Positions 1-60,417 of a stretch of DNA of 60,417 nt are shown here, in pieces. Made by a program: the position numbers and the translations under genes. Position 1 is the first letter of the stretch; each line of letters begins with the position of its first letter. The notes under the pieces were generated by a model. That model did no database searches and was not told where the DNA came from. It was given only the letters and a program-made list of their open reading frames with translations. The stretch comes from an uncultured Pirellulaceae bacterium. GTDB taxonomy: Bacteria > Planctomycetota > Planctomycetia > Pirellulales > Pirellulaceae. The stretch is taken from positions 1 through 60,417 of the forward strand of contig CAZUJM010000008.1 in the NCBI GenBank assembly GCA_964620405.1, given 5' to 3'.

Positions 1-235
1 GCCTTCCCCAGCCTGCAGGAGATGCACCTCGTCGACTACAAGGTCCGCGTCGTGAACTCCGAAGCCGGCACGGCGGCGCGCATCCGCGTGATCATCGAAA
101 GCAAGGATGCCCACGATGTCTGGGGGACCGTGGGCGTCAGTGAAAACATCATCGAGGCCAGCTGGATGGCGCTCGTCGACGCAATCGAATACAAACTCTG
201 CAAAGACACGGCTCGTGGGCCCAAGGATTCCTCGC

Positions 236-3379
<3,144 letters not shown>

Positions 3380-3600
3380 CGCGTACCAAACGCAGGCAGC
3401 CCGTTCACTGCAGCCCGTTCGCGTGCGGAAGCGGGCGTGTAGTGAACGGCCCCGCCCAAACGGCCCTGCCGGGAACAGGCGGTAAACCGCCGGGTCCGCT
3501 GCGGGGCCTGTTTCCCGCTGCCGTTTCGGCAGGTACACTGGGACCACGGTGCGTCACTTCGTCGACTGGCCCCTCGGGGCGCCGCTGGGAGTTCAGTTCC

Positions 3601-4002
3601 ATGCCCGTGCAGATGCAGCTGTCCCGGATCATCATCAGCGAGATCAACGAGCAGCAGGTGATCTACCTGCGCGAGGTGAACGGCGACCGTCAGTTCCCGA
3701 TCCTGATCGGCATCTTCGAGGCGACCAGCATCGACCGGCACGTCAAGGATATCGTCTCGGCCCGTCCCCTGACGCACGACCTGCTGGTGAACACGGTCGA
3801 GCAGTTGGGCGCGGAGTTCGACAGCATCGTCATCACGGAACTGCGCGAGCATACCTACTTCGCGAAACTTCGCATCCGCCACAATGGCGAATTGATCGAG
3901 GTCGACTCGCGTCCGTCGGATGCTATTGCGGTCGCGGTAACCTGCAGTCCTCCGCTGCCCATCTATGTGAATGAAGAGGTGCTGGACGAGGCCACCGAAT
4001 AG
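3601..4002 (+). CDS. bifunctional nuclease family protein (DUF151/BFN)
   Basis: 133-aa product starting at ATG 3601. The segments IISEINEQQVIYLREV..FPILIGIFEATSI..RPLTHDLL..IVITEL..TYFAKL..VDSRPSDAIAVAV fit the BFN-family pattern. Only the last quarter of the 2440..4002 ORF looks like protein. Confidence 0.8.
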   Translation: MPVQMQLSRIIISEINEQQVIYLREVNGDRQFPILIGIFEATSIDRHVKDIVSARPLTHDLLVNTVEQLGAEFDSIVITELREHTYFAKLRIRHNGELIEVDSRPSDAIAVAVTCSPPLPIYVNEEVLDEATE

Positions 4003-4193
4003 CCTCCGGCCGCTTGGCCATGCCGCACCGGATCGCCCCGCCCACGTGCGCATCGCGACGGCGAGTCATGCTTTCGATTCGCAACCGCTGCGGGCGACCT
4101 GACGCTGGCCTCCAGTCCCGGATCGCCCAGCACAAGCTCCCAGTCCAACCACCGGCCAACCGTCGACCCGTTTTTCACTCGGTGACCTTCTCC

Positions 4194-5126
4194 ATGCCCC
4201 ACGACGACTCCGCCAGCCCGGGAACGCGATTGCGAGCAGCGGCCGCGGGCGGCTGCCTGCAGGTTCCCGGAGCGCCCAACGCGCTGATGGGAAGGCTGAT
4301 CGAGCAGGCCGGCTTTCCCGCCGCGTACCTGTCCGGCGCCGCTTTTTCCGCTGGTACGCTTGCCCTGCCCGACATCGGACTCTTCACCCTCAGCGAACTG
4401 GCCCAGCAGACCACATGGCTTACCCGACGCGTGCGGATTCCTGTGATCGTCGATGCTGACACGGGCTTCGGCGAAACGCTGAACGTGGAGCGTACGGTGG
4501 TGGAACTGGAGGCGGCGGGCGCGGCGGCGATCCAGCTGGAGGACCAGCAGATGCCGAAACGCTGCGGGCACCTGTCCGGCAAGCAGCTGATCGAAGCCGA
4601 CGCGATGTGCCTGAAGATCCGCGCGGCCGTGGCGTCGCGCCGTGATCCGGGCCTCGTGATCCTGGCGCGTACCGACGCGCGTGGCGTGACCAGCTTCGAG
4701 GATGCCGTCGCGCGGGCCCGAGCGTATGTCGCGGCGGGAGCCGACTGGATCTTCCCGGAAGCGTTGTCCGGTGAAGAGGAGTTTGCTCGCTTCGCGCAGG
4801 AAGTGCCGGTGCCGCTGGTGGCGAACATGACGGAGTTTGGCAAGTCGGACCTGCTGCCGATCGACGTTTTCCGGCGGCTCGGCTATGCGGCCGTCCTCTA
4901 TCCTGTCACGCTCCTGCGCGCGGCCATGCATGCGGCCGCTGATGTGCTCGATACGATCGCCCGCGACGGCTCGCAGAAAAACCACCTGCCCCGCATGCAG
5001 ACTCGCCAGCAGCTCTACGACCTGCTGGGCTACGAGGGTTTCGAAGAAAGGGATCGCGCCTACTTCGGCCACGCGACTTCCCCACCCCCAGGAGAATCCC
5101 GCGGAACGGGAGCCAAGCCATCATGA
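4194..5126 (+). CDS. prpB: methylisocitrate lyase (PEP mutase/isocitrate lyase superfamily)
   Basis: Family motifs are present: VPGAPNAL..AGF.A.YLSGA, IVDADTGFG, the catalytic-loop-like KRCGHLSGK, and LARTDA. ATG 4194 was chosen (MPHDDS..). The gene is coupled to the next one by an ATGA overlap. Confidence 0.85.
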   Translation: MPHDDSASPGTRLRAAAAGGCLQVPGAPNALMGRLIEQAGFPAAYLSGAAFSAGTLALPDIGLFTLSELAQQTTWLTRRVRIPVIVDADTGFGETLNVERTVVELEAAGAAAIQLEDQQMPKRCGHLSGKQLIEADAMCLKIRAAVASRRDPGLVILARTDARGVTSFEDAVARARAYVAAGADWIFPEALSGEEEFARFAQEVPVPLVANMTEFGKSDLLPIDVFRRLGYAAVLYPVTLLRAAMHAAADVLDTIARDGSQKNHLPRMQTRQQLYDLLGYEGFEERDRAYFGHATSPPPGESRGTGAKPS

Positions 5127-6229
5127 ACAAGCCCGCTTACGATTCAGGGCTCGAAGGCGTTGTCGCCGGCGAGACGCGCGTCAGCACGATCGACGACGGC
5201 CTGCGATACCGCGGCTACGCGGTCGAGGAGCTCGCGGACCGCACGACGTTCGAGGAGGTGGCGTACCTGCTGCTGCACGGGCAGCGGGCCACGCCTGCCG
5301 AGTCGGCTGCCTTCCGCGAGCGATTGGGCGCGGCGGCGAGCCTGCCCGCCGAAGTGACGCGGACGCTCGAATCACTGCCCGCCGCGACCAACTCCATGGA
5401 CGCCATGCGGACCGGCACGAGCCTGCTGGCGCACTGGGATCCCGACACGCAGGCCACCGATCGCGCGGCGAACCTTCGCAAGTCCGAACGACTGCTGGCC
5501 CAGTTGCCGCTGGTCATGGCCGTCGACCACCACCGGCGGTTCGGCACTCGCATGTTCCCCGCGCGCCCCGAACTGTCCCTCGCCGCCAACCTGCTGTGGA
5601 TGCTGAGCGGCCAGGAGCCGACGGAAGAGCACGTGCGTGCCATGGATGTGTCACTCATCCTGTACGCCGAGCATGAGCTGAACGCCTCGACCTTCACGGC
5701 CCGCGTGGTGACATCGACGGGAGCGGACCTGCATTCGGCGATCACGGCGGCGATCGGCGCGTTGAAGGGTCCGCTGCATGGAGGCGCGAACGAGCGGGTG
5801 CTGGAGGTGCTGCAGCAGGTAGGCACGCCGGAAAATGCCGAGGTCTGGGTGCGCGACGCGCTGGCCCGCAAGGTGCGGATCATGGGCTTCGGCCACCGCG
5901 TCTACAAGACCGGTGACCCTCGCGCCCGCTACCTGAAACCGCTCTGCGAGCAACTGGCCCGCACCGAGGAGCACCGCCAGATGGAACGCACATCCGCCGT
6001 GATCGAGGAAGCGGTCGTGCGCGAAAAACGGCTGCCACCAAACCTCGACTGGCCCAGCGCGCGGCTGTATTACTACCTCGGACTGCCCGTCGAACTCTAC
6101 ACGCCCCTGTTCGTCATCAGCCGCGTCACCGGCTGGAGTGCGCATGTGATGGAGCAGTGCGAGAACAACCGCATCATCCGCCCGCGTTCCATCTACACCG
6201 GCGAACCGGCCCGCAGCTGGCAGCCGTAG
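5123..6229 (+). CDS. prpC: 2-methylcitrate synthase / citrate synthase family protein
   Basis: Citrate synthase motifs are present: GLEGVVAGETRVSTI, ILYAEHELNASTF, GPLHGGANE and GFGHRVYKTGDPR. The start overlaps the prpB stop by 4 nt (ATGA at 5123-5126). Confidence 0.85.
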   Translation: MNKPAYDSGLEGVVAGETRVSTIDDGLRYRGYAVEELADRTTFEEVAYLLLHGQRATPAESAAFRERLGAAASLPAEVTRTLESLPAATNSMDAMRTGTSLLAHWDPDTQATDRAANLRKSERLLAQLPLVMAVDHHRRFGTRMFPARPELSLAANLLWMLSGQEPTEEHVRAMDVSLILYAEHELNASTFTARVVTSTGADLHSAITAAIGALKGPLHGGANERVLEVLQQVGTPENAEVWVRDALARKVRIMGFGHRVYKTGDPRARYLKPLCEQLARTEEHRQMERTSAVIEEAVVREKRLPPNLDWPSARLYYYLGLPVELYTPLFVISRVTGWSAHVMEQCENNRIIRPRSIYTGEPARSWQP

Positions 6230-6305
6230 CGGGCCGTGCCGTGGCAAGCCGCTGGCAACTGCTGCCAGCGGCAGTTCCCGCCAGTAACTCCACGCGTCGC
6301 CCGAC

Positions 6306-7826
6306 TCAAGCCAGTTCGGCGATGCGGCGGAAGTCCTCGCGCAGCGAACGGTACAGCTGCTGGAAAACGGGGAAGGCCCGCGTGTGGTACCGCGCGGCCC
6401 CGCGATCGACGGGCGTCTCATCCACCGTGTGGATCGTCGCGGCGCACGCTTCTTGGATATTGCGGTACGCGCCCGCTCCCACGGCCGCCAGCAGCGCGAC
6501 GCCGTAACCGGGCCCCTGCTCCGCGTTGATGCGATACACCTTCTTGCCGAACACATCCGCTTGGATCTGCCGCCAGAGGTCGCTCTTCGCACCGCCGCCG
6601 CCGACGCGGATCTGCCGTACCGGTACACCCAACCCCTCGATGATGGCCAGGCTGTCGTTCAGCGCGTACGCCACGCCTTCCATGATGGAGCGTGCCAGGT
6701 GGCCGCGCGAGTGCTTCAGCGTGAGGCCGACGAAGCAGCCCCGCGCCAGCGGATCGGCATGCGGCGTGCGTTCGCCTGCCAGGTAGGGCAGGAAGAACAG
6801 GCCCTCGCTGCCCGTCGGCACCGCTGCCGCTTCCTGGTTCAGGATCGCGTACGGATCGGCCTTCTTGCCCTTGCCGAGTTCCGCGCACAGTTGCTGGCAG
6901 AACCATTCCAGCGATCCCGCCGCTGACAGACTCACCCCCATCATGTGCCACTGCCCATGCACCGCGTGGCAGAAGGTATGCAAGCGTCCGGCCGGGTCGA
7001 ACTGCATCTCGTCGCTATGCACGAACATGACGCCGGAAGTGCCGAGCGAGCTGGCGAGCAGCCCCTTCTTCACGATGCCGTTGCCCACCGCGTTCGCCGC
7101 GCAGTCGCCCGCTCCCCCCACGACCACGCAGTCGGTCGACAGGCCAAGCAGCTTGGCCGCTTCACGCGTCAACTGTCCCGTCACCTGCTCCGACTCATGC
7201 ACCCGCGCGAACAGGTCGCTGTCGAGTTCCAGTTTCGAGAGCAGCGGCTTGGACCAGTTGCGATGGGCCACATCCAGCAGCAGCATGCCGCTCGCATCGC
7301 TCACCTCCGTTGCGAACTCCCCCGTCAGCCGGCGACGGATGTCGTCCTTGGGGAGGAGGATCTTCCTGGTGCGGTCGAAGTTGGCGGGTTCATGGTTGCG
7401 AAGCCAGAGGATCTTGGGGGCGGTGAATCCGGTCAGCGCGGGATTGGCCACCCACTTGATCAGTTGCTTGCGGCCGCCCGCCCGACGCTCGATCTCTTCG
7501 CATTCGGCGGCGGTCCGCTGGTCGTTCCAGAGCAGCGCCCGGCGCACGACCTGGTTCTTGGCATCGAGGAACACGCTGCCGTGCATCTGGCCCGAGAGGC
7601 CGATCGCCTTGACATCGGCCGGCTTGAGCTGCGCCTTCTTGACAACCGCGCGCACCGTCTTGACCGTGGCCTGCCACCAGTCCTCCGGGTCCTGCTCGCT
7701 CCACAACGGTTGCGGATGGTAGGCCGGGTAGTGCGCGGTGGCTTCCGCCAGAATCGCGCCAGCCTCGTTCATGGCCAGCGTCTTGGTGCCCGAAGTGCCG
7801 ATGTCGATGCCCAGGTAAACGCCCAT
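6306..7826 (-). CDS. xylB: xylulokinase (FGGY carbohydrate kinase family)
   Basis: The N-terminus [19 protein letters not shown] and the C-terminal [18 protein letters not shown] fit the FGGY kinase family. ATG (cat on the + strand at 7824-7826) is preceded by a GGAGAG ribosome-binding site. The 85 codons further upstream in the ORF are Arg-rich and not protein-like. Confidence 0.85.
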
Positions 7827-7927
7827 GATCTCTCCTCGACTCCCGTGAAAGCCGTGTACTTTATCGGCCACGCAGCCTTCCCGCAACTTATCCCCTCGAC
7901 GCAACCCGCACGGGCCACTCGCATCGG

Positions 7928-8004
7928 CCCGTGACCACGGGCGGCGTTTGCAGGCGCCCGTTCTACGGGCGGCGTTTTGCAGGCGCCCGTGACCACGGGC
8001 GGCG
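7928..8004. repeat. About 2.6 tandem copies of a 29-bp unit, each carrying a short palindrome (CCCGTnnnACGGG + CGGCGTTT(T)GCAGGCG), in the divergent xylB / solute-binding-protein intergenic region
   Basis: Read directly from the sequence: cccgtgaccacgggcggcgtttgcaggcg / cccgttctacgggcggcgttttgcaggcg / cccgtgaccacgggcggcg. CCCGTG..CACGGG is a perfect palindrome. ACGGGCG..CGCCCGT arms can also pair across units. Confidence 0.8.
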
Positions 8005-8200
8005 CGGCTCGACTTGGCTCGCGCCCTGGTGGCTACCCGGCGCGGGCTGATCGAGCAACAATGAGGGCGGCGATTACGCAACTGTTGTACGAATTGAACG
8101 AAGGACGCGCATGCCCGCTCGCTCCACGCTCGCTTCCGCTGTCGCTTCCAGCTCTTCTCGCGGCATCACGGCCCCCGCTCGGCCCACGCCTTGGAGATGC

Positions 8201-9868
8201 ATGGTCACCCGCCGCTTTGCCCCCGGGGGCCTTGCACTGCCGATGCTGGTGCTGTGGAGCGTCCTGGCAATACTCGGCTGCCAACCAGCACCGACCCCGC
8301 CTGGCAGCGACCGGTCGGCCACAGACGCGACGACGAACGGGGGGGCCGCTTCCTCGACCGGTCCCTCCGGCGATGCGCAGAAGAGCGATGCGTCCGCCGA
8401 GCCCGCAGCCAACGAGCCGCTGCGCGTGCTGGTGGTCGACGACCCCGCCTTGGGTCAGGCCATCGCGCGTCAGTGGCGTGCGCACGCCCAGCAGCAACTG
8501 ACCATCGTCGACGCCCGGTCCACAACACTCGATGACAAGACGGCCGACGCCGACGTGATGGTTTTTCCATCGGCCCTCCTGGGACAGATGGTTGTCAACC
8601 GCTGGATCGTGCCCTGGCCCCGCCCGTGGCAACCCGCTGGCGATCGTTCCGTCACCACGAGCGCGAGCGGAGCCGATGAAGAATATCGCTGGAACGATGT
8701 GCTGCCGTTCCTGCGACGCCAGGAACTGCGATGGGGTGAGCAGCAGTATGGCGTGAGTTTCGGTTCGCCCTTGCTGATGCTGTTCTATCGACAGGACCTG
8801 CTCACCGCCTGGGGCCTGGAGGCTCCGCGCACCTGGACCGACTACCTCGCGCTGCTGCCGAAGATTGACGCGAAACTGCAGGCGGCCCGCGCGGCGAAGG
8901 AACGCGGCGAGGCAACCGGCATCGCGGGCCCCGTACCATCGCACGCCACGCTGCTTCCGCTGACGCCCGGCTGGGCTGCCCGCTGCCTGCTGGCCTGGGC
9001 AGCTCCCTACGCCCGCCACCCGAACCAGTATTCCACCTTCTTCCAGTTCGTCACGATGGAGCCGCTGATCGCCCGTCCACCGTTCGAGCGAGCGCTGCAG
9101 GAACTGCTGGAGGCGACGCGCTACGCGCCGGAAGAGGCTTGGACGCAGGCACCCGACGATGTGATGCGCCGATTCCTGGCGGGCGATGCCGTGCTGGCCT
9201 GGTCCTGGCCCAGCGCAGCGCGCGACGGCGATGCAGCTTCGCAAACAGGAACGGATACGGCGGACAGCGCAAGCAGCGGCGCGAACCTTGCTGTAGACAG
9301 CAATGCCGCGGGGAAACCGTTTTCGTTCGGCATCCGTTCGCTGCCCGGTTCCACGTCCGTCTACCAGCTGTCGGAAGCCCGCTGGGAAGAGCGTGCGGCG
9401 CCGGGCGAAGTGCCATTGTTCGGAGTGGCCGGCCGTGTGGGCGCGGTCGCTCGCCGCAGTCGCTCGCCGGAGGCCTCCTGCAACCTGTTGCTGTGGCTGA
9501 CCGGGCAGGAGCAAGCGGCGCGGGTGGCGGCCAAGAGCTCTTTCGCCACCGCCGCGCGGCTATCCCAGTTGAGCACCAGGGCGGACCAGTGGGTCGACGC
9601 GCCGCTGGCCGCGAACGCAGCGCAGTTCGCGGCCGCCATGCAAGCCAGCCAGCAGTCGCCTGACGCCCTCATGGTGCCGCGCATCCCGGGAGAGACGCGG
9701 TATCTCGACGCGCTCGACCTGGCCATCCGCCAGGCGCGCGCCGGCGACACGCCGCCCGCCACCGCACTGCAGCAGGCCGCCCAGGAATGGAATCGCATCA
9801 CGGAGGAATTCGGCAAGGACTCCCAGCGCAAGGCCTACGCCGAAAGCCTTGGGCTGACTGCGCCGTGA
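8201..9868 (+). CDS. extracellular solute-binding (ABC-type, family 1-like) lipoprotein; no permease or ATPase genes adjacent
   Basis: ATG 8201 follows a GGAG site. The signal and lipobox read ..LVLWSVLAILGCQ. The body (LRVLVVDDPALGQAI.., GVSFGSPLLMLFYRQDLL..WGLE.PRTWTDYL, ..FLAGDAVLAWSWPS) resembles sugar-type periplasmic binding proteins. Confidence 0.55.
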   Translation: MVTRRFAPGGLALPMLVLWSVLAILGCQPAPTPPGSDRSATDATTNGGAASSTGPSGDAQKSDASAEPAANEPLRVLVVDDPALGQAIARQWRAHAQQQLTIVDARSTTLDDKTADADVMVFPSALLGQMVVNRWIVPWPRPWQPAGDRSVTTSASGADEEYRWNDVLPFLRRQELRWGEQQYGVSFGSPLLMLFYRQDLLTAWGLEAPRTWTDYLALLPKIDAKLQAARAAKERGEATGIAGPVPSHATLLPLTPGWAARCLLAWAAPYARHPNQYSTFFQFVTMEPLIARPPFERALQELLEATRYAPEEAWTQAPDDVMRRFLAGDAVLAWSWPSAARDGDAASQTGTDTADSASSGANLAVDSNAAGKPFSFGIRSLPGSTSVYQLSEARWEERAAPGEVPLFGVAGRVGAVARRSRSPEASCNLLLWLTGQEQAARVAAKSSFATAARLSQLSTRADQWVDAPLAANAAQFAAAMQASQQSPDALMVPRIPGETRYLDALDLAIRQARAGDTPPATALQQAAQEWNRITEEFGKDSQRKAYAESLGLTAP

Positions 9869-9902
9869 TGTTCGCGCCGTGATGTTCGCGCCGTGATGTT
9901 CG
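9861..9902. repeat. Perfect 3 x 14-bp tandem repeat (cgccgtgatgttcg); the first copy contains the stop codon of the upstream CDS
   Basis: Direct reading gives three identical copies at 9861-9874, 9875-9888 and 9889-9902. Confidence 0.9.
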
Positions 9903-9952
9903 CAGCGTAGTGACCGCGATCGGTTCGGATCAGGTCAGTTCTTCCTGGCAGC

Positions 9953-12454
9953 TCAATAACGCAGCAGCCACACTTCGCGGACCTGGCAGCCGCGGCCGTT
10001 GCCGCCGAGGCCCGGCTCACGGTGCCAACGGAGGGTCAGCACGCCGTCGGCCGTTGCCGATCGCGGCACCATGGCCTCCACCTGCGTCTCCGGGTTCGTC
10101 GTCTTGTCGACCCACGCGTGCACCTCCTGCCCTTCCGCCTCCAGCCGCACACGCGCGGGAAACAGATCGGGGGCGTACACGACGCGCACGCGATACCGGG
10201 CCGAGGCATCGAGGCCTTCGTAATGCATCTCCTGCGGATGGTCGTAGAGGCTGAGCGAGTAGGTGGCCCAGGCGCGCGGCAGGCCGGGGCGAGTGTCGAA
10301 ACTGGCGATGGGTGTGCGGCGAAAATCTGGATCGGAGGCGAATCCGGCGCCGCGCACCAGATGCGGCTGCCGCGACGGATTTCCCAGGTCGTCATAGAAA
10401 CCGCCCGGACCGGGATCTTCGCGATGCAGCAGCTGGCGGATCGCGTCGAGGCGTTCCGACTCCGTCGGTAGCCCGCGCGCTCGCTCGAACTGCGCCACCA
10501 GCCACGCGCGATCGTTCAACGGCGCGTCGAGCGTCTGCTGCGACGTGCCTCGGCCCAGTTGCCCCTGGTAACGCTCCGTGTCCAGCTGCATCCGCACGCT
10601 CTGGAACAACGCTTCGGCCAGTTCGCGGGTGCGGACGCGCAGCGGATCGGCGTTCGGAGCCATCGCGCCGCGTGCCAGGATTGTTTCAGCCTCCTGCATC
10701 GCCGCCTGCGCGCCCTGGGCGGGAGCGTCGGCAAGGACTCGCAGCGCGTCGTCCTCCGCTGCCGATTCCACCAGCAACCGACGCTGCACGAACGCGTCAT
10801 AGTAAGCACGATAGAGGGCCTGCTGGAACCGCCAGTTGAGCCGATCGGCGGGCGTCGCCGCCTGCTCCAGCTGCTGGAAGTGCTGCAGCGTCCCTTCTAC
10901 CTGCGTGTTGGTGGCCAGAGGCCCGCGCCAGTTGCGTTCCAGCATCGACAGTCCGCGCGCAAATCCCTCCGCATGCCGCTCGCCCACGAAGACGCGCGCA
11001 TACTGCCGCAGGATCTCCTCCACCGGCGTCTCCGGATTCCATCCGAGTCCGCTCCAGATCGCCTTGTTCACGTCATCGTTGCAACCTTCGGAGTAGGTGA
11101 TAAAACCGCAGGTCGCGTCCCGATAGTAGGCAAAGATGGTGGCTTGGTCTTCCGGTCGCGGATTGATCGGCTCCCGGCCTAGCGTCCGCGCGAAGGCCAG
11201 GTCCCAGTCGGGCACCGGATGCTGGCAGTTTAAGGTGTGGGTGATGTCGGGATACGCGCGGATGCGATAGCGTGTCGGAACCAGCTTTCGCAGCTCGGGA
11301 AGGCTCACGCGAATCTGCGGGCCATACACTAGCCCCTCGAGCCACTCGGGTTCCTCGCGGAGGATCTCCAGGAAGTCGTCCAGCCAAGGACCGCTGAAAG
11401 CCTGCGGCGCGACCCACAAACGCGCCTGGGGATGGTACTTGCGCAGCGACGCGATCTGCTTCTCGAGCAGGGGCATCAGCAGTTGGGGCGGCGTCTTTCC
11501 AGGGTCACCGCCGGGTACGAACAGCCCGTCGATCCGCGGCAGACGCTGGAACACCTGCTCCCACTCCCGCAACGAGAACTCCACGGTGGCCGGATCGGAG
11601 TAGTCCTTGTCGAGCGCCGGGAACCAGATCCAGACATCCAGCGCATACTCGTCGGCAAGCCCCGACATGGCCGCCATCATCTCCAGGGGTGGACGGGGAA
11701 AGTGCGGACTGTCCGCATCGTCGTCCGTACGCGGCGGCACCAGTTCGACCGCGTTCGCGCCGAAGACCACCAGGTCGCGATAGTACTGCTCCCACTGCGG
11801 CAGGTCCCAAGCATCGTAGGAGTTGGTTTTCGGTCGATAACCGAGCTGGTGGCCGCGCAGCGGATAGCGCGGCGAGCTGGTTTCGCGAAACGAATCGGGC
11901 AGCTGCACGCGGTCGCGGCCCATCCGCAGTTCGCGCAGCAGCCGTCCCACGGCGAAGAAGACACCCCGCTCATCGTTGCCTGCCACGACCACGGCGGCCC
12001 CGACCCGGTCCGCCGCGTTGCTTCCATCACTCCCGTCTCCCGCACGCACGGCAATCGAGAATCCCTCGGGCAAGTTCGAATCGGGCGACAGCGAGGCCTG
12101 CGGATAAGCGGCCGCGAGCGAAGCGCGAGTTCCCACCACCACGGCGATGACGTCGGTTTCCGAGGGCCATGCCGAAGTCACCGCCCACCGCAGACGCGTG
12201 CGACGGCCGATCTCCTCGACAAGAAACGTCGCCGCCTTGCGCTCGCGCGGCGTGGCCTGGGGGGACAGCACGACCACGGCCCGGGCCAGGTCGAGCATCC
12301 CTGGTGACGCGCCCGTGTCACTCACGACACGCGTCCCGCTGCTTTCCTCCGCCGCGAAAAGACCTGCGGAATCGGCTGGCATTTTCGACTGCATCGCCAA
12401 CCATGTGACACTCCAGAGCAACACCAGCAGCTGCCGGCGACGCGGACTCGCCAT
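9953..12454 (-). CDS. secreted hypothetical protein, probably a glycoside-hydrolase-like enzyme (N-terminal GH20b/GH67N-like domain followed by a TIM-barrel-like region)
   Basis: ATG 12454 gives a signal peptide (MASPRRRQLLVLLWSVTWLAMQS). The N-domain pattern VVLSP.ATPRERKAATFLVEEIGRRT..VAGNDERGVFFAVGRLLREL, followed by RGHQLGYRPKTNSYDAW, resembles alpha-glucuronidase/hexosaminidase-like families. The function is inferred, not proven. Confidence 0.5.
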   Translation of the reverse strand: MASPRRRQLLVLLWSVTWLAMQSKMPADSAGLFAAEESSGTRVVSDTGASPGMLDLARAVVVLSPQATPRERKAATFLVEEIGRRTRLRWAVTSAWPSETDVIAVVVGTRASLAAAYPQASLSPDSNLPEGFSIAVRAGDGSDGSNAADRVGAAVVVAGNDERGVFFAVGRLLRELRMGRDRVQLPDSFRETSSPRYPLRGHQLGYRPKTNSYDAWDLPQWEQYYRDLVVFGANAVELVPPRTDDDADSPHFPRPPLEMMAAMSGLADEYALDVWIWFPALDKDYSDPATVEFSLREWEQVFQRLPRIDGLFVPGGDPGKTPPQLLMPLLEKQIASLRKYHPQARLWVAPQAFSGPWLDDFLEILREEPEWLEGLVYGPQIRVSLPELRKLVPTRYRIRAYPDITHTLNCQHPVPDWDLAFARTLGREPINPRPEDQATIFAYYRDATCGFITYSEGCNDDVNKAIWSGLGWNPETPVEEILRQYARVFVGERHAEGFARGLSMLERNWRGPLATNTQVEGTLQHFQQLEQAATPADRLNWRFQQALYRAYYDAFVQRRLLVESAAEDDALRVLADAPAQGAQAAMQEAETILARGAMAPNADPLRVRTRELAEALFQSVRMQLDTERYQGQLGRGTSQQTLDAPLNDRAWLVAQFERARGLPTESERLDAIRQLLHREDPGPGGFYDDLGNPSRQPHLVRGAGFASDPDFRRTPIASFDTRPGLPRAWATYSLSLYDHPQEMHYEGLDASARYRVRVVYAPDLFPARVRLEAEGQEVHAWVDKTTNPETQVEAMVPRSATADGVLTLRWHREPGLGGNGRGCQVREVWLLRY

Positions 12455-12580
12455 CGGTGCCGGAGCGTCCGTTCCTTCTGCAGGTCGATCAGCGCGCACG
12501 AATTCCTCCGGGCATGGGATCCAAAGAGGGAACAAGGACAGGCCGAGACGAAGCCGGGCCACGGAATTCAGCCCGGCGGC

Positions 12581-13954
12581 TCACAGCAGTTCGGCGATGG
12601 GCTCGCCATCCGGCAGGATCGGCATCGGCCGGCCGCGGTGGTCGAGCAGGTTCTGATGGTAGTCGATCCCCAGGTGGCGAAAGATGGTGGCCCAGAGGTC
12701 GTTCGGCGAGAGCGGCCGATCTTTCGGTTCTTCGCCGCGTGCGTTCGTCGATCCAACGACCTGCCCCATGCGAAGACCACCGCCCGACACCAGCATCGAC
12801 ATCGCCTGCGGCCAATGGTCGCGGCCCGGCTGCCGGATGCCCGTTTGCGTCCCCGTCTGGTTCTCGATCCGCGGCGTCCGGCCGAACTCCCCCGTCACCA
12901 CCAACAGCACGCGCCGATCGAGGCCCCGCGCGTAGATATCCTCAATTAAAGCCGTCACGCTCTGGTCATAGATCGGGAAACGGACTCGGGCGTCGCGGAA
13001 CAGGTCGCAGTTCACGGCGTGCGAATCCCAGTTATAGGTCCCCTCCTTCAGGAAAGGAACGCCCGACACATACGGGTTCTCCAGCACCACGGTCACGAAG
13101 GGACAACCGGCCTCCACCAGTCGCCGGGCCATCAGCAGCCGATAGCCCCAGGCGTGGCGACCGTAACGATCAATCAGCTTTTCGGACTCGCGCGAGAAAT
13201 CAAACGCCTCGCGCACGCCCCGTCCCGTCAGCAGGTTCGCCGCGTTGTGGCTCAACGAATCCATCGCCTGCATGCTGCCCGAACCGTCGAGGTCGCGACG
13301 GATGCGATCGAGCCCCTGCAACAGCGAGCGACGATCGGCCAGGCGGTTCTCGAAGTTCGCGGCCAAGGACAGGTTCTGGATCTCGAAACCCGCTTCGCCC
13401 GGATCGCCCTCCACGGTGAACGGCGCGTAGGCGGACCCCAGGTAGGCGGCCCCCAGGCTGAAAGTGTCGATGCCCCCGCGGCCGCGGTCGGTCATCAGCA
13501 CATAGTCCAGCGGCACCTCGCGCGTCGAGGGCAACATCCGCGCGATCATCGAACCGCAGGCGGGGTAGTCGTTCACGAACCCCGTCGGTTCCTTCGGATC
13601 GCGGCCCGTCATGAACCGTTTGTGTCCACCACCATGATCGGAAAACGTGTGGTGCACGGAGCGAATCAGGGAGTAGCGATCGGCCAAACGCGTGTGCAGC
13701 GGCAGCAGTTCACAAACGTCGATCCCCGGTACGTTCGTCCGCACCGGCCGGAACTCGCCTCGATAGTCCGAGGGCGCGTCCGGCTTCATGTCGTACATCT
13801 CCATGTGCGGCGGACCGCCTGGGAGCCACACGAAGATACAGGCAGGCGGTTCTTCCGACTGGCCGGCGCCCCACGACTGCCTGGCCATCAACTGGCCCAG
13901 CGTCAGTCCGCACGCCGCCAGGCCACCGACCTGCAGGAAAGCCCGACGCGGCAT
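12581..13954 (-). CDS. DUF1501 domain-containing protein (sulfatase-like fold, Tat signal)
   Basis: MPRRAFLQVGGLAACGL (twin-arginine-like) is followed by ..IFVWLPGGPPHMEMYDMKPDAP..EFRPV.T.VPG..VCELLP..A...SLIRSV.H....H and the C-terminal GRDHW. This is characteristic of planctomycetal DUF1501 proteins. An alternative start is at 14011. Confidence 0.85.
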   Translation of the reverse strand: MPRRAFLQVGGLAACGLTLGQLMARQSWGAGQSEEPPACIFVWLPGGPPHMEMYDMKPDAPSDYRGEFRPVRTNVPGIDVCELLPLHTRLADRYSLIRSVHHTFSDHGGGHKRFMTGRDPKEPTGFVNDYPACGSMIARMLPSTREVPLDYVLMTDRGRGGIDTFSLGAAYLGSAYAPFTVEGDPGEAGFEIQNLSLAANFENRLADRRSLLQGLDRIRRDLDGSGSMQAMDSLSHNAANLLTGRGVREAFDFSRESEKLIDRYGRHAWGYRLLMARRLVEAGCPFVTVVLENPYVSGVPFLKEGTYNWDSHAVNCDLFRDARVRFPIYDQSVTALIEDIYARGLDRRVLLVVTGEFGRTPRIENQTGTQTGIRQPGRDHWPQAMSMLVSGGGLRMGQVVGSTNARGEEPKDRPLSPNDLWATIFRHLGIDYHQNLLDHRGRPMPILPDGEPIAELL

Positions 13955-14717
13955 GGGCCCTCGACAGGCTACGCCCGCTACCCCCGCGCTGTCGCTTGCT
14001 GCTCTTGCCATCGTTCAGCCCCAATCCCACCCTTCAGAAGACACCGCAGGTCCCACGGGGCCGCGAAAAAAGACTGCCCGCTAAACCGGGTCGCATTATA
14101 GCCGCCAAGCGTGGGTAGATCCAAGCAACAGGGACTGGCGATTCACAACCGGTTTCCGCCCCGCTGCCCCCACCGCGCCGTTCCGCTCCAATCACTACCC
14201 GACGTGTGCACATTGCCGCAGCCCCTCCCTAAACTTCAATGCTCCGGAAGCATTCCCAAAGAGTCCACAGCGTTCTCCATGCACCGACGACAAGTGGCTC
14301 CGGAGGCCCCATCGCCCTGGCAGAAGATCACTAAGTGTACAGAGAGCAGGTCGCGATCGCATCACTGTCGCGGATGCGTGCATCAAGCTCGAGAAAGTGT
14401 CCGCTATTTCGCAGGGTAGATCTCCACCTATGCGAGTGCCCCCCCCTAATGACTCCATCAGGAAAGCACATTGGTCCCACAGGTCACGTCATATTGCGTG
14501 TGTCTGCCCCGACCGGACTTTACAGATACAACTTTTTTGATGTGCGGACTTTAAAAGAGTCATGGCGAACTTTAATTGGAACCGTATAATACGGGCGTGA
14601 TTTACATTTATGTGAATTCGCTAGTTAGTCGTCGGGAATTTGGAACCGCCTGACGGAACCACTTAAGAAATCCCTACCGGAACAATGAGCGATTGCTTAA
14701 GAAAAGGAGAATGAGGT

Positions 14718-15116
14718 ATGGCGGCGAAGACGTCCGTGAAGTTGGTCAAGAGCGTTGAGGGGAAGGCGGCTGCCCGCGGCGTGCGTGTATCGACGCGCAA
14801 GAATCCCCGCAAGAACAAGAGCTTGGCCATACGCACCATCATCGCCGCCTACCCGGAAGCGTCTGGGGCAGAGGTGGTGGACCGCGTCAAGAAGAAGTTC
14901 GGCCTCGATGTCACCGCGAATGTGGTGTACATGATCAAGACGAAGCTGAACAAGGAGAAGGAACTGCTGGGTGGTGGAGATTTTCCCGCCACGGGCAACG
15001 TGATCTTGGCGGTGCGTCTGGCCCAGCAGCTGGTCACCACGACCGGCAGCGTCAACCATGCCGTGGCTCTGCTGCGTGCCCTGCAGTCGCAGTCGCTGAC
15101 GCCGCAAGATCGCTGA
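14718..15116 (+). CDS. small Lys/Arg-rich hypothetical protein (132 aa)
   Basis: A strong AAGGAGA ribosome-binding site lies 7 nt upstream of ATG 14718. The protein has a basic N-terminus (KTSVKLVKSVEGKAAARGVRVSTRKNPRKNK) followed by a compact helical-looking core. It sits in a lower-GC stretch and is followed by two hairpins. Confidence 0.6.
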   Translation: MAAKTSVKLVKSVEGKAAARGVRVSTRKNPRKNKSLAIRTIIAAYPEASGAEVVDRVKKKFGLDVTANVVYMIKTKLNKEKELLGGGDFPATGNVILAVRLAQQLVTTTGSVNHAVALLRALQSQSLTPQDR

Positions 15117-15154
15117 TCGACTGCAGCCTCCCCCAAAAGGCTGCTTCAGAAATA

Positions 15155-15192
15155 ACAAAGGGTCGGACCTTGCGTGAGGTCCGACCCTTTGT
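15155..15192 (+). terminator. Perfect 15-bp stem hairpin (acaaagggtcggacc-ttgcgtga-ggtccgaccctttgt) downstream of the small ORF; no clear U-tract
   Basis: The inverted repeat was read directly. It lies between the + strand ORF ending at 15116 and the - strand tRNA. Confidence 0.45.
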
Positions 15193-15300
15193 CGATTACG
15201 GCCCGAAATTTCGTGCCCGTCAGTCTCCGACAGAATTCATCCTGCCCGCTCCCCCGAGGGAAGTGAAGGCGAGGAACGGTCTGTCTCAACCGGCAGGAAG

Positions 15301-15373
<73 letters not shown>

Positions 15374-15572
15374 GAACGAACCGGCCTGTCCAGTACGCCG
15401 AGTGCGGCTACCGAACAGGTCAGGGATTGTAGAGCCCGCTCGGCAGCTTGTCCAGCCGAGTCCTTCGGGCGGTCCGGCCAAAAAAATCGCGACGCCCCGC
15501 GGGCTGGCAGGTTATTCCAACTTCATCGGTCCCGCCAGCCGATCCTTCCCCCGGCGTCGCACTGCCCGCCGA

Positions 15573-17573
15573 CTACTGGGCGGCCGCGGCTTGATCGCGG
15601 AGCTGCCTGGCCTTCTCGGCGACCTCTGGCTCCGGATTGGTTTTCAGCAGCCGCTCCATGCCCGTGGCAACCTCCCGGGGATGGGAGCGGAGGATCTTGG
15701 GGGCAATCTTCAGGGCCGTCTGTCCGGCCGTGGCCTGAAGCGCCGGGTTGTCCAATTGGGACAGGGCCAGTTCCAAGGAGTCCGGCGAGGGCACGCGTTC
15801 GAGAACGCTGAAGGCCAGCGTCCGCTCTTCCTCGCGTCGCGCGACCTCCAGGGCCGTCTTGAACATCTGCAGGCGCTCCTCGGGGGAGAGCTGCAGCTGG
15901 CGGGCGATGCGGAGGTAGCCGCGGAGGGCTCGGACCTGAAACCGCGCATCGCCGCTGCCCCGGGCAATCTCCAGCAGGGGGCCTGCGGCGTCGGGGCTGG
16001 GCCATTCGCCAAGCAGCCGCACGGCCGCGTCGCGCACGGGCTCCGTCTGGTCTGTCGTGGCGCCGCGGATGGTCTCCAGGGCAACGCTGCCGCCCATCTT
16101 CGTGAGCACCTCCATCAGCGTCACGCGATGACCCGCGTCGGCCTTCTGGGACAGTTCGGCCAGTTGCCGCGCGGTCGCTTCGCGGTCGGGTAGACGCAGG
16201 GATGCGGCCAGCAGCGCCTGCCGCGCGGGGCCTTCGGGGCCCGCCTGTTCCTGAAGGGCGAACTGGACCAGCCGGCCCAGGTCCTTGGGCTGGATGACCT
16301 GGGCCCACGCCCGCAGCGCCGCTTCGCGGGCCGGCTGGTCCTGGCCTTCGAGCGTGGCGACGATCAGCGGTTCGGCTTCGGCGATGCGTCGTGCACCGAC
16401 GAGTTCCAAGAGTCGGACGCGGCCCGGCAGTTCGGGTTGCTGAAGTCGCTGCAGGATAGCCGCATCGGTGGAACTGCCGGGTCGATTGCGGAGCGCCTGG
16501 ACTGCGAGCGGCACGAGGCTGCTCACGTCGGCGGTGGCGTCGGCGGGGGCTTGCGTACCACTGGCCGCCTGGGCCACGAGGTCGACCAGCGACTGCAGGG
16601 CCTCGGGGGCGTTCATCGAAGCGAGGACGCGGACGGCCGCCTCACGCAGTTCCGGGGATTCGCTGCGCGTGGCATCGACGACGCGCTGCACCGGCGGCTG
16701 CTCCGCGCGATCCCCCAGCGCGGCCAGCAGCCGTGCCTGCCGAGCAACGGTCAGTTGCGGCATCAGTTCCACCAGCCGACCTGTCAGTCCGGGCGTGGCG
16801 ATGGAGCGGGAGGCGAGCAAGGCGACGTTGAACTCTTCGTCGTTGCCGGAGCCGACGAGTTTGACGAGCAGGTCCGCACCATCGTCGCCCAGCAGCAGGA
16901 ACTGTCCCTGCAACGCGGCGGCGTGCAGGTAGCCGGGCAGGTACGCGTCGGCGATCTCACGATAGGCGGCGAGTGACGCCTCCTTGTCACGCGGAGCGAT
17001 TCGTTCGGCGTATCGCAGGTAGGCCTCGGCCAACTGGTAGACGCGCGGCGAGACGCCGCTGCGGAACGCTCGCTGCAGTTCCTGGCCTGCGGCATCCGAG
17101 CCGATTTCGGCGAGGGCCCTGGCGGCGGCGATGGAGATCTCCAGGTTGTTGTCGGACAGGCGAGCCGCCAGCAGTTCGACCGCCTGCTCGTCGCGGCGTT
17201 TGGCGATGGAGTCGATCACGCCCACCAGCGCGCGGCCCTCCAGCTCCCCCGCGGCCTCGCGGAGTGCCGTGTCGGCCGACGGATCGGTGATCTGCTCCAG
17301 AGCTGTCCGCGCGTACAGGTTCAGCTCCGACGACCCCAGCAGCTTCCGCAGCGCCGGCACGGCCGACGCGTCGCCGACCACGGCCAGCCGCTGGCAGGCC
17401 TTCGCTTTGTCGAACGCGCTGACCGTGTCGTTGCCCAGCAGTTCGACAAGCTCCGCGGGGCTCTTCTTGAAGATCTCCCCCGCCGTCTGCGCGGACAAGG
17501 TTCCGCTGCCGAGCAACACGAGCAGAAGCGTAAGGGAGGGCAGCAGCGCGAGGAAGAGAATACGAACCGCCAT
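15573..17573 (-). CDS. secreted HEAT-repeat (PBS-lyase HEAT-like) protein
   Basis: ATG 17573 gives a signal peptide (MAVRILFLALLPSLTLLLVLLGSGTLSAQ). Many repeats of the ..A.AL..IGD.SAVPAL..LL.. type run along the whole length. Confidence 0.8.
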   Translation of the reverse strand: MAVRILFLALLPSLTLLLVLLGSGTLSAQTAGEIFKKSPAELVELLGNDTVSAFDKAKACQRLAVVGDASAVPALRKLLGSSELNLYARTALEQITDPSADTALREAAGELEGRALVGVIDSIAKRRDEQAVELLAARLSDNNLEISIAAARALAEIGSDAAGQELQRAFRSGVSPRVYQLAEAYLRYAERIAPRDKEASLAAYREIADAYLPGYLHAAALQGQFLLLGDDGADLLVKLVGSGNDEEFNVALLASRSIATPGLTGRLVELMPQLTVARQARLLAALGDRAEQPPVQRVVDATRSESPELREAAVRVLASMNAPEALQSLVDLVAQAASGTQAPADATADVSSLVPLAVQALRNRPGSSTDAAILQRLQQPELPGRVRLLELVGARRIAEAEPLIVATLEGQDQPAREAALRAWAQVIQPKDLGRLVQFALQEQAGPEGPARQALLAASLRLPDREATARQLAELSQKADAGHRVTLMEVLTKMGGSVALETIRGATTDQTEPVRDAAVRLLGEWPSPDAAGPLLEIARGSGDARFQVRALRGYLRIARQLQLSPEERLQMFKTALEVARREEERTLAFSVLERVPSPDSLELALSQLDNPALQATAGQTALKIAPKILRSHPREVATGMERLLKTNPEPEVAEKARQLRDQAAAAQ

Positions 17574-17680
17574 GGAGACATCCTTTTCGGAGTGAATCGA
17601 GTGCAGGGGCGTTCTTGGTCGTCGGGCGACCATCGGGGAGGCAAAGTGACGAAGGCCGCGCGTCCTCAGGCGACGGCGGC

Positions 17681-18958
17681 TCAGGACAGCGTCCAGGGGT
17701 CGCGGAGTGCTCGTGACCGCATACGATTCGCCTCGGCGTCGTCGATGAATTCCACGCGCGCGGGATCGAACTTCAGCGGTCGTCCCAGCTGCCAGGCGAT
17801 GTAAGCCGCGTGGCAGATGATATGGCTGCGGGCGACGACTTCGGCATTGGAGTGCGCGGGGCGACGGGTCACGACCGAATCGAGGAAGTTTCGCACATGG
17901 CTGACGGCGGACGTCCCGACCTCGTCAAACTGCCGCTGTTCGCCGCGCAGCGCGCCCGACGAGAACTCCAGCCGCCCCGAGTCGCCCGTTTCGACCCAGC
18001 CGCCTTCGCCTTCATAACGGACACTGCACGTTCCCAGGCCCATCCAGTCCTGGTCGCGCATCACCAGTTTCAGGCCGTCGTCGTAGGTCGCGACGCAGCC
18101 GCTGGGCGTCGGTTCGTAGAGCACCGGCACCTTCTTGTCGTCGGAGCCGGCCCAGTTGCAAAGGTCCACGGTGTGCGCGCCCCATTCGAGGATGCCGCCG
18201 CCATGGAAATCAAAGAACCCGCGCCAGCCGCCCTGGATGTACTGCTCGTTGTAGGGTCGCCAGGGCGTAGGGCCGAGCCACAGGTCCCAGTCGACCACGT
18301 CCGTGGCGGGTTCGGGCTGGCCGGGCAGCCAGTCGTGCGACGTGGCGGGGTGCAAGGTGTTGGCATGCACGGCCGTGAGCCGTCCGAGCTTGCCGGACTG
18401 GCAGAGGTCCTTGGCGAAGATGAAGTTCGCGACGCTGCGGCGCTGCGTGCCCGCCTGGTAGATGCGGCCGTAGCGACGGAACGCCTCGGCCAGCGCCTCG
18501 CTTTCGGCAATCGTCATCGAGCACGGCTTCTCGCAGTAGACATCCTTGCCGGCGCGCGCCGCGCAGACCGATGCGGGCGTGTGCCAGCGGTCGCCCGTGG
18601 CGATGAGCACGGCGTCGATGTCGTCGCGCGGCAGCATCTCGCGGAAGTCGCGATACATGGCCACGCCCGGGCCGTACTTCTGTTCGGTTCGGTCGCGCAC
18701 ACCTTCGCGGCGGTCCTTCCGCGTGTCGGCGATGGCCACGAACTGCACCACCGGTTCGTCCATGAAGCATCCCAGCACGTAACTGCCGCGGCCGCCGATT
18801 CCCAGTCCCGCGAGCGTGATCCGATTGCTGGGAGCCACCGCTCCGTCCTTGCCGAGCACGCGTGCGGGCACCACCAGCGGCACGGCAAACACGGCACTCG
18901 CCTTCGCACAGTGGGCCAAGAATTCACGCCGCGTCGGTCGCTTCGAACGGCTTCGCAT
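17681..18958 (-). CDS. Gfo/Idh/MocA family oxidoreductase with twin-arginine signal
   Basis: The RREFLAHCAKASAVFAVPLVVPA signal is followed by a Rossmann-type GLGIGGRGS.. segment. Typical C-terminal-domain motifs follow (..YCEKP.., ..GKLG.L..V). Confidence 0.9.
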   Translation of the reverse strand: MRSRSKRPTRREFLAHCAKASAVFAVPLVVPARVLGKDGAVAPSNRITLAGLGIGGRGSYVLGCFMDEPVVQFVAIADTRKDRREGVRDRTEQKYGPGVAMYRDFREMLPRDDIDAVLIATGDRWHTPASVCAARAGKDVYCEKPCSMTIAESEALAEAFRRYGRIYQAGTQRRSVANFIFAKDLCQSGKLGRLTAVHANTLHPATSHDWLPGQPEPATDVVDWDLWLGPTPWRPYNEQYIQGGWRGFFDFHGGGILEWGAHTVDLCNWAGSDDKKVPVLYEPTPSGCVATYDDGLKLVMRDQDWMGLGTCSVRYEGEGGWVETGDSGRLEFSSGALRGEQRQFDEVGTSAVSHVRNFLDSVVTRRPAHSNAEVVARSHIICHAAYIAWQLGRPLKFDPARVEFIDDAEANRMRSRALRDPWTLS

Positions 18959-19061
18959 GCGGAGGTCCTTTCGTTTCCGGGTTGTGGACAGAATAGGGAG
19001 CGGTTACCCTGAGTCGAGATTCTAACGGCTGCGGAGTCTGGAAACAGGGAGGACCCACCCC

Positions 19062-20414
19062 ATGCCCGCTCGATCGCGTCTCCAGTGGATTCCCGTGCTC
19101 AGGCCTGCCATCGGCGCCGCCGTGGTTTCGGTGATGTGCGCAGGGTTGCTCCTTTCCTGGCCGCTGTCCGCCCAGGAGACCCAGACGCTCGCGGCGTTGA
19201 CCGAGCTTTCCCCCGAGAACGACTGGCCCTGGTGGCGAGGTCCGTTACGCAACGGCATCTCGTCGGCAAAGCAGGTGCCCACGCGTCTGGGCGAGACCGA
19301 GAACCTGAAGTGGAAGACGCCCGTGCCCGGGCGCAGCCATTCCTCGCCGATCGTGGTCGGCTCCCGGGTCTTCCTCACGACGGCCGACGAGGAGGAGCAG
19401 ACGCAGTCGGTCCTGGCCTTCGATCGCGAGTCCGGCAAGCCGCTCTGGCAGTTGCAGGTGAACCGCGGCGGCTTCCCCGAACACAATCATCCGAAGAACA
19501 CCGAGGCGTCCAGCACGGTGGCCTGCGACGGCGAGCGGGTCTTTGCCACCTTCTTCAACCACAAGACGATCCAACTGGTCGCGATCGACCTGGACGGCAA
19601 GCTGGTGTGGCAGAAGTCGGCGGGCGCGTTCCATCCGCAGCGGTTCGAGTACGGCTACGCGCCGTCGCCGCTGATCTACCGCGACCTGGTCATCGTGGCG
19701 GCCGAATACGATGGTGACAGCTTCTTGGCAGCCTTTCAGCGCGAGACGGGTGACGAAGTCTGGCGTGCGCCCCGACCCAACGGCATCACCTTCTCCTCGC
19801 CCGTCGTCACGCATGTCGCGGGACGGGACCAGTTGCTGATCAGCGGACACTCCGAAGTCGCCGCCTACGATCCCGCCACCGGCAAACGAATCTGGACCAC
19901 TCCCGGTACCACCAATGCCACCTGCGGCACGATGGTATGGAGCGGCGATATCGTGGTCGCCAGCGGCGGCTACCCGAAGGCCGAGACGATCGCCGTGCTC
20001 GCCGACGGTTCAGGAAAGGTCCTCTGGAGAAACAACCAGAAGTGTTACGAGCAGTCGCTGCTGGCCGTGGACGGACATGTCTACGGCCTGACCGACGGCG
20101 GCGTGTTCTACTGCTGGCGCGCGGAAGATGGCAAGGAGATGTGGAAGCAGCGACTCCGCGGTCCCGTCAGCGCGTCCCCCGTGCTGGCGGGCGGCAACAT
20201 CTACTGGGCCAACGAACTCGGCACGCTCTACGTCGTCCGTCCCAATCCGGCCCAGTTCGAACTCGTGGCCGAAAACCAGCTCGGCTCCGCCTCCTTCCCC
20301 AGCCCCGCCGTGGCCGGACACCAACTCTTCCTCCGCGTCGCCTCCGAGGAGTCCGGACGCCGACAGGAAACGCTCTACTGCTTCGAGGCCGAAGAGCCGT
20401 CGGCGACAAAATGA
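19062..20414 (+). CDS. PQQ-like / BamB-like beta-propeller repeat protein (secreted)
   Basis: A signal peptide is followed by WPWWRGP.RNG and recurring blade motifs (SSPIVVGSRVF, APSPLIYRDLVIV, FSSPVVT, SASPVLAGGNIYW, FPSPAVAGHQLFLR). Confidence 0.8.
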   Translation: MPARSRLQWIPVLRPAIGAAVVSVMCAGLLLSWPLSAQETQTLAALTELSPENDWPWWRGPLRNGISSAKQVPTRLGETENLKWKTPVPGRSHSSPIVVGSRVFLTTADEEEQTQSVLAFDRESGKPLWQLQVNRGGFPEHNHPKNTEASSTVACDGERVFATFFNHKTIQLVAIDLDGKLVWQKSAGAFHPQRFEYGYAPSPLIYRDLVIVAAEYDGDSFLAAFQRETGDEVWRAPRPNGITFSSPVVTHVAGRDQLLISGHSEVAAYDPATGKRIWTTPGTTNATCGTMVWSGDIVVASGGYPKAETIAVLADGSGKVLWRNNQKCYEQSLLAVDGHVYGLTDGGVFYCWRAEDGKEMWKQRLRGPVSASPVLAGGNIYWANELGTLYVVRPNPAQFELVAENQLGSASFPSPAVAGHQLFLRVASEESGRRQETLYCFEAEEPSATK

Positions 20415-20493
20415 GACCGGGCCCGGTGCTTGCGGGGCTATAGTTTGCGGTCAGGCCTTCCGACTGTCGTTTCCCACGGCTCAGGGCTCCCGC

Positions 20494-22575
20494 ATGCGCA
20501 TCCTCCTGCTGCTATCCGCTCTCTCGGTTCTCACCCCCGCCCTGCTCCGGGCCCAGTCCACCGCCCCGGCAGCCCCGGCATCCGCCCCGGTATCCGCGGC
20601 GGTCAATCCAGCCGAGGCAGGGCTGCAGCCCAAGCATGTGGCGGAGATGCGTTTCGTCGTGGAAGCCTCCATCTCTCCTGACGGCCAGCACGTCGCCTAC
20701 GGCCTAGTCGTGCAGCGCAAGCCGCTCCTCGACGAAAACGGTCCGGCTTATGTCGAACTGCATGTGCTTTCCGACGACGGTCCCGGCCGTCCCTTTGTCG
20801 CCGGCAAGGTCTCCCTGCGTGACATCCAGTGGTCACACGACTCGCGGCGCATCCTCTATCTCGCGAAACGAGGCGACGACCCGAACATCTGCCTGTACGC
20901 GATCCCCGTCGATGGAGGCGAATCGACGCGACTGCTGCAGCATGGCACCAGCATCGGCGCCTACTCGCTGCATCCCGATGGAAAGCAGCTGGCGTTCCTC
21001 GCCGAGGAGGAGCCGGACAAAGGAGTCAAAGATCTCCGCGAACGCGGCTTCAACCAACAGATCTACGAGGAAGACCTGACGGTGACGCACGTGTGGCTAT
21101 CGAGCGGACAGCCCGACGCCAAACCCAGGAAACTCGAACTCCCCGGTTCGGCTTCGTATGTTGAATGGAGCCCCTCGGGAACGGAACTGCTGGTGGTGCT
21201 CGCTCCGACTTCCACGGTCGACGACCAGTTCATGTACAAACGCATCCATATCGTGGACGTGGCCAGCGGCCGGATTGTCGAATCGATCAAGAATCCCGGC
21301 AAACTCGGCGCGACGCATTGGAGTCCAGATGGGAAGCGGATTGCCCTGGTGTCGGGCGTGGATATCCACGATCCGAACGAAGGTCGCTTGATGGTGGCGG
21401 ATGTCCCTGGCGGCCCGCTCCGCGACCTGATGCCGAACTACCAGGCCCATGTCATGTCGTTCGCCTGGCAGGATGCCAACACCCTGGTGTGGACCGCCGA
21501 GGACCACGAGGAAACGTCACTCGGCCGCACGACCCTGGACGGAAATACCACCTGGCTCGCCCAGCGTACCGGTCCGATCACACAGGTCTTCTCGCTCTGC
21601 AAGCAGCAACCGCTCGCGGCAGTCGTGGCGCACACGCCGCAGCATCCGGCCGAGGTGTTTCGCGTCGACCTGAACAACGGTGGAACAAAGCGTCTGACCG
21701 ACAGCAACCCGTGGCTCGCGGAGATCCCGCTGGCGCGGCAGGAGACGATCCAGTGGACGGCCCGCGATGGCGTGCAACTAGGCGGCGTGCTGATCAAGCC
21801 GCTGCACTATGTCGAAGGCCGCCTCTATCCGCTTATCCAAGTCGTCCACGGCGGCCCCGAGTCGTCGGTGCCTAATGGCTGGGTCACCACCTACTCCAAT
21901 CCGGGCCAGATGGCCGCCGCGCGGGGATTCATGGTTTTCTATCCGAACTACCGCGGCAGCACCGGACGCGGCGTTGAATTCTCCAAGCTTGGCCAGATGG
22001 ACGCCGCCGGTCGCGAATTCGACGACCTCGTCGACGGCATCGACCACCTCACCCGCATCGGCCTCGTCGACCCCGCCAAGGTCGGCATCACCGGCGGATC
22101 CTACGGCGGCTACGCCTCCGCCTGGGGCTCGACCTACTACTCCGACCGCTACGCGGCCAGCGTGATGTTCGTCGGCATCAGCGACAACGTCTCCAAGGTC
22201 GGCACCACGGACATCCCCGAGGAGATGTTCCTCGTGCACCATCGCAAACGCTTGTGGGACGACTGGAACTACTTCGCCGAACGCAGCCCAATCCGCTACG
22301 TGCAGCGCAACAAGACGCCGACGCTGATCCTGCACGGCAAGATCGATCCCCGCGTGCATCCATCGCAGTCGCTGGAATTGCACCGCCACCTCAAGACCCT
22401 CGGACAAGCGCCCGTGCGTCTTGTGCTGTACGAAGGCGAAGGCCACGGCAATCGGCAGGCCGCCTCGCGTTTTGACTACAGCCTCCGCCTGCTGCAGTGG
22501 ATGGAACACTACCTGCAAGGCCCCGGCGGCAAGCCGCCGGCCTACGAGATCGACTACGGAGCGGCGATTCGCTGA
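20494..22575 (+). CDS. S9 family serine peptidase (prolyl oligopeptidase/dipeptidyl-peptidase type, with N-terminal beta-propeller)
   Basis: ATG 20494 gives the signal MRILLLLSALSVLTPALLRAQS. TolB-like repeats (SPDG..) are followed by an alpha/beta-hydrolase domain with the GGSYGGY nucleophile elbow, ..LILHGKIDPRV.. and ..GEGHG. Confidence 0.9.
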   Translation: MRILLLLSALSVLTPALLRAQSTAPAAPASAPVSAAVNPAEAGLQPKHVAEMRFVVEASISPDGQHVAYGLVVQRKPLLDENGPAYVELHVLSDDGPGRPFVAGKVSLRDIQWSHDSRRILYLAKRGDDPNICLYAIPVDGGESTRLLQHGTSIGAYSLHPDGKQLAFLAEEEPDKGVKDLRERGFNQQIYEEDLTVTHVWLSSGQPDAKPRKLELPGSASYVEWSPSGTELLVVLAPTSTVDDQFMYKRIHIVDVASGRIVESIKNPGKLGATHWSPDGKRIALVSGVDIHDPNEGRLMVADVPGGPLRDLMPNYQAHVMSFAWQDANTLVWTAEDHEETSLGRTTLDGNTTWLAQRTGPITQVFSLCKQQPLAAVVAHTPQHPAEVFRVDLNNGGTKRLTDSNPWLAEIPLARQETIQWTARDGVQLGGVLIKPLHYVEGRLYPLIQVVHGGPESSVPNGWVTTYSNPGQMAAARGFMVFYPNYRGSTGRGVEFSKLGQMDAAGREFDDLVDGIDHLTRIGLVDPAKVGITGGSYGGYASAWGSTYYSDRYAASVMFVGISDNVSKVGTTDIPEEMFLVHHRKRLWDDWNYFAERSPIRYVQRNKTPTLILHGKIDPRVHPSQSLELHRHLKTLGQAPVRLVLYEGEGHGNRQAASRFDYSLRLLQWMEHYLQGPGGKPPAYEIDYGAAIR

Positions 22576-22591
22576 TCGCCCTCGCAGCCAA

Positions 22592-22639
22592 CAAAAAACG
22601 CGGGCGTCCCCGGCAGGGTCCGCCCGCGTTCTTTTTTTC
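22592..22639. terminator. Bidirectional rho-independent terminator between convergent genes
   Basis: The sequence reads aaaaaACGCGGGCG-tccccggcagggtc-CGCCCGCGTtcttttttt: a GC-rich stem of 9-10 bp flanked by an A-run on one side and a T-run on the other. Confidence 0.75.
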
Positions 22640-22701
22640 ACTTCAGCGCACCACGCGACCTGCGACGGCAACGCCGTCCGCGAGCCTGCGGTGCGCGAAC
22701 C

Positions 22702-24750
22702 TTACGAGCGTCGAGAACGCCGCAGCCCCCAGAGGCCCAGCAGGCCGCTGGCCAGCAGCGTCACGCTGGCAGGCTCCGGAACCGCCGCCACACCCGCCCG
22801 CGGCCCCGCGTCGTAGCCGCCGTCCTGGAACGCGGCGACGAAGTCCGACGACGAGAATTCCGCGTCGCCGTTCCAGTCACCCTCGATCCAGCCCGAATTG
22901 GCCGCCGTCGAATCCTCGTACTCGCCGATCTGGAACACACCCACGAAGTCGGTGCTGTTGAACAGCCCGTCAAGATTCGCGTCGCCGTACCAGGTCTTCT
23001 TCAGGTTGCGCACCCAGAAGTCGCGGTCCGCGTTGTTGACGACACCATTCTGGTCGAGGTCATACTTCGCGTTGGTCGAACCTGAACGCACCGCCGTGGA
23101 CAGCTCGTCGATGTCCGCGCCGTCGCAGGAGCCGTTGCCATTAAGATCGCAGGTCGGACCGCCCAGGTTCACCTTGTCGGCGCCGGCCTTGTCGTTGCCC
23201 AGGATCTCGTTTTGGCTGAGGGCATAGTCATAGATGCGGAACTCGTCGAACTTGCCGTCGAAGTTGGCATCGCCGGTCCAGTTCGAACGGCCCAGCCAGT
23301 TGTTGACGTCGTTGATGTCCGACAGCTTGATCGACGTCGAACCACGGTTCATCAGTTCGCCGTTGCGATAGACCCGCAGTTCCGGCGTTCCGGTGAACGG
23401 CGTGCCGTCCGAGTCGTAGACCACGGTGTAGTGCGCCGTGTGCGGCAGCACCTTCTGGTCCGTGAAGTCGATCGTCACCGCGCCGCCACCCGCCGGGTCC
23501 TCGTTGCGGACTTCCAGGCGATGGTTGTTCGTCTCCGTACCGCGCGACGCCGTCAGGGCGACGTAGTCCAGCCCCGCGCCGCCACCACCCGGCTCTTCCA
23601 GTTCGCCACCGACGCCACCGACATCGGTCGAACCGAAGTCAAAGATACGACCCCAGTTCTGGGTGCCGTCGATCGTCACCCAACTCTCGATCGTGGCATC
23701 GGTCAGCTTGGAGATCAGGCCGTTCGGCAGGTCGCCGTAAGCAGCCGACGCCGAGGGACCGCCATCCAGTTTCAGGGCCGTGCCCGTGAACGACGCGCCG
23801 TCACCGACCACCGCGCCGTTCTTGCCGCCGACCGAGTCGATCAGGACTCCGCCCGTCGCGTTCGGCGAGGCCGCATTGCTGAAGCTGTAGCGATGGATCG
23901 GACCCTTCTTCAGCGCCTCCGGCGTCGGAGCGGGCGGGGGAAGAGGATTCGTGAAGCCAGCCTTCTCCGAGTTGTAGTTCGAAAGAATCTGGGCATCGGT
24001 CAGCACGCCGTCATGGATGCGCAGCCGGCTGATGCCCATGCTGCCCTTCAGACCGCCGGTCAGGTCGACGCCGTTGCCTTCCCACTGCGACGCGATCGCG
24101 ATCGCCGTGTCAGGATGCGTGTTCAAACCACCCCACTCGGCCAGCGTCGCTTCCTCGTTCCACAGTTCACCATCCGAATACAGCCGCGTCGACTCTCCGT
24201 CGTACGTGTACACCAGGTGGTGCCACTTGTTGGCGTCCGGAGCACCCGCCGTCCAGGCCGGACCATTGTCGATCCAACCCACATCATGCTGGTCGCCGCC
24301 CCAGTGTCCCACGGCACCGAACATACCGTGATTGCCGTAGTTGAACGACATGTTCGTGCCGTTCCCGCCGCCTCGCTTGCCCCAGGAAACAATCGTCTCC
24401 TCCGAAGCGATCGACGGATTGAAGACCCAGGCTTCGATCGTCCGCGTGGGGTTCTCGCCCACGAGGCCATCCGGAGCCGGCTCGCGACCGACGAACGCAT
24501 CGTCGATGCCAGCGAAGAGCAACGTGGGAGTGCCGCCGATCGAAATCTTCTGCGGAGCACCCACCGTTTCAAAGAGGCCATACGATCCCGCGTTGGCCCA
24601 CGTCGTGGCTCCCGTCGTGAACGTGGCAGCATCCACATTCACAAAGACGGTGCCTGCCGTCTCAATCGCGACAGCCGGAGCTGCGCTGGCGGCAAGGACG
24701 GCAGCCATGGCCGCCATGCGCCTCAGTCGACTCAGCAAATGCACTCTCAT
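22702..24750 (-). CDS. LamG (concanavalin A-like lectin) domain protein with dockerin/EF-hand-like repeats and a PEP-CTERM sorting signal
   Basis: ATG 24750 gives a signal peptide. Two LamG-type domain endings are present (..RLRIHDGVLTDAQILSNY and ..FDEFRIYDYALSQNEILGN). D.NG.G..D calcium-binding-like repeats follow. The C-terminus is VPEPASVTLLASGLLGLWGLRRSRRS. Confidence 0.8.
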   Translation of the reverse strand: MRVHLLSRLRRMAAMAAVLAASAAPAVAIETAGTVFVNVDAATFTTGATTWANAGSYGLFETVGAPQKISIGGTPTLLFAGIDDAFVGREPAPDGLVGENPTRTIEAWVFNPSIASEETIVSWGKRGGGNGTNMSFNYGNHGMFGAVGHWGGDQHDVGWIDNGPAWTAGAPDANKWHHLVYTYDGESTRLYSDGELWNEEATLAEWGGLNTHPDTAIAIASQWEGNGVDLTGGLKGSMGISRLRIHDGVLTDAQILSNYNSEKAGFTNPLPPPAPTPEALKKGPIHRYSFSNAASPNATGGVLIDSVGGKNGAVVGDGASFTGTALKLDGGPSASAAYGDLPNGLISKLTDATIESWVTIDGTQNWGRIFDFGSTDVGGVGGELEEPGGGGAGLDYVALTASRGTETNNHRLEVRNEDPAGGGAVTIDFTDQKVLPHTAHYTVVYDSDGTPFTGTPELRVYRNGELMNRGSTSIKLSDINDVNNWLGRSNWTGDANFDGKFDEFRIYDYALSQNEILGNDKAGADKVNLGGPTCDLNGNGSCDGADIDELSTAVRSGSTNAKYDLDQNGVVNNADRDFWVRNLKKTWYGDANLDGLFNSTDFVGVFQIGEYEDSTAANSGWIEGDWNGDAEFSSSDFVAAFQDGGYDAGPRAGVAAVPEPASVTLLASGLLGLWGLRRSRRS

Positions 24751-25053
24751 AGAATCTCCACCCGATTCAAATCGAAAGACAGGGACAGGAACGACGCAGC
24801 CTTGACGCCGTTTTCCAAGGCGGAGTCTACGAAAACAGCAAACGTATCGCAATAAAAATCCGGGGAAGGTCTTGGCCCCGCTTCCCTGGAAAGAGCCGCG
24901 TTCAGGAAATGAAACACGAAGGCTCGGCTTGCGATCGCTACCCAGGGCCAACCACGGACGTTTGCCTGGCTCGTGCGCTAAGAAGCGTGAACAAGCGATG
25001 GACGGGGGCGTGTTCACGCGCATTCGGCGAGTCGTCGAGAATTCCCGCCGAGA

Positions 25054-28000
25054 TCAGGGCGCGGAGCCGCCGACAGCCACCCCATCGCCGGCCGTTGAGC
25101 CATCCGCCGCCGCCTCATCCGCCACCGTCACGCGCGTGACGGCCGAGGCCTCGTCCAGCGGGATCGCCGCTGCCGAAGTCGTACCGCCGGGCCAGGCCAC
25201 TTCCAATCGCAGTCCCGTCGCGTCGGCCGGTACGGAGAACCACTGCGAACTGGACGCCTGCGACAGGTAGCCTCCACCCGCCGTCACTTCGCGGACCTGC
25301 GGCGTCGATCCATCCCCCAGCAGTTTCAAGCGGGCGCCGACCGCCGTCGGATTGCCCGCTCTCCCGCGCAGATCCACCTTGACCCACCGCCGCTTCGCCC
25401 CCGCCGCCGGATCGCCGGCCATCTGCCACGCGCGCCAGGCACCGTCGTTGACGCCCACGAGGAAATCCGGCAAGCCATCGCCGTTCAGTTCCGTGAGGGC
25501 CAGGCACTTGGCATCCCCGCCCTCCACCAGCCCCGTACTGCCCGGTTCCTGCGGTTGCCAGCCGCCGCGGCCATCGCCCAGCATCAGCAGGCTCACGCCG
25601 CCATCCATGCGGCCCGTCTCCCGTTGCGGCGAGTAGGAGTTCTGCGCGAGGTAGAGATCGAGCTGCCCATCGCCGTTGATGTCGACCAGTTCGGCACCGA
25701 AGGCCGGAGCGATCTGGGCGATGCGAGGCAGCGGCCGGAACTCCCACGCCTGCCCCGCGCCCGGATTGACCAGCACCCCCGACTCCAGCGTGTTGGCATC
25801 GAACCGGTGCGCCTTCTCCAATCCCTCGGGCGTGTAGATCTCCTGCAGCTGCGCGACACCAAACTCCGTGAACGTCTTGAAGCGATCCTTCAGGAAGGGC
25901 ATGGCGTTCGACGAACAACTGCGCCCGCGCACCGGGAACAGCTTCTCGCCCTCGTACTCCGACTCGACAATCTGCATCGCGCCCGACTTATCGAAGTCCC
26001 CGTAGTAGATGCTCGTCGGATGGTCCGCGCTGGCGTGGTACTTCGTGTTCAGCCCACAGTTGGTGACGACGAAGTCCATGTCGCCATCACGATCGACGTC
26101 GCCCGCGCGAATGCCGTTCCACCATCCCAGGCGGCTCGCCAGCCCCAGCGATTCCGTGACCTCGGCCAACGCCTTGCCGCCGTCGTTACGCAGCGCGCGG
26201 ACGGGCCCCCATTCCGTGGCCAGCCACAGATCGAGCCAGCCGTCTTGGTCGGTGTCGGTCCAGGTTGCGCCCGATACCATGCCGGCCTGCGCGAGAGCCG
26301 GAGCAACTTCGGCCGTGACATCCTGGAAGCGTCCGCCCTCGTTGCGCAGCAGCGTGCTGACAGGCGCCAGCGGATAGCTGGCCGGCTTCAGGCGTCCGCC
26401 CACGAACAGATCGAGGTCGCCGTCGCGATCGTAGTCGGCGGCGGCCACCACGCCGTTGCTGGTCGTCTCGCGCGGCAACGCTTCCTTGTCGTACTTGAAC
26501 GCACCTCCCTCATTTCGATAGAGCCGATCCTGCTGCCGCGAATCGCCGGCCGGGATCTCCCCCGAGCCGCTGGCCACATACAGATCCATGTCGCCATCGC
26601 CATCGCAGTCCAGGAACACGGCTCCCATGTCCTCGCGGTCCTTATGGTCGGCGAAGGCGCGTGTCTTCGCCACGGCGTGGCCATCCTTGCCGCTGACCAC
26701 CAGCTGTCCCTCCTGCCCCGCCGCGCCGCCAAGAAAGAAGTCGTCCAGGCCATCGCCGTTGATATCGGCCACGGCGACACCCGGCCCCAACTGCGACAGC
26801 TTCGCGGGCAGCAGCGGCTGCAGCTTGTAGTCGTCAAACGGCGTCTCCCGGTGCACCAACTGCAGCCGCTTCAGCGTCGCAGCCTCCTCAAACTTCACCG
26901 TCGCCATGTCCGCGTTCGCAGCCAGCGTGCCGTGCAGCGTCCCCGCCACGGCTGGCCCCACCGCCGCTCCCGTATCCGGCTCCTCAATCCGATGCAAACG
27001 CCCCGTCTCCAGGTCGTTCACCACCTGCACTTCGCCGCTCGGCCAGTGAATCGTCACCTGCTCGGCCTTCTGCTGTTCGCCAACCCCGAAGTGCAGCACC
27101 AGTTCGCTCGTCGAATTCCAACCGCGCGTCGAGGAAAGGTAGCGGGTCTGTTCGATACCACCAGCCTTCAACCGCACGAGCGCCCCGAGTCCCTGCTGGT
27201 TGCTGCGCTGGCCCGCCAGCTGGATCCGCACGCTCTGGCCCTCGGTGCTGTTGTTGCGATAGACCTGCGCCGGGCGATCCATGTTGTTGAGAATCAGGTC
27301 CAGGTCGCCGTCCGCATCGAGGTCTGCGGTCGCGCCGCCGAAGCTCACGCCCAGGTGGTCGAAGCCCCACTGCCGGCCCACGTCCTCGAACTGCAGGTCG
27401 CCCCGATTGCGGAACAGGCGGTTCAAGTCGCGACGATAGTCCTGCTTCCGCCAGAAGGCGAAGAACTCCGGCGATCCCTGCTTGAACTGCTGCTTGGCTT
27501 GATCGTTCAGGTCCGAGTTGGTGAAGTCGCGAAAGCTGCCGTTCGTGATGAACACATCTTCCCAGCCATCGTTGTCGAGGTCCTCGAATCGAGCCGTCCA
27601 GGTCCAGTCGGAAGCCTCCAGGCCGGCGATGAAGGCGGTTTCGAGGAAGCGATCGGAACCGGAGTTCACGAAGAGCGTGTTGCGCGGATACTGGCGGGGC
27701 TGGCCGTATTCCAGGAACCAACCGCTGGAACTCATGTCGCCCATGCCGACCTTCTGGCGGAAATGGTCCGAACCGGCCATGTCGGTCGCCATCAGGTCGA
27801 GCCGCCCGTCGCGATTCGCGTCGCAGATGTCGACGCCCATGGAAGACCAGGGCGTATGTGGCAGCGAGCTGGGCGCAATGTCGGTGAACGTGCCATCGCC
27901 GTTATTGCGGTAGAGCCGATCGGGCCCCCAGTAGTCGTTCGACACGTAGACATCGGGCCAGCCATCCCCGTTGAAGTCCCACCACACGGCGGCCTGCCCG

Positions 28001-28866
28001 ATGTCGGCCCCCTGGATGCCCGACGACTTACCCACCTCGGTGAACTTCACGTTGCCGTTCGCGTCCTTGCCCTCATTGCGAAACAGTCGATCGAACTGCC
28101 CCGCCTCCACCTGCTTCGCCCGGTCGCCCGGCATGTACAGCAGTTGCCAGTACTCGACAAGTTCCTCAAGCACCACGGGACGCCCATCGACAAAGCGGAC
28201 GCGGAACGGCTTGTCGGGCGGCAGGCCGGCCGTCACCAGGTAACCGTCCAGGTCGCCGTCTCGGTCGTAGTCGCAGAACGCCATCATGACGCTCGCGCCG
28301 CGAAAATTCAGGCCGAACCCGTTATTCGCCAGCTTGAACTTTCCCGAACCGTCGTTCAGATAGAGTCGGTTCGCGGCCGCATACGCGCACTGGTAGAGAT
28401 CCACATCGCCGTCGTTGTCGATATCGACAAACGACGCGCCGGTGTGCCAGTAGTCGTCATCGCGCAGTCCCGCGGCATCGGTGATGTCCTCGAAGCGGAA
28501 CCCGCCCGCGTTCCGATAGAGCCGCGCGCCTCCCGAGGGGCTGGTCAGGTAGAAGTCAGGCAGGCCATCGCGGTCGATATCGGCCACGGTCACGCCGCCG
28601 CCAACATTCTGCGAATAGAAGATGCGGTCGTACGACGCGGGCTTGTCCCAACGCGTCACGAAGTGAACGCCGGTCTCCTCGGGTGTCAGCGGCGTGAACA
28701 TCTTGTCCGCACCGCCCGCGTCCCGCTGCGTGACGCGCGTTCCCTGCGGATTCGGACCGCCGCTCTCCGGACCGCCGCTCTCCGCTCGGCATCCGACCAG
28801 CAGCAACATCCCGCAGACTACCCCACAGAGCGTCCCGCAGACCATCCACCGCCCTAGCATTTGCAT
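25054..28866 (-). CDS. FG-GAP/VCBS-repeat + ASPIC/UnbV (CRTAC1-like) lipoprotein, double-length (two repeat+ASPIC units)
   Basis: The signal and lipobox read ..MLLLVGCRAE. There are many D.D.DG..D FG-GAP motifs and two ASPIC-type segments (GALVRLKAGGIEQTRYLSSTRGWNSTSELVLHFGVG.. and GARLKLLGDGSTPQVREVTAGGGYLSQASSSQWF..). Confidence 0.85.
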   Translation of the reverse strand: MQMLGRWMVCGTLCGVVCGMLLLVGCRAESGGPESGGPNPQGTRVTQRDAGGADKMFTPLTPEETGVHFVTRWDKPASYDRIFYSQNVGGGVTVADIDRDGLPDFYLTSPSGGARLYRNAGGFRFEDITDAAGLRDDDYWHTGASFVDIDNDGDVDLYQCAYAAANRLYLNDGSGKFKLANNGFGLNFRGASVMMAFCDYDRDGDLDGYLVTAGLPPDKPFRVRFVDGRPVVLEELVEYWQLLYMPGDRAKQVEAGQFDRLFRNEGKDANGNVKFTEVGKSSGIQGADIGQAAVWWDFNGDGWPDVYVSNDYWGPDRLYRNNGDGTFTDIAPSSLPHTPWSSMGVDICDANRDGRLDLMATDMAGSDHFRQKVGMGDMSSSGWFLEYGQPRQYPRNTLFVNSGSDRFLETAFIAGLEASDWTWTARFEDLDNDGWEDVFITNGSFRDFTNSDLNDQAKQQFKQGSPEFFAFWRKQDYRRDLNRLFRNRGDLQFEDVGRQWGFDHLGVSFGGATADLDADGDLDLILNNMDRPAQVYRNNSTEGQSVRIQLAGQRSNQQGLGALVRLKAGGIEQTRYLSSTRGWNSTSELVLHFGVGEQQKAEQVTIHWPSGEVQVVNDLETGRLHRIEEPDTGAAVGPAVAGTLHGTLAANADMATVKFEEAATLKRLQLVHRETPFDDYKLQPLLPAKLSQLGPGVAVADINGDGLDDFFLGGAAGQEGQLVVSGKDGHAVAKTRAFADHKDREDMGAVFLDCDGDGDMDLYVASGSGEIPAGDSRQQDRLYRNEGGAFKYDKEALPRETTSNGVVAAADYDRDGDLDLFVGGRLKPASYPLAPVSTLLRNEGGRFQDVTAEVAPALAQAGMVSGATWTDTDQDGWLDLWLATEWGPVRALRNDGGKALAEVTESLGLASRLGWWNGIRAGDVDRDGDMDFVVTNCGLNTKYHASADHPTSIYYGDFDKSGAMQIVESEYEGEKLFPVRGRSCSSNAMPFLKDRFKTFTEFGVAQLQEIYTPEGLEKAHRFDANTLESGVLVNPGAGQAWEFRPLPRIAQIAPAFGAELVDINGDGQLDLYLAQNSYSPQRETGRMDGGVSLLMLGDGRGGWQPQEPGSTGLVEGGDAKCLALTELNGDGLPDFLVGVNDGAWRAWQMAGDPAAGAKRRWVKVDLRGRAGNPTAVGARLKLLGDGSTPQVREVTAGGGYLSQASSSQWFSVPADATGLRLEVAWPGGTTSAAAIPLDEASAVTRVTVADEAAADGSTAGDGVAVGGSAP

Positions 28867-28967
28867 ACACCGGATCCCGTCTCAAAACCCACCGGCGGTC
28901 CGCCAGTGTTTCTTCGTTCCACCATGCAGGAGGCCATGTTACAACAGAAGGAGTTTCTCGCCAAACA

Positions 28968-31127
28968 TTGGGCCCTCCCGCGATCAGAATGCGAAACGTA
29001 CCCCGACACCCTCGGCCACCGGGATACCCCGGCGCCAGCGACGGCGCTCGGCCAGTTCGCCCCGTCTTTGCCCGTGTGTTCGGGGCCCGTGTGTTCGGGG
29101 CCCGTGTGTTCGGGGCCCGTGCGTTCGGGGGCTCAATCTTCCTCGCGTTCCTCTGCCTTCAGCCGGGCTGCCGGCCCGCGAACGTTTCAGACACCCCCAG
29201 CGATTCGACCGGCACCGCCCGGCCCGCGGCGGCAGCCGTAAACCCGGCCGCAAATCCAGCCACATCCGCAATCGGGCCCGCGGCGACAGATCAGGATCCG
29301 GTGCGTCGACTGGTGGCGGAGGAGGAACTGATCCTGGAACTGACGCCTGTCATGCAGGGACTCGAACGCGACCTGCGGAACCTGCAGCTTCCCGCCGCCG
29401 ACGGGCGCGGCCTGCTGACCAACGATTGTCAGCTCGTGGACTGCCGCCCGCAGGACGCCTCCCCCGCCGAATCTTCTTCCGACGCGGCGTGGCATTTCGT
29501 CGCCGATGACCAGTCCCAGTCACTTCACCCCGACCTGCGACTCTGGAAACCGTTCTTCGAGTCGCTGGCCTACGTGGAACACGCGAAGCTGTCGCTCGTG
29601 AAGGGACGCTTCCTCGATTCCGGCTGGCGGCGATTCGAAACGGAAGTAAGCCTGTCGGGACTCGCGCGTGGCCACGATCGACGCTGGCTCGACCTTCGTG
29701 GCTCGATGCGTCTAGAGTGGACACGCGACGCGGAACCGTCGCCCGCCGCCACCGTCCAAGCCACCCCAGCCACTGCTCCTCCGGCCCCCGACAACGCCCC
29801 GATGACGGGCTGGCGGATCGCTGCGTGGCGCACGGAATCCCTGGTGCTGACGGCTGCCGATCGGCTGCAGTTTCGGGAGGTGCTGGGCGAAGCCGTGCCC
29901 GATGCGCGGCAGCGACAGTCGCTCCTGGAGTCGCAGCACTGGCTCTATGCCGTGAACCATTTCTATCCCAAGCGCGCTGCGCGCGTCGACGACGACATCA
30001 ACGATGCGCGATTCTTCCCCATCTCGACGGCCTACCATCCGGGGCTGTCGGTCGTCGACGTCGACCGCGACGGCTGGGACGATCTCTATGTGATGGATCG
30101 CTGGGGCCAGAACCGCCTGCTGCACAACCAGGGCGATGGCACCTTCCGCGAGGCCTCGGCGTCGCGCGGACTGGATGTCAACGGCCGCAGCAACGCGGCC
30201 GTCTTCGCGGACTTCGACAACGACGGAGACGCCGACCTGATGCTGGCCCGCGGCATGGAACGCAGCCTGTACCTCGTCAACGAAGACGGTCGCTTCGTCG
30301 ATCGTTCCAGCGAGCGTGTCGCGTTTCCCCTGCCGATGGAAGCCACCTCCGTCTCGGCCGCCGACTACAACGGGGACGGCCTGCTGGACGTCTACTTCTC
30401 CACCTACCACCAGGACGACATCAGCCGCCGGCTCGATGCCGACCTGGCGGATCCAAGCCACCGCATCCATGCCACGCTCACTCCCGAACACTCGGCGGAA
30501 CTCCAGCGGCGTTTCCGCGCCGAGACGCGGTCGTTCATCAGCCAGGTCGGGCCCCCGAACATCCTGCTGGTCAACCAAGGCGAGGGCCGTTTCGCGCTGG
30601 CGCCCGAAAACGAGCAGGTCGCCGTCTGGCGCAACTCGTTCCAGGCCACCTGGTGCGACTACGACCAGGATGGCGACCCGGACCTCTACGTGGCCAACGA
30701 TTTCGCGCCCGATAGCCTGCTGCGCAACGACGGCGCCGGGGGCTTCCGCGAAGTGTCCCGGGAAAGCGGTATCACGCGACTGGGGTTCGGCATGGGCGCG
30801 AGCTGGTCCGACTTCGACAACGACGGACAGCATGACCTGTACGTAAGCAACATGTACAGCAAGGCCGGGCGACGCATCACGCGCGGCGTCGGCCAGCTCG
30901 ATCCCCGCATCGCGCAGCTGGCCGACGGCAACTACCTCTATCGCTACGACGGGCGGCAGTTCCACCTCGTCTCGGGCCTCACTCCCCCGGCTCTGACGGT
31001 CGCCCGAGCCGGCTGGGCCTGGGGCGGACAGTTCTTCGACGCCGACAACGACGGGTTCCAGGATCTCTACGTCTCCAGCGGATACTACACGGTCCCCGCG
31101 CCCTACGAGACCAAGATCGATTTGTGA
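28968..31127 (+). CDS. FG-GAP-repeat (CRTAC1-like) protein, N-terminal 719 codons, ending at an in-frame TGA that may be recoded (see findings)
   Basis: FG-GAP motifs are present (VVDVDRDGWDDLYV, FADFDNDGDADLML, AADYNGDGLLDVYF, WCDYDQDGDPDLYV, WSDFDNDGQHDLYV, FFDADNDGFQDLYV). The N-terminal region is paralogous to that of 32346..34934. The ASPIC domain expected after the repeats is missing from this ORF and appears in the next same-frame ORF. Confidence 0.8.
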   Translation: MGPPAIRMRNVPRHPRPPGYPGASDGARPVRPVFARVFGARVFGARVFGARAFGGSIFLAFLCLQPGCRPANVSDTPSDSTGTARPAAAAVNPAANPATSAIGPAATDQDPVRRLVAEEELILELTPVMQGLERDLRNLQLPAADGRGLLTNDCQLVDCRPQDASPAESSSDAAWHFVADDQSQSLHPDLRLWKPFFESLAYVEHAKLSLVKGRFLDSGWRRFETEVSLSGLARGHDRRWLDLRGSMRLEWTRDAEPSPAATVQATPATAPPAPDNAPMTGWRIAAWRTESLVLTAADRLQFREVLGEAVPDARQRQSLLESQHWLYAVNHFYPKRAARVDDDINDARFFPISTAYHPGLSVVDVDRDGWDDLYVMDRWGQNRLLHNQGDGTFREASASRGLDVNGRSNAAVFADFDNDGDADLMLARGMERSLYLVNEDGRFVDRSSERVAFPLPMEATSVSAADYNGDGLLDVYFSTYHQDDISRRLDADLADPSHRIHATLTPEHSAELQRRFRAETRSFISQVGPPNILLVNQGEGRFALAPENEQVAVWRNSFQATWCDYDQDGDPDLYVANDFAPDSLLRNDGAGGFREVSRESGITRLGFGMGASWSDFDNDGQHDLYVSNMYSKAGRRITRGVGQLDPRIAQLADGNYLYRYDGRQFHLVSGLTPPALTVARAGWAWGGQFFDADNDGFQDLYVSSGYYTVPAPYETKIDL
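29071..29130. repeat. 4 x 15-bp in-frame tandem repeat (cccgtgtgttcgggg; the last copy has one mismatch) encoding (ARVFG)x3-ARAFG in the N-terminal/signal region of the CDS
   Basis: Direct reading gives copies at 29071-29085, 29086-29100, 29101-29115 and 29116-29130. Confidence 0.9.
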
Positions 31128-31135
31128 AGTAACTT

Positions 31136-31156
31136 CTGGCGCGCGGTCGTGCGCAG
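31136..31156 (+). promoter_or_regulatory. Hairpin 8 nt downstream of the in-frame TGA; candidate bacterial SECIS element
   Basis: The RNA is CUG(G)CGCGC-GGUC-GUGCGCAG: 8 pairs (one of them G-U), one bulged G, and a GGUC apical loop. Confidence 0.35.
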
Positions 31157-32318
31157 TGACCAAACCTTGTCACCCTCCGGATTCCGCGGCTCGGAGCAGT
31201 GGCAGACCAATCCATTCACCAACGAACGGCAGGCGCAGATCGACCGCCGCTACGAACAGGGGCGCGTGGAGTCGGAGGCAGGCACGCAGTGGCACTCGTT
31301 CAGTGGCCATGAGCGGAACTGCTACTTCCACAACCTGCACGGGCGTGCGTTTCGCGATGAGTCGACCCTTTCGGGCCTGGACCAAGTGGCCGACAGCCGG
31401 GCTTTCGTCGTCTGGGACTACGACCACGACGGCGCCGCCGATATCGGGCTGGTCAACGCCAACTATCCGCTGCTGAACCTGTACCGAAACCAGGCGCGGG
31501 ATGTGTCCGGCACTGCGGCCCGCGGCCACTTCGTCGCTCTGAGGTTCCACGGCGGCAACACGACGAACCAACCTCGCCGCGACCTGTCTGCGCGCGACGC
31601 CTACGGCGCCACGGTGCGCATCGAAGCGGGCGGCCTGAAGCTCCTGCGTGAACATCGGTGCGGCGAAGGCTTCGCCGCCCAGAACAGCGCGACGCTGCTG
31701 GTCGGCCTGGGCGAAGCCTCGCGCATCGAGCGTCTCTCCGTGCGCTGGCCGTCCGGCCGCACCGACACGTGGCAGGACCTGCCCGTCGACCAACTGCTGG
31801 AACTGCACGAAACGCCCGACACCTCCGCCGATGCCCGGACGCTCCGCATCGCCGACTACGCCCCCGCCCCACGCCCGGCGACCGTCGACTCCAGCCCCCT
31901 GCGTCCCCTCGGGCAACTCGATCTCGCCGCCTGCCTGCCAGCCGACCTCCCCACCGACCGACCGCTCTACCTGCTCACCACCATGGCCACCTGGTGCGAG
32001 GCCTGCCTGCGACACCAGGCGCCCCTGGTCAATCTGGCCGCGCGCCACGCCGATCAGTTGGTGCTCTGTGGAGTGCCGGTCGACCCGATTGAAACGCCGG
32101 AAGAACTGGAGCGTTACGCTGAACGAGCACGCCCCGCGTACCGCATCCTGAGCAGCATCGATCCCGAGCAGCGCGACCGCGTCGTGCAGGTGATCCGCCG
32201 CGAACTCAAGACCGAATCCATTCCCTGCAGTGTCCTCGTGGACTCCCAGGGCCGGATCCTCGAGGCGTTCTACGGCACGCCAACCGCCTCCGACATCGGA
32301 CGCTGGCTGATGCGGTAG
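31149..32318 (+). CDS. ASPIC/UnbV domain + TlpA/thioredoxin-like (WCEAC) domain; probably the C-terminal continuation of 28968..31127 rather than an independent gene
   Basis: It is in the same frame as the upstream ORF, and the listed start is a GTG with no Shine-Dalgarno sequence. It contains VVWDYDHDGAADIGLVN, then ASPIC-type HFVALRFHGGN..DAYGATVRIEAGG..GEGFAAQNSATLLVGLG..RLSVRWPSG. A thioredoxin-fold segment follows: LYLLTTMATWCEACLRH...VLVDSQGRILEAFYG. Confidence 0.75.
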   Translation: MRSDQTLSPSGFRGSEQWQTNPFTNERQAQIDRRYEQGRVESEAGTQWHSFSGHERNCYFHNLHGRAFRDESTLSGLDQVADSRAFVVWDYDHDGAADIGLVNANYPLLNLYRNQARDVSGTAARGHFVALRFHGGNTTNQPRRDLSARDAYGATVRIEAGGLKLLREHRCGEGFAAQNSATLLVGLGEASRIERLSVRWPSGRTDTWQDLPVDQLLELHETPDTSADARTLRIADYAPAPRPATVDSSPLRPLGQLDLAACLPADLPTDRPLYLLTTMATWCEACLRHQAPLVNLAARHADQLVLCGVPVDPIETPEELERYAERARPAYRILSSIDPEQRDRVVQVIRRELKTESIPCSVLVDSQGRILEAFYGTPTASDIGRWLMR

Positions 32319-32345
32319 CCGCCGCGGTATTCATCACGGCGCGCG

Positions 32346-34934
32346 TCACGGAATATCGACGCGATGGTAGCGATCGACAGCCGGCTTCTCGAGCGTTTCG
32401 ACGCGACCGGATGGCAGGCGGATCTCCACGCGCTGCACCTCCGTCGCCGAGCCCAAGCCAAAATGCACCTCCGCGGCATGCTGGGCGTGGATCGAATCGC
32501 CCGCCACGACCACGCCGATGCGACGTTTGCCATCTACCTCGGTCAGCACCACCGTCGCGCCCAGCGGTGACTCCTTGCCCGGACGCTCCACCAACTGCAG
32601 ACCGATCCAATGCCCTGCGGCCGGCAGTTCATTGCGATAGACATGCAGCAACTGTCCGTCGCGCCAACGATCCTCGACCACCAGCAGGTCCATGCGTCCA
32701 TCGCGATCCAGGTCGTTGCTGATCACCGCCCGGCCGTCATACTCGTCGCCCACGCCCATGAGGAACCCCAGGTTCACGAACGACTCGCCACCGCGATTCA
32801 CCAGCAACGCGTTCTTCTGGTAACCATCCCAAGACTCCGAGCGATCATAGTAACCCTTCATCGAATCGTTGAAGACCTTCAGCACGTCGCGGTTCGGTTC
32901 GGAGGTACCATCGTAGATGTCGTGACACCAGAAATGCGAACAGTGGTCCTTGGTGGACGCGCCGCTGGAGTGGCCGTTGGCGACGTAAATTTCCGGAAAG
33001 CGATCGTTGTCGACATCCAGCGACGAAGCGCCCCAGGTCCAGCCCGTCCGCGCGACCTCGTCGCGAAACGGCGGCTGCGCGAATGCCGGCGTCTGTCCGG
33101 CTCCCTGGGCCAGGTACATGCGATTCCCGTAGCCCCTCCGCGAACGCATCATGTGGATGTCGGCCCGGTCTCGACGCCCCAGTCGCATGTGCTCCAATCG
33201 CCGCGCCGTCGTCGACGCCATCCCCGTGACAAAAAAGTCCAGCTGCCCATCCACGTTGTAGTCGCTGAACGTGGCCGCCATGCCGAACAGATGGCGCTCG
33301 TCGACACTCGAATCGGTGACGTCGGCGAAGTAGCCCTTGCCGTTGTTGTAGTAGACATCGACGCCCGCGAAGTCGCTGACCACCAGCAGGTCCAGGTCCC
33401 CGTCCTCGTCGAGATCCACGAACGAACCACCGTACGAACGACGGTTGCGTTTCGCCGCCAGCCCCGCTTCCTCCGTGGCCGGTTCAAACCGGCCCGTCCC
33501 GTCGTTCAGCAGCAGCCATGCGGGGAAGCCGTCGTTGGCGTCGTAGTAGGGCGACGGCATCTGGCCGCCGACGTAGGAGATCTTGTACTGCCCGATCCAG
33601 ACGTCGAGGTCCCCATCCTTGTCGATGTCGCCCGCCGCGATCACCTGCGGCTGCTTCAGCGGTCCGCCGCCGCGAGCACGTCCCAGCGGCTCCCGCGAGA
33701 ACCGCCCGCGCTCATCGCCCAAGTACAGCAGCAGGTCGCCCGCTAGCCCCGGCCGCAGGTAGTCCAGCCGACCGTCGCCATTCAAGTCGGCCAGCAGCCC
33801 CGCCTCGAAGCCTCGTTCCCAGTGCGGCGAAAAAGGCTCCTTCTCAAACCGCATCTGCCCGCGGTTCCAGAAGATCTCGTTGCTGCCCACGACCAAGATC
33901 TCGGGCAGTCCATCGCCATCCAGGTCCTCCACATGCACGGGCTGCGCGCCGGAACGCGCGTCGGCCTGCGCGTGGTCGACCGTCAGCACCTCGCGAAACG
34001 CCACCTCCCCCTCGCGCTCATACGCCACCAACCGCGTGGCATCCACGCGTTCCGGCACGGGCAGGCCGTCGGCGTCGCGTTCCGACCGCCAGTCCACCTG
34101 GATCTCGCCCGTCACCACCCAGCGCAACGGCTTCTTCTCGTGCGTCCCGTACAGTGACAGATTGATGGCCGACCTGGCACGGCCATCCGGCTGCGGATCG
34201 AACCGCGCATGATGCCACTCCGTCTGCACGATGCGGAATCCCCGGTCGCGCAGCGAAGCCAGCAGCGTGGCCCAGCCCGCGTCGTCCAACTCCCGCGGCT
34301 GCTCGCCCAAAACGGCCTTCCGCGCGTTCCAGACCACCGACTGCCAGTCTCCCGGCTCGCCCACGCGCAGCGTTCCCAGCGGCTGCGCGGCCAGCACCGC
34401 AAACGGATCGCCGCCCTTGCGCACGTCGTTCTGGATCAACCGATCCCACAACCTCACCAGCGCGCTTTCGTATTCTTGCGCCAGCCGTTCATTCTTCCAG
34501 ACCGTCTCGTCACGCTGGCGGCGCAACTCCGAGAGACTCACCGGACGCGAGAAATCCAGGTTGTCGGGCAACTCCGCCGGATCCGCATCGGCAGCTTCCG
34601 CCGGATGGCCCTTGGCACCCACTGCGGCGCCTTGATTCGCGGCGTCTTGATTCGCAGCCTGTTCCGTCGCCGCGGCTTCGACCGTGTTCTCCGGCGACGC
34701 CGCAATGGGCGCACTCACGGCCGAATCCGAGGGACCAGGAGCAGCTGCGGTCGTCGGGGCGCCTGGCGGCGCAGCAGCCGGCGACTCACCAGGCGATTCC
34801 GCAGTCCGCTGACATCCGGCCAGCCCCAAGCAGACGCCCAGCCACACGCCCCGCCACACGCTTCGCGCCGAGACTCCCGAACCACCGCGCACCGTTCCCG
34901 CAGAACCCATTTCGCTTCTCCCCGGATCCCTCAC
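32346..34934 (-). CDS. FG-GAP-repeat + ASPIC/UnbV (CRTAC1-like) lipoprotein
   Basis: The lipobox reads ..GVCLGLAGCQ. FG-GAP motifs are present (VEDLDGDGLPEILV, LADLNGDGRLDYL, AGDIDKDGDLDVWI, FVDLDEDGDLDLLV, FSDYNVDGQLDFFV, SLDVDNDRFPEIYV, SNDLDRDGRMDLLV). The ASPIC-type C-terminus is HWIGLQLVERPGKESPLGATVVL....VHFGLGSATEVQRVEIRLPSG. Confidence 0.85.
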   Translation of the reverse strand: MRDPGRSEMGSAGTVRGGSGVSARSVWRGVWLGVCLGLAGCQRTAESPGESPAAAPPGAPTTAAAPGPSDSAVSAPIAASPENTVEAAATEQAANQDAANQGAAVGAKGHPAEAADADPAELPDNLDFSRPVSLSELRRQRDETVWKNERLAQEYESALVRLWDRLIQNDVRKGGDPFAVLAAQPLGTLRVGEPGDWQSVVWNARKAVLGEQPRELDDAGWATLLASLRDRGFRIVQTEWHHARFDPQPDGRARSAINLSLYGTHEKKPLRWVVTGEIQVDWRSERDADGLPVPERVDATRLVAYEREGEVAFREVLTVDHAQADARSGAQPVHVEDLDGDGLPEILVVGSNEIFWNRGQMRFEKEPFSPHWERGFEAGLLADLNGDGRLDYLRPGLAGDLLLYLGDERGRFSREPLGRARGGGPLKQPQVIAAGDIDKDGDLDVWIGQYKISYVGGQMPSPYYDANDGFPAWLLLNDGTGRFEPATEEAGLAAKRNRRSYGGSFVDLDEDGDLDLLVVSDFAGVDVYYNNGKGYFADVTDSSVDERHLFGMAATFSDYNVDGQLDFFVTGMASTTARRLEHMRLGRRDRADIHMMRSRRGYGNRMYLAQGAGQTPAFAQPPFRDEVARTGWTWGASSLDVDNDRFPEIYVANGHSSGASTKDHCSHFWCHDIYDGTSEPNRDVLKVFNDSMKGYYDRSESWDGYQKNALLVNRGGESFVNLGFLMGVGDEYDGRAVISNDLDRDGRMDLLVVEDRWRDGQLLHVYRNELPAAGHWIGLQLVERPGKESPLGATVVLTEVDGKRRIGVVVAGDSIHAQHAAEVHFGLGSATEVQRVEIRLPSGRVETLEKPAVDRYHRVDIP

Positions 34935-35075
34935 GACCGCAAGCTCCGGAGTCTACCACACGCGCCAAGCGACTCAAAACGATGCCCTTCGGCGACTGAC
35001 CCGAAGTGCGCAACCGGCCCCATGAACTTCGCTTCCCCTGTTGGGCGTTGCCGGCCGCGGGGGACGCGGACCTCG

Positions 35076-36470
35076 TCACGGACCCGAGCGATGCAGCAGC
35101 AGTTGGTCTTCGGTCTGGGTGAAGACAAGCACCCGGCCGGTAGGCTCCAACGCCAAGCCCTGCATGCGTCCTGCGAGGGGCGACTGCCGCCAGGTGGTGC
35201 CCTGTCCCGAGACGGCCCGCGTCGACTCCCGCAGGCCGATGCCGAAATGCAGGTCGCCGTTGGCCGCACGCTGCGGATTCGAAACATGCACCTGCGGCGC
35301 GGGATCGCGCGCCGTCTCGACATGATCCACCACCCAGCGATGCCAAGCCCCCGGCTTGCCGCGCACATACTCCACCCGCATCGGCGGTCCCGGCAGCCGA
35401 TAGCCGGCCGCGTAAACGATATGCACCTCCGGGCCCTCCAGCATCAGCCCCACCGACTTGATCATCGGCTCCTTGTCCGATTCATCGCGGCCGATCCGCG
35501 GCACCACCAGTTCCGGCGCCGACCATTGACCGTTCTCCCAGGTCGCATACGTCAGGCTCGCGCTGGGATACCCCGGTTCCGCATTGCCATCGCGCAACGC
35601 GAGGGTCGTGGAATACGCGACATGCACGCGATCCTGTCCGTCGACACAAACGTTCGACTCGCCACTGTCGGTCTTTCCCGGCGGTGAAGGCAGCGGCTGG
35701 ATGGGGAAGTCCTTGCCGGCAACGGTCCGATGCCGCGCACGATGGACAACTCCATACGCGTTATGCACGTATGCGGTCAGATGGAAACGCTGGCGACTGG
35801 AGATCGCCAGGTGGGGCGCATCGATCGACGCGCCGCCTCCGGAGTTGACCTGCTGGCGCACCGTGCGAATCTGCCAGCGTCCGGTCGCGGTGCCGCGCCA
35901 GGCCCAGCGTTCCTCGAACGCGAATCGCTCCCCGGCATGGTTGGAGGAAAACCAATACACGTGCGGGCGACCGTCCGGAGCCAACGCCAGCGCGTAACTC
36001 TGGATCCCCGACCCCGCCGCCGTACCGTGCCGCATGATGGCAATCGTTTCGCGACGCCACGCGCCCGGAGTCCCTTGCAGGTGCACCAGCCGATCCTGCT
36101 CCGCGTTCCTCTCCAAGTACACCAGATGCACCTGGCCATTCGCCGCGACCGCCATTCGACTCGAGTTGGTAATCGCCGCCATCCGCTGCACGCCCGACGC
36201 AATCACCTCCGTCTGCCACTGGGGCCCTGCCGTGTTCCCAGGCGCAGTGTTGCTCGCGACTTGATTGCTTGCGCCTGGGCTGCCTGGTTCTGGGTTTTCT
36301 GCGTCTGCGTTTACTGCGGCTGGGCCCACCGCGTCTCCGCCCGATGCGACGGCCGTGACCAGCGAAGCCATCATCGAGCAGGCGAGCAGCAGGAACCACG
36401 CCGCGCGTACCTGTACCCGCTTGCCGCCGACGCGGAACTCGTCAAGACTAGGCGGGGCGATACGACTCAT
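35076..36470 (-). CDS. secreted hypothetical protein with a roughly 7-fold internal repeat (beta-propeller-like)
   Basis: An N-terminal hydrophobic anchor or signal is present (AAWFLLLACSMMASLVTAVASG). A motif recurs about every 45-60 aa: QVHLVYLE, RPHVYWFS, RFHLTAYV, RVHVAYST, EVHIVYAA, QVHVSNP, DLHFGIG. Confidence 0.6.
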   Translation of the reverse strand: MSRIAPPSLDEFRVGGKRVQVRAAWFLLLACSMMASLVTAVASGGDAVGPAAVNADAENPEPGSPGASNQVASNTAPGNTAGPQWQTEVIASGVQRMAAITNSSRMAVAANGQVHLVYLERNAEQDRLVHLQGTPGAWRRETIAIMRHGTAAGSGIQSYALALAPDGRPHVYWFSSNHAGERFAFEERWAWRGTATGRWQIRTVRQQVNSGGGASIDAPHLAISSRQRFHLTAYVHNAYGVVHRARHRTVAGKDFPIQPLPSPPGKTDSGESNVCVDGQDRVHVAYSTTLALRDGNAEPGYPSASLTYATWENGQWSAPELVVPRIGRDESDKEPMIKSVGLMLEGPEVHIVYAAGYRLPGPPMRVEYVRGKPGAWHRWVVDHVETARDPAPQVHVSNPQRAANGDLHFGIGLRESTRAVSGQGTTWRQSPLAGRMQGLALEPTGRVLVFTQTEDQLLLHRSGP

Positions 36471-36622
36471 GGTAGACGCAGGTTCTTGGCGGAGGCATCC
36501 GAAAAGTGTGTGGTCGCCCGGGTTCCGACCGCAGGCATCCGGAAAGATGGTGGCAACGGTCCCAAACAGCCCCGAGTTCGACTCCTGATTCTAACTGTTT
36601 AGAAACGCATGGGTGGCATGGC

Positions 36623-38857
36623 ATGGAGCGAAATCGGCCTCTGACTTGGCCCGAGGCACGGGACGTTCTCCGCCGCCTGGCCGCCCAGGGGCCTTGCCTG
36701 CTGGACCGAGCGGAAGAGTTGCCGGTCATCGCCGCGCGGGGACGAGTGCTGGAAGCCGTCGTGCTGGAGGAGGTCGCCCATCTGGTGGTGCGGGAGTCGC
36801 AGGGCCGGAGCCTCTGGCGAATGAACCTGGTCGATGGCGAGGCCGTCCCGGAGGCGATCGACGACTATCTGGTCGCCCAGGAACGTCTCACCGCCTACCA
36901 TAGGCCCGGCGCGGGCGATGCGAGCGAAACGACGACCGAGGAGCGGCCGATCGACTTTCGTCCGTGCTTCGTCGGCTTCCCGCGGCGCGACGGACCACCT
37001 CCCTCGCTCGAAGGTCCCTGGCCCGCTGCGTTCGATTCGCTGCTGGCCTCCACTTTTTCCCCTGGCGAACTCCACTTGCTCGCTGCGCCCCTGCGGCGTG
37101 TGATCACCGCGCGTGGGTTTGCCGTCGCATCCCGCGCGAACGGATGGCTTCAACAGCTCGAAGCGGACAACGACCGCCGTGCCCTCGCCGAACTGCTGAC
37201 CAGACAACCGTTGGTCCGCGTCATCGCCATGGTGTCGGTCCACGGCTGGTTCTCGCAGCACGGAGTGCTCGGCAAACCCGATACGGGAGGCCAGGTCACG
37301 TACGTGCTGGAACAGGCCCGTTGCCTGGAACAGGCGCTCCGCGCGCAGCACGCGGCGGCAGGGCTCACGGACACGCCGCGCGTCGTCATCCTCACGCGCC
37401 TTCTTCCGGACGCCGAAGGCACGGGCTGCGATCAACCGCTGGAAAAGATCGACGACACCATCGACAGCTGGATCGTGCGCGTCCCGTTTCGCCATGCGGA
37501 CGGATCGATCGTGCGGAAGTGGCTCAGCCGGTTCGCGATCATCCCGTACCTTGAAGCGTTCGCGGCCGAGGCTGCGGAAGTGGTCGAACAGTTCCTGGGA
37601 CAGATCCCGGAGGTCGTCGTCGGTCACTATACCGATGGCAATCTGGTCGCCAGGGAACTTCAGCGCCGCTGGCACAACCTGCACGCCGCGTGCGTGCACC
37701 TGCTGGAACGCACCAAGCATCGACCGCGCGCGCTGCTGGGACCGTCAATCTCTCGTGGCGTCCAGCCAGATCGTGAATTACCAGAAGGTAGTGTGGCCGA
37801 CGAATGCCTTTCGCCCATCGCGCGCGAGTCGCTACTGCAGCAGTCCCTGGCCGACGTCTGGGGTTACAACTCGGCGGATTTCATTCTTTCCAGCACGCGA
37901 CGTGAAGTTCAATTCGACGGTTCCCCTGTGTCGCCGGCAGCGCCCGGCATGCTCGAAACCTACGAGTGGTTCACGATTCCCGGACAGTTCCGTATCTTGG
38001 GTGGCATCGATCCCCGGTTGGCCCGACACTACGTCGTGCCGCCCGGCGTCGACGAAAGCTGTTTCCATGTCGGGTCGCAACCAGCCGCCGTTGATCGAAC
38101 CGAAGGGCAGGCTGCGGATCCGGTTGAAGCGTGCCTGCGGTCGCATGGCATCGCGGAGGAGGCTCCGCGTCTTGCGTCGCCGGGCCGGCCGTGGATTTTC
38201 GCAATCGCCCGCATCGATCCGGCCAAGAATATCTCGGGGCTGGTCGATGCCTATGGGCGCAGCGAACCGTTGAGACGACGGGCCAACCTGCTGATCATTT
38301 CGTCCACCAACGACTGGAGGACGACGGACGACGAAGCGGAGCGTTTGGAAGCGCGACGGATCGAAGCGTTAATCCAGGCGCACCGGTTGGAGGGCCAGGT
38401 GAGGTGGCTGGCCGCGCGAGTGCCCCGCGCGGCCACGGGTGACCTCTTTCGCGCGGTCGCCCGGTCGGGCGGCGTCTTCGCGCAGCCGGCGCGATTCGAA
38501 ACCTTCGGGCTGACCGTGCTCGAAGCGATGGCTTGCGGACTGCCGGTAGCCGCCACCTGCCACGGCGGCCCCGTGGAGATTCTCCGTGAAGGACGAGATG
38601 GGGAACTAGCCGACCCCGACGATGCGGAGGCGTTCGCCGCGGCGATCCTGCGACTGCTGGAATCGCCGGATCGCTGGCGTGCGTGCGCGGAGGCCGGACC
38701 GCGCCGCGTGGCGGAGGCCTACGCGTGGCCCCAGCATGGGCGTTCGTTCCTCGCGCTCGCCGGCCTGCATGCCCTGCTGCGCGAAGCCCATCCCGAACGC
38801 CGCGCTCTCCTCGCACAGCTGGCTCCGCCATTCCCTCGCTTTCCACGCCCCGAGTGA
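36623..38857 (+). CDS. sucrose synthase-like GT-B glycosyltransferase (GT4)
   Basis: The segment VSVHGWFSQHGVLGKPDTGGQVTYVLEQARCLEQAL matches the sucrose synthase/SPS signature G.PDTGGQV.Y. The segments ..VVGHYTDGNLVA.., ..LERTKH.. and FAQPARFETFGLTVLEAMACGLP (the GT4 E-x7-E region) also fit. ATG 36623 was chosen. Confidence 0.7.
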   Translation: MERNRPLTWPEARDVLRRLAAQGPCLLDRAEELPVIAARGRVLEAVVLEEVAHLVVRESQGRSLWRMNLVDGEAVPEAIDDYLVAQERLTAYHRPGAGDASETTTEERPIDFRPCFVGFPRRDGPPPSLEGPWPAAFDSLLASTFSPGELHLLAAPLRRVITARGFAVASRANGWLQQLEADNDRRALAELLTRQPLVRVIAMVSVHGWFSQHGVLGKPDTGGQVTYVLEQARCLEQALRAQHAAAGLTDTPRVVILTRLLPDAEGTGCDQPLEKIDDTIDSWIVRVPFRHADGSIVRKWLSRFAIIPYLEAFAAEAAEVVEQFLGQIPEVVVGHYTDGNLVARELQRRWHNLHAACVHLLERTKHRPRALLGPSISRGVQPDRELPEGSVADECLSPIARESLLQQSLADVWGYNSADFILSSTRREVQFDGSPVSPAAPGMLETYEWFTIPGQFRILGGIDPRLARHYVVPPGVDESCFHVGSQPAAVDRTEGQAADPVEACLRSHGIAEEAPRLASPGRPWIFAIARIDPAKNISGLVDAYGRSEPLRRRANLLIISSTNDWRTTDDEAERLEARRIEALIQAHRLEGQVRWLAARVPRAATGDLFRAVARSGGVFAQPARFETFGLTVLEAMACGLPVAATCHGGPVEILREGRDGELADPDDAEAFAAAILRLLESPDRWRACAEAGPRRVAEAYAWPQHGRSFLALAGLHALLREAHPERRALLAQLAPPFPRFPRPE

Positions 38858-38924
38858 CCGCGTCTTCAGTGACCGCACCGCGTCACCCGCGCGTCGAGGA
38901 ACGATCGCGCGCGACAGGAGCCCC

Positions 38925-39929
38925 TCATCGGCCGTCTTCGTTAAGCCACTCCAGCAGTCGCCAGTCCATCCAGTACCAGTCGGCGTCGGAGTGGGGCGTA
39001 GAGCGTTCGGCGAGGTAGCCCAGGTGGCCGCCGCCCTGCGTGGCGTAGCATTCGGTCACCGAGGAAAACCGGGCCCGCTCGTAGGCTTCGACGGCCACGA
39101 CCGGATCGTCGCACGCGACGAGCACCCGCGTCGGCACTTCAATGCGTTCCAGCAGCGGCAGGCTACTGCAGCTCGTGTAGTACTCCTCGACACTCGCGAA
39201 TCCCCCGAGCGGCGCGGTCAGCTGGGCGTCGAACTCATAGAGCGACCGGGGAGCCTGTTGCACGGGTCGGTCAAGCAGGCCTGTGCAGCGTCGACGACGC
39301 TCCTGCCAGTATCGCCACAACTGTCGGGCGAAATAACGGTCGTACCAGCGTCGTACGCCCTGGCCCAACTGTCGGCAGCCTGTCAGCAGATCCAGCGGCG
39401 CGGCGACGGCGATCGCCCGCTGCACTTTCCGTGGCCCCTCGCCCGCCAATTCGCCCAGCATCCGCAGTACGATTGAACCACCCAGCGAAAAACCGACGAC
39501 CGAGCGGGGAGAACCGGGACAGAGATCCTCCAGGTACCGCAACACGGCCAGCAGGTCCCCGGTGCGACCGGCGTGCATGGAGTGACGAGCGAGTGTCAGT
39601 CCCGCGCCGAAGCCACGCGGATCGACGCGAAAGACACGCGTGCCGCCAGCGCACAGTTTATTCGCGAGCCGGACCAGGTAGGCACTCGCGTGGCATCCGG
39701 TGAGTCCCGGAACAAGCAGCGCGACCTGGCCGCCCCCACTCCACGAGGCCGGTCGGTCTTCGTGGACCACCAGCGTGTCGCCGTCCTCCAGGCCGACCCG
39801 GTGCGGCTGCGCGGCATACGCGGAACTCCGCCAGCGAGACGCCGCCGCCACCGTCTGCCAGTGACCGGATCGCAGCCAGCGATGCGGACGAAAATCAGGC
39901 TCCAGCGTTTTCCACTCCCTGCGACCCAC
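38925..39929 (-). CDS. alpha/beta hydrolase (YheT/ABHD-type)
   Basis: The segments ..RSGHWQTV..L.DGD.L......, LLVPGLTGCHASAYL and the nucleophile elbow VVGFSLGGSI fit this family. The C-terminus ..GGHLGY also fits. Confidence 0.8.
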   Translation of the reverse strand: MGRREWKTLEPDFRPHRWLRSGHWQTVAAASRWRSSAYAAQPHRVGLEDGDTLVVHEDRPASWSGGGQVALLVPGLTGCHASAYLVRLANKLCAGGTRVFRVDPRGFGAGLTLARHSMHAGRTGDLLAVLRYLEDLCPGSPRSVVGFSLGGSIVLRMLGELAGEGPRKVQRAIAVAAPLDLLTGCRQLGQGVRRWYDRYFARQLWRYWQERRRRCTGLLDRPVQQAPRSLYEFDAQLTAPLGGFASVEEYYTSCSSLPLLERIEVPTRVLVACDDPVVAVEAYERARFSSVTECYATQGGGHLGYLAERSTPHSDADWYWMDWRLLEWLNEDGR

Positions 39930-40147
39930 GCCCGCCTCGCTCTCTTCCTGAACACCCGGCCTGCACGACCGGGCACGTCTCGACCATGCGCCGCTCCTGA
40001 CAACGCGGGTTCATTGTAGACGGTAATCGCGCGCAGGCAGAGGCCCGGAAAATACGCGATCGGATAGAGGGCGGCTCGCGAAGCCCAGTCAGCATCCGCC
40101 GGACGGGGCGGCTGCATCGCGCCGCGCAAGGTCCAGTAGGGGAAGAC

Positions 40148-40771
40148 CTAGATTCCCACGGCGACCGCATCCGACTGCGGATCGCCGCTCAATTGTCGCA
40201 CCCGCGCGGCAAGACGCTTGCGCGCGAAGTGCAGCTGACGCTTGACCGTGCCTTCCGGCCGCTGGCTCGCAGCGCTGATCTCCAAGATCGACTCGCCGCG
40301 CACATAATGGGCCTCCAGAACCTGGCGGTCCGTCTCCTTCAGCTCGGCCAGCCCGCTGCGCACCATCGCGGCCCGCTCACGCGCCTCGCAGACCTGCGCC
40401 GGCGAACTGTCGCGACCGCAGGTCGCGGCCAGCGACACCGGATCGGCCGACTGCACCCAGCCCAGTCGCTTCGCGCGGTTGAGGGACAGATTGCCGACGA
40501 TCCGCGACAGCCAGCTGACGAAACATTCCGGCTGACGCAGATGCGGCAACTTGCGGAAGACCTGCAGGAACACGTCCTGGCAGATCTCCTGCGCCTCATG
40601 CTCGTCCCGCACGACGGATCGCGCGGACGACAGGACGAACGACGCGAACCGATGGTACAGTTCGCCCTGGGCGGACCGATCCCCCTGCTGCGCCGCCTTG
40701 ACCAGCTGCGCCAGCGCAGCCCGCTCGGCCTGCACCTGCTGGTCCTCTCCACTCAATAATTCCGTAGCCAT
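40148..40771 (-). CDS. RNA polymerase ECF-type sigma-70 factor
   Basis: Region 2 (QEICQDVFLQVFRKLPHLRQPECFVSWLSRIVGNLSLNRAKR) and region 4 (DRQVLEAHYVRGESILEISAASQRPEGTVKRQLHFARKRL) are both recognisable. ATG 40771 follows a GAGGAG site. Confidence 0.85.
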   Translation of the reverse strand: MATELLSGEDQQVQAERAALAQLVKAAQQGDRSAQGELYHRFASFVLSSARSVVRDEHEAQEICQDVFLQVFRKLPHLRQPECFVSWLSRIVGNLSLNRAKRLGWVQSADPVSLAATCGRDSSPAQVCEARERAAMVRSGLAELKETDRQVLEAHYVRGESILEISAASQRPEGTVKRQLHFARKRLAARVRQLSGDPQSDAVAVGI

Positions 40772-40930
40772 AAACCTCGTTACTCCTCTTGAGTCCGCGC
40801 ACGGACGGACCTGTGTCAAACACCCTGGGGAACTCGCGCGAGATGACGGCAGCGCAACGCAGCCGCACCTCGATCGGCTCGGGCGAACGACGGTTTCCGG
40901 ATCGTTCAGTCAGGATCCCCGTGGGGACCT

Positions 40931-41254
40931 TTAACTGGACAGTCTTTTTCCGGAAACGCACCGCGACCTGCCCGCGCCGCTCCGACGCGGGGACGCGTCG
41001 GGGCCGCTCATTGGCTGGTCCATCCGCCAGTTGCCTTGCGTTCGCATGGACTTGCCTGGCGTGACGGGTACCGGCACCAGTTCGTTCCGCTTGAAGGCGG
41101 GTCCGAGCCAACGTGCCAGGTCGGGTAGTAGCGCTGTCAGAGAGTCCAGTAGCGACTGGCTTTGACTCGCCCCACCGCCCAGCACGATGGACGGGCTTTT
41201 CCGGCAGATCATGCGGAAACTTCCAGCAATCGTGTGGAGAATGTGACGACTCAT
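40931..41254 (-). CDS. hypothetical small protein (108 aa), weak call
   Basis: ATG 41254 follows an AGGAG site at good spacing. The product (MSRHILHTIAGSFRMICRKSPSIVLGGGASQS..) has no motif I recognise. It may be a gene remnant. Confidence 0.3.
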   Translation of the reverse strand: MSRHILHTIAGSFRMICRKSPSIVLGGGASQSQSLLDSLTALLPDLARWLGPAFKRNELVPVPVTPGKSMRTQGNWRMDQPMSGPDASPRRSGAGRSRCVSGKRLSS

Positions 41255-41644
41255 GGCCCTGCTCCTGGCGCCCAGCGCTCTGAGAGGAGTAAAAGAAATA
41301 AAACACCTGCGGACCGGACACTCAAGGACGCCCCAACCCGCAGGTTGGAACCAGAATATCACGGCCCTGTATGAACTGCAAACCAGACGCGAAAACCACC
41401 ATGGCTTGGCAAGTTTTCGCCGCCAGCCGGCCGCTTACGGAGCTACCACCCCGCTTGCGAAGCTAAAGACGCGGGATCGGAACGAAGGTTCGGGGCTCTG
41501 AAAAAATTTTTTAGGGAGTCGTCCGAAGGGCTGGAACAACACCTCCCATACCACGCAGGATCGCCATCTACCCAGAAAGGCCACCTACGGGATGGCCGCT
41601 GCCCTGGGGAAGCACGGCGCCGCCGGCAGCAGGTTCACGTTGGT

Positions 41645-42931
41645 TTACGTCGCGAAGAAGATGCGGCGCGTGTTGTCACGAAGCACGGTAACGCCCAGTT
41701 CCACGGCCCGCTCCTCACTCCAGCCGCGATCCACGACGAATCGCTCGGCCAGCACCTTGGCGAGGATGCGCTTGTACATGTTGAACTTCGGCAGGGCGAA
41801 CTCCAGCTTGTACATGTCGCTGTAGTATCCGATCTGCTTGGTCATCGGCACGGCTTCCAGTCGCGCCGCGGCGTCGTGCTCGATGAAGGTCGGCGTGTTG
41901 GAGTACCACCAGTGTCCGTTCGTGACGACGTTGGGGAAGATCCACGCGTAGCTGGTGAGTTCCTGGTTGGTGACGCTGGCCAGCACGGAGATGGGAAACG
42001 TCACCTGCGGGAAGGCGTTGAAGAGGTGGCGGTACTGGATGAGTGACACACGGCTGTCATAGAGGTCCTGCCCCTGGTACACACCGGACTGGTAGACCGC
42101 TCGGTTGACCCCGATCATCAGGTCGAAGGGCAGGCGGTATTCGACGCAGTACTCGGCCAGCATCCAGAAGACGAAACGAGCCACCGTCGCGCGGGCTTCG
42201 GGCGTCACCGACGTTCCGTCCCGCAGCCACTCCTGCAGCGCCCGATCGGCCTCCACGTCGCTCACCGGTTCGGGCGCGAAGTCGGGCGGCAACGAGATGG
42301 CGCACGCGCGGGCTCCCTGCGCCGTGAAGTGCTGGAACCGCTGCCCCACGGCCTGGCGGAGCCGCGCGGCGTTCGTCGCGGGAATGCCCGAGCAGGCGGC
42401 CAGTCGTTCCTGCACGCGCGGAGTTCCCAGGTGGAAGACCAGGTCGTCCGTCCGCAGGCAGGGGATGTAGACCCGCGTGTCGAAACCCTCCAGCGGATCG
42501 TCGAAATCGTTGGTCAGGAACACCGCTTCCAATCTGCTCTTCCGCAACACGTCCGCCGCCCACCCCGGCGACTGCATTTTGCGCAGCGACTGGTCGTAGA
42601 GCGACTCCCAGTTGGCCGGCGTCACCTCATCGCCCGCGAAGTCGAACAGCTCGCGGCACATCTCGACAAGCCAACTGGCCTGGATGGTGTTCCGCAGCGG
42701 CCCCATGTTCTCGACCAGTCGCCCAACCTTCTCCTTGGGATCCAGCCCGGGTTCTTCGATCCGCGTGCGCGGCATGCCGGCGGAATGGGCCAGTTCGGTG
42801 TAGTAGTGGTATCCGAGAATGTCCGCCAGCGTGGACGAAGCCGGCTGCAGCGCTTGGATATGGGTGTGGGGATCGACATAGTCCACGGCCGCGATCTGGT
42901 CATGGATCCGCTGGCGAAGCAACTCCGACAT
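41645..42931 (-). CDS. uronate (glucuronate) isomerase-like amidohydrolase-fold protein
   Basis: ATG 42931 follows an AAGGAA site. The N-terminal metal-binding-type motif DYVDPHTHI and then LGYHYYTELAHS match my recollection of planctomycetal proteins annotated as glucuronate isomerase. Confidence 0.5.
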   Translation of the reverse strand: MSELLRQRIHDQIAAVDYVDPHTHIQALQPASSTLADILGYHYYTELAHSAGMPRTRIEEPGLDPKEKVGRLVENMGPLRNTIQASWLVEMCRELFDFAGDEVTPANWESLYDQSLRKMQSPGWAADVLRKSRLEAVFLTNDFDDPLEGFDTRVYIPCLRTDDLVFHLGTPRVQERLAACSGIPATNAARLRQAVGQRFQHFTAQGARACAISLPPDFAPEPVSDVEADRALQEWLRDGTSVTPEARATVARFVFWMLAEYCVEYRLPFDLMIGVNRAVYQSGVYQGQDLYDSRVSLIQYRHLFNAFPQVTFPISVLASVTNQELTSYAWIFPNVVTNGHWWYSNTPTFIEHDAAARLEAVPMTKQIGYYSDMYKLEFALPKFNMYKRILAKVLAERFVVDRGWSEERAVELGVTVLRDNTRRIFFAT

Positions 42932-43042
42932 GCTGTTCCTTTCGTATTCCCGATGAACGAACGCGACGCGCTGAGTTCCTGCGAGGGGGAGGCGATGTCG
43001 CACCTCGACCTCTCGTCCTCACCGACTACAAGCGGGGAGACC

Positions 43043-43843
43043 TCACGTCGTCAGCGGCGGCGGAGCGTCCAAGAAGCTGCGGTAGAGTTCCAACGCGTGC
43101 TGAGCATCTCCGTCACGCGGCACCCACCAGACGATGGCCTGGGCGCGGCGAATGACGCCCTTCTCCAGATGCTCGTCCAGCAGCTCATACTCCACGGCTC
43201 GCGGCGTGGCCTCGGCGGACGACACGGACCAGTGGACCACGTCGGTCGGATAGACCATCAGCACGAGGCTCGCAGCCTTCGCATCGGCCACCGACCGCTG
43301 CAGCAGCAGGCAGGGCGCTGGCCGTCCAGCCGCCTCGCCCGTCCGCTTCATGACCGTCTCCTTGAGCAGTTCGCGGAACCCCGGCATTTCGCCTGCTCCC
43401 GCAGCATCCGGTGCTGCGTCCTCCGACGCGGCGACCGCCAGTCGGGGAGCCGTATTGCGCCAGAGGTGGCTTAGTTGTATCGCGGGCCGCGCATCGAGGC
43501 GCGGAGTCCACACGGAGAAGACCCAATGCAGGCCCACGGCGGAGGATTCGGACAGACGCCGCCAGTAGACCTGCGTATGCAGTTGCGAACCGGGCGTGGG
43601 ACCGTAGGTGACCACGAGGTCGTCTTCCCGCACATAGACATCCGCTACCATCGACGACGGCAGCGGATCCGGCAGCCCCGGCACCTGTGTCCGCAGCAGC
43701 GAACAGGAGCCGTCGGCGGACCGCAGCCCCTCGCGCGGATGCTCCAGATCCAACCGCCAACCTCCCGGCACGGCCTCGAATTCGGCCGCATGGCCGGCGA
43801 CCTTCCAGCAACCTCCCGACATGTGCCCGCTCCCTCCCGTCAC
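43043..43843 (-). CDS. hypothetical protein
   Basis: The ORF has protein-like composition and lies immediately upstream of, and co-oriented with, the isomerase-like gene. I recognise no motif. An alternative start is at 43822. Confidence 0.5.
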   Translation of the reverse strand: MTGGSGHMSGGCWKVAGHAAEFEAVPGGWRLDLEHPREGLRSADGSCSLLRTQVPGLPDPLPSSMVADVYVREDDLVVTYGPTPGSQLHTQVYWRRLSESSAVGLHWVFSVWTPRLDARPAIQLSHLWRNTAPRLAVAASEDAAPDAAGAGEMPGFRELLKETVMKRTGEAAGRPAPCLLLQRSVADAKAASLVLMVYPTDVVHWSVSSAEATPRAVEYELLDEHLEKGVIRRAQAIVWWVPRDGDAQHALELYRSFLDAPPPLTT

Positions 43844-44277
43844 GAACTCTTCGCTTCCCCCATCCGAACGCTACGAAACGGGGTCCGCATTCTACCATTT
43901 CCGTTCGCCGCCCCGGGACGGCGAACCCGCAGCCACCGGGGGATTTTGCGGGGCCGGATGTTTCCTGCCCCGGATTCCTGAGAAACAACGCGTTCCCCGC
44001 GCGGCCTCCGCCGCCCGTTGCCTCTCGCTCGTCTTCCCACGCGGTTGCCGCGGCGTACCCGGGGGTGACGGCAAGGGTATCGCAGCCAGCACCGTGCGCG
44101 GTTCCGCGCACCGGCCCCTCCTAGCAACCGCGTAGATGCCCCAGCAACCTCATGGACGATCAAACGCCAATCTGTGGAGTCGGTTGTTGAATCGCGTTCC
44201 TCGCGCGGCTACAGTGCCCGCTCGGAACAGGCAATGGCAAGTGTTTGCATCCATCGTTTTTTTTCCAGGAGCATGCC

Positions 44278-46047
44278 ATGACCAGCCCGTGTTTTCGACG
44301 AACTCTCTTCCGCCGATCCTTGTTTGCATCCCTCTTCAGCTCTGCCGTGATCTTCTCCACCCACCGCGCGGATGCGCAGTTGATCTATCGGGAGAACTTC
44401 GAAGGCGATGGCTCGGGATACACGATCGACACGCCCGAGTATGTGGAGCAGACGCCGGAGAATGGCTGGAGCCCAGGAATCTGGGGCCTCAATACGCAGG
44501 GCAGCCAGATCGGCCTGGCGGCCAACGCGCCGGCTAAGCGAGCGGCGATCCTCTGGAACCACGAAAGCAGCATCACCGGGGACACCTTCACCAGCGAATC
44601 GCTCGACGTTTGGCTGTCCCTGACCGACTGGTCACTCGGCATCACCAACCCCGCCGATCGCGCGTCGAAGCGGATCGCGATCGTGCCGAGCTACGCGACA
44701 GAAGCGGTCGCAGCCGTGCAGCAACGACTTGTCCAGGGCGGATACTCCGCGTCGAAAATCACGGAGCAGGCGGACTACCTGTCGATCTCGCCGAGCAACA
44801 CCGACCTGGCAATCTTCTCCAGTGAAACCAGCGTCACCCTGCCCGGCCTCGCGGTGCCCATCATCTCGTTCCGCTCCGAGACGCATGACGACAACGCCAT
44901 CGCGGGCATCGGCGCGGCGCTCGACTTCCCGGATGCAGTCGACCTGGCCGTGCCGGTAGCGCAGCGCAACCATCCGGCCCTGGGCACCAGCGGCGCCGAC
45001 GGAGTAATCCGCTGGACCACGGGCCCGGCGCGTCTGGAAGGCATCGGCATCACGCACAATGGCGGCAAGACGCTGGCCGAGGTCGAGAATCCGGTCACCG
45101 GCGATCGTTCGCCCGCCCTTTTCGTGATCGAGAAAGGCTCGCCGCTTCTCGGAGCGTTCAACCCGACCCCCGAGGGTCGCCAGTACATCGTAGGCTCCGC
45201 CCTCAACAAATTCGGCAGCATGGGCGAGCGTGTGTTGGAACTGAAGCCGGTCAACGTTGCGGGAAAGTCCGACGTGAAGGTCACCGTCGCGCTCGCGAGC
45301 GTCACCAGCGATTTCGAAACCGGTGACTACATGATCCTGGAAGTCGACCCCGATGGAAGCGGCCCCGCCGGCGTGACGTCGCTAGTCGAGTTCTATGGAG
45401 TGGACAATCCGGCCAGCGCGTGCCACAAGGGCCTGAGCAACGACAACGGCATGCCGGGCAGCATCTGCCTGAAGCCCGAGTTCACGGACCATACCTTCAA
45501 CGTTCCGGCCGGTGCCACCAACCTGGTGTTCCGCATGCGGGGCTTGAGTACTTGGGGCAACGAGATCTTCGCCATCGACAACATCCGGATCCACTCCGGA
45601 AAACTCGTGTCGGGCGATTTCAACTCCAACGGCAACCTCGATGTCGGTGACCTCGATCTGCTCGCCGACGCGCAGATCACCAACAACAAGGCTTACGACC
45701 TGACCGGCGACGGCCAGACCAATTTCGACGACCGCCTGTCCTGGGTCCGCGACCTGAAGAAAACCTGGGTGGGCGATTCCGACCTGAACGGCGTCTTCAA
45801 CACGGCCGACTTCATCACCGTCTTCCAGGAAGGCAAGTTCGAGACGGGGCAGTCGGCCGGTTGGGGCGCAGGCGACTGGAACGGCGACAAACTCTTCAAC
45901 ACGTCCGACTTCATCGTCGCGTTCCAAGACGGAGGCTTTGAGCAAGGCCCGCGTGCTGCTGTCGCCGCCGTGCCCGAACCGACCTCCGCGCTGCTGGCCA
46001 CCACCGCCAGCCTGCTGCTGGCCCTGGTACGCCGACGCAGGACGTAA
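44278..46047 (+). CDS. secreted protein with a dockerin/EF-hand-like module and a PEP-CTERM sorting signal
   Basis: An AGGAG site lies 7 nt before ATG 44278. The signal peptide is ..SAVIFSTHRADAQ. The C-terminal roughly 150 aa are paralogous to the C-terminus of 22702..24750 and end in VPEPTSALLATTASLLLALVRRRRT. Confidence 0.8.
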   Translation: MTSPCFRRTLFRRSLFASLFSSAVIFSTHRADAQLIYRENFEGDGSGYTIDTPEYVEQTPENGWSPGIWGLNTQGSQIGLAANAPAKRAAILWNHESSITGDTFTSESLDVWLSLTDWSLGITNPADRASKRIAIVPSYATEAVAAVQQRLVQGGYSASKITEQADYLSISPSNTDLAIFSSETSVTLPGLAVPIISFRSETHDDNAIAGIGAALDFPDAVDLAVPVAQRNHPALGTSGADGVIRWTTGPARLEGIGITHNGGKTLAEVENPVTGDRSPALFVIEKGSPLLGAFNPTPEGRQYIVGSALNKFGSMGERVLELKPVNVAGKSDVKVTVALASVTSDFETGDYMILEVDPDGSGPAGVTSLVEFYGVDNPASACHKGLSNDNGMPGSICLKPEFTDHTFNVPAGATNLVFRMRGLSTWGNEIFAIDNIRIHSGKLVSGDFNSNGNLDVGDLDLLADAQITNNKAYDLTGDGQTNFDDRLSWVRDLKKTWVGDSDLNGVFNTADFITVFQEGKFETGQSAGWGAGDWNGDKLFNTSDFIVAFQDGGFEQGPRAAVAAVPEPTSALLATTASLLLALVRRRRT

Positions 46048-46101
46048 CCGCCCCTCTACTTGCTACTTGCCCGCGTGGCTTTTTGCGGGCTCCCCCGCAC
46101 A

Positions 46102-46148
46102 ACCATGGCTCCGCGGCCCTCGCCCGACGAGCGGCCGCGGAGCCATGG
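46102..46148. repeat. Long perfect inverted repeat (17-bp arms, ACCATGGCTCCGCGGCC / GGCCGCGGAGCCATGGT, extendable by 4 bp) downstream of the PEP-CTERM gene
   Basis: Read directly. It would form a very stable hairpin but is not followed by a U-tract. Confidence 0.8.
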
Positions 46149-46268
46149 TAAGCAGGGCCCTCCGCGAAACCATGCCCGCGTCCTCCCACGCCTTCGCCCA
46201 CCCACCGGGCAAGTCTGCCAGCCTGCGGGATGGCTCGAGCCTCTGACCGAGGCTTCGTGCGTGCCTAC

Positions 46269-46364
46269 TTCCGGGCACCGACACGTTCGTGTCAGTCGTG
46301 TTCCGGGCACTGACACGTTCGTGTCAGTCGTGTTCCGGGCACTGACAATTTCCTGTCAGTCGTG
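46269..46364. repeat. 3 x 32-bp tandem repeat, each unit containing a palindrome (CTGACACG-TT-CGTGTCAG; the third unit reads CTGACA-atttcc-TGTCAG)
   Basis: Units lie at 46269-46300, 46301-46332 and 46333-46364: ttccgggcac(c/t)gacacgttcgtgtcagtcgtg twice, then ttccgggcactgacaatttcctgtcagtcgtg. Confidence 0.9.
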
Positions 46365-46555
46365 GCGTCTTCCCCGGATCCGCGAGCGAAGCATCGCGCT
46401 GCCAATCTCCCCGGACACAACGGAACAACGATAGTCGCGACAGGCACCCTGCGGTGGAGAAGGAACTCGAATCGCCGGCCTGCGATGCTCGAATCCCGAG
46501 ACGCGAGTCAACCGCCCGCGGCGGGTCCGCGAGACGCTTTGTTCCATGCCTGCGC

Positions 46556-46595
46556 AAAAAAAAACCCCGCCGTCCTGCAGAGCAGAGCGGCGGGG
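46556..46595 (-). terminator. Rho-independent terminator oriented for the minus strand
   Basis: On the minus strand the sequence is CCCCGCCG-15 nt loop-CGGCGGGG followed by nine U residues (plus-strand A-run at 46556-46564). Confidence 0.7.
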
Positions 46596-46680
46596 CCGGA
46601 ACAGAGAAGAGGCCGTTTTTTGCCCGAAGGCGAATGATACTCGTCTGCGGTCCAAGCACTTCGCGTGACCGCTGACTTCC
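46556..46680 (-). ncRNA. Candidate small RNA of about 125 nt bounded by a sigma70-like promoter and the terminator above (speculative)
   Basis: On the minus strand, TGGACA (46714-46709), a 16-nt spacer and TATGAT (46692-46687) precede the region. There is no credible ORF between promoter and terminator. Internal hairpins are possible (CGGUC..GACCG, GCC-UUCG-GGC). Confidence 0.25.
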
Positions 46681-47200
46681 TCGGTGATCATAGCAACTTG
46701 ACATGTCATGTCCATAGTTTTGTCAAAAAATGATGAGAATCCTGCGGCTCCTGATGAAGAGGCCGCGAATGTGGCGTTCGAGGCCTGAGGATCTCGTCTT
46801 CAACCGTGTCTCAGCGGTACTCCTTTAGTCTCAACGACCACCTCAATCGTTACCTGCTTTGCCGGACCGTCAGCGTTTGACGCGCGGCGACACGGTGAAG
46901 GTCCGTTGGGTAGCGGCAGCCATCGCGAAGACGGGTCTCCGGACCAGCGACTCAAGTCTTCCGTCCAGGGACCGGGGACCTGGGCGTGGTCGAGCCCCTG
47001 CGGCATGACGAGGCAAACCCAAGGGATCCCGGAAAGGGAGTTTCACGGGCCCGCATGCTTGAACTACAGTGGGTCTTGGGCCAGACGCAACGCATGGTGC
47101 GCGTCCCGAGGTCCACGCGGCGAGGGAAAACTCCCTCGCCGTTCACCACAATCGCCGTCCGAACGGCGACAACGACCGGCGAAAGATAGAGGCCGTCCGG

Positions 47201-48019
47201 ATGAGCCAGGAAAGTCTAGCTGCGGGTGATCTTTTACAGGCACGCGACTCCGCCGAACGCGCGGCTCGGGAAGCCGGCCAGATCCTGCGCCGCATGCAGG
47301 CCGGTATCTCCGCACGCGAAAAAGGCCCGGCCGATCTCGTGACCGAAGCTGATCTGGCCGCCCAGGCCGCCATTGAACAGCTTCTCACCACCGAATATCC
47401 GCAGTTCGGGTTTCTGGGCGAGGAAAGCCCCCCACCCGATGCCCAATCCGCCGGACACCCGGAAGCTCCCTTGTGGATTGTGGATCCGCTCGACGGGACC
47501 ACCAACTATGTGCATGGCCTGGACAACTACTGCGTTTCGATCGCTTTGCGCGACCGTGGCGAACTGGTGCTGGGCCTGATCTTCGATCCGGTCCGCGACC
47601 AGGTGTTCTCGGCGATACGCGGCGGCGGTGCCTTCCGCGACGGCAAGCCCCTGCGGACCAGTGGCACGCGCGACCTGACCCAGGCGCTCGTCGCGGCCAG
47701 CTTCGCCGCCAAAGTGCCGCCGCATTCGCCGGAAGTTGCCCGCTTCGTGCAGGTCCTGCATCGCGCGCGGGCCGTTCGACGCCTGGGCTCCGCCGCGCTC
47801 AACCTGGCGTACGTCGCCGCCGGAAACCTCGACGGCTACTGGGCCACCTCGGTCAAGATCTGGGATATCGCCGCCGGCTGGGTGCTGGTTCGCGAAGCGG
47901 GCGGAGTGCTTAGCGGCCTGGACGGGATGGCTCCCGATCCGGCTCGCCCCCAGTTCGCCGCCGCCGCCACGCCGGAACTGCAGGCCGATCTGCTGCGCAC
48001 CCTCGCGACGACTTCCTGA
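47201..48019 (+). CDS. suhB: inositol monophosphatase family protein
   Basis: Family motifs are present: FLGEE, WIVDPLDGTTNYVHG, and ..WDIAAG.VLVREAGG. ATG 47201 was chosen; the upstream part of the ORF is not protein-like. Confidence 0.9.
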   Translation: MSQESLAAGDLLQARDSAERAAREAGQILRRMQAGISAREKGPADLVTEADLAAQAAIEQLLTTEYPQFGFLGEESPPPDAQSAGHPEAPLWIVDPLDGTTNYVHGLDNYCVSIALRDRGELVLGLIFDPVRDQVFSAIRGGGAFRDGKPLRTSGTRDLTQALVAASFAAKVPPHSPEVARFVQVLHRARAVRRLGSAALNLAYVAAGNLDGYWATSVKIWDIAAGWVLVREAGGVLSGLDGMAPDPARPQFAAAATPELQADLLRTLATTS

Positions 48020-48358
48020 GCTCCCTGCATTTTCTCTCCTGATCTGCTGCTCTACTGCATGTGGGGGCCTTCACCTCCCACGATCTCCCACCCGAATTCC
48101 CGCATCGAGCGTTGGACGCCGCCCGTCGTTTCAAGAGTTGAACAAGCGGCGACCACGGGATTCAGCACGGCAATTGTTCCGAGTGCCTTGATGGTTGGGT
48201 AATATGGAACTGTGGGTGAGTCGCCCCCGTGCGAAGCGCCAACAACCGGAGATGCTTGAGTCGCGCGGCTTTGCCCGCGGGTCGGGTGTCCGAGAGTTCC
48301 TGCCCCGGGGTGTCCATGATTCTGCTCAGGTCACCCCTCCGCGCTCATCTCATCATTC

Positions 48359-51300
48359 ATGTCGCAACCGCAGTCCGTTCGCCGCCGCTTCGGTGACCAG
48401 CCACGCCGCGCGATCCTCCTGGGATGGCTGCTCGGTGTCGCATTGACTTGGACTCTCGTGACGCCCCACGCCTTCCCGATCGCCAGTGCCCAATCGGCCA
48501 GCGTTCCATCGGCCAGTGCGTCCGGGCAAGAAACCCGCGAAGCAGCCGACGACGGGGCGCAGGCTGCCGATTCCGCCCCGGACGCAGCCTCCGCGGAACC
48601 GTCGCCCGAGGTGGCCAGCGACGCGAACGCGGCGGCCCCGGAACCAGCGGAAACGCCCGACGATCCCGTCGAGGGCAACTCCGAAACACGCCCGCCGTCC
48701 CTCGGCATTCCCTGGCGTGGTGCGCCGGTGGAGGCCGGTCCGGGGGCTTTGGTGGTGGAGCAGGCGCCGCGGATTCTGTTCACGCGCGACCAGCAGGGAA
48801 GACTTCGGCCGCTGGTGAACATTCCCTGGGAGCGGATCCAGGCGTTGCTGGATGCCGAGGACACCGGCGACGTGCAACCGCTCGCGCCGCGTTTCCAGAT
48901 CACGAACCTGACGGCGCAGGGACAGGTGGCTGGCGACACGGTCGAGATGTCGCTGGAACTGCGGATCTCGCTGCCCGCGCCAGCGGCCGGCGACGGGCGC
49001 GTCGCCAGCTGGACTCTCCTGCCGCTGCGTCTCCCCGATGCCTCGCTCATCGCGCAACCGGAGCATGAGGGGCCGGGCAAGTTGTTCGTCGTCTACCGGG
49101 AGATGGAAGGCTACCAGGCGTGGATCCATCACGAACGGGCGGGCGAGCATCTCATCCGGCTGCGTGTCGCCATGCCACTGGACGAGGCGTTGGGCGCAAC
49201 GCGGCTGCAGTTGCTGGTACCCGCCGCGACGCAATCGCGTCTCGAACTCGACGTGCCCGGTGAACAGTTGGCGGTGGAGGCCGATGGGGGGCGTCGCGCG
49301 ACGGTGTCCGCCGCGCCCGACGGACGCTCGCGCATCGCCGTCTCCGACCTCCGCAACCAACTGACGCTGGCCTGGACCAAGGGCGGCGATGTCGTCGCGC
49401 AGCAGCCCGCCAACTTCGATGTGCTCGGCGACATCCGCGTGAGTGTCGATGGGCCGGGCGCGATTCGCAGCCAGGTCTCGTTGGAGTTGCAGAGTTACGG
49501 TCGTCCGATCGAACGCTTCCTGCTGCGTCTTCCGCCCCACACTTCCATCGTATCGGGCAACCAACCCGGCTACGAGCTGCGCGAGCGGACGGTGGCCGCC
49601 GGCGCACAGGAAGCGTCGTCCGCCGGGGAGCCGCGCGAAGTCGAGATCACGTTGCTGAAACCCGCGGCCCAGGCGCGACTGCAGCTGACGACGCAGACCA
49701 GCCATCCGGAGGGAAGCGAGGCGCGGACGTCCGTGGGCGTCTTCGAAGTGCCGGGCGCGATCCGCCAGTCGGGACAGATCACGCTCCTGGCCAGCGAAGA
49801 CTGGCGCGTCGACTGGACGCTGGGGCCTTCCGTGCGACGCATCGCGACGCCGGACACGCTGGAGACGACCGGCGACCGGCGTCCGCTGGCGACGTTCCAG
49901 TATTTCCGCCAACCATGCCGCTTGGAGGTCGAAGCGCGTCCGCAGGAGACGCGTACCACCGTGCGGCCGCGTTATCGAATGCATGTCGAGGAAGATCGCG
50001 TCTCGCTCGAAGCCCAGTTCGACTACCGTCTGCGCGGCGCACGCATCGGTGCGCTGGGCTGCTCGCTGAACGGCTGGATCCTCGACGACATCGGCCCCAG
50101 CGGATCGGTCGAGGACGCGCCGGTGGAGGACGCGCCGCCCGAGCGTGGCACGCCGGATTCAGGCGAGCCCGGATCGGACACCGCCGCGAACGAGGCTTCT
50201 CGGCAGGTCCGGCTGCGGCTCACGCGGCCCACCACGGGTGACATGACGTTGACACTGCGGCTCCACCGGCCCGTGACGGAGCGCAGCGGCACCTTGCGAC
50301 TGGCCCTGCCCTCGCCGATGGCGGACGGAGTGATCCCCGGCACGCTCCTTGTCTCCGCCGGCGACGCGGTTGTCCTCGACTTCCGCTCCGCCGAAATGTC
50401 CGGCCTGGTCCCGGACGCCCGCACGATCAACGACCCCGCCGACGGGCCCACGTTGGCTCCGCCCTCCGCCACGCCAGGCGAACGCAGCTCGGCCGCGTTC
50501 CCGCCGACGACTCCCGGCAGCCCGCTCGGCTCCGCGCCGCTCGAGCCGGCCTCGTCCGCGTCCGCCTTTCCCGCCGAAGCGTCCGCCACGGGCACCGCCT
50601 TTCGCTTCCTGGGCGATCGCGCGGCAGGCGAACTCGTCATGGACTACGAGGTCCGCGAACAGGAGATCCGAGTGCGCATGGACAGCGAACTGGAAGCGAC
50701 CGGCGATGTGCTGCAGGTCACCCAGCGCATCGGCTATCGCGTCCTGTACCGTCCGACGTCGCAGTTGAAACTCGACGTCCCCCGGCCGCTTTTTGAACTG
50801 CTGGCGAATCCTCGTTACCGTCCGCAGGTCGAACTGCGACTCGACGGCCAGACGCTGGGGCGTGAATCGTTCGAGGATGTCGCCGATTCGGTCGACGCCC
50901 TGCGCAACATCGTGCCGGTGAACCTGCCGCTCCCCCGCCCTCGACTGGGTAACCTGGAACTGCTGCTGCGTTTCCCCTGGCCGCTGCGTCCCACCACCTC
51001 TGCCAACTCCCTGTCCGTACCGCTGGCCACTCCGCGCGAAGGACGGCTGCTTTCGAACCTCGCCACGCTCCGCGACTCCAGCCCATTCCGACTCGAACCC
51101 ACCCGCGACGTCGGCTGGGTGCGTGAGGCGTCCCTGGGCGGCAGCGAGCCGAAGTCGGGACTGCAGCTCTCCTCCGCCCAGCGCACCAGTTCCCTGCAAC
51201 TCCAAGTCATCGCCTCCCAGCAGCCGACCGAGACCACTCCGGCCGCGGCCAGTTCGACCACCATCCAGCGCGCCTGGATGCAGACGTGGCTGACACGTGA

Positions 51301-52423
51301 GCGTCAGCATGAGCGGGTCGTGCTGCGGATCACGACGGCCGCGAGCCGGATCCGCGTGCGCACCGCGGTGAACGTCCGAACGCTGAACGCGCTGGTCGAT
51401 GGACAGGCGGCGGAAGCGACGCGCGACGAACGATCTTCCCAGGAGTGGACAATTCCTCTCTCCAGTCCGCAGGCGGGCGAACATACCCTGGAACTGTTCT
51501 TGGAGTACACCTCGCGGCAGCCTTCGGGGAACATGCGATTCCAGTGGCCCGAATTGGCCGATGCCTCCGCGCCCCGACGCTGGTTCTGGCAGCTGGTCGT
51601 GCCGCAGGATGAACATCTCTGGTCGAGCGATTCGCTGCTCAGTTCCGCCAATCGCTGGCAGCGCGAGGGAATCGTCTGGCGTCGCGAGGCGGTGCAGTCG
51701 CAGGCCAGCCTCGAGGAGTGGACGGAAGCGACCTCGCAACCGCCGATCCCCCCAGGCGTGCACTGCTATCTGTTCAGCTCCTTCGATCCTGCGGGCACGT
51801 TCGCGGTCCGCACCTGCAACCGCCGCACACTCGTCTACGGATTCTCCTTCCTCGCGCTCGCCGTCGCCTGCGCATGGACCTACCTGTCCATCCTCCGCCA
51901 TCCGCTCGCCACCATGGCTTGCAGTGCGTTGCTGGCCGCCACGGCCTGGCGTTACTCCGAACAAGCGGCTCTCGTGGCCCAGGCCAGCGTCCTTGGACTC
52001 GCACTGGCCGCCGTCCCCGCGTTCGTGCGCCGCTGGGGAGGCACGGCAGAGCCCACAGGACGTCGCTCCTGGACAGGACGCGGCACCGACGGACGCCTGG
52101 TCGACTCGCGACCACCAGAACTTCGCAGCACCGATGTGCACAGGCCCGACTCGCAACGCATCGACACGCGTCGCGCCGATTCCCACCGCGGTGACGCGCT
52201 GCCGTCCGACCCCGTCAGCAACGGCTCGCACCGGCACCTCGCGCAGGAACTGGAACGAGCGGCCCAGGAAGGATCGGCGCCGCCCACGACCATCCGAGTT
52301 CCCGGCCAACGCGACTCGCATGCGCCGATGCATGCCGCGGATGGCCCCGCTACCGATCATCCCGCGCCGGATACCCCTCCGCACGACACCTCCGTGTCCG
52401 GCGTGCCGGAGTCCCGACCATGA
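48359..52423 (+). CDS. giant membrane-anchored hypothetical protein (module 1 of a paralogous series)
   Basis: An N-terminal signal or anchor is present (RRAILLGWLLGVALTWTLVTPHAFPIASAQS). About 1,150 aa of balanced, beta-rich sequence follows, then a C-terminal cluster of hydrophobic helices (LVYGFSFLALAVACAWTYL.., MACSALLAATAW, ASVLGLALAAVPAFV) and a charged tail. The antisense ORFs are Arg/Gly/Pro-rich and not protein-like. Confidence 0.8.
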   Translation: MSQPQSVRRRFGDQPRRAILLGWLLGVALTWTLVTPHAFPIASAQSASVPSASASGQETREAADDGAQAADSAPDAASAEPSPEVASDANAAAPEPAETPDDPVEGNSETRPPSLGIPWRGAPVEAGPGALVVEQAPRILFTRDQQGRLRPLVNIPWERIQALLDAEDTGDVQPLAPRFQITNLTAQGQVAGDTVEMSLELRISLPAPAAGDGRVASWTLLPLRLPDASLIAQPEHEGPGKLFVVYREMEGYQAWIHHERAGEHLIRLRVAMPLDEALGATRLQLLVPAATQSRLELDVPGEQLAVEADGGRRATVSAAPDGRSRIAVSDLRNQLTLAWTKGGDVVAQQPANFDVLGDIRVSVDGPGAIRSQVSLELQSYGRPIERFLLRLPPHTSIVSGNQPGYELRERTVAAGAQEASSAGEPREVEITLLKPAAQARLQLTTQTSHPEGSEARTSVGVFEVPGAIRQSGQITLLASEDWRVDWTLGPSVRRIATPDTLETTGDRRPLATFQYFRQPCRLEVEARPQETRTTVRPRYRMHVEEDRVSLEAQFDYRLRGARIGALGCSLNGWILDDIGPSGSVEDAPVEDAPPERGTPDSGEPGSDTAANEASRQVRLRLTRPTTGDMTLTLRLHRPVTERSGTLRLALPSPMADGVIPGTLLVSAGDAVVLDFRSAEMSGLVPDARTINDPADGPTLAPPSATPGERSSAAFPPTTPGSPLGSAPLEPASSASAFPAEASATGTAFRFLGDRAAGELVMDYEVREQEIRVRMDSELEATGDVLQVTQRIGYRVLYRPTSQLKLDVPRPLFELLANPRYRPQVELRLDGQTLGRESFEDVADSVDALRNIVPVNLPLPRPRLGNLELLLRFPWPLRPTTSANSLSVPLATPREGRLLSNLATLRDSSPFRLEPTRDVGWVREASLGGSEPKSGLQLSSAQRTSSLQLQVIASQQPTETTPAAASSTTIQRAWMQTWLTRERQHERVVLRITTAASRIRVRTAVNVRTLNALVDGQAAEATRDERSSQEWTIPLSSPQAGEHTLELFLEYTSRQPSGNMRFQWPELADASAPRRWFWQLVVPQDEHLWSSDSLLSSANRWQREGIVWRREAVQSQASLEEWTEATSQPPIPPGVHCYLFSSFDPAGTFAVRTCNRRTLVYGFSFLALAVACAWTYLSILRHPLATMACSALLAATAWRYSEQAALVAQASVLGLALAAVPAFVRRWGGTAEPTGRRSWTGRGTDGRLVDSRPPELRSTDVHRPDSQRIDTRRADSHRGDALPSDPVSNGSHRHLAQELERAAQEGSAPPTTIRVPGQRDSHAPMHAADGPATDHPAPDTPPHDTSVSGVPESRP

Positions 52424-53976
52424 GCGGCGCGGCCACAGCAGCGCGCCCCATCCCGCGTTCGCGCAGCGACGGCGATGGCAGCCGCGTCTGGCGCAGATCG
52501 AGCAAGTGCGTGAGTCGAAGCCAGGCCGGGAACTTTCTTCTCCTGCTTCTCGCCCTGCTGGCCTTGGCAGGCATCGCGGAGCGTTGCGCCGCCCAGTCCG
52601 TGCTGGCGTCCGACTCCGCTGCGCCCCTTGGAGTGGACGACGAACGAGCCTCCGCGCGTCCACGCGGTGCGTCCGATGGCATGGCTGGCAAGGTCCGCGA
52701 TTCCGGCAATCGCACGCCGCTCGATCAGCCGGCCGTTCCGACGCTGGCCGTGCCGATTCCCTATCGCATGATCGCGGCGCCGCTGGAGCAGATTGAGCGG
52801 ATGGCGCGGGGCGAGTATCGCACGGTGCCGCAGTTGGAATTCCAGCAGCAGATCGCGAGCCAGTCGAGTCTGCTGCCAGCGCCGTTGCGGCGAGGAGCGA
52901 TGCTCGCCGAGGCGACCTATGCGGCGCGGCTCGAGTCAAATCGCCTGCTCGCGGGTACCGCCAACTGGCAGATTGTCGCCACCAGCGACGCGCCCTCCTG
53001 GCTCGATTTGGGAAGGCCGTCGCTGGCGCTGGCGGAGCCACGCTGGACGGATGCGACCGAGGGAGCGGCGGCCGCCGACCTTGGTTGCACGCCGGACGGC
53101 AACTGGCTGCTGCGTGTTCCCGGATCGGGAACGATCCAGTCGCGGTGGAGCCAAGCGGCGATGGAGCGGGAGGCCGCGCGAGAAGAGGAGCAAACGGAGG
53201 AGGAGCTGGAGTTTGTGCTGCGGCTGCCGCACTGCCCGCGCAGTCGCCTGGAACTGCAGGTGCCAGCGGAGTACGCGTTGCAGGTGCAGCCGGGCATCGC
53301 GCGACGCATCGTGCTGCCGCAGGATCCGGCGGCAGCAGCCAGCGGCTCCCAGCTCGCGCCCAACGTCGAACTCTGGCAGGTTGACCTGGGCGGACGCCAT
53401 GCGTGCCGCGTGACCCTCCGTCGCCGCGAAGCGATCGTACCCCAGCCCGGCCTGCGGCAGTCGACGAACTACCAGGTCTCCGAAGCCGGACTGGAGGTTT
53501 CGACCGAAGTGACGCTCGATTGTCACGATGCCCCCACATCCCGCGCCAGCCTGCGTCTCGATCCACCCTTGCGCATCGTCCGCGCCACGCTCAACGGACA
53601 GCCGCTGGAATGGACCTCGCGAGGCAACCAGAACACCCGTGGGGAAGGCATTGCGGACACCGGCGTCGAGCGAGACGCGGGAGAGCGATTCACGCTGCGT
53701 TTCCCCTTCGAGCTGACGGGGCGGCAGCATACCCTGCGCATTCTGGCGTTGGCACCGCCGCGCAGCGAACCGCGGTGGGTACTTCCGCGCGTGCATCTGG
53801 AGGATGTCCAGTGGCAGCAGGAGACGGCCGAGCTGACACTGGCACCGCCCTGGGTGCTGGAGGAACTGGACCTGCAGCGCGCCCTCCGCCAACGATCCGG
53901 ACTCGGCGGCCACTCGACGACGCATCCGCTACCTCGCGCCCACCGCGCGGGTGGCGATCCAGATGACCACGCCTGA
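52420..53976 (+). CDS. membrane-anchored hypothetical protein; it looks like the N-terminal part of module 2, possibly separated from the next ORF by a frameshift
   Basis: An ATGA overlap links it to the upstream gene. The signal anchor is NFLLLLLALLALAGIAERCAAQS. It shares motifs with module 1 (for example SRLELQVP versus SRLELDVP). Confidence 0.7.
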   Translation: MSGAATAARPIPRSRSDGDGSRVWRRSSKCVSRSQAGNFLLLLLALLALAGIAERCAAQSVLASDSAAPLGVDDERASARPRGASDGMAGKVRDSGNRTPLDQPAVPTLAVPIPYRMIAAPLEQIERMARGEYRTVPQLEFQQQIASQSSLLPAPLRRGAMLAEATYAARLESNRLLAGTANWQIVATSDAPSWLDLGRPSLALAEPRWTDATEGAAAADLGCTPDGNWLLRVPGSGTIQSRWSQAAMEREAAREEEQTEEELEFVLRLPHCPRSRLELQVPAEYALQVQPGIARRIVLPQDPAAAASGSQLAPNVELWQVDLGGRHACRVTLRRREAIVPQPGLRQSTNYQVSEAGLEVSTEVTLDCHDAPTSRASLRLDPPLRIVRATLNGQPLEWTSRGNQNTRGEGIADTGVERDAGERFTLRFPFELTGRQHTLRILALAPPRSEPRWVLPRVHLEDVQWQQETAELTLAPPWVLEELDLQRALRQRSGLGGHSTTHPLPRAHRAGGDPDDHA

Positions 53977-56900
53977 ACGGCGCCTGGAAGCGGTGTCGGC
54001 CACCGAAGTGCAGGTCGACCGCGGTGAACTGCGGGCTCGCATGGTGGTCGAACTGCGACGTGGCGGCTCGGAGCACTTCGACCTCGCGGCCAACTTGGGC
54101 GCACGCTGGTCGATCGAATCGCTGGAAGCGGACGATCCTTCGTCGATCAGCCACTGGCAAGTGGTCGACGGCGCGTCAACGCGCCAGCTTCAAGTGCGAC
54201 TCCGCGACCCGATACCGCGCGACCAATGGCTGCGGCTCACAGTCATCGCCCGCGGCAGCCATCAACTAGATGACCAGCCGATTCCCCTCCGCGAACTCAC
54301 TCCGTTGGAATGGCCCGTGCCTTGGGACGAATCCAGGCAGTTTCTGCTCCTGCGCCCCTCGCCCAGCGTCGGCGTCGACTATCCGCAGGACGCCGCCATG
54401 AACTGGCTCGGCCTGGACGACCTCGACGCCCGCGAAGCGCGTCTCGCATCTCCGCGCGACGGCGAGCGAGTCATCCTGCTGGACGGCGGCGCCCGCCGCC
54501 AGGCCGTTCGCTTCTTCGAGCGTTCGGAGGAAGTCCGGCTCGCCTCCACGCGTAACCACGTCACGGCGAGGTTTTCCGGCCGGACGCTGGCGGAACAGTG
54601 GCGAATCGAGATCGACCGCGCGCTGCAGCACCCGCGTCAACTCCACGTCCAGTTGTCGCAGCGCCGCGCGGGGCCAATCCGCTGGTATCTGGAGGGGGCT
54701 TCGTCGCGGGACCTCGTCGCGCGACGGATGGCGACCAGCGGCGAAGATGCCTCCGAGACGTGGGAGATCGACTGGCCGGACACCTCGGGACAATCGATCG
54801 TGCTGGTAGGACAGCGCACGTCGGAGTCGCCCGGCCTGGTCAGCATGGCCCTGGCGCGTGTGCAGGAAGCCGATGCGCAGGATGGTTCGCTGGTACTGGA
54901 AGCCAGTAACGACCTCCATCTGGATGTCGACCACTCGCCGCTCATCACCGCGTTGCCGGTCGGCCAACCCAGTCCGCGCGAGACAGGCCCCCGACGCTAC
55001 TCATTCCGCTACTCGCCGCTTGCTGAAATCTTCACGCCCCAGAACGCCGTGCGCGTCCGCAGCACTCCGCGCGAAGCGACCGCGATCGTCTGGAGCCTGC
55101 TGGTGGAGACGTTCGTCGACACGGGCGAAGTGATGCCCGGACAGGTCACGGCATGGCTGGAGAACCTGGGAGCCGCGTCGTTTCGGATCCGGCTGGCGGA
55201 CGGTTGTCGGCTGCGCGAAGTACTGCTGAACAACCGCCCGGCGTCTTATGGTACCGACGAACAGGGGTATCTGATCGTGGGACTGCCTGCGGACGCGCGC
55301 TTTCCGCAGGTGCGTCTTCGTTACGACCAACCCGCCCACACGGGCACTCCACCGTTTCCGTCCCTGGCGACGCAAGTGCAGGTCCTCTGGCCGGAGGTTC
55401 CGTCGGCGGTCCTGCGTCGTCGGTGGCAGGTCTGGAACGCTCCCGATCTGCTCGTCCCGCTCGACAGGTCGACGATCCATTCGGCGGGCGACGATGTGTC
55501 TCGCCTGCTGGTCTCGCAGGACGCGACTCCCTTCGCGCGACTGCTCGGCCCCCTCTACCAGCCGCGTCTGCTGCAAGCCCTCCTGCCGCGCGACGGGCGT
55601 TCGGCGAACGCCATGACGAACGGGAAAACGCCGCCTGGCGCGACGGGCGCGAACCCGGACGAGCCCGTCGCTGCCCCGCAACCAACTGCCAACGAGCGGC
55701 CTGCGGTCTTCGAAGATGCTGACGCGTTGTTGGCAGCGACCGCGCAGTCGGCGGCGCGATACTGGCTGGAACGAATCGGGGACGAACGGGTGCAGACGTG
55801 GAAGGACCTGCAGGAACTGCCACGGCGTGCGAACGCGTCCTCGGCTGCTGAACGCACGGCCGCTTCACGCCTTCTGCCCGCTCCCCTGTGGCTCGACTTC
55901 ACCCACTTGGAGGCTCGGGGCATCGCCTTGCGATCGCCCTTGCCGACGGTTTCGGCCGACTCCGCGACGCGCCGTGGACTCGAACGTCTTCGCCAATTGC
56001 AACTGGTGCTGCTGGTCACCCGCGCCGGCCCCATCGTGACCACCCCAGCCGCCCTGGCGGCGTTGCCCTCCGCGCCGGACGCTGCTGGCCGGGGACCGCT
56101 GGTGCCATGGCCCGACGCGGTGCTGGAAGTCCGCGGCGACGAAGCGTCGTTGGCGTCGGCGCCTTGGCTGCCGCTGGTGCCCCTGGAATCCTGGTCGCGG
56201 GTGGCTCCGACATGGACCACCTTTCGCGACGATTTGATGCCGTACGAAGCAACGGGATGGGAGTGGACGGAGCAGCCGATGGGGCGAGGGCAGGTCTGGG
56301 TCTGGAGTCGCTCGGGATTGCGGACGCTGACACTGGCGGCCTGGCTCGGCGGCCTGGGCCTTCTTCGCCAGTTGGCTCGACGGCGCCGCGGCAGCCTGTG
56401 GGCGGCCGTCATGCTGTTCACGGCGGGCCTGCTCGCTCTCTTCCTTCCCGCACCGTTCCACGGACTCGCGCAAGGCGTGCTGCTCGGTGGCTGGCTGGGG
56501 GTGGCCTGGGAGGCGTGGCGCGGCTTGCGCCTCGACCGCGGTGACCAAGGTTGGTCAGCCGCGACCCGCGAGTCCCAGGCGCACGCGTCGAGCCCCCATG
56601 CGTCGACGGTCGGCGTCACGACCGCCCTGGTGCTGGCCTGCTTGGCCGGCGCGCTCACCAGCGTCCAGAGCTTGCACGCCCAGTCGCCGCCCGCGACCGA
56701 TGCGTCGCGCGCGGAAGATGCCGTTCAACCGCTTGTTCCGAACACGCGTGCTGCGATCGACGCTGCAAGCGGCGGTACGAGCGGCGGTTCCGCCCGCGGC
56801 CCGCTCAAGCCCTGGGATGTGTTCGTGCCGGTCGACGAGCAGGGGAACGCGGCGGGAGACTACCTGCTGGTCCCCGCCGAATTGCAGAAGCAGTTGCGGC

Positions 56901-59900
56901 GCATGAACTCCGCCGGCCAGGGATCGCCGGCCTGGCTGCTCGCCTCCGCCCGTTACTCGGGTGCCCTCCAGCAGCGGGACGCGTCGAGTCCGTTGGAACT
57001 GGACCGTCTGACGGCGCGTTTCGAATTGGAAGTGTTCCACGGCAACCAGCCGTTGCGGTTTCCGATCGCCGAGGCGGCGGCGAATGTGCTGGAGCGGCAG
57101 GCGCGCCTCGATGGACGCGTGGTGGAGCTGAACTGGAACGCCCAGGACGCGAGCGTCACGTTGCCGCGCCTGGCGGCCGGCCGACATGACCTGGAGATGA
57201 CCTTCCGTTGTCAGTCGGAGCGTGAGGGCGGGCGCGCCGCGGTGCGGCTGCCGATCCCCCGAGCTCCCCAGGCTACGCTGTCGCTGGATTCGCCGATCGA
57301 ACTGCAGGAGCTCACGGTGCCCTCGGCGCGGGGAACGCTCACGCGCCGTGAGACGACCGGGCAACTGCAGGCGGAATTGGGATCGAGCGACCTGCTGTGG
57401 ATCGAATGGCTGCTGCCGCGCGAGGCGACTGCCACCCCTTCGCTGGAACTGCTCCAGTGGCTTCGGCTCGCGCCCGAGAGCGTGGAGATCGACGCGATCT
57501 GCGTGGTAGACGTGGCTCAGTACGCCGAGTCCACGCTCCTGCTGGAGGTGGACGAGCGACTGCAGTTGGACTTGGAACGAAGCGCCGCACCGCTGTCGAC
57601 AGCCCCGGGAGCGGAGGAAGGCCTGCGGCGAATGGAGTTTGCCGTGCCGGTCGATTCCGCCCGTCTGCCGGCGGGCCGCGCGCGGATTCCGCTGCGATTC
57701 ACCTGGCCCGGGTATGCGGGGATCGGCCGCGTCCCAGCGCCCACACTGCGGCTGGTCGCGCCGCAAGCCCTGCACTGGCTGGGCGTTTCGGCCGATGATC
57801 GCCTCACGGTGCGCATCGAACCGGGCAATGGACTGCCGCTGCCCGCAGCCGATTTCCGCCAGGCATGGGGAGCCGGTCCCCTGCCCGACTACGCGTACCA
57901 GTTCGCCACCGCGCCGCGCGCCTGGGTCAGCCAGGGACAACCCAGTGTCACTCCGCCCGCCCTGGAATTGCAGACGGCCTTTGTGGTCGGCGCCACGACC
58001 ACGCGCACGCTGGTGGCGGCCACGCTGCGTCCGCCCTCGACCGGCACGTTCCAGCAACGCGTGCAGGTCCCGGAAGACATGGAGGTGCTGTCGGTGCAGA
58101 AGGTCGCGGGGCCCGCCACGACCAGCGTCCGCTGGACCCGGCCCGCGCCCAACCTGCTCACGATCTTCTTCGAGCCAGTTGTGACAGGAACTTGTCAATT
58201 CGGCATCGTCGCGCAGCAGGCCGGCCAGTCGCTGGGCAACCGCCCGCTTCCCGAACTGCGCTGGCTCGACGCCACCCTGGCCAGCGACCGCCAGGCGATC
58301 TACCGTCACGACGAAGTGCTGCTGCCGACCAGTCCGGAACGCCCAATCGAAACCGACCAGCCCGTGGCCTCCGAACTCGGCCCATTCCTTCGCAACCAAC
58401 TGGGCCTCGCCCGCCCCTGGAATCGCTGGCAGTCGGCCGAAACCGGGCTGCGCGAAGTCGAAGTGCAGGCGAACACGCGATCACTCAAGGCCGACCTGCT
58501 GAACATCGTGTCACGTCGGCAGGGCGCGTGGCACCTGCAGCTGGAACTGAGGCTGCAACTGGAGGCCGGCGTGCTCGACGACCTCACCCTGGAAATTCCC
58601 GAGGCCTGGACGTTCGCGCTGCAGCAGAACGCCGACGCCCGCGTCCTGCTCTCGCCCTCACCGCGACCGGGCATGGCGCGCGTAACCATCTGGCCCCAGG
58701 CAGGCCCCGTCGACACCCGCGTTCCCTTCGTGCTCGGCGGTCCGATTCCGCTGCGTCCCGGGGAACCGATGCGCGTGCCCCACGTACGACTGCTGGAAGA
58801 CGCGGAGATCACCGAACGCCTCTACCTGCCCGCGGAGACCGACGGGCGGCCCGTGCTCTGGAGCCTCTCCGGCCTGGAACCGCTCGAGGAACCGGTGCCA
58901 GCCGCCGTGGATGCCGACCGCTCCAGCGTCTACCGCGGCTTCCGCTCCGCGTCTCGCGACTTCCAAGCCGTGCGTCTGCCAGCGCCCGGCGCACAGGGAA
59001 AACCCCACGTGCGCCTCAGCGACCTCCAGGTGGCCTGCCTGTCCGTGGAGAAGAAGTCGGGGGGTTCCCCGCCAACCAAGGTCCCCTACGAGGTCAGCGG
59101 ACTGCTCGACCTGCAACCCGAAGGACTGGATACCGTCTGGCTGGAACTACCGGAAGGCGTCGAATTGCTGCTGGCAACCATGGACGATCAGTCGCTGAGC
59201 ATCCCGCGACTCAAGAAGATCCAACAGGCAGGCGTGCAGCAGTGGCAACTTCCTGTCACCGGCGCATTGCTGCCAGTCCAGCTGCGCGTCGTCTATCGCG
59301 GCGCCACGCCCTGGACGGCGCCAGGTCGCGAAACGGCGTTCGCCATGCCGCGGCTCCGCATCTCGCCCGCCACTTCCTCCGATATCCCTGTCGCGCGGAC
59401 TCTCTGGACCCTGCACGACCTTGCCGGCCAGGATCCCAACGGTCGACGCGGGCACTGGTCCGGCGCGGCCTCGCTCACCACCAGCGAACTCCAGCACCGC
59501 CAATGGCGCTTGGCCGACTTGGCGGACGCGTTTCGACAGGCCACGCAGCAGACCACCGAGTTCTCGCCGGTCGACCTCTCCCGCTGGTATTCCACGTGGG
59601 GCGCACGGTTCCTGGCCCAGGTCGCGATCGCACGAGCTGCCGCAAGCGCCGCTTCGGCGAACACCGCAACCGCGCAGGACGACACGCGCGCCGCGACGGA
59701 ACTCGCCGAACAGGTGGCCGAACACATCGAACGCGTCGCGCAACTGAAGGTCGAAGCCGACTTCCGGCGCCTGGAATCGGAAGGCAACCTGGCCAGCACC
59801 GATCGCATTTGGAACGACGGCCTGCCGCGCCAACCCGCCAGCTGGCGAGGCGCCTCCACCGACTCGCTCCCGGAACTGCGACTCACCTGGACTCCCGACA

Positions 59901-60007
59901 CGACCGATTCCGGCCCCCTCTTCACCGCCCTGCTGCTGCTTGTCGGCTCTTCCCTGTGGGTTTCGTGGCGCTGGCCGCGACGCGCGGGATTGGAACGGCC
60001 TCGCTAG
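53951..60007 (+). CDS. giant membrane-associated hypothetical protein (rest of module 2 fused to module 3)
   Basis: The 2018-codon ORF starts at GTG 53951 (or ATG 53963) and overlaps the upstream ORF. An internal helix cluster and an internal signal-peptide-like segment lie around codons 790-910. The C-terminal anchor is PLFTALLLLVGSSLWVSWRW. Confidence 0.8.
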   Translation: MAIQMTTPERRLEAVSATEVQVDRGELRARMVVELRRGGSEHFDLAANLGARWSIESLEADDPSSISHWQVVDGASTRQLQVRLRDPIPRDQWLRLTVIARGSHQLDDQPIPLRELTPLEWPVPWDESRQFLLLRPSPSVGVDYPQDAAMNWLGLDDLDAREARLASPRDGERVILLDGGARRQAVRFFERSEEVRLASTRNHVTARFSGRTLAEQWRIEIDRALQHPRQLHVQLSQRRAGPIRWYLEGASSRDLVARRMATSGEDASETWEIDWPDTSGQSIVLVGQRTSESPGLVSMALARVQEADAQDGSLVLEASNDLHLDVDHSPLITALPVGQPSPRETGPRRYSFRYSPLAEIFTPQNAVRVRSTPREATAIVWSLLVETFVDTGEVMPGQVTAWLENLGAASFRIRLADGCRLREVLLNNRPASYGTDEQGYLIVGLPADARFPQVRLRYDQPAHTGTPPFPSLATQVQVLWPEVPSAVLRRRWQVWNAPDLLVPLDRSTIHSAGDDVSRLLVSQDATPFARLLGPLYQPRLLQALLPRDGRSANAMTNGKTPPGATGANPDEPVAAPQPTANERPAVFEDADALLAATAQSAARYWLERIGDERVQTWKDLQELPRRANASSAAERTAASRLLPAPLWLDFTHLEARGIALRSPLPTVSADSATRRGLERLRQLQLVLLVTRAGPIVTTPAALAALPSAPDAAGRGPLVPWPDAVLEVRGDEASLASAPWLPLVPLESWSRVAPTWTTFRDDLMPYEATGWEWTEQPMGRGQVWVWSRSGLRTLTLAAWLGGLGLLRQLARRRRGSLWAAVMLFTAGLLALFLPAPFHGLAQGVLLGGWLGVAWEAWRGLRLDRGDQGWSAATRESQAHASSPHASTVGVTTALVLACLAGALTSVQSLHAQSPPATDASRAEDAVQPLVPNTRAAIDAASGGTSGGSARGPLKPWDVFVPVDEQGNAAGDYLLVPAELQKQLRRMNSAGQGSPAWLLASARYSGALQQRDASSPLELDRLTARFELEVFHGNQPLRFPIAEAAANVLERQARLDGRVVELNWNAQDASVTLPRLAAGRHDLEMTFRCQSEREGGRAAVRLPIPRAPQATLSLDSPIELQELTVPSARGTLTRRETTGQLQAELGSSDLLWIEWLLPREATATPSLELLQWLRLAPESVEIDAICVVDVAQYAESTLLLEVDERLQLDLERSAAPLSTAPGAEEGLRRMEFAVPVDSARLPAGRARIPLRFTWPGYAGIGRVPAPTLRLVAPQALHWLGVSADDRLTVRIEPGNGLPLPAADFRQAWGAGPLPDYAYQFATAPRAWVSQGQPSVTPPALELQTAFVVGATTTRTLVAATLRPPSTGTFQQRVQVPEDMEVLSVQKVAGPATTSVRWTRPAPNLLTIFFEPVVTGTCQFGIVAQQAGQSLGNRPLPELRWLDATLASDRQAIYRHDEVLLPTSPERPIETDQPVASELGPFLRNQLGLARPWNRWQSAETGLREVEVQANTRSLKADLLNIVSRRQGAWHLQLELRLQLEAGVLDDLTLEIPEAWTFALQQNADARVLLSPSPRPGMARVTIWPQAGPVDTRVPFVLGGPIPLRPGEPMRVPHVRLLEDAEITERLYLPAETDGRPVLWSLSGLEPLEEPVPAAVDADRSSVYRGFRSASRDFQAVRLPAPGAQGKPHVRLSDLQVACLSVEKKSGGSPPTKVPYEVSGLLDLQPEGLDTVWLELPEGVELLLATMDDQSLSIPRLKKIQQAGVQQWQLPVTGALLPVQLRVVYRGATPWTAPGRETAFAMPRLRISPATSSDIPVARTLWTLHDLAGQDPNGRRGHWSGAASLTTSELQHRQWRLADLADAFRQATQQTTEFSPVDLSRWYSTWGARFLAQVAIARAAASAASANTATAQDDTRAATELAEQVAEHIERVAQLKVEADFRRLESEGNLASTDRIWNDGLPRQPASWRGASTDSLPELRLTWTPDTTDSGPLFTALLLLVGSSLWVSWRWPRRAGLERPR

Positions 60008-60211
60008 CCGCCGCGCCGATGTGGCGGGGTGCCTTGCGTGACGCTACGACGCCTGTGCGGCCCGCAGCCGCTAGTGGTTCCCTGCGGAACGCGATACGAT
60101 GAAGCGGCGTCGGGATGCGCCGCGCGTCCGAGCGGCTGCGGAGGGGATCCGGCGCGGCGCGGGGAACGTCCCGGCGATGCCTGCTGCGACGGGAGCCGTG
60201 AGGAGTACTGG

Positions 60212-60417
60212 ATGATGGAACCGCGATACTGGATTGCCTGGGCCTGCGTGCTCGCCGGACTGGCCGTGGGACTTGGAGCGTTCGGCGCGCATGGCCTGCC
60301 CACGCGATTGGCGAGCCAAGGGGTTGAGGAGACGGTCGCCAAGCGACGGATTGAAAGCCTGGAGACCGGCGTGCGCTACCACATGTACCACGCGCTCGCC
60401 ATGCTGGGGATCGGCCT
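60212..60417 (+). CDS. DUF423 (YgdD/TMEM256-like) membrane protein, 5' part; it continues beyond the window
   Basis: A GAGGAG site lies 6 nt upstream of ATG 60212. The product MMEPRYWIAWACVLAGLAVGLGAFGAHGL....YHMYHALAMLGIG carries the GAFGAHG signature of DUF423. Confidence 0.7.
   Translation, partial: MMEPRYWIAWACVLAGLAVGLGAFGAHGLPTRLASQGVEETVAKRRIESLETGVRYHMYHALAMLGIG

Follow-up and report, generated by a model that had tools for sequence, protein, structure and literature searches.

Selenoprotein candidates with ASPIC and FG-GAP domains have been listed for the planctomycetes P1 and P2 (Kim et al. 2016, PLoS One, PMC4807772, Table S9), and the genomes of both carry selA, selB, selC, and selD (PMC4807772, Tables S8 and S9). 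Each of these ASPIC candidates consists of two adjacent gene calls split at an in-frame UGA; bSECISearch called a SECIS element in three of four of them, and the nearest uninterrupted homolog has a Gly, not a Cys, at the selenocysteine (Sec) column (PMC4807772). They are given as "hypothetical" and in a supplementary table only, a listing that includes no alignment, covariation, distribution, thioredoxin domain, or Sec coupling (PMC4807772). The family is also absent from the main text of the recent bacterial selenoprotein reviews and databases examined. An earlier note on the DNA analyzed here took an FG-GAP/ASPIC–thioredoxin selenoprotein to be undescribed; given the P1 and P2 listing, this does not hold in full. 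Several selenoproteins of the thioredoxin fold were found in the same two planctomycete genomes (PMC4807772). Such proteins, which include CxxU/UxxC oxidoreductases and Prx- and AhpC-like proteins, are bacterial and linked to thiol redox chemistry; in them Sec replaces an active-site Cys, and Cys homologs are abundant.

Outside the selenoproteins, a close counterpart is vertebrate CRTAC1 (PDB 9etn), which combines an FG-GAP propeller with an ASPIC domain and has neither Sec nor a thioredoxin domain. As to the RNA element, the apical loop of the Escherichia coli fdhF SECIS reads GGUC, and a bulged U17 in the 5′ arm is a determinant contacted by SelB. The minimal E. coli SECIS, a 17-nt upper stem-loop whose loop carries G and U, is located 11 nt from the UGA (PMC8659212), and a bacterial SECIS is recognized by an apical loop 16–37 nt from the UGA that contains a conserved G (PMC10778597).

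The present study shows that a locus of the same domain family, with the same UGA split as the P1 and P2 candidates, lies in a 60,417-nt stretch of DNA from an uncultured Pirellulaceae bacterium (hereafter, the window). Comparison with homologs makes it very probable that the region that starts at 28968 or close by and ends at 32318 is one gene for a lipoprotein, predicted to be exported, in which UGA is decoded as Sec by means of a SECIS-like hairpin; a redox function that joins Sec to a CxxC motif is less certain. The features of the locus are as follows.

28968..31124, plus strand: N-terminal part of the CDS, with a lipobox-like signal, an N-terminal domain without assigned function, and an FG-GAP β-propeller
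31125..31127, plus strand: predicted selenocysteine codon, an in-frame TGA (TGA at 39 of 39 homologous DNA sites)
31139..31154, plus strand: core of the SECIS-like hairpin (fixed position, covariation, covariance model R1, frozen synonymous sites)
31128..32318, plus strand: C-terminal part of the same CDS, with conserved SNFWRAVVR, ending with the stop codon TAG at 32316-32318
31599..31799, plus strand: UnbV_ASPIC domain (Pfam PF07593, 1.1e-18, residues 158-224 of the downstream translation)
31968..32258, plus strand: ResA/TlpA-like thioredoxin-fold domain, with WCEAC at 31992-32006 (a weak Pfam match, PDB matches, and matches of an ortholog's AF2 model)
32346..34934, minus strand: neighboring Cys-form paralog, separate from the Sec gene, with FG-GAP and UnbV_ASPIC and no thioredoxin domain

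Read directly from the sequence, the TGA bridges two ORFs in the same frame, 28968..31127 and 31149..32318, and the translation of 28968-32318 contains a single internal stop, with the 21 nt that separate the ORFs encoding SNFWRAV, just as the earlier note described. Its claim that the domain architecture crosses the stop is likewise borne out. Upstream of the TGA, Pfam calls FG-GAP_3 (2.8e-37) and FG-GAP (3e-19), and downstream it calls UnbV_ASPIC together with a weak Thioredoxin_8 match (24.4 bits, under the cutoff of 27). FG-GAP repeats followed by UnbV_ASPIC place the protein in the CRTAC1/ASPIC-UnbV family, and a profile search of the PDB matches CRTAC1 (9etn_A) with E = 3.4e-31. The Sec codon falls directly past the last Pfam-called FG-GAP blade and upstream of UnbV_ASPIC, in a segment that fails to align to CRTAC1. 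Lipoprotein-type, lipobox-like signal peptides at the N-termini of orthologs indicate that the true start codon probably lies downstream of 28968; the corresponding signal in the window protein is FLAFLCLQPGC (Cys codon at 29169), and ATG 28989 and GTG 29076, 29091, or 29106 are candidate starts. The product would be a single exported lipoprotein of roughly 1050–1100 residues.

The C-terminal domain of the window protein matches PDB thioredoxins with E of about 0.003, and orphan downstream homologs bear PF00578, PF08534, or PF13905. An AF2 model of a Cys-type ortholog, P0005 (pLDDT 84.4, pTM 0.84), has 9etn_A as its best structural match (E = 2.8e-26, TMt 0.69), while its C-terminal domain matches ResA, DsbE, TlpA, and Etrx2 (TMt about 0.63 for ResA, DsbE, and TlpA); WCEAC thus corresponds to the WCxxC active site of the ResA/TlpA/CcmG-type thioredoxin fold. 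The Sec-equivalent residue of the model, Cys657, is residue two of a helix preceded by a loop, like the active-site Cys of thioredoxin.

A stop codon is present at the Sec column in all 39 homologous DNA sites fetched, which span Planctomycetota, Verrucomicrobiota, Acidobacteriota, Gemmatimonadota, one proteobacterial MAG, and metagenomes, and it is always TGA, never TAA or TAG. Beyond the TGA, the reading frames of these loci stay intact for 200–845 aa and are conserved at the protein level, beginning with the motif S-x-[FLY]-W-R-x-V-V, which has its homologous counterpart in proteins that are uninterrupted. Because gene callers halt at the TGA, entries for this protein in public databases come in two pieces. 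Among the 120 best matches to the joined protein (41–91% identity), 53 stop at [VI]DL, immediately ahead of the Sec column; for the downstream half, each of the 120 best matches is an orphan C-terminal call of 340–420 aa that opens with M/V-R-[ST]-D. The protein family is widespread in bacteria, barely documented, and predicted to be exported.

These data rule out a recent nonsense mutation or a sequencing or assembly error, an explanation that has nothing in its favor beyond the presence of the stop codon and whose probability we regard as negligible. The same TGA junction is present in an independent Logan assembly (SRR8942263, L163), which is 99.9% identical across 12.7 kb. The TGA is also kept in an ortholog (contig L002) with ~94% nucleotide and 91% amino-acid identity and in a further ortholog at 62% amino-acid identity, quite apart from the conserved TGA sites and protein-coding downstream frames found across phyla.

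The hairpin after the TGA has a 5′ arm GCGCGC (31139-31144), a loop GGUC (31145-31148), and a 3′ arm GUGCGC (31149-31154). Its 6-bp stem begins exactly 11 nt past the TGA and is closed by a GGUC(G) loop; all six pairs are formed at this fixed position in 31 of 38 unique TGA sites. The loop starts 18 nt from the UGA, with G22 invariant and U23 invariant or at least 90% conserved, such that the hairpin has both the loop distance and the conserved loop G of bacterial SECIS elements. The earlier note had drawn eight pairs with a bulged G and a GGUC loop; the core and the loop are real, but the outer two pairs, like the bulged G, are unconserved and are absent, for example, in the homolog L001. In the sister subfamilies, 97% of cells are paired, none of 500 shuffles reached the observed values, and GU (8), CG (5), UA (5), and AU (4) all occur at pair 18-28, with zero mispairs. 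Covariation inside the window's own subfamily is weak, with one double change and a paired fraction reached by 32 of 500 shuffles. The earlier note's proposed comparison of orthologs therefore did reveal a conserved TGA and a hairpin with compensatory changes, the latter mainly in the sister subfamilies.

The hairpin is strictly tied to the TGA among homologs and is degraded where the TGA is absent: TGA-less homologs that encode the same peptide form at most five of the six pairs, usually two to four. Between the window and L001, all 30 nt from the TGA onward are identical, compared with 22–26 of 30 upstream, and synonymous sites are thus frozen over 30 nt from the TGA onward. A covariance model (R1), trained without the window's own subfamily, finds 31125-31156 as its sole match within the window (27.3 bits, E = 0.0028). 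A search for a SECIS by model, also proposed in the earlier note, succeeds with this family model and not with Rfam, which gives no match on 31090-31220 at E up to 10 and no SECIS family match anywhere in the window at gathering thresholds. Folded alone, the window hairpin is as stable as shuffled sequence (z = 0.02); for the sequences compared here, the significance of the hairpin derives only from cross-sequence comparison. Like the E. coli fdhF SECIS, the 16–17-nt stem-loop lies in the ORF 11 nt after the UGA and has G and U in its loop; however, the conserved stem is a continuous, G+C-rich 6-bp helix with no bulged U.

The central proposal of the earlier note, a single gene whose UGA is read as Sec by means of a SECIS-like hairpin, is thus strongly supported by the conserved TGA, coding on both sides, the frozen synonymous sites, the covariation and E. 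coli-type spacing of the hairpin, and the match to model R1. In the predicted mechanism, the 16-nt stem-loop would act as a bacterial SECIS that brings SelB and its Sec-tRNA(Sec) to a ribosome pausing at this codon. As the hairpin lies inside the reading frame, it would also fix the codons for W-R-x-V-V-x.

The same codons bear on the view that there are two genuine genes, in which an FG-GAP lipoprotein ends at the TGA and GTG 31149 is the start of a separate ASPIC–thioredoxin protein, reached by initiation or termination–reinitiation, with the hairpin serving coupling or mRNA stability. All public gene calls treat the locus in this way, those for the downstream half beginning at GTG 31149 within the 3′ arm, and a GTG is available in every case because the V-V codons are conserved. 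Yet this GTG is buried in the stem and, as the earlier note had observed, has no Shine–Dalgarno sequence; the seven codons that separate it from the stop show protein-level conservation and are homologous to uninterrupted relatives; and a lone downstream product would be without a signal peptide despite its extracytoplasmic-type ResA/TlpA domain. Gene fission, moreover, would not fix TGA at every site, nor would the hairpin be expected to accompany it so strictly. We therefore consider two genes to be quite improbable.

Readthrough without Sec, for example near-cognate insertion of Trp, Cys, or Gly stimulated by the hairpin, would fit the diverse residues at this column in non-Sec homologs, but it appears still less probable. 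The hairpin has SelB-type geometry, with 11-nt spacing and G and U in the loop, and in no Sec-type clade is the TGA replaced by a TGG or GGN sense codon. The related planctomycetes P1 and P2, which carry genes of this kind, possess a complete Sec machinery, and SECIS elements were called in three of their four ASPIC candidates (PMC4807772). The 60-kb window itself contains no selA, selB, selD, or tRNA-Sec, and the 1.8 Mb of fetched homologous loci contain none of these apart from one tRNA-SeC, on L104.

If UGA is decoded as Sec, the residues found in its place elsewhere bear on its function. Among the best 120 matches, the close full-length homologs have Glu (63), Cys (1), Ser (1), or Ala (1) at this column, and non-Sec homologs overall mostly have Glu, Ser, Ala, Asn, Gly, or Asp. 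Cys forms are rare: P0005, L149, and the neighboring paralog. On present sequences, this spread of residues among non-Sec homologs is atypical of a catalytic Sec. The Cys/Sec pairing that the earlier note invoked as a classical selenoprotein signature is consequently weak here: Cys homologs exist, but they are far outnumbered by Glu.

Retention of the thioredoxin motif nevertheless follows Sec. WCxxC is present in 31 of 31 Sec-type loci that have the thioredoxin-like domain, in all 120 orphan fragments that best match the downstream half, and in P0005, the sole Cys-type ortholog counted. Of the 47 domain-bearing Glu-type proteins, 44 lack the motif, as do all five Ser/Ala/Asn-type proteins. 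These counts are phylogenetically nonindependent, with perhaps four to five independent losses beneath them, and a rough NJ tree nests the non-Sec forms among Sec clades. Because Sec forms keep WCxxC, and non-Sec, non-Cys forms have almost all lost it, this co-occurrence points to a putative Sec–CxxC redox relay. In such a relay, the selenol may be the redox-active catalytic residue, with oxidized Sec regenerated by the WCxxC of the fused ResA/TlpA-type domain, which in turn might be reduced by an extracytoplasmic reducing pathway. Where Sec was replaced by Glu, Ser, Ala, or Asn and CxxC was lost, redox activity was probably given up.

This arrangement is distinct from that of the thioredoxin-fold selenoproteins: the CxxC is intact, Cys homologs are rare, and Sec belongs to a different domain, ~265–290 residues upstream. 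It is reminiscent of pneumococcal Etrx2/MsrAB2 and the Neisseria PilB Trx–MsrA–MsrB protein, in which a ResA/TlpA-type WCxxC domain is fused to or partnered with a single-chalcogen catalytic domain outside the cytoplasm, although here the partner is a CRTAC1-like propeller/ASPIC module with no known enzymology, and the parallel is offered as an analogy.

The tolerance of the Sec column toward many residues, together with the location of the UGA between the Pfam-called FG-GAP repeats and the ASPIC/thioredoxin part, could instead mean that the UGA is mainly a selenium-dependent switch, yielding a full-length redox protein with selenium and a truncated propeller lipoprotein that has a role of its own without it, with Sec chemistry secondary. 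We regard this as unlikely. Sec and the thioredoxin CxxC are strictly retained together, which argues for a role of Sec in the chemistry; the single Cys-type ortholog keeps CxxC too; and the truncated product would probably be an incomplete fold, because the UGA precedes the codons for the ASPIC domain and for a portion of the propeller.

The paralog next to the Sec gene had been described as having exactly the same layout. It is indeed uninterrupted and has FG-GAP and ASPIC domains; its layout is not exactly the same, however, because it lies on the minus strand and is without the thioredoxin domain. The residue that aligns with the TGA is, as the earlier note had claimed, a Cys (TGT), in the context KDH-C-SHFWC, giving the paralog the motif C-SHFW-C at the Sec column.

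Comparison with homologous sequences shows that window 28968-32318 (plus strand) is a single gene in which the UGA is conserved, as is a covarying hairpin placed at SelB-type spacing. The TGA at 31125-31127 separates ORF 28968..31127 from ORF 31149..32318, both in one frame; it is the single internal stop in the translation of 28968-32318, and the 21 nt separating the two ORFs translate as SNFWRAV. The earlier note had proposed that the TGA joins the two ORFs into one protein with FG-GAP repeats before the stop and an ASPIC domain after it, and Pfam bore out this domain order.

Domains and motif of the gene
Upstream of TGA, FG-GAP_3 (Pfam, 2.8e-37)
Upstream of TGA, FG-GAP (Pfam, 3e-19)
Downstream of TGA, UnbV_ASPIC (Pfam, 1.1e-18)
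Downstream of TGA, Thioredoxin_8 (Pfam, sub-threshold: 24.4 bits against a cutoff of 27)
31992-32006, WCEAC motif of the thioredoxin-like domain

Public gene calls reproduce the same division. When the joined protein was searched with Cys substituted for the stop and the best 120 hits were analyzed, 53 proved to be proteins of 610-720 aa, 41-91% identical, that terminate in ..[VI]DL exactly one residue short of the column aligned with the TGA (the Sec column); P0099, a protein of 1459 aa, is a further hit terminating one residue before it. The best 120 hits to the downstream half are all "orphan" proteins of 340-420 aa, the majority of which begin M/V-R-[ST]-D, corresponding to the GTG within the hairpin. 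At the DNA level, genome and metagenome scans yielded 162 loci, against all of which the junction was searched by tblastn with 10 queries, weak single-query matches being left out as FG-GAP repeat noise. A stop occupies the column in 39 locus sites, and it is TGA in 39/39. These sites lie in Pirellulaceae and other Planctomycetota, Mariniblastus, Akkermansiaceae and other Verrucomicrobiota, Acidobacteriota/Pyrinomonadaceae, Gemmatimonadota, and one proteobacterial MAG, and they fall into three sequence subfamilies.

Sequence subfamilies among the TGA sites (U, the TGA)
Subfamily 1, the window's type: ..DL-U-S[ND]FWRAVVRSD
Subfamily 2: ..GDL-U-SFFWRQVVS
Subfamily 3: ..KDT-U-SQFWRQVVT

The TGA is present in both L001 (an NCBI contig of 8.5 Mb; 62% amino-acid identity) and L002 (91% identity), where the first 30 nt from the TGA onward equal the window sequence exactly, and contig L163, from a Logan assembly, matches the window at 99.9% identity across 12.7 kb with the junction unchanged. 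A recent nonsense mutation or a sequencing error at 31125-31127 is thus excluded, since the TGA is conserved across phyla and the same junction recurs in L163. Two loci, L085 and L106, carry two tandem TGA-type paralogs apiece.

The hairpin that follows the TGA is likewise conserved, in a smaller form than the eight pairs with a bulged G first described: a 6-bp stem with a GGUC loop is retained, and the two outer pairs and the bulged G are not. The stem starts at a fixed 11 nt after the TGA and is fully paired in 31/38 unique TGA sites, the loop being GGUC in the window subfamily, or GGUCG. Folded alone, window 31125-31170 is as stable as its dinucleotide shuffles (z = 0.02), and folding energy was therefore dropped as evidence. 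Compensatory change is clear in the other subfamilies (22 sequences), in which 97% of cells are paired, the observed values are reached by 0/500 shuffles, and one stem pair, in which position 3 of the Arg codon covaries with position 1 of the codon following V-V, occurs as GU 8, CG 5, UA 5, and AU 4 times with 0 mispairs; the 14 sequences of the window's own subfamily are 91.7% paired, with weak covariation. Non-TGA homologs encoding the same FWRQVV peptide form only 2-5 of the 6 pairs. Between the window and L001, synonymous sites are frozen: the same codon is used in 10/10 positions from the TGA on, versus 3-6 of 8-10 in flanking blocks. Moreover, a covariance model trained on the other subfamilies only, with the window's subfamily left out, has as its only match in the window 31125-31156 (27.3 bits, E = 0.0028), and it yielded no unexpected additional sites across 1.8 Mb of locus sequence. 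Rfam returned no SECIS family, either for the whole window at gathering thresholds or for 31090-31220 at E up to 10; its only hit in the window is the tRNA-Ala. The window hairpin shares the geometry of the E. coli element, whose upper stem-loop of 17 nt sits 11 nt from the UGA and has G and U in its loop (PMC8659212); the bulged U of the E. coli element is missing. In bacteria generally the apical loop lies 16-37 nt from the UGA (PMC10778597), a spacing with which the hairpin agrees.

We infer that Sec is very probably inserted at UGA 31125-31127 in a SelB-dependent manner. No selA, selB, selD, or tRNA-Sec was found in the window (Pfam scan; its only tRNA is the tRNA-Ala), and tblastn searches for SelD and SelA, with approximate E. 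coli sequences as queries, gave no match in the 1.8 Mb of loci. ARAGORN, run on all loci, found a tRNA-SeC only on L104, a locus without a TGA-type gene; it lies at L104 1-98, at the edge of metagenome contig MDTE01032634.1, on which there is, in addition, a distant CRTAC1-like paralog that lacks TGA. Kim et al. 2016 (PMC4807772) report a complete Sec machinery for the planctomycetes P1 and P2, which lends Sec insertion indirect support.

The residues that replace Sec are rarely Cys. Among full-length hits in the best 120 of the joined-protein search, the column holds Glu in 63, Cys in 1 (P0005, an ortholog with the thioredoxin domain), Ser in 1, and Ala in 1; the Cys/Sec pairing that the earlier note regarded as classical is hence present, in P0005 and in a neighboring paralog, but rare. 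The Glu forms are Verrucomicrobia-type (..DL-E-SNLWRTMVR..), and the loci add Ser, Ala, and Asn, with Gly/Asn/Asp in a more distant group. Sec is accompanied by a second site. All TGA-type genes with the C-terminal domain (31/31 loci) encode W-C-x-x-C ~265-290 residues past Sec, WCxxC is present in 120/120 orphan fragments (the best 120 hits of the downstream-half search), and the Cys-type P0005 keeps WCKSC. In the Glu-, Ser-, Ala-, and Asn-type proteins the domain is kept and the motif is degenerate (TSSPSS, TASPAS, AAAPAA, TWSETM...), CxxC being absent in 44/47 Glu-type proteins having the domain and in 5/5 Ser/Ala/Asn-type proteins. In a rough NJ tree, each of the three clades contains Sec with CxxC, the non-Sec forms lie nested between these, and the Glu clade adjoins the Akkermansiaceae Sec form; this nesting suggests several coupled losses of Sec and CxxC from a Sec-bearing ancestor, the tree being crude and the counts phylogenetically non-independent. 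The Glu-type verrucomicrobial homolog at L005 7348 still has CVAC in its thioredoxin-like domain, a possible remnant of the ancestral Sec/CxxC state.

Some TGA-type genes end after the ASPIC domain, and 4/5 of these have Cys at +2 (U-S-C), the exception being L084.

U-S-C genes without the thioredoxin domain
L011 4439
L012 7300
L085 9306
L085 11979

Another TGA-type gene, L018 7036, has Cys at -1 (C-U). The cysteines at +2 or -1 may be local resolving cysteines.

Because the structure was modeled for the Cys ortholog P0005 rather than for the window protein (pLDDT 84.4, pTM 0.84), its positions are those of P0005. In the model, Cys657, the Sec equivalent, is the second residue of helix 656-667, which follows a 14-residue loop, itself after a propeller strand, and the thioredoxin active-site Cys is likewise at a helix N-terminus. 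A helix N-terminus is the usual setting of a redox-active Cys or Sec. Foldseek matched the body to murine CRTAC1 (9etn_A, E = 2.8e-26) and the C-terminal domain to ResA, DsbE, TlpA, StoA, and Etrx2; the Sec segment did not align to human or murine CRTAC1, which are thus uninformative on the site. Orthologs open with lipoprotein-type signal peptides (..LLTGC, ..LVGC), to which ..LQPGC is the window equivalent, and these N-termini indicate that the protein is probably exported. The catalytic selenol would be regenerated in cis by the ResA/TlpA-like CxxC domain, in analogy to extracytoplasmic thioredoxin-Msr systems. A wider reading, which we offer tentatively and at somewhat less than an even chance, is an ancient family of extracytoplasmic selenoenzymes in which Sec dominates and the scaffold is a CRTAC1-like propeller/ASPIC module rather than a thioredoxin fold; a single Sec would be recycled in cis by the fused ResA/TlpA-type CxxC and would almost never be exchangeable for Cys, Sec-losing lineages discarding the whole relay. 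If true, this would be the first catalytic function for ASPIC/CRTAC1-like proteins and an example systematically missed by standard Cys/Sec-pair discovery pipelines.

Bacterial selenoprotein genes that carry a SECIS inside the ORF are a well-known kind of feature. The earlier note took an FG-GAP/ASPIC-thioredoxin selenoprotein to be undescribed; the ASPIC/FG-GAP family had in fact appeared once already, as selenoprotein candidates of planctomycetes P1 and P2 in supplementary Table S9 of Kim et al. 2016 (PMC4807772), where the closest hit has G at the column and bSECISearch was positive in three of the four candidates. The main text of searchable selenoprotein reviews, tools, and database papers makes no mention of the family, and the catalogues checked list few or no selenoproteins for Planctomycetota, Verrucomicrobiota, and Acidobacteriota. 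Its absence from catalogues follows from discovery pipelines that require Cys homologs (PMC12013277), a blind spot exposed by a Sec aligned mostly with non-Cys residues. Four aspects are new: how widely the family is distributed, the support that covariation gives to the SECIS, a pattern dominated by Sec in which Cys forms are few, and the joint retention of Sec and the thioredoxin CxxC. The census thereby gains a widespread selenoprotein family in these three phyla. Hundreds of public gene calls are artefactual halves, named "VCBS repeat-containing protein" and "ASPIC/UnbV domain-containing protein," "peroxiredoxin," or "thiol-disulfide isomerase," which recognition of the Sec codon repairs. 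The strict Sec/CxxC co-retention also gives bacterial CRTAC1-like proteins, currently without any, a concrete, testable functional hypothesis.

Three FG-GAP/ASPIC paralogs stand side by side at window 25054-34934, and L001 and L002 show the same arrangement.

The paralog trio
25054-28866, minus, double-module FG-GAP/ASPIC paralog, 1270 aa
28968-32318, plus, Sec gene, middle of the trio
32346-34934, minus, Cys-form paralog gene

The last of these, adduced earlier as an uninterrupted paralog of identical layout, indeed reads through without a stop and carries Cys in the aligned column (KDH-C-SHFWC), but is encoded on the minus strand and lacks the thioredoxin domain. It and the L001/L002 paralogs share C-SHFW-C, in which the first Cys occupies the Sec column and the second, five residues on, stands where Sec forms have Arg; in the Cys-form paralog this may be a self-contained dithiol site. 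The L001 homolog of the 1270-aa paralog is broken out of frame at 8556-8586 (minus strand), likely a frameshift, pseudogene, or assembly error and no recoding site. The same-frame adjacent ORF pairs 12581/12562 and 25054/25023 of the window were rejected as recoding sites, being ordinary TGA stops with unrelated sequence after them. At the 5' end of the Sec ORF, 4.1 copies of a 15-nt unit, GCCCGTGTGTTCGGG, stand in a row (29070-29130) and encode ARVFG repeats, with a GTG start in each unit (29076, 29091, 29106) a short distance before the lipobox-like signal; ortholog P0001, at 91% identity, begins without these repeats. Elsewhere in the window, three successive large ORFs with slight overlaps (48359-60007, plus strand; 1354, 518, and 2018 aa) gave no Pfam match at 1e-5. 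At 4014-6229 (plus strand), two genes, one of the PEP_mutase/isocitrate-lyase family and one of the citrate-synthase family, overlap by 4 nt and resemble a methylcitrate-cycle pair, and 12581-14011 encodes DUF1501, a domain typical of Planctomycetota.

Follow-up and report, generated by a model that had tools for sequence, protein, structure and literature searches.

Ost1/ribophorin I is a non-catalytic subunit of the eukaryotic oligosaccharyltransferase (OST), and PIG-T has its place in the GPI transamidase; both carry tandem saddle-like beta-sandwiches on the non-cytoplasmic side, followed by a membrane helix. The leg of integrin alpha (thigh, calf-1 and calf-2) is likewise a linear beta-sandwich stalk ending in a membrane helix, and the bacterial alpha-2-macroglobulins (A2M; YfhM/ECAM, Salmonella A2M) are very large periplasmic proteins with many MG-like sandwiches, held at the inner membrane by a lipoprotein anchor. 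BatD, encoded in an envelope operon (the Bacteroides aerotolerance operon), has a beta-sandwich ectodomain between its signal peptide and a membrane helix. Planctomycetes, in which the locus described here is found, have an enlarged periplasm and crateriform pits. We analyzed a window of 60,417 nucleotides (the whole stretch of DNA) from an uncultured Pirellulaceae bacterium, in which two adjacent genes of one Planctomycetota family are present: gene A, which encodes module 1, and gene B, which encodes modules 2 and 3.

Two genes of one Planctomycetota family

ORF calling and translation give three ORFs on the + strand (Table 1), and the coordinates given earlier for them, for the ATGA and for the 26-nt overlap between ORF2 and ORF3 were all exact on rechecking. 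The earlier note, however, counted three genes where there are two, since relatives encode a single protein in place of ORF2 and ORF3, which are the parts of a gene B split by a frameshift. This single protein is 2,000-2,700 aa long and is read from one uninterrupted ORF in ~30 complete loci; ~10 further loci, truncated at a contig end, likewise show a single open B frame. The big-protein homologues, 14 in number, all have lengths of 2101-2495 aa, and the 2385-aa protein of one related locus (L001) aligns to residues 112-490 of ORF2 plus residues 1-2008 of ORF3. The homology moves from frame 0 to frame +1 at a shift of 1 nt, where direct reading found no slippery or prfB-like motif. The frameshift may have arisen in sequencing or assembly, or else by recent mutation; if it is real, gene B is broken or split in this organism. 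Because ORF2 and ORF3 are a single gene in relatives, the 26-nt overlap is a by-product of the frameshift, and its reading as translational coupling is not supported.

It is unlikely that the split is genuine here, with three polypeptides and the 26-nt overlap as a real coupling junction. An in-frame GTG heads ORF3, the overlap is short, and our search found no close relative spanning the frameshift site; but homology to the unbroken relatives begins in the ORF3 frame 19 codons upstream of this GTG and quits the ORF2 frame 27 codons ahead of the ORF2 stop, and the break is equivalent to residue 495 of ORF1, a loop beside a strand within a predicted beta-sandwich (module 1 model and residue map). 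The single ORF of the ~30 complete loci speaks against it as well. Otherwise the frame is broken only in the loci L006 and L034 and over a short part of L002, all with many breaks in both genes, as is typical of assembly errors.

Table 1. Features of the A/B locus and its conserved neighbors, in window coordinates.
Feature	Position	Strand	Basis and remarks
Divergent 266-aa conserved gene	43043..43843	-	same conserved neighborhood, close clade
Inositol-monophosphatase-family (IMPase) gene	47069..48019	+	Pfam PF00459, E 1e-69; upstream neighbor, same strand as A and B
Gene A (ORF1, module 1)	48359..52423	+	complete, 1354 aa; ORF and translation
Module 1 signal or anchor helix	48410..48490	+	residues 18-36, then AxA-Q-like site (..PIASAQS); hydropathy
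Module 1 ectodomain	48731..51820	+	residues 125-1154; AlphaFold2 (AF2) model m530399faf7e6, mean pLDDT 83.6
Module 1 transmembrane cluster	51821..52048	+	helices ~1155-1175, 1182-1209, 1211-1230; AF2, hydropathy, conservation
Module 1 C-terminal tail	52049..52420	+	low complexity, unconserved, predicted cytoplasmic
ATGA stop/start overlap, A to B	52420..52423	+	read in sequence; translational coupling
Gene B (modules 2 and 3)	52420..60007	+	skipping one base near 53893 gives a single 2528-aa protein
ORF2	52420..53976	+	518 aa; ORF calling and translation
Module 2 signal or anchor helix	52534..52596	+	fused residues 39-57, ..AERCAAQS; hydropathy
Module 2 beta-rich ectodomain	52729..55459	+	fused ~104-1013, collinear with module 1; hhalign, motif map
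Frameshift site (CGCCAA-C-GATCC)	53887..53896	+	three-frame translation against homologues
ORF3	53951..60007	+	2018 aa; in-frame GTG at 53951; ORF calling and translation
Module 2 transmembrane cluster	56318..56530	+	fused ~1300-1370, three hydrophobic helices
Internal signal-peptide-like helix heading module 3	56609..56680	+	fused 1397-1415, ..SVQSLHAQS; hydropathy
Module 3 beta-rich ectodomain	56816..59461	+	fused ~1466-2347; AF2 model mdd0a216a06bb, mean pLDDT 75.0
Module 3 C-terminal helical region, hairpin and transmembrane helix	59486..59965	+	AF2 secondary structure

The window belongs to the A/B family because it has an A-type module gene and, overlapping its end by 4 nt, a B gene of two modules; the profiles for A, B_N and B_C match it one after the other in this order, ATGA stands at the junction, and related loci share this layout. 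The translational coupling of A and B proposed earlier is supported by the conservation of this junction, which in 48 related loci is ATGA in 40 and GTGA in four (together 44/48). The gene A profile matches 2,808 representative clusters at 50% identity; all identifiable clusters are from uncultured planctomycetes, and the genome matches are Planctomycetota MAGs in 59 of 59 cases. B lies directly after A in every locus long enough to tell, distant clades without the IMPase neighbor included, and the partnership is obligate. In three separate clusters, natural A-B_N-B_C fusions unite all three modules in single proteins of 3,007-3,410 aa. The cluster is a conserved locus, a point on which the earlier note had let its case depend. 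The IMPase gene itself is clade-specific: it is directly upstream of A in 46 of the 47 loci with enough upstream DNA and is missing upstream of more distant A-B pairs. No terminator-like site was found between it and gene A. The GTG at which it is annotated to start probably lies too far upstream. In 42 related loci the IMPase gene has a homologue of the 266-aa gene upstream of it; the 266-aa gene has no Pfam, PADLOC or PDB match. Neighbors of the A-B pair include the IMPase gene, a UxaC-like gene and genes for an ECF sigma factor and a hydrolase.

This is a real and conserved family that none of the libraries searched (Pfam, NCBIfam, PADLOC, PDB sequences) describes. The three ORFs of the window have no Pfam-A (hmmscan, whole library, E up to 1) or NCBIfam domain, in agreement with the earlier statement that no named domain is present, and 38 + 21 diverse family members have no Pfam-A match at E up to 0.01. 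The family has no match among the PADLOC-DB models for anti-phage defence (E up to 0.01) and none to PDB sequences, a profile search of which gave no OST chain. The profile searches suggested earlier placed the modules in no characterized family. Profiles of the AsmA/TamB/DUF490 type gave no Pfam or NCBIfam match, and no TamB/AsmA-like structure is among the top 50 Foldseek matches listed.

Three copies of one all-beta module

BLASTP among the three ORFs did not detect the repeat (best E 0.56 in a three-protein database). Profile-profile alignment (hhalign) relates the ORF1 family to the N-half of the big protein with a probability of 99.3% (E 6e-21, 951 collinear columns) and to its C-half with 98.1% (E 8e-14), and the two halves to each other with 99.6% (E 2e-24). 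The three alignments are collinear over 820-951 columns and score 129-227, against 14-28 for reversed and column-shuffled controls, so the motif sharing first seen by eye is not compositional noise and the claim of three paralogous copies of one architecture holds. A search with the ORF1-family HMM also recovers the big proteins (1e-38 to 1e-50). The three are ancient copies of one all-beta module. Most of the motifs paired by eye are equivalent in the residue map, namely the N-terminal correspondence, SRLELDVP with SRLELQVP and ATLSLDSP, and RRWFWQL.. with RRRWQVW.. and ARTLWTL..; the exception is 'RLEVEARP', whose third copy had been placed, by estimate from the same map, ~150 aa off register. 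Also supported is the shared plan, in which a signal or anchor helix leads into a long beta-rich ectodomain and this into a helix or helix cluster.

Orthologues of gene A are 1113-1345 aa long and 24-90% identical. As modelled, the module 1 ectodomain opens with a beta-hairpin plus helix and continues as stacked beta-sandwich units, with a single disordered insert at residues ~690-745. The conservation maxima fall at residues 451-570, 961-990 and 1051-1200, and the transmembrane cluster is among the best-conserved parts of the module. The tail has pLDDT <50 in its modelled part (to residue 1260) and conservation of ~0.2-0.4 bits, and relatives are shorter. In the family consensus the hydrophobic segment at the N-terminus is followed by 'AQ', and we infer signal-peptide cleavage at the AxA-Q-like site.

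Module 2 is predicted, through its collinear alignment to module 1 and hydropathy, to follow the same plan, with three helices. Its alignment to module 1 reaches fused residue 1367; hydropathy called one helix (fused 1326-1355), and the flanking ones (~1300-1320 and ~1350-1368) come from direct reading of the sequence. AxA-Q-like endings follow the equivalent of the internal helix in most big-protein homologues, and this helix at the head of module 3 may be a signal-peptidase site. Module 3 ends differently from the three-helix clusters of modules 1 and 2: model residues 956-1054 are helical, a short beta-hairpin comes next, and only one transmembrane helix (1097-1115) closes the chain. This helix scored below the hydropathy threshold and is known from AF2 secondary structure.

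Proposed location and role

Topology was read from AF2 secondary structure and a simple hydropathy scan. Every module begins with a signal-like helix plus an AxA-Q-like site (hydropathy and comparison of homologues), and each module ends in alpha-helical transmembrane segments followed by basic loops or tails. In the two modelled modules, 1 and 3, ~850-1,000 residues of stacked beta-sandwiches lie between the N-terminal signal-like helix and the membrane helices; how the domains are arranged is uncertain, as pTM is only 0.51 and 0.38.

On balance we lean towards A/B being a heteromeric periplasmic scaffold of two genes and three modules, anchored in the cytoplasmic membrane. The ectodomains would lie in the periplasm, and the internal signal-like helix would re-export module 3, possibly with a cut by signal peptidase; the odd number (three) of hydrophobic helices before this helix is consistent with re-export. 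The three non-identical modules would assemble 1:1:1, a ratio set by coupling and fusion, into a stalk or scaffold whose role would be structural or partner-organizing and non-catalytic. Ribophorin I/Ost1, integrin alpha legs and PIG-T, to which the models come closest in structure, are themselves stalks or scaffolds. W, P, G, L and R make up most of the nearly invariant positions, and neither an invariant Asp/His/Cys/Ser constellation nor a catalytic motif or family was found; judged by sequence, the proteins are probably non-enzymatic. The conserved Arg, Gln and Glu (GAxRQxG, RRxYWQLxLPxxEHL, RHP) could nevertheless form an unrecognized binding or catalytic site. Conservation is among the highest in the juxtamembrane and transmembrane parts, which would fit contacts between the modules in these places.

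A bolder reading, which we consider rather unlikely, is that A/B are central to an undescribed envelope machine found only in Planctomycetota. Its ancient paralogues would form a pseudo-threefold heterotrimer, anchored in the cytoplasmic membrane, with a stalk reaching tens of nanometres into the enlarged periplasm and with module 3 freed from the polyprotein by signal peptidase. If this were true, the complex could help to build one of the envelope features of the lineage that still lack an explanation, such as the spacing of the periplasm or the crateriform pits.

Comparison with known systems

The structural check proposed earlier gave confident all-beta models for modules 1 and 3. Foldseek matched them, with the same spectrum, only to stalk-like arrays of a generic kind, namely ribophorin I/Ost1, the legs of integrin alpha and A2M. 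With TM-scores of at most 0.32 these matches probably reflect generic beta-sandwich arrays and would have little bearing on function.

The idea of a cell-surface or outer-envelope system, adhesin or S-layer-like, came from the first reading and draws on the giant beta-rich ectodomains with signal peptides and on matches of module 3 to adhesin domains of ClfA, Als3 and RspB (E ~1e-4). We hold it to be quite unlikely and weaker than a place in the cytoplasmic membrane and periplasm, as the alpha-helical ends of every module and the internal helix cluster of B are typical of cytoplasmic-membrane proteins and signals for sorting to the outer membrane or the cell surface did not turn up: Pfam, NCBIfam and motif searches gave no PEP-CTERM, T9SS CTD, autotransporter or beta-barrel signal, and the only LPXTG-like sequence is one 'LPVTG' in the beta-rich part, ~250 residues from the C-terminus and with no hydrophobic tail after it. 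An inner-membrane-anchored protease trap of the bacterial A2M type is very improbable and already close to refuted. Salmonella and E. coli A2M, CD109, TEP1 and A2ML1 do align over >1,000 columns, but with probabilities of only 0.47-0.66 and TM-scores of at most 0.1; there is no MG, A2M or thiol-ester Pfam domain, no CxEQ thioester in gene A or fused gene B (regex search) and no PBP1c-like partner gene nearby, and the three-helix anchor is unlike that of bacterial A2M.

It is also fairly unlikely that A/B are accessory subunits of a membrane enzyme complex, like Ost1/ribophorin I or PIG-T, whose catalytic partner is encoded elsewhere; that they would hold a substrate (a glycan, lipid-linked or polypeptide) beside this partner is doubtful to the same degree. 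Ost1/ribophorin I and PIG-T head the Foldseek matches of module 1 and rank near the top of those of module 3. The Ost1/ribophorin I alignments (E 1e-7 to 2e-7, probability 1.00, ~430 columns) cover the whole target for both modelled modules, PIG-T is matched by module 1, both modules also match the M1-aminopeptidase N-domain fold, and the beta domains run directly into membrane helices as in Ost1/PIG-T. Against this, TM-scores are 0.22-0.32 with rmsd of 13-18 Å, neither Ost1 (PF04597) nor PIG-T nor another family is related in sequence, and no STT3/AglB/PglB-type or transamidase-like gene is conserved near A-B in the loci inspected.

The periplasmic scaffold that we favor can be set beside the same described systems. 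BatD-like membership was rejected: neither the three window proteins nor 59 further ones have a BatD-type Pfam or NCBIfam match, no MoxR, DUF58 or vWA neighbors are present, no AAA/MoxR or vWA (BatA/BatB) gene adjoins A-B in the window or six related loci, and the A/B proteins are several-fold larger. Integrin alpha legs are the top matches for module 3 and high for module 1, but with rmsd of 20-30 Å; the A/B proteins are bacterial and lack the FG-GAP beta-propeller head (no Pfam match, sandwiches only in the models) and an analogue of the beta-subunit. With Ost1/ribophorin I and PIG-T they would share a scaffold-type role without catalytic residues, but their modules, of ~1,100 aa against ~430-560 aa, two to three times the size of Ost1, have three-helix anchors and occur as three paralogues encoded by two coupled genes.

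Gene layout and the reading frame of gene B

The G+C content of the window DNA is 65-70%, which makes long spurious ORFs frequent on either strand; ORF1, ORF2 and ORF3 are real coding sequence, as judged by homology and structure prediction. The three plus-strand ORFs lie exactly where the earlier note placed them and the ATGA overlap is present at the first junction, but what was taken for three genes is two: gene A (ORF1, module 1), whose orthologues are 1113-1345 aa long, and gene B (modules 2 and 3, B_N and B_C), the apparent three resulting from a frameshift that splits ORF2 from ORF3. On related contigs the ORF1 orthologue is followed by one single ORF of about 2,200-2,400 aa, whose product matches residues 112-490 of ORF2 and, after these, residues 1-2008 of ORF3. 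In a three-frame translation of the junction, homology exits the ORF2 frame after ..LDLQRALRQ and resumes in the ORF3 frame at DPDSAATRRRIRYLAP.., 19 codons 5' of the ORF3 GTG. With a single base at 53893 left out, ORF2 and ORF3 read as one unbroken protein of 2528 aa, whose database homologues (14/14) are 2101-2495 aa long. An uninterrupted gene B is found in about 30 related loci, contigs of metagenome-assembled genomes (MAGs), which span the whole gene, and in about 10 further loci it is unbroken until the contig end. The gene pair is fragmented only in loci L006 and L034 and in a short piece in L002; here the breaks are many and affect both genes, a pattern typical of error-prone assemblies. 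Both genes are in 6-10 pieces in L006 and L034, therefore public assemblies contain frameshift errors in this gene pair.

The break in gene B corresponds to ORF1 residue 495, in a loop beside a strand of the predicted beta-sandwich, and direct reading of the site revealed no slippery sequence or stop-codon motif. Because of the uninterrupted relatives, the position of the break in a sandwich and the lack of a slippery sequence, ORF2 and ORF3 are read as a frameshifted single gene B. Their 26-nt overlap, correctly positioned in the earlier note, is therefore a by-product of the frameshift and not a junction of separate genes. A programmed frameshift was rejected, since the site is without slippery or stop-codon motif and the frame of relatives is continuous. 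A genuine split in the source organism, with three polypeptides made, is quite unlikely. The contig of L005, a Lake Mendota Pirellulaceae MAG and the closest relative at 90% DNA identity, stops within gene A, and a metagenome scan with a peptide spanning the site found no relative covering the frameshift. The frameshift in gene B is either a sequencing or assembly error or a real mutation. For annotation, the three apparent genes should be given as two and the ORF2/ORF3 split flagged as a frameshift.

Coordinates of the features discussed (in the window unless a related locus is named)
Feature	Position	Strand	Remark
tRNA gene	15301-15373	-	sole Rfam match in whole window; unrelated to A-B pair
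Sucrose-(phosphate)-synthase-like glycosyltransferase	36506-38857	+	
Alpha/beta hydrolase	38925-39929	-	
ECF sigma factor	40148-40819	-	
UxaC/glucuronate-isomerase-like protein	41645-43003	-	weak
266-aa gene	43043-43843	-	divergent homologues 5' of IMPase gene in 42 related loci
600-aa ORF	44245-46047	+	between 266-aa gene and IMPase gene; without Pfam domain
IMPase gene	47069-48019	+	PF00459, E 1e-69; under all NCBIfam equivalog cutoffs
ORF1 (gene A)	48359-52423	+	1354 aa
ATGA overlap, gene A/gene B junction	52420-52423	+	sequence
ORF2	52420-53976	+	518 aa
ORF3	53951-60007	+	2018 aa
Internal signal-like helix heading module 3	56609-56680	+	AxA-Q-like motif
Broken A-B pair, L006	9935-20518		pieces in differing frames
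Broken A-B pair, L034	9857-19620		pieces in differing frames

Relatedness and predicted architecture of the modules

Pairwise BLASTP among the three ORFs gave nothing significant (best E = 0.56, three-protein database). The modules were compared as family alignments, profile against profile, with hhalign. The gene A family matched the N-terminal half of B with a probability of 99.3% (E 6e-21) over 951 columns (A 138-1224 versus B 116-1367) and the C-terminal half with 98.1% (E 8e-14) over 913 columns, while the two halves of B matched each other with 99.6% (E 2e-24) over 824 columns. All three matches are long and collinear, and controls with one partner reversed or column-shuffled scored 14-28, against 129-227 for the real pairs. 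A HMMER profile built on 144 A-type proteins also matches B-type proteins at 1e-38 to 1e-50. The three copies of one architecture which the earlier note had described from comparison by eye are thus supported by hhalign and its controls. The residue map reproduces the N-terminal motif shared across modules and the equivalences SRLELDVP / SRLELQVP / ATLSLDSP and RRWFWQL.. / RRRWQVW.. / ARTLWTL..; the third copy of the 'RLEVEARP' motif had been misplaced, by an estimated 150 residues or so on the same map. On this profile evidence the three modules are ancient paralogues, and the A/B family is a clean case of ancient triplication detectable only by profile methods. Weaker off-diagonal hhalign matches point to repeated sandwich units within each module.

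The AlphaFold2 model of module 1 (gene A residues 125-1260, 67-sequence alignment) has a mean pLDDT of 83.6 and a pTM of 0.51. The predicted order is a beta-hairpin with a helix, ~1,000 nearly all-beta residues, which include several strands of 23-25 residues and one disordered insert, and three membrane helices. In the AlphaFold2 model of module 3 (pLDDT 75.0, pTM 0.38) the predicted ectodomain is beta-rich like that of module 1, but the predicted end is unlike it, with a ~100-residue helical region, a hairpin and one transmembrane helix. In both models a beta-sandwich ectodomain is followed by membrane helices. Hydropathy indicates a signal-like helix at the N-terminus of A and of B, an internal one just before module 3, and two helices of the end cluster in module 1 and one in module 2; the remaining cluster helices were taken from the module 1 model and from reading of the fused sequence. 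All three signal-like helices end in an AxA-Q-like site (ASA-Q, CAA-Q, LHA-Q). The internal motif is kept in most B-type homologues (equivalent positions in proteins P0009-P0184), which suggests that gene B may encode a polyprotein cut in the membrane. As three helices, an odd number, precede the internal helix, the chain would be back in the cytoplasm before export of module 3. Conservation in A peaks at residues 451-570 (GAxRQxG ... QPxxL ... PRxTR), 961-990 and 1051-1200, the last covering RRxYWQLxLPxxEHL, NxYLFS, the first two membrane helices and the RHP loop; near-invariant residues are mainly W, P, G, L and R.

Distribution and neighbouring genes

An exhaustive HMMER search over 1.84 billion representatives, with clusters at 50% identity, assigned to the A/B family at least 2,808 clusters at E <= 1e-3 and 1,291 at E <= 1e-30. 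The source names of 20 clusters were 'hypothetical protein' or blank throughout, with a cultured organism in 0/20. A genome scan with one genome per GTDB species gave 59 loci, 59/59 in Planctomycetota MAGs labelled as Pirellulales, Pirellulaceae, Planctomycetales, Planctomycetaceae, Planctomycetia or just Planctomycetota. Loci L012, L027, L030, L044, L045, L046, L052 and L059 are of Pirellulales type yet titled 'Candidatus Kuenenia', which looks like a taxonomic mislabel.

The two genes are coupled and strictly co-occur: gene A is followed by gene B in every locus of sufficient length, and of 48 junctions 40 read ATGA and a further 4 GTGA, even though protein identity is just 22-27%. Occasionally they are fused, as single-chain A-B_N-B_C proteins in three independent clusters (P0055, P0121, P0129; 3,007-3,410 aa; several sources). 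Distant A-B pairs (1109 + 2350 aa; 1254 + 2683 aa) keep the overlap and have different neighbours. Conservation of the cluster, whose lack the earlier note would have counted against its reading, holds for gene order and the 4-nt overlap across loci, distant pairs included; that of neighbouring genes holds in the close clade (IMPase gene, ~250-aa gene) and fails in distant pairs, and the genes 3' of the pair vary between loci.

The inositol-monophosphatase-family (IMPase) gene is located directly 5' of gene A on the same strand in 46 of the 47 informative close-clade loci. Its functional coupling to the A-B pair was downgraded, since it is missing upstream in two more distant pairs. The first 26 codons of this ORF (GTG start) match L005 in another frame than the remainder, so its true start is probably later. 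The 266-aa gene counts as the fourth conserved gene of this neighbourhood (~250 aa in the close clade); among its invariant residues are W, R, D, Y, E and G and a LEKGV-like motif, and it had no match in Pfam, PADLOC or PDB. The 600-aa ORF, with a PEP-CTERM-like C-terminus (NF038129, E 3e-5, under cutoff), has a counterpart in L005 (84% identity) and none in L001, L002 and L062. The UxaC-like, ECF sigma factor and hydrolase genes are syntenic in L001, L002, L005 and L006 and not in distant loci.

Proposed role and comparison with known families

The envelope and cell biology of planctomycetes are unusual (enlarged, invaginated periplasm, crateriform structures, division without FtsZ), and uncharacterised giant envelope proteins are unsurprising in these bacteria. 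To our knowledge, the proteins behind these features are mostly not known. Because of its size, its strictly conserved gene organisation, its confident predicted fold and its absence from Pfam, NCBIfam and PDB, the A/B family is a candidate lineage-specific envelope structure that can be tested concretely; among uncharacterised giant envelope proteins it stands out for being well defined, widespread and open to testing. We propose that the ectodomains would lie in the periplasm with their anchors in the cytoplasmic membrane, and that the three different modules would assemble together, because of the natural fusions (Rosetta-stone logic), in a ratio presumably fixed by translational coupling. 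The product would be a scaffold or stalk and not an enzyme, and signal peptidase may release module 3. The observation in the earlier note largely stands, with the correction to two genes.

Foldseek searches of PDB with the module 1 and module 3 models gave a shared spectrum of matches. Both models matched ribophorin I/Ost1 (E about 1e-7, probability 1.00, target TM-score 0.22-0.32), and integrin alpha legs and, for module 1, PIG-T were also found. An Ost1/PIG-T-like accessory of a membrane enzyme is an unlikely product. Bacterial and eukaryotic alpha-2-macroglobulin-type proteins were matched with a probability of about 0.5-0.66 by module 1 and lower by module 3; the window proteins have neither a thioester nor a metalloprotease motif, and a trap of this kind is extremely improbable. 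A surface adhesin or S-layer-like system is very unlikely; the window proteins carry no genuine sorting signal. Further matches were to the N-terminal beta domain of M1 aminopeptidases or a related zinc peptidase and to mu-homology domains.

The window proteins had no match in Pfam, NCBIfam (at a meaningful level) or PADLOC, including its defence systems, in agreement with the earlier note, which recognised no named domain; 59 diverse relatives had none in Pfam, and PDB sequences were matched by profile at chance level only. No BatD, MoxR or vWA context surrounds the A-B pair, and searches of the literature on giant genes, ribophorin, the crateriform proteome and Planctopirus essential genes turned up no account of the family. 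Structure prediction gave confident beta models, and all Foldseek matches are to generic tandem beta-sandwich stalks, none of them amounting to family membership. Since it lies outside every described family and system tested, we rate the A/B family as a new protein family, built from common folds.
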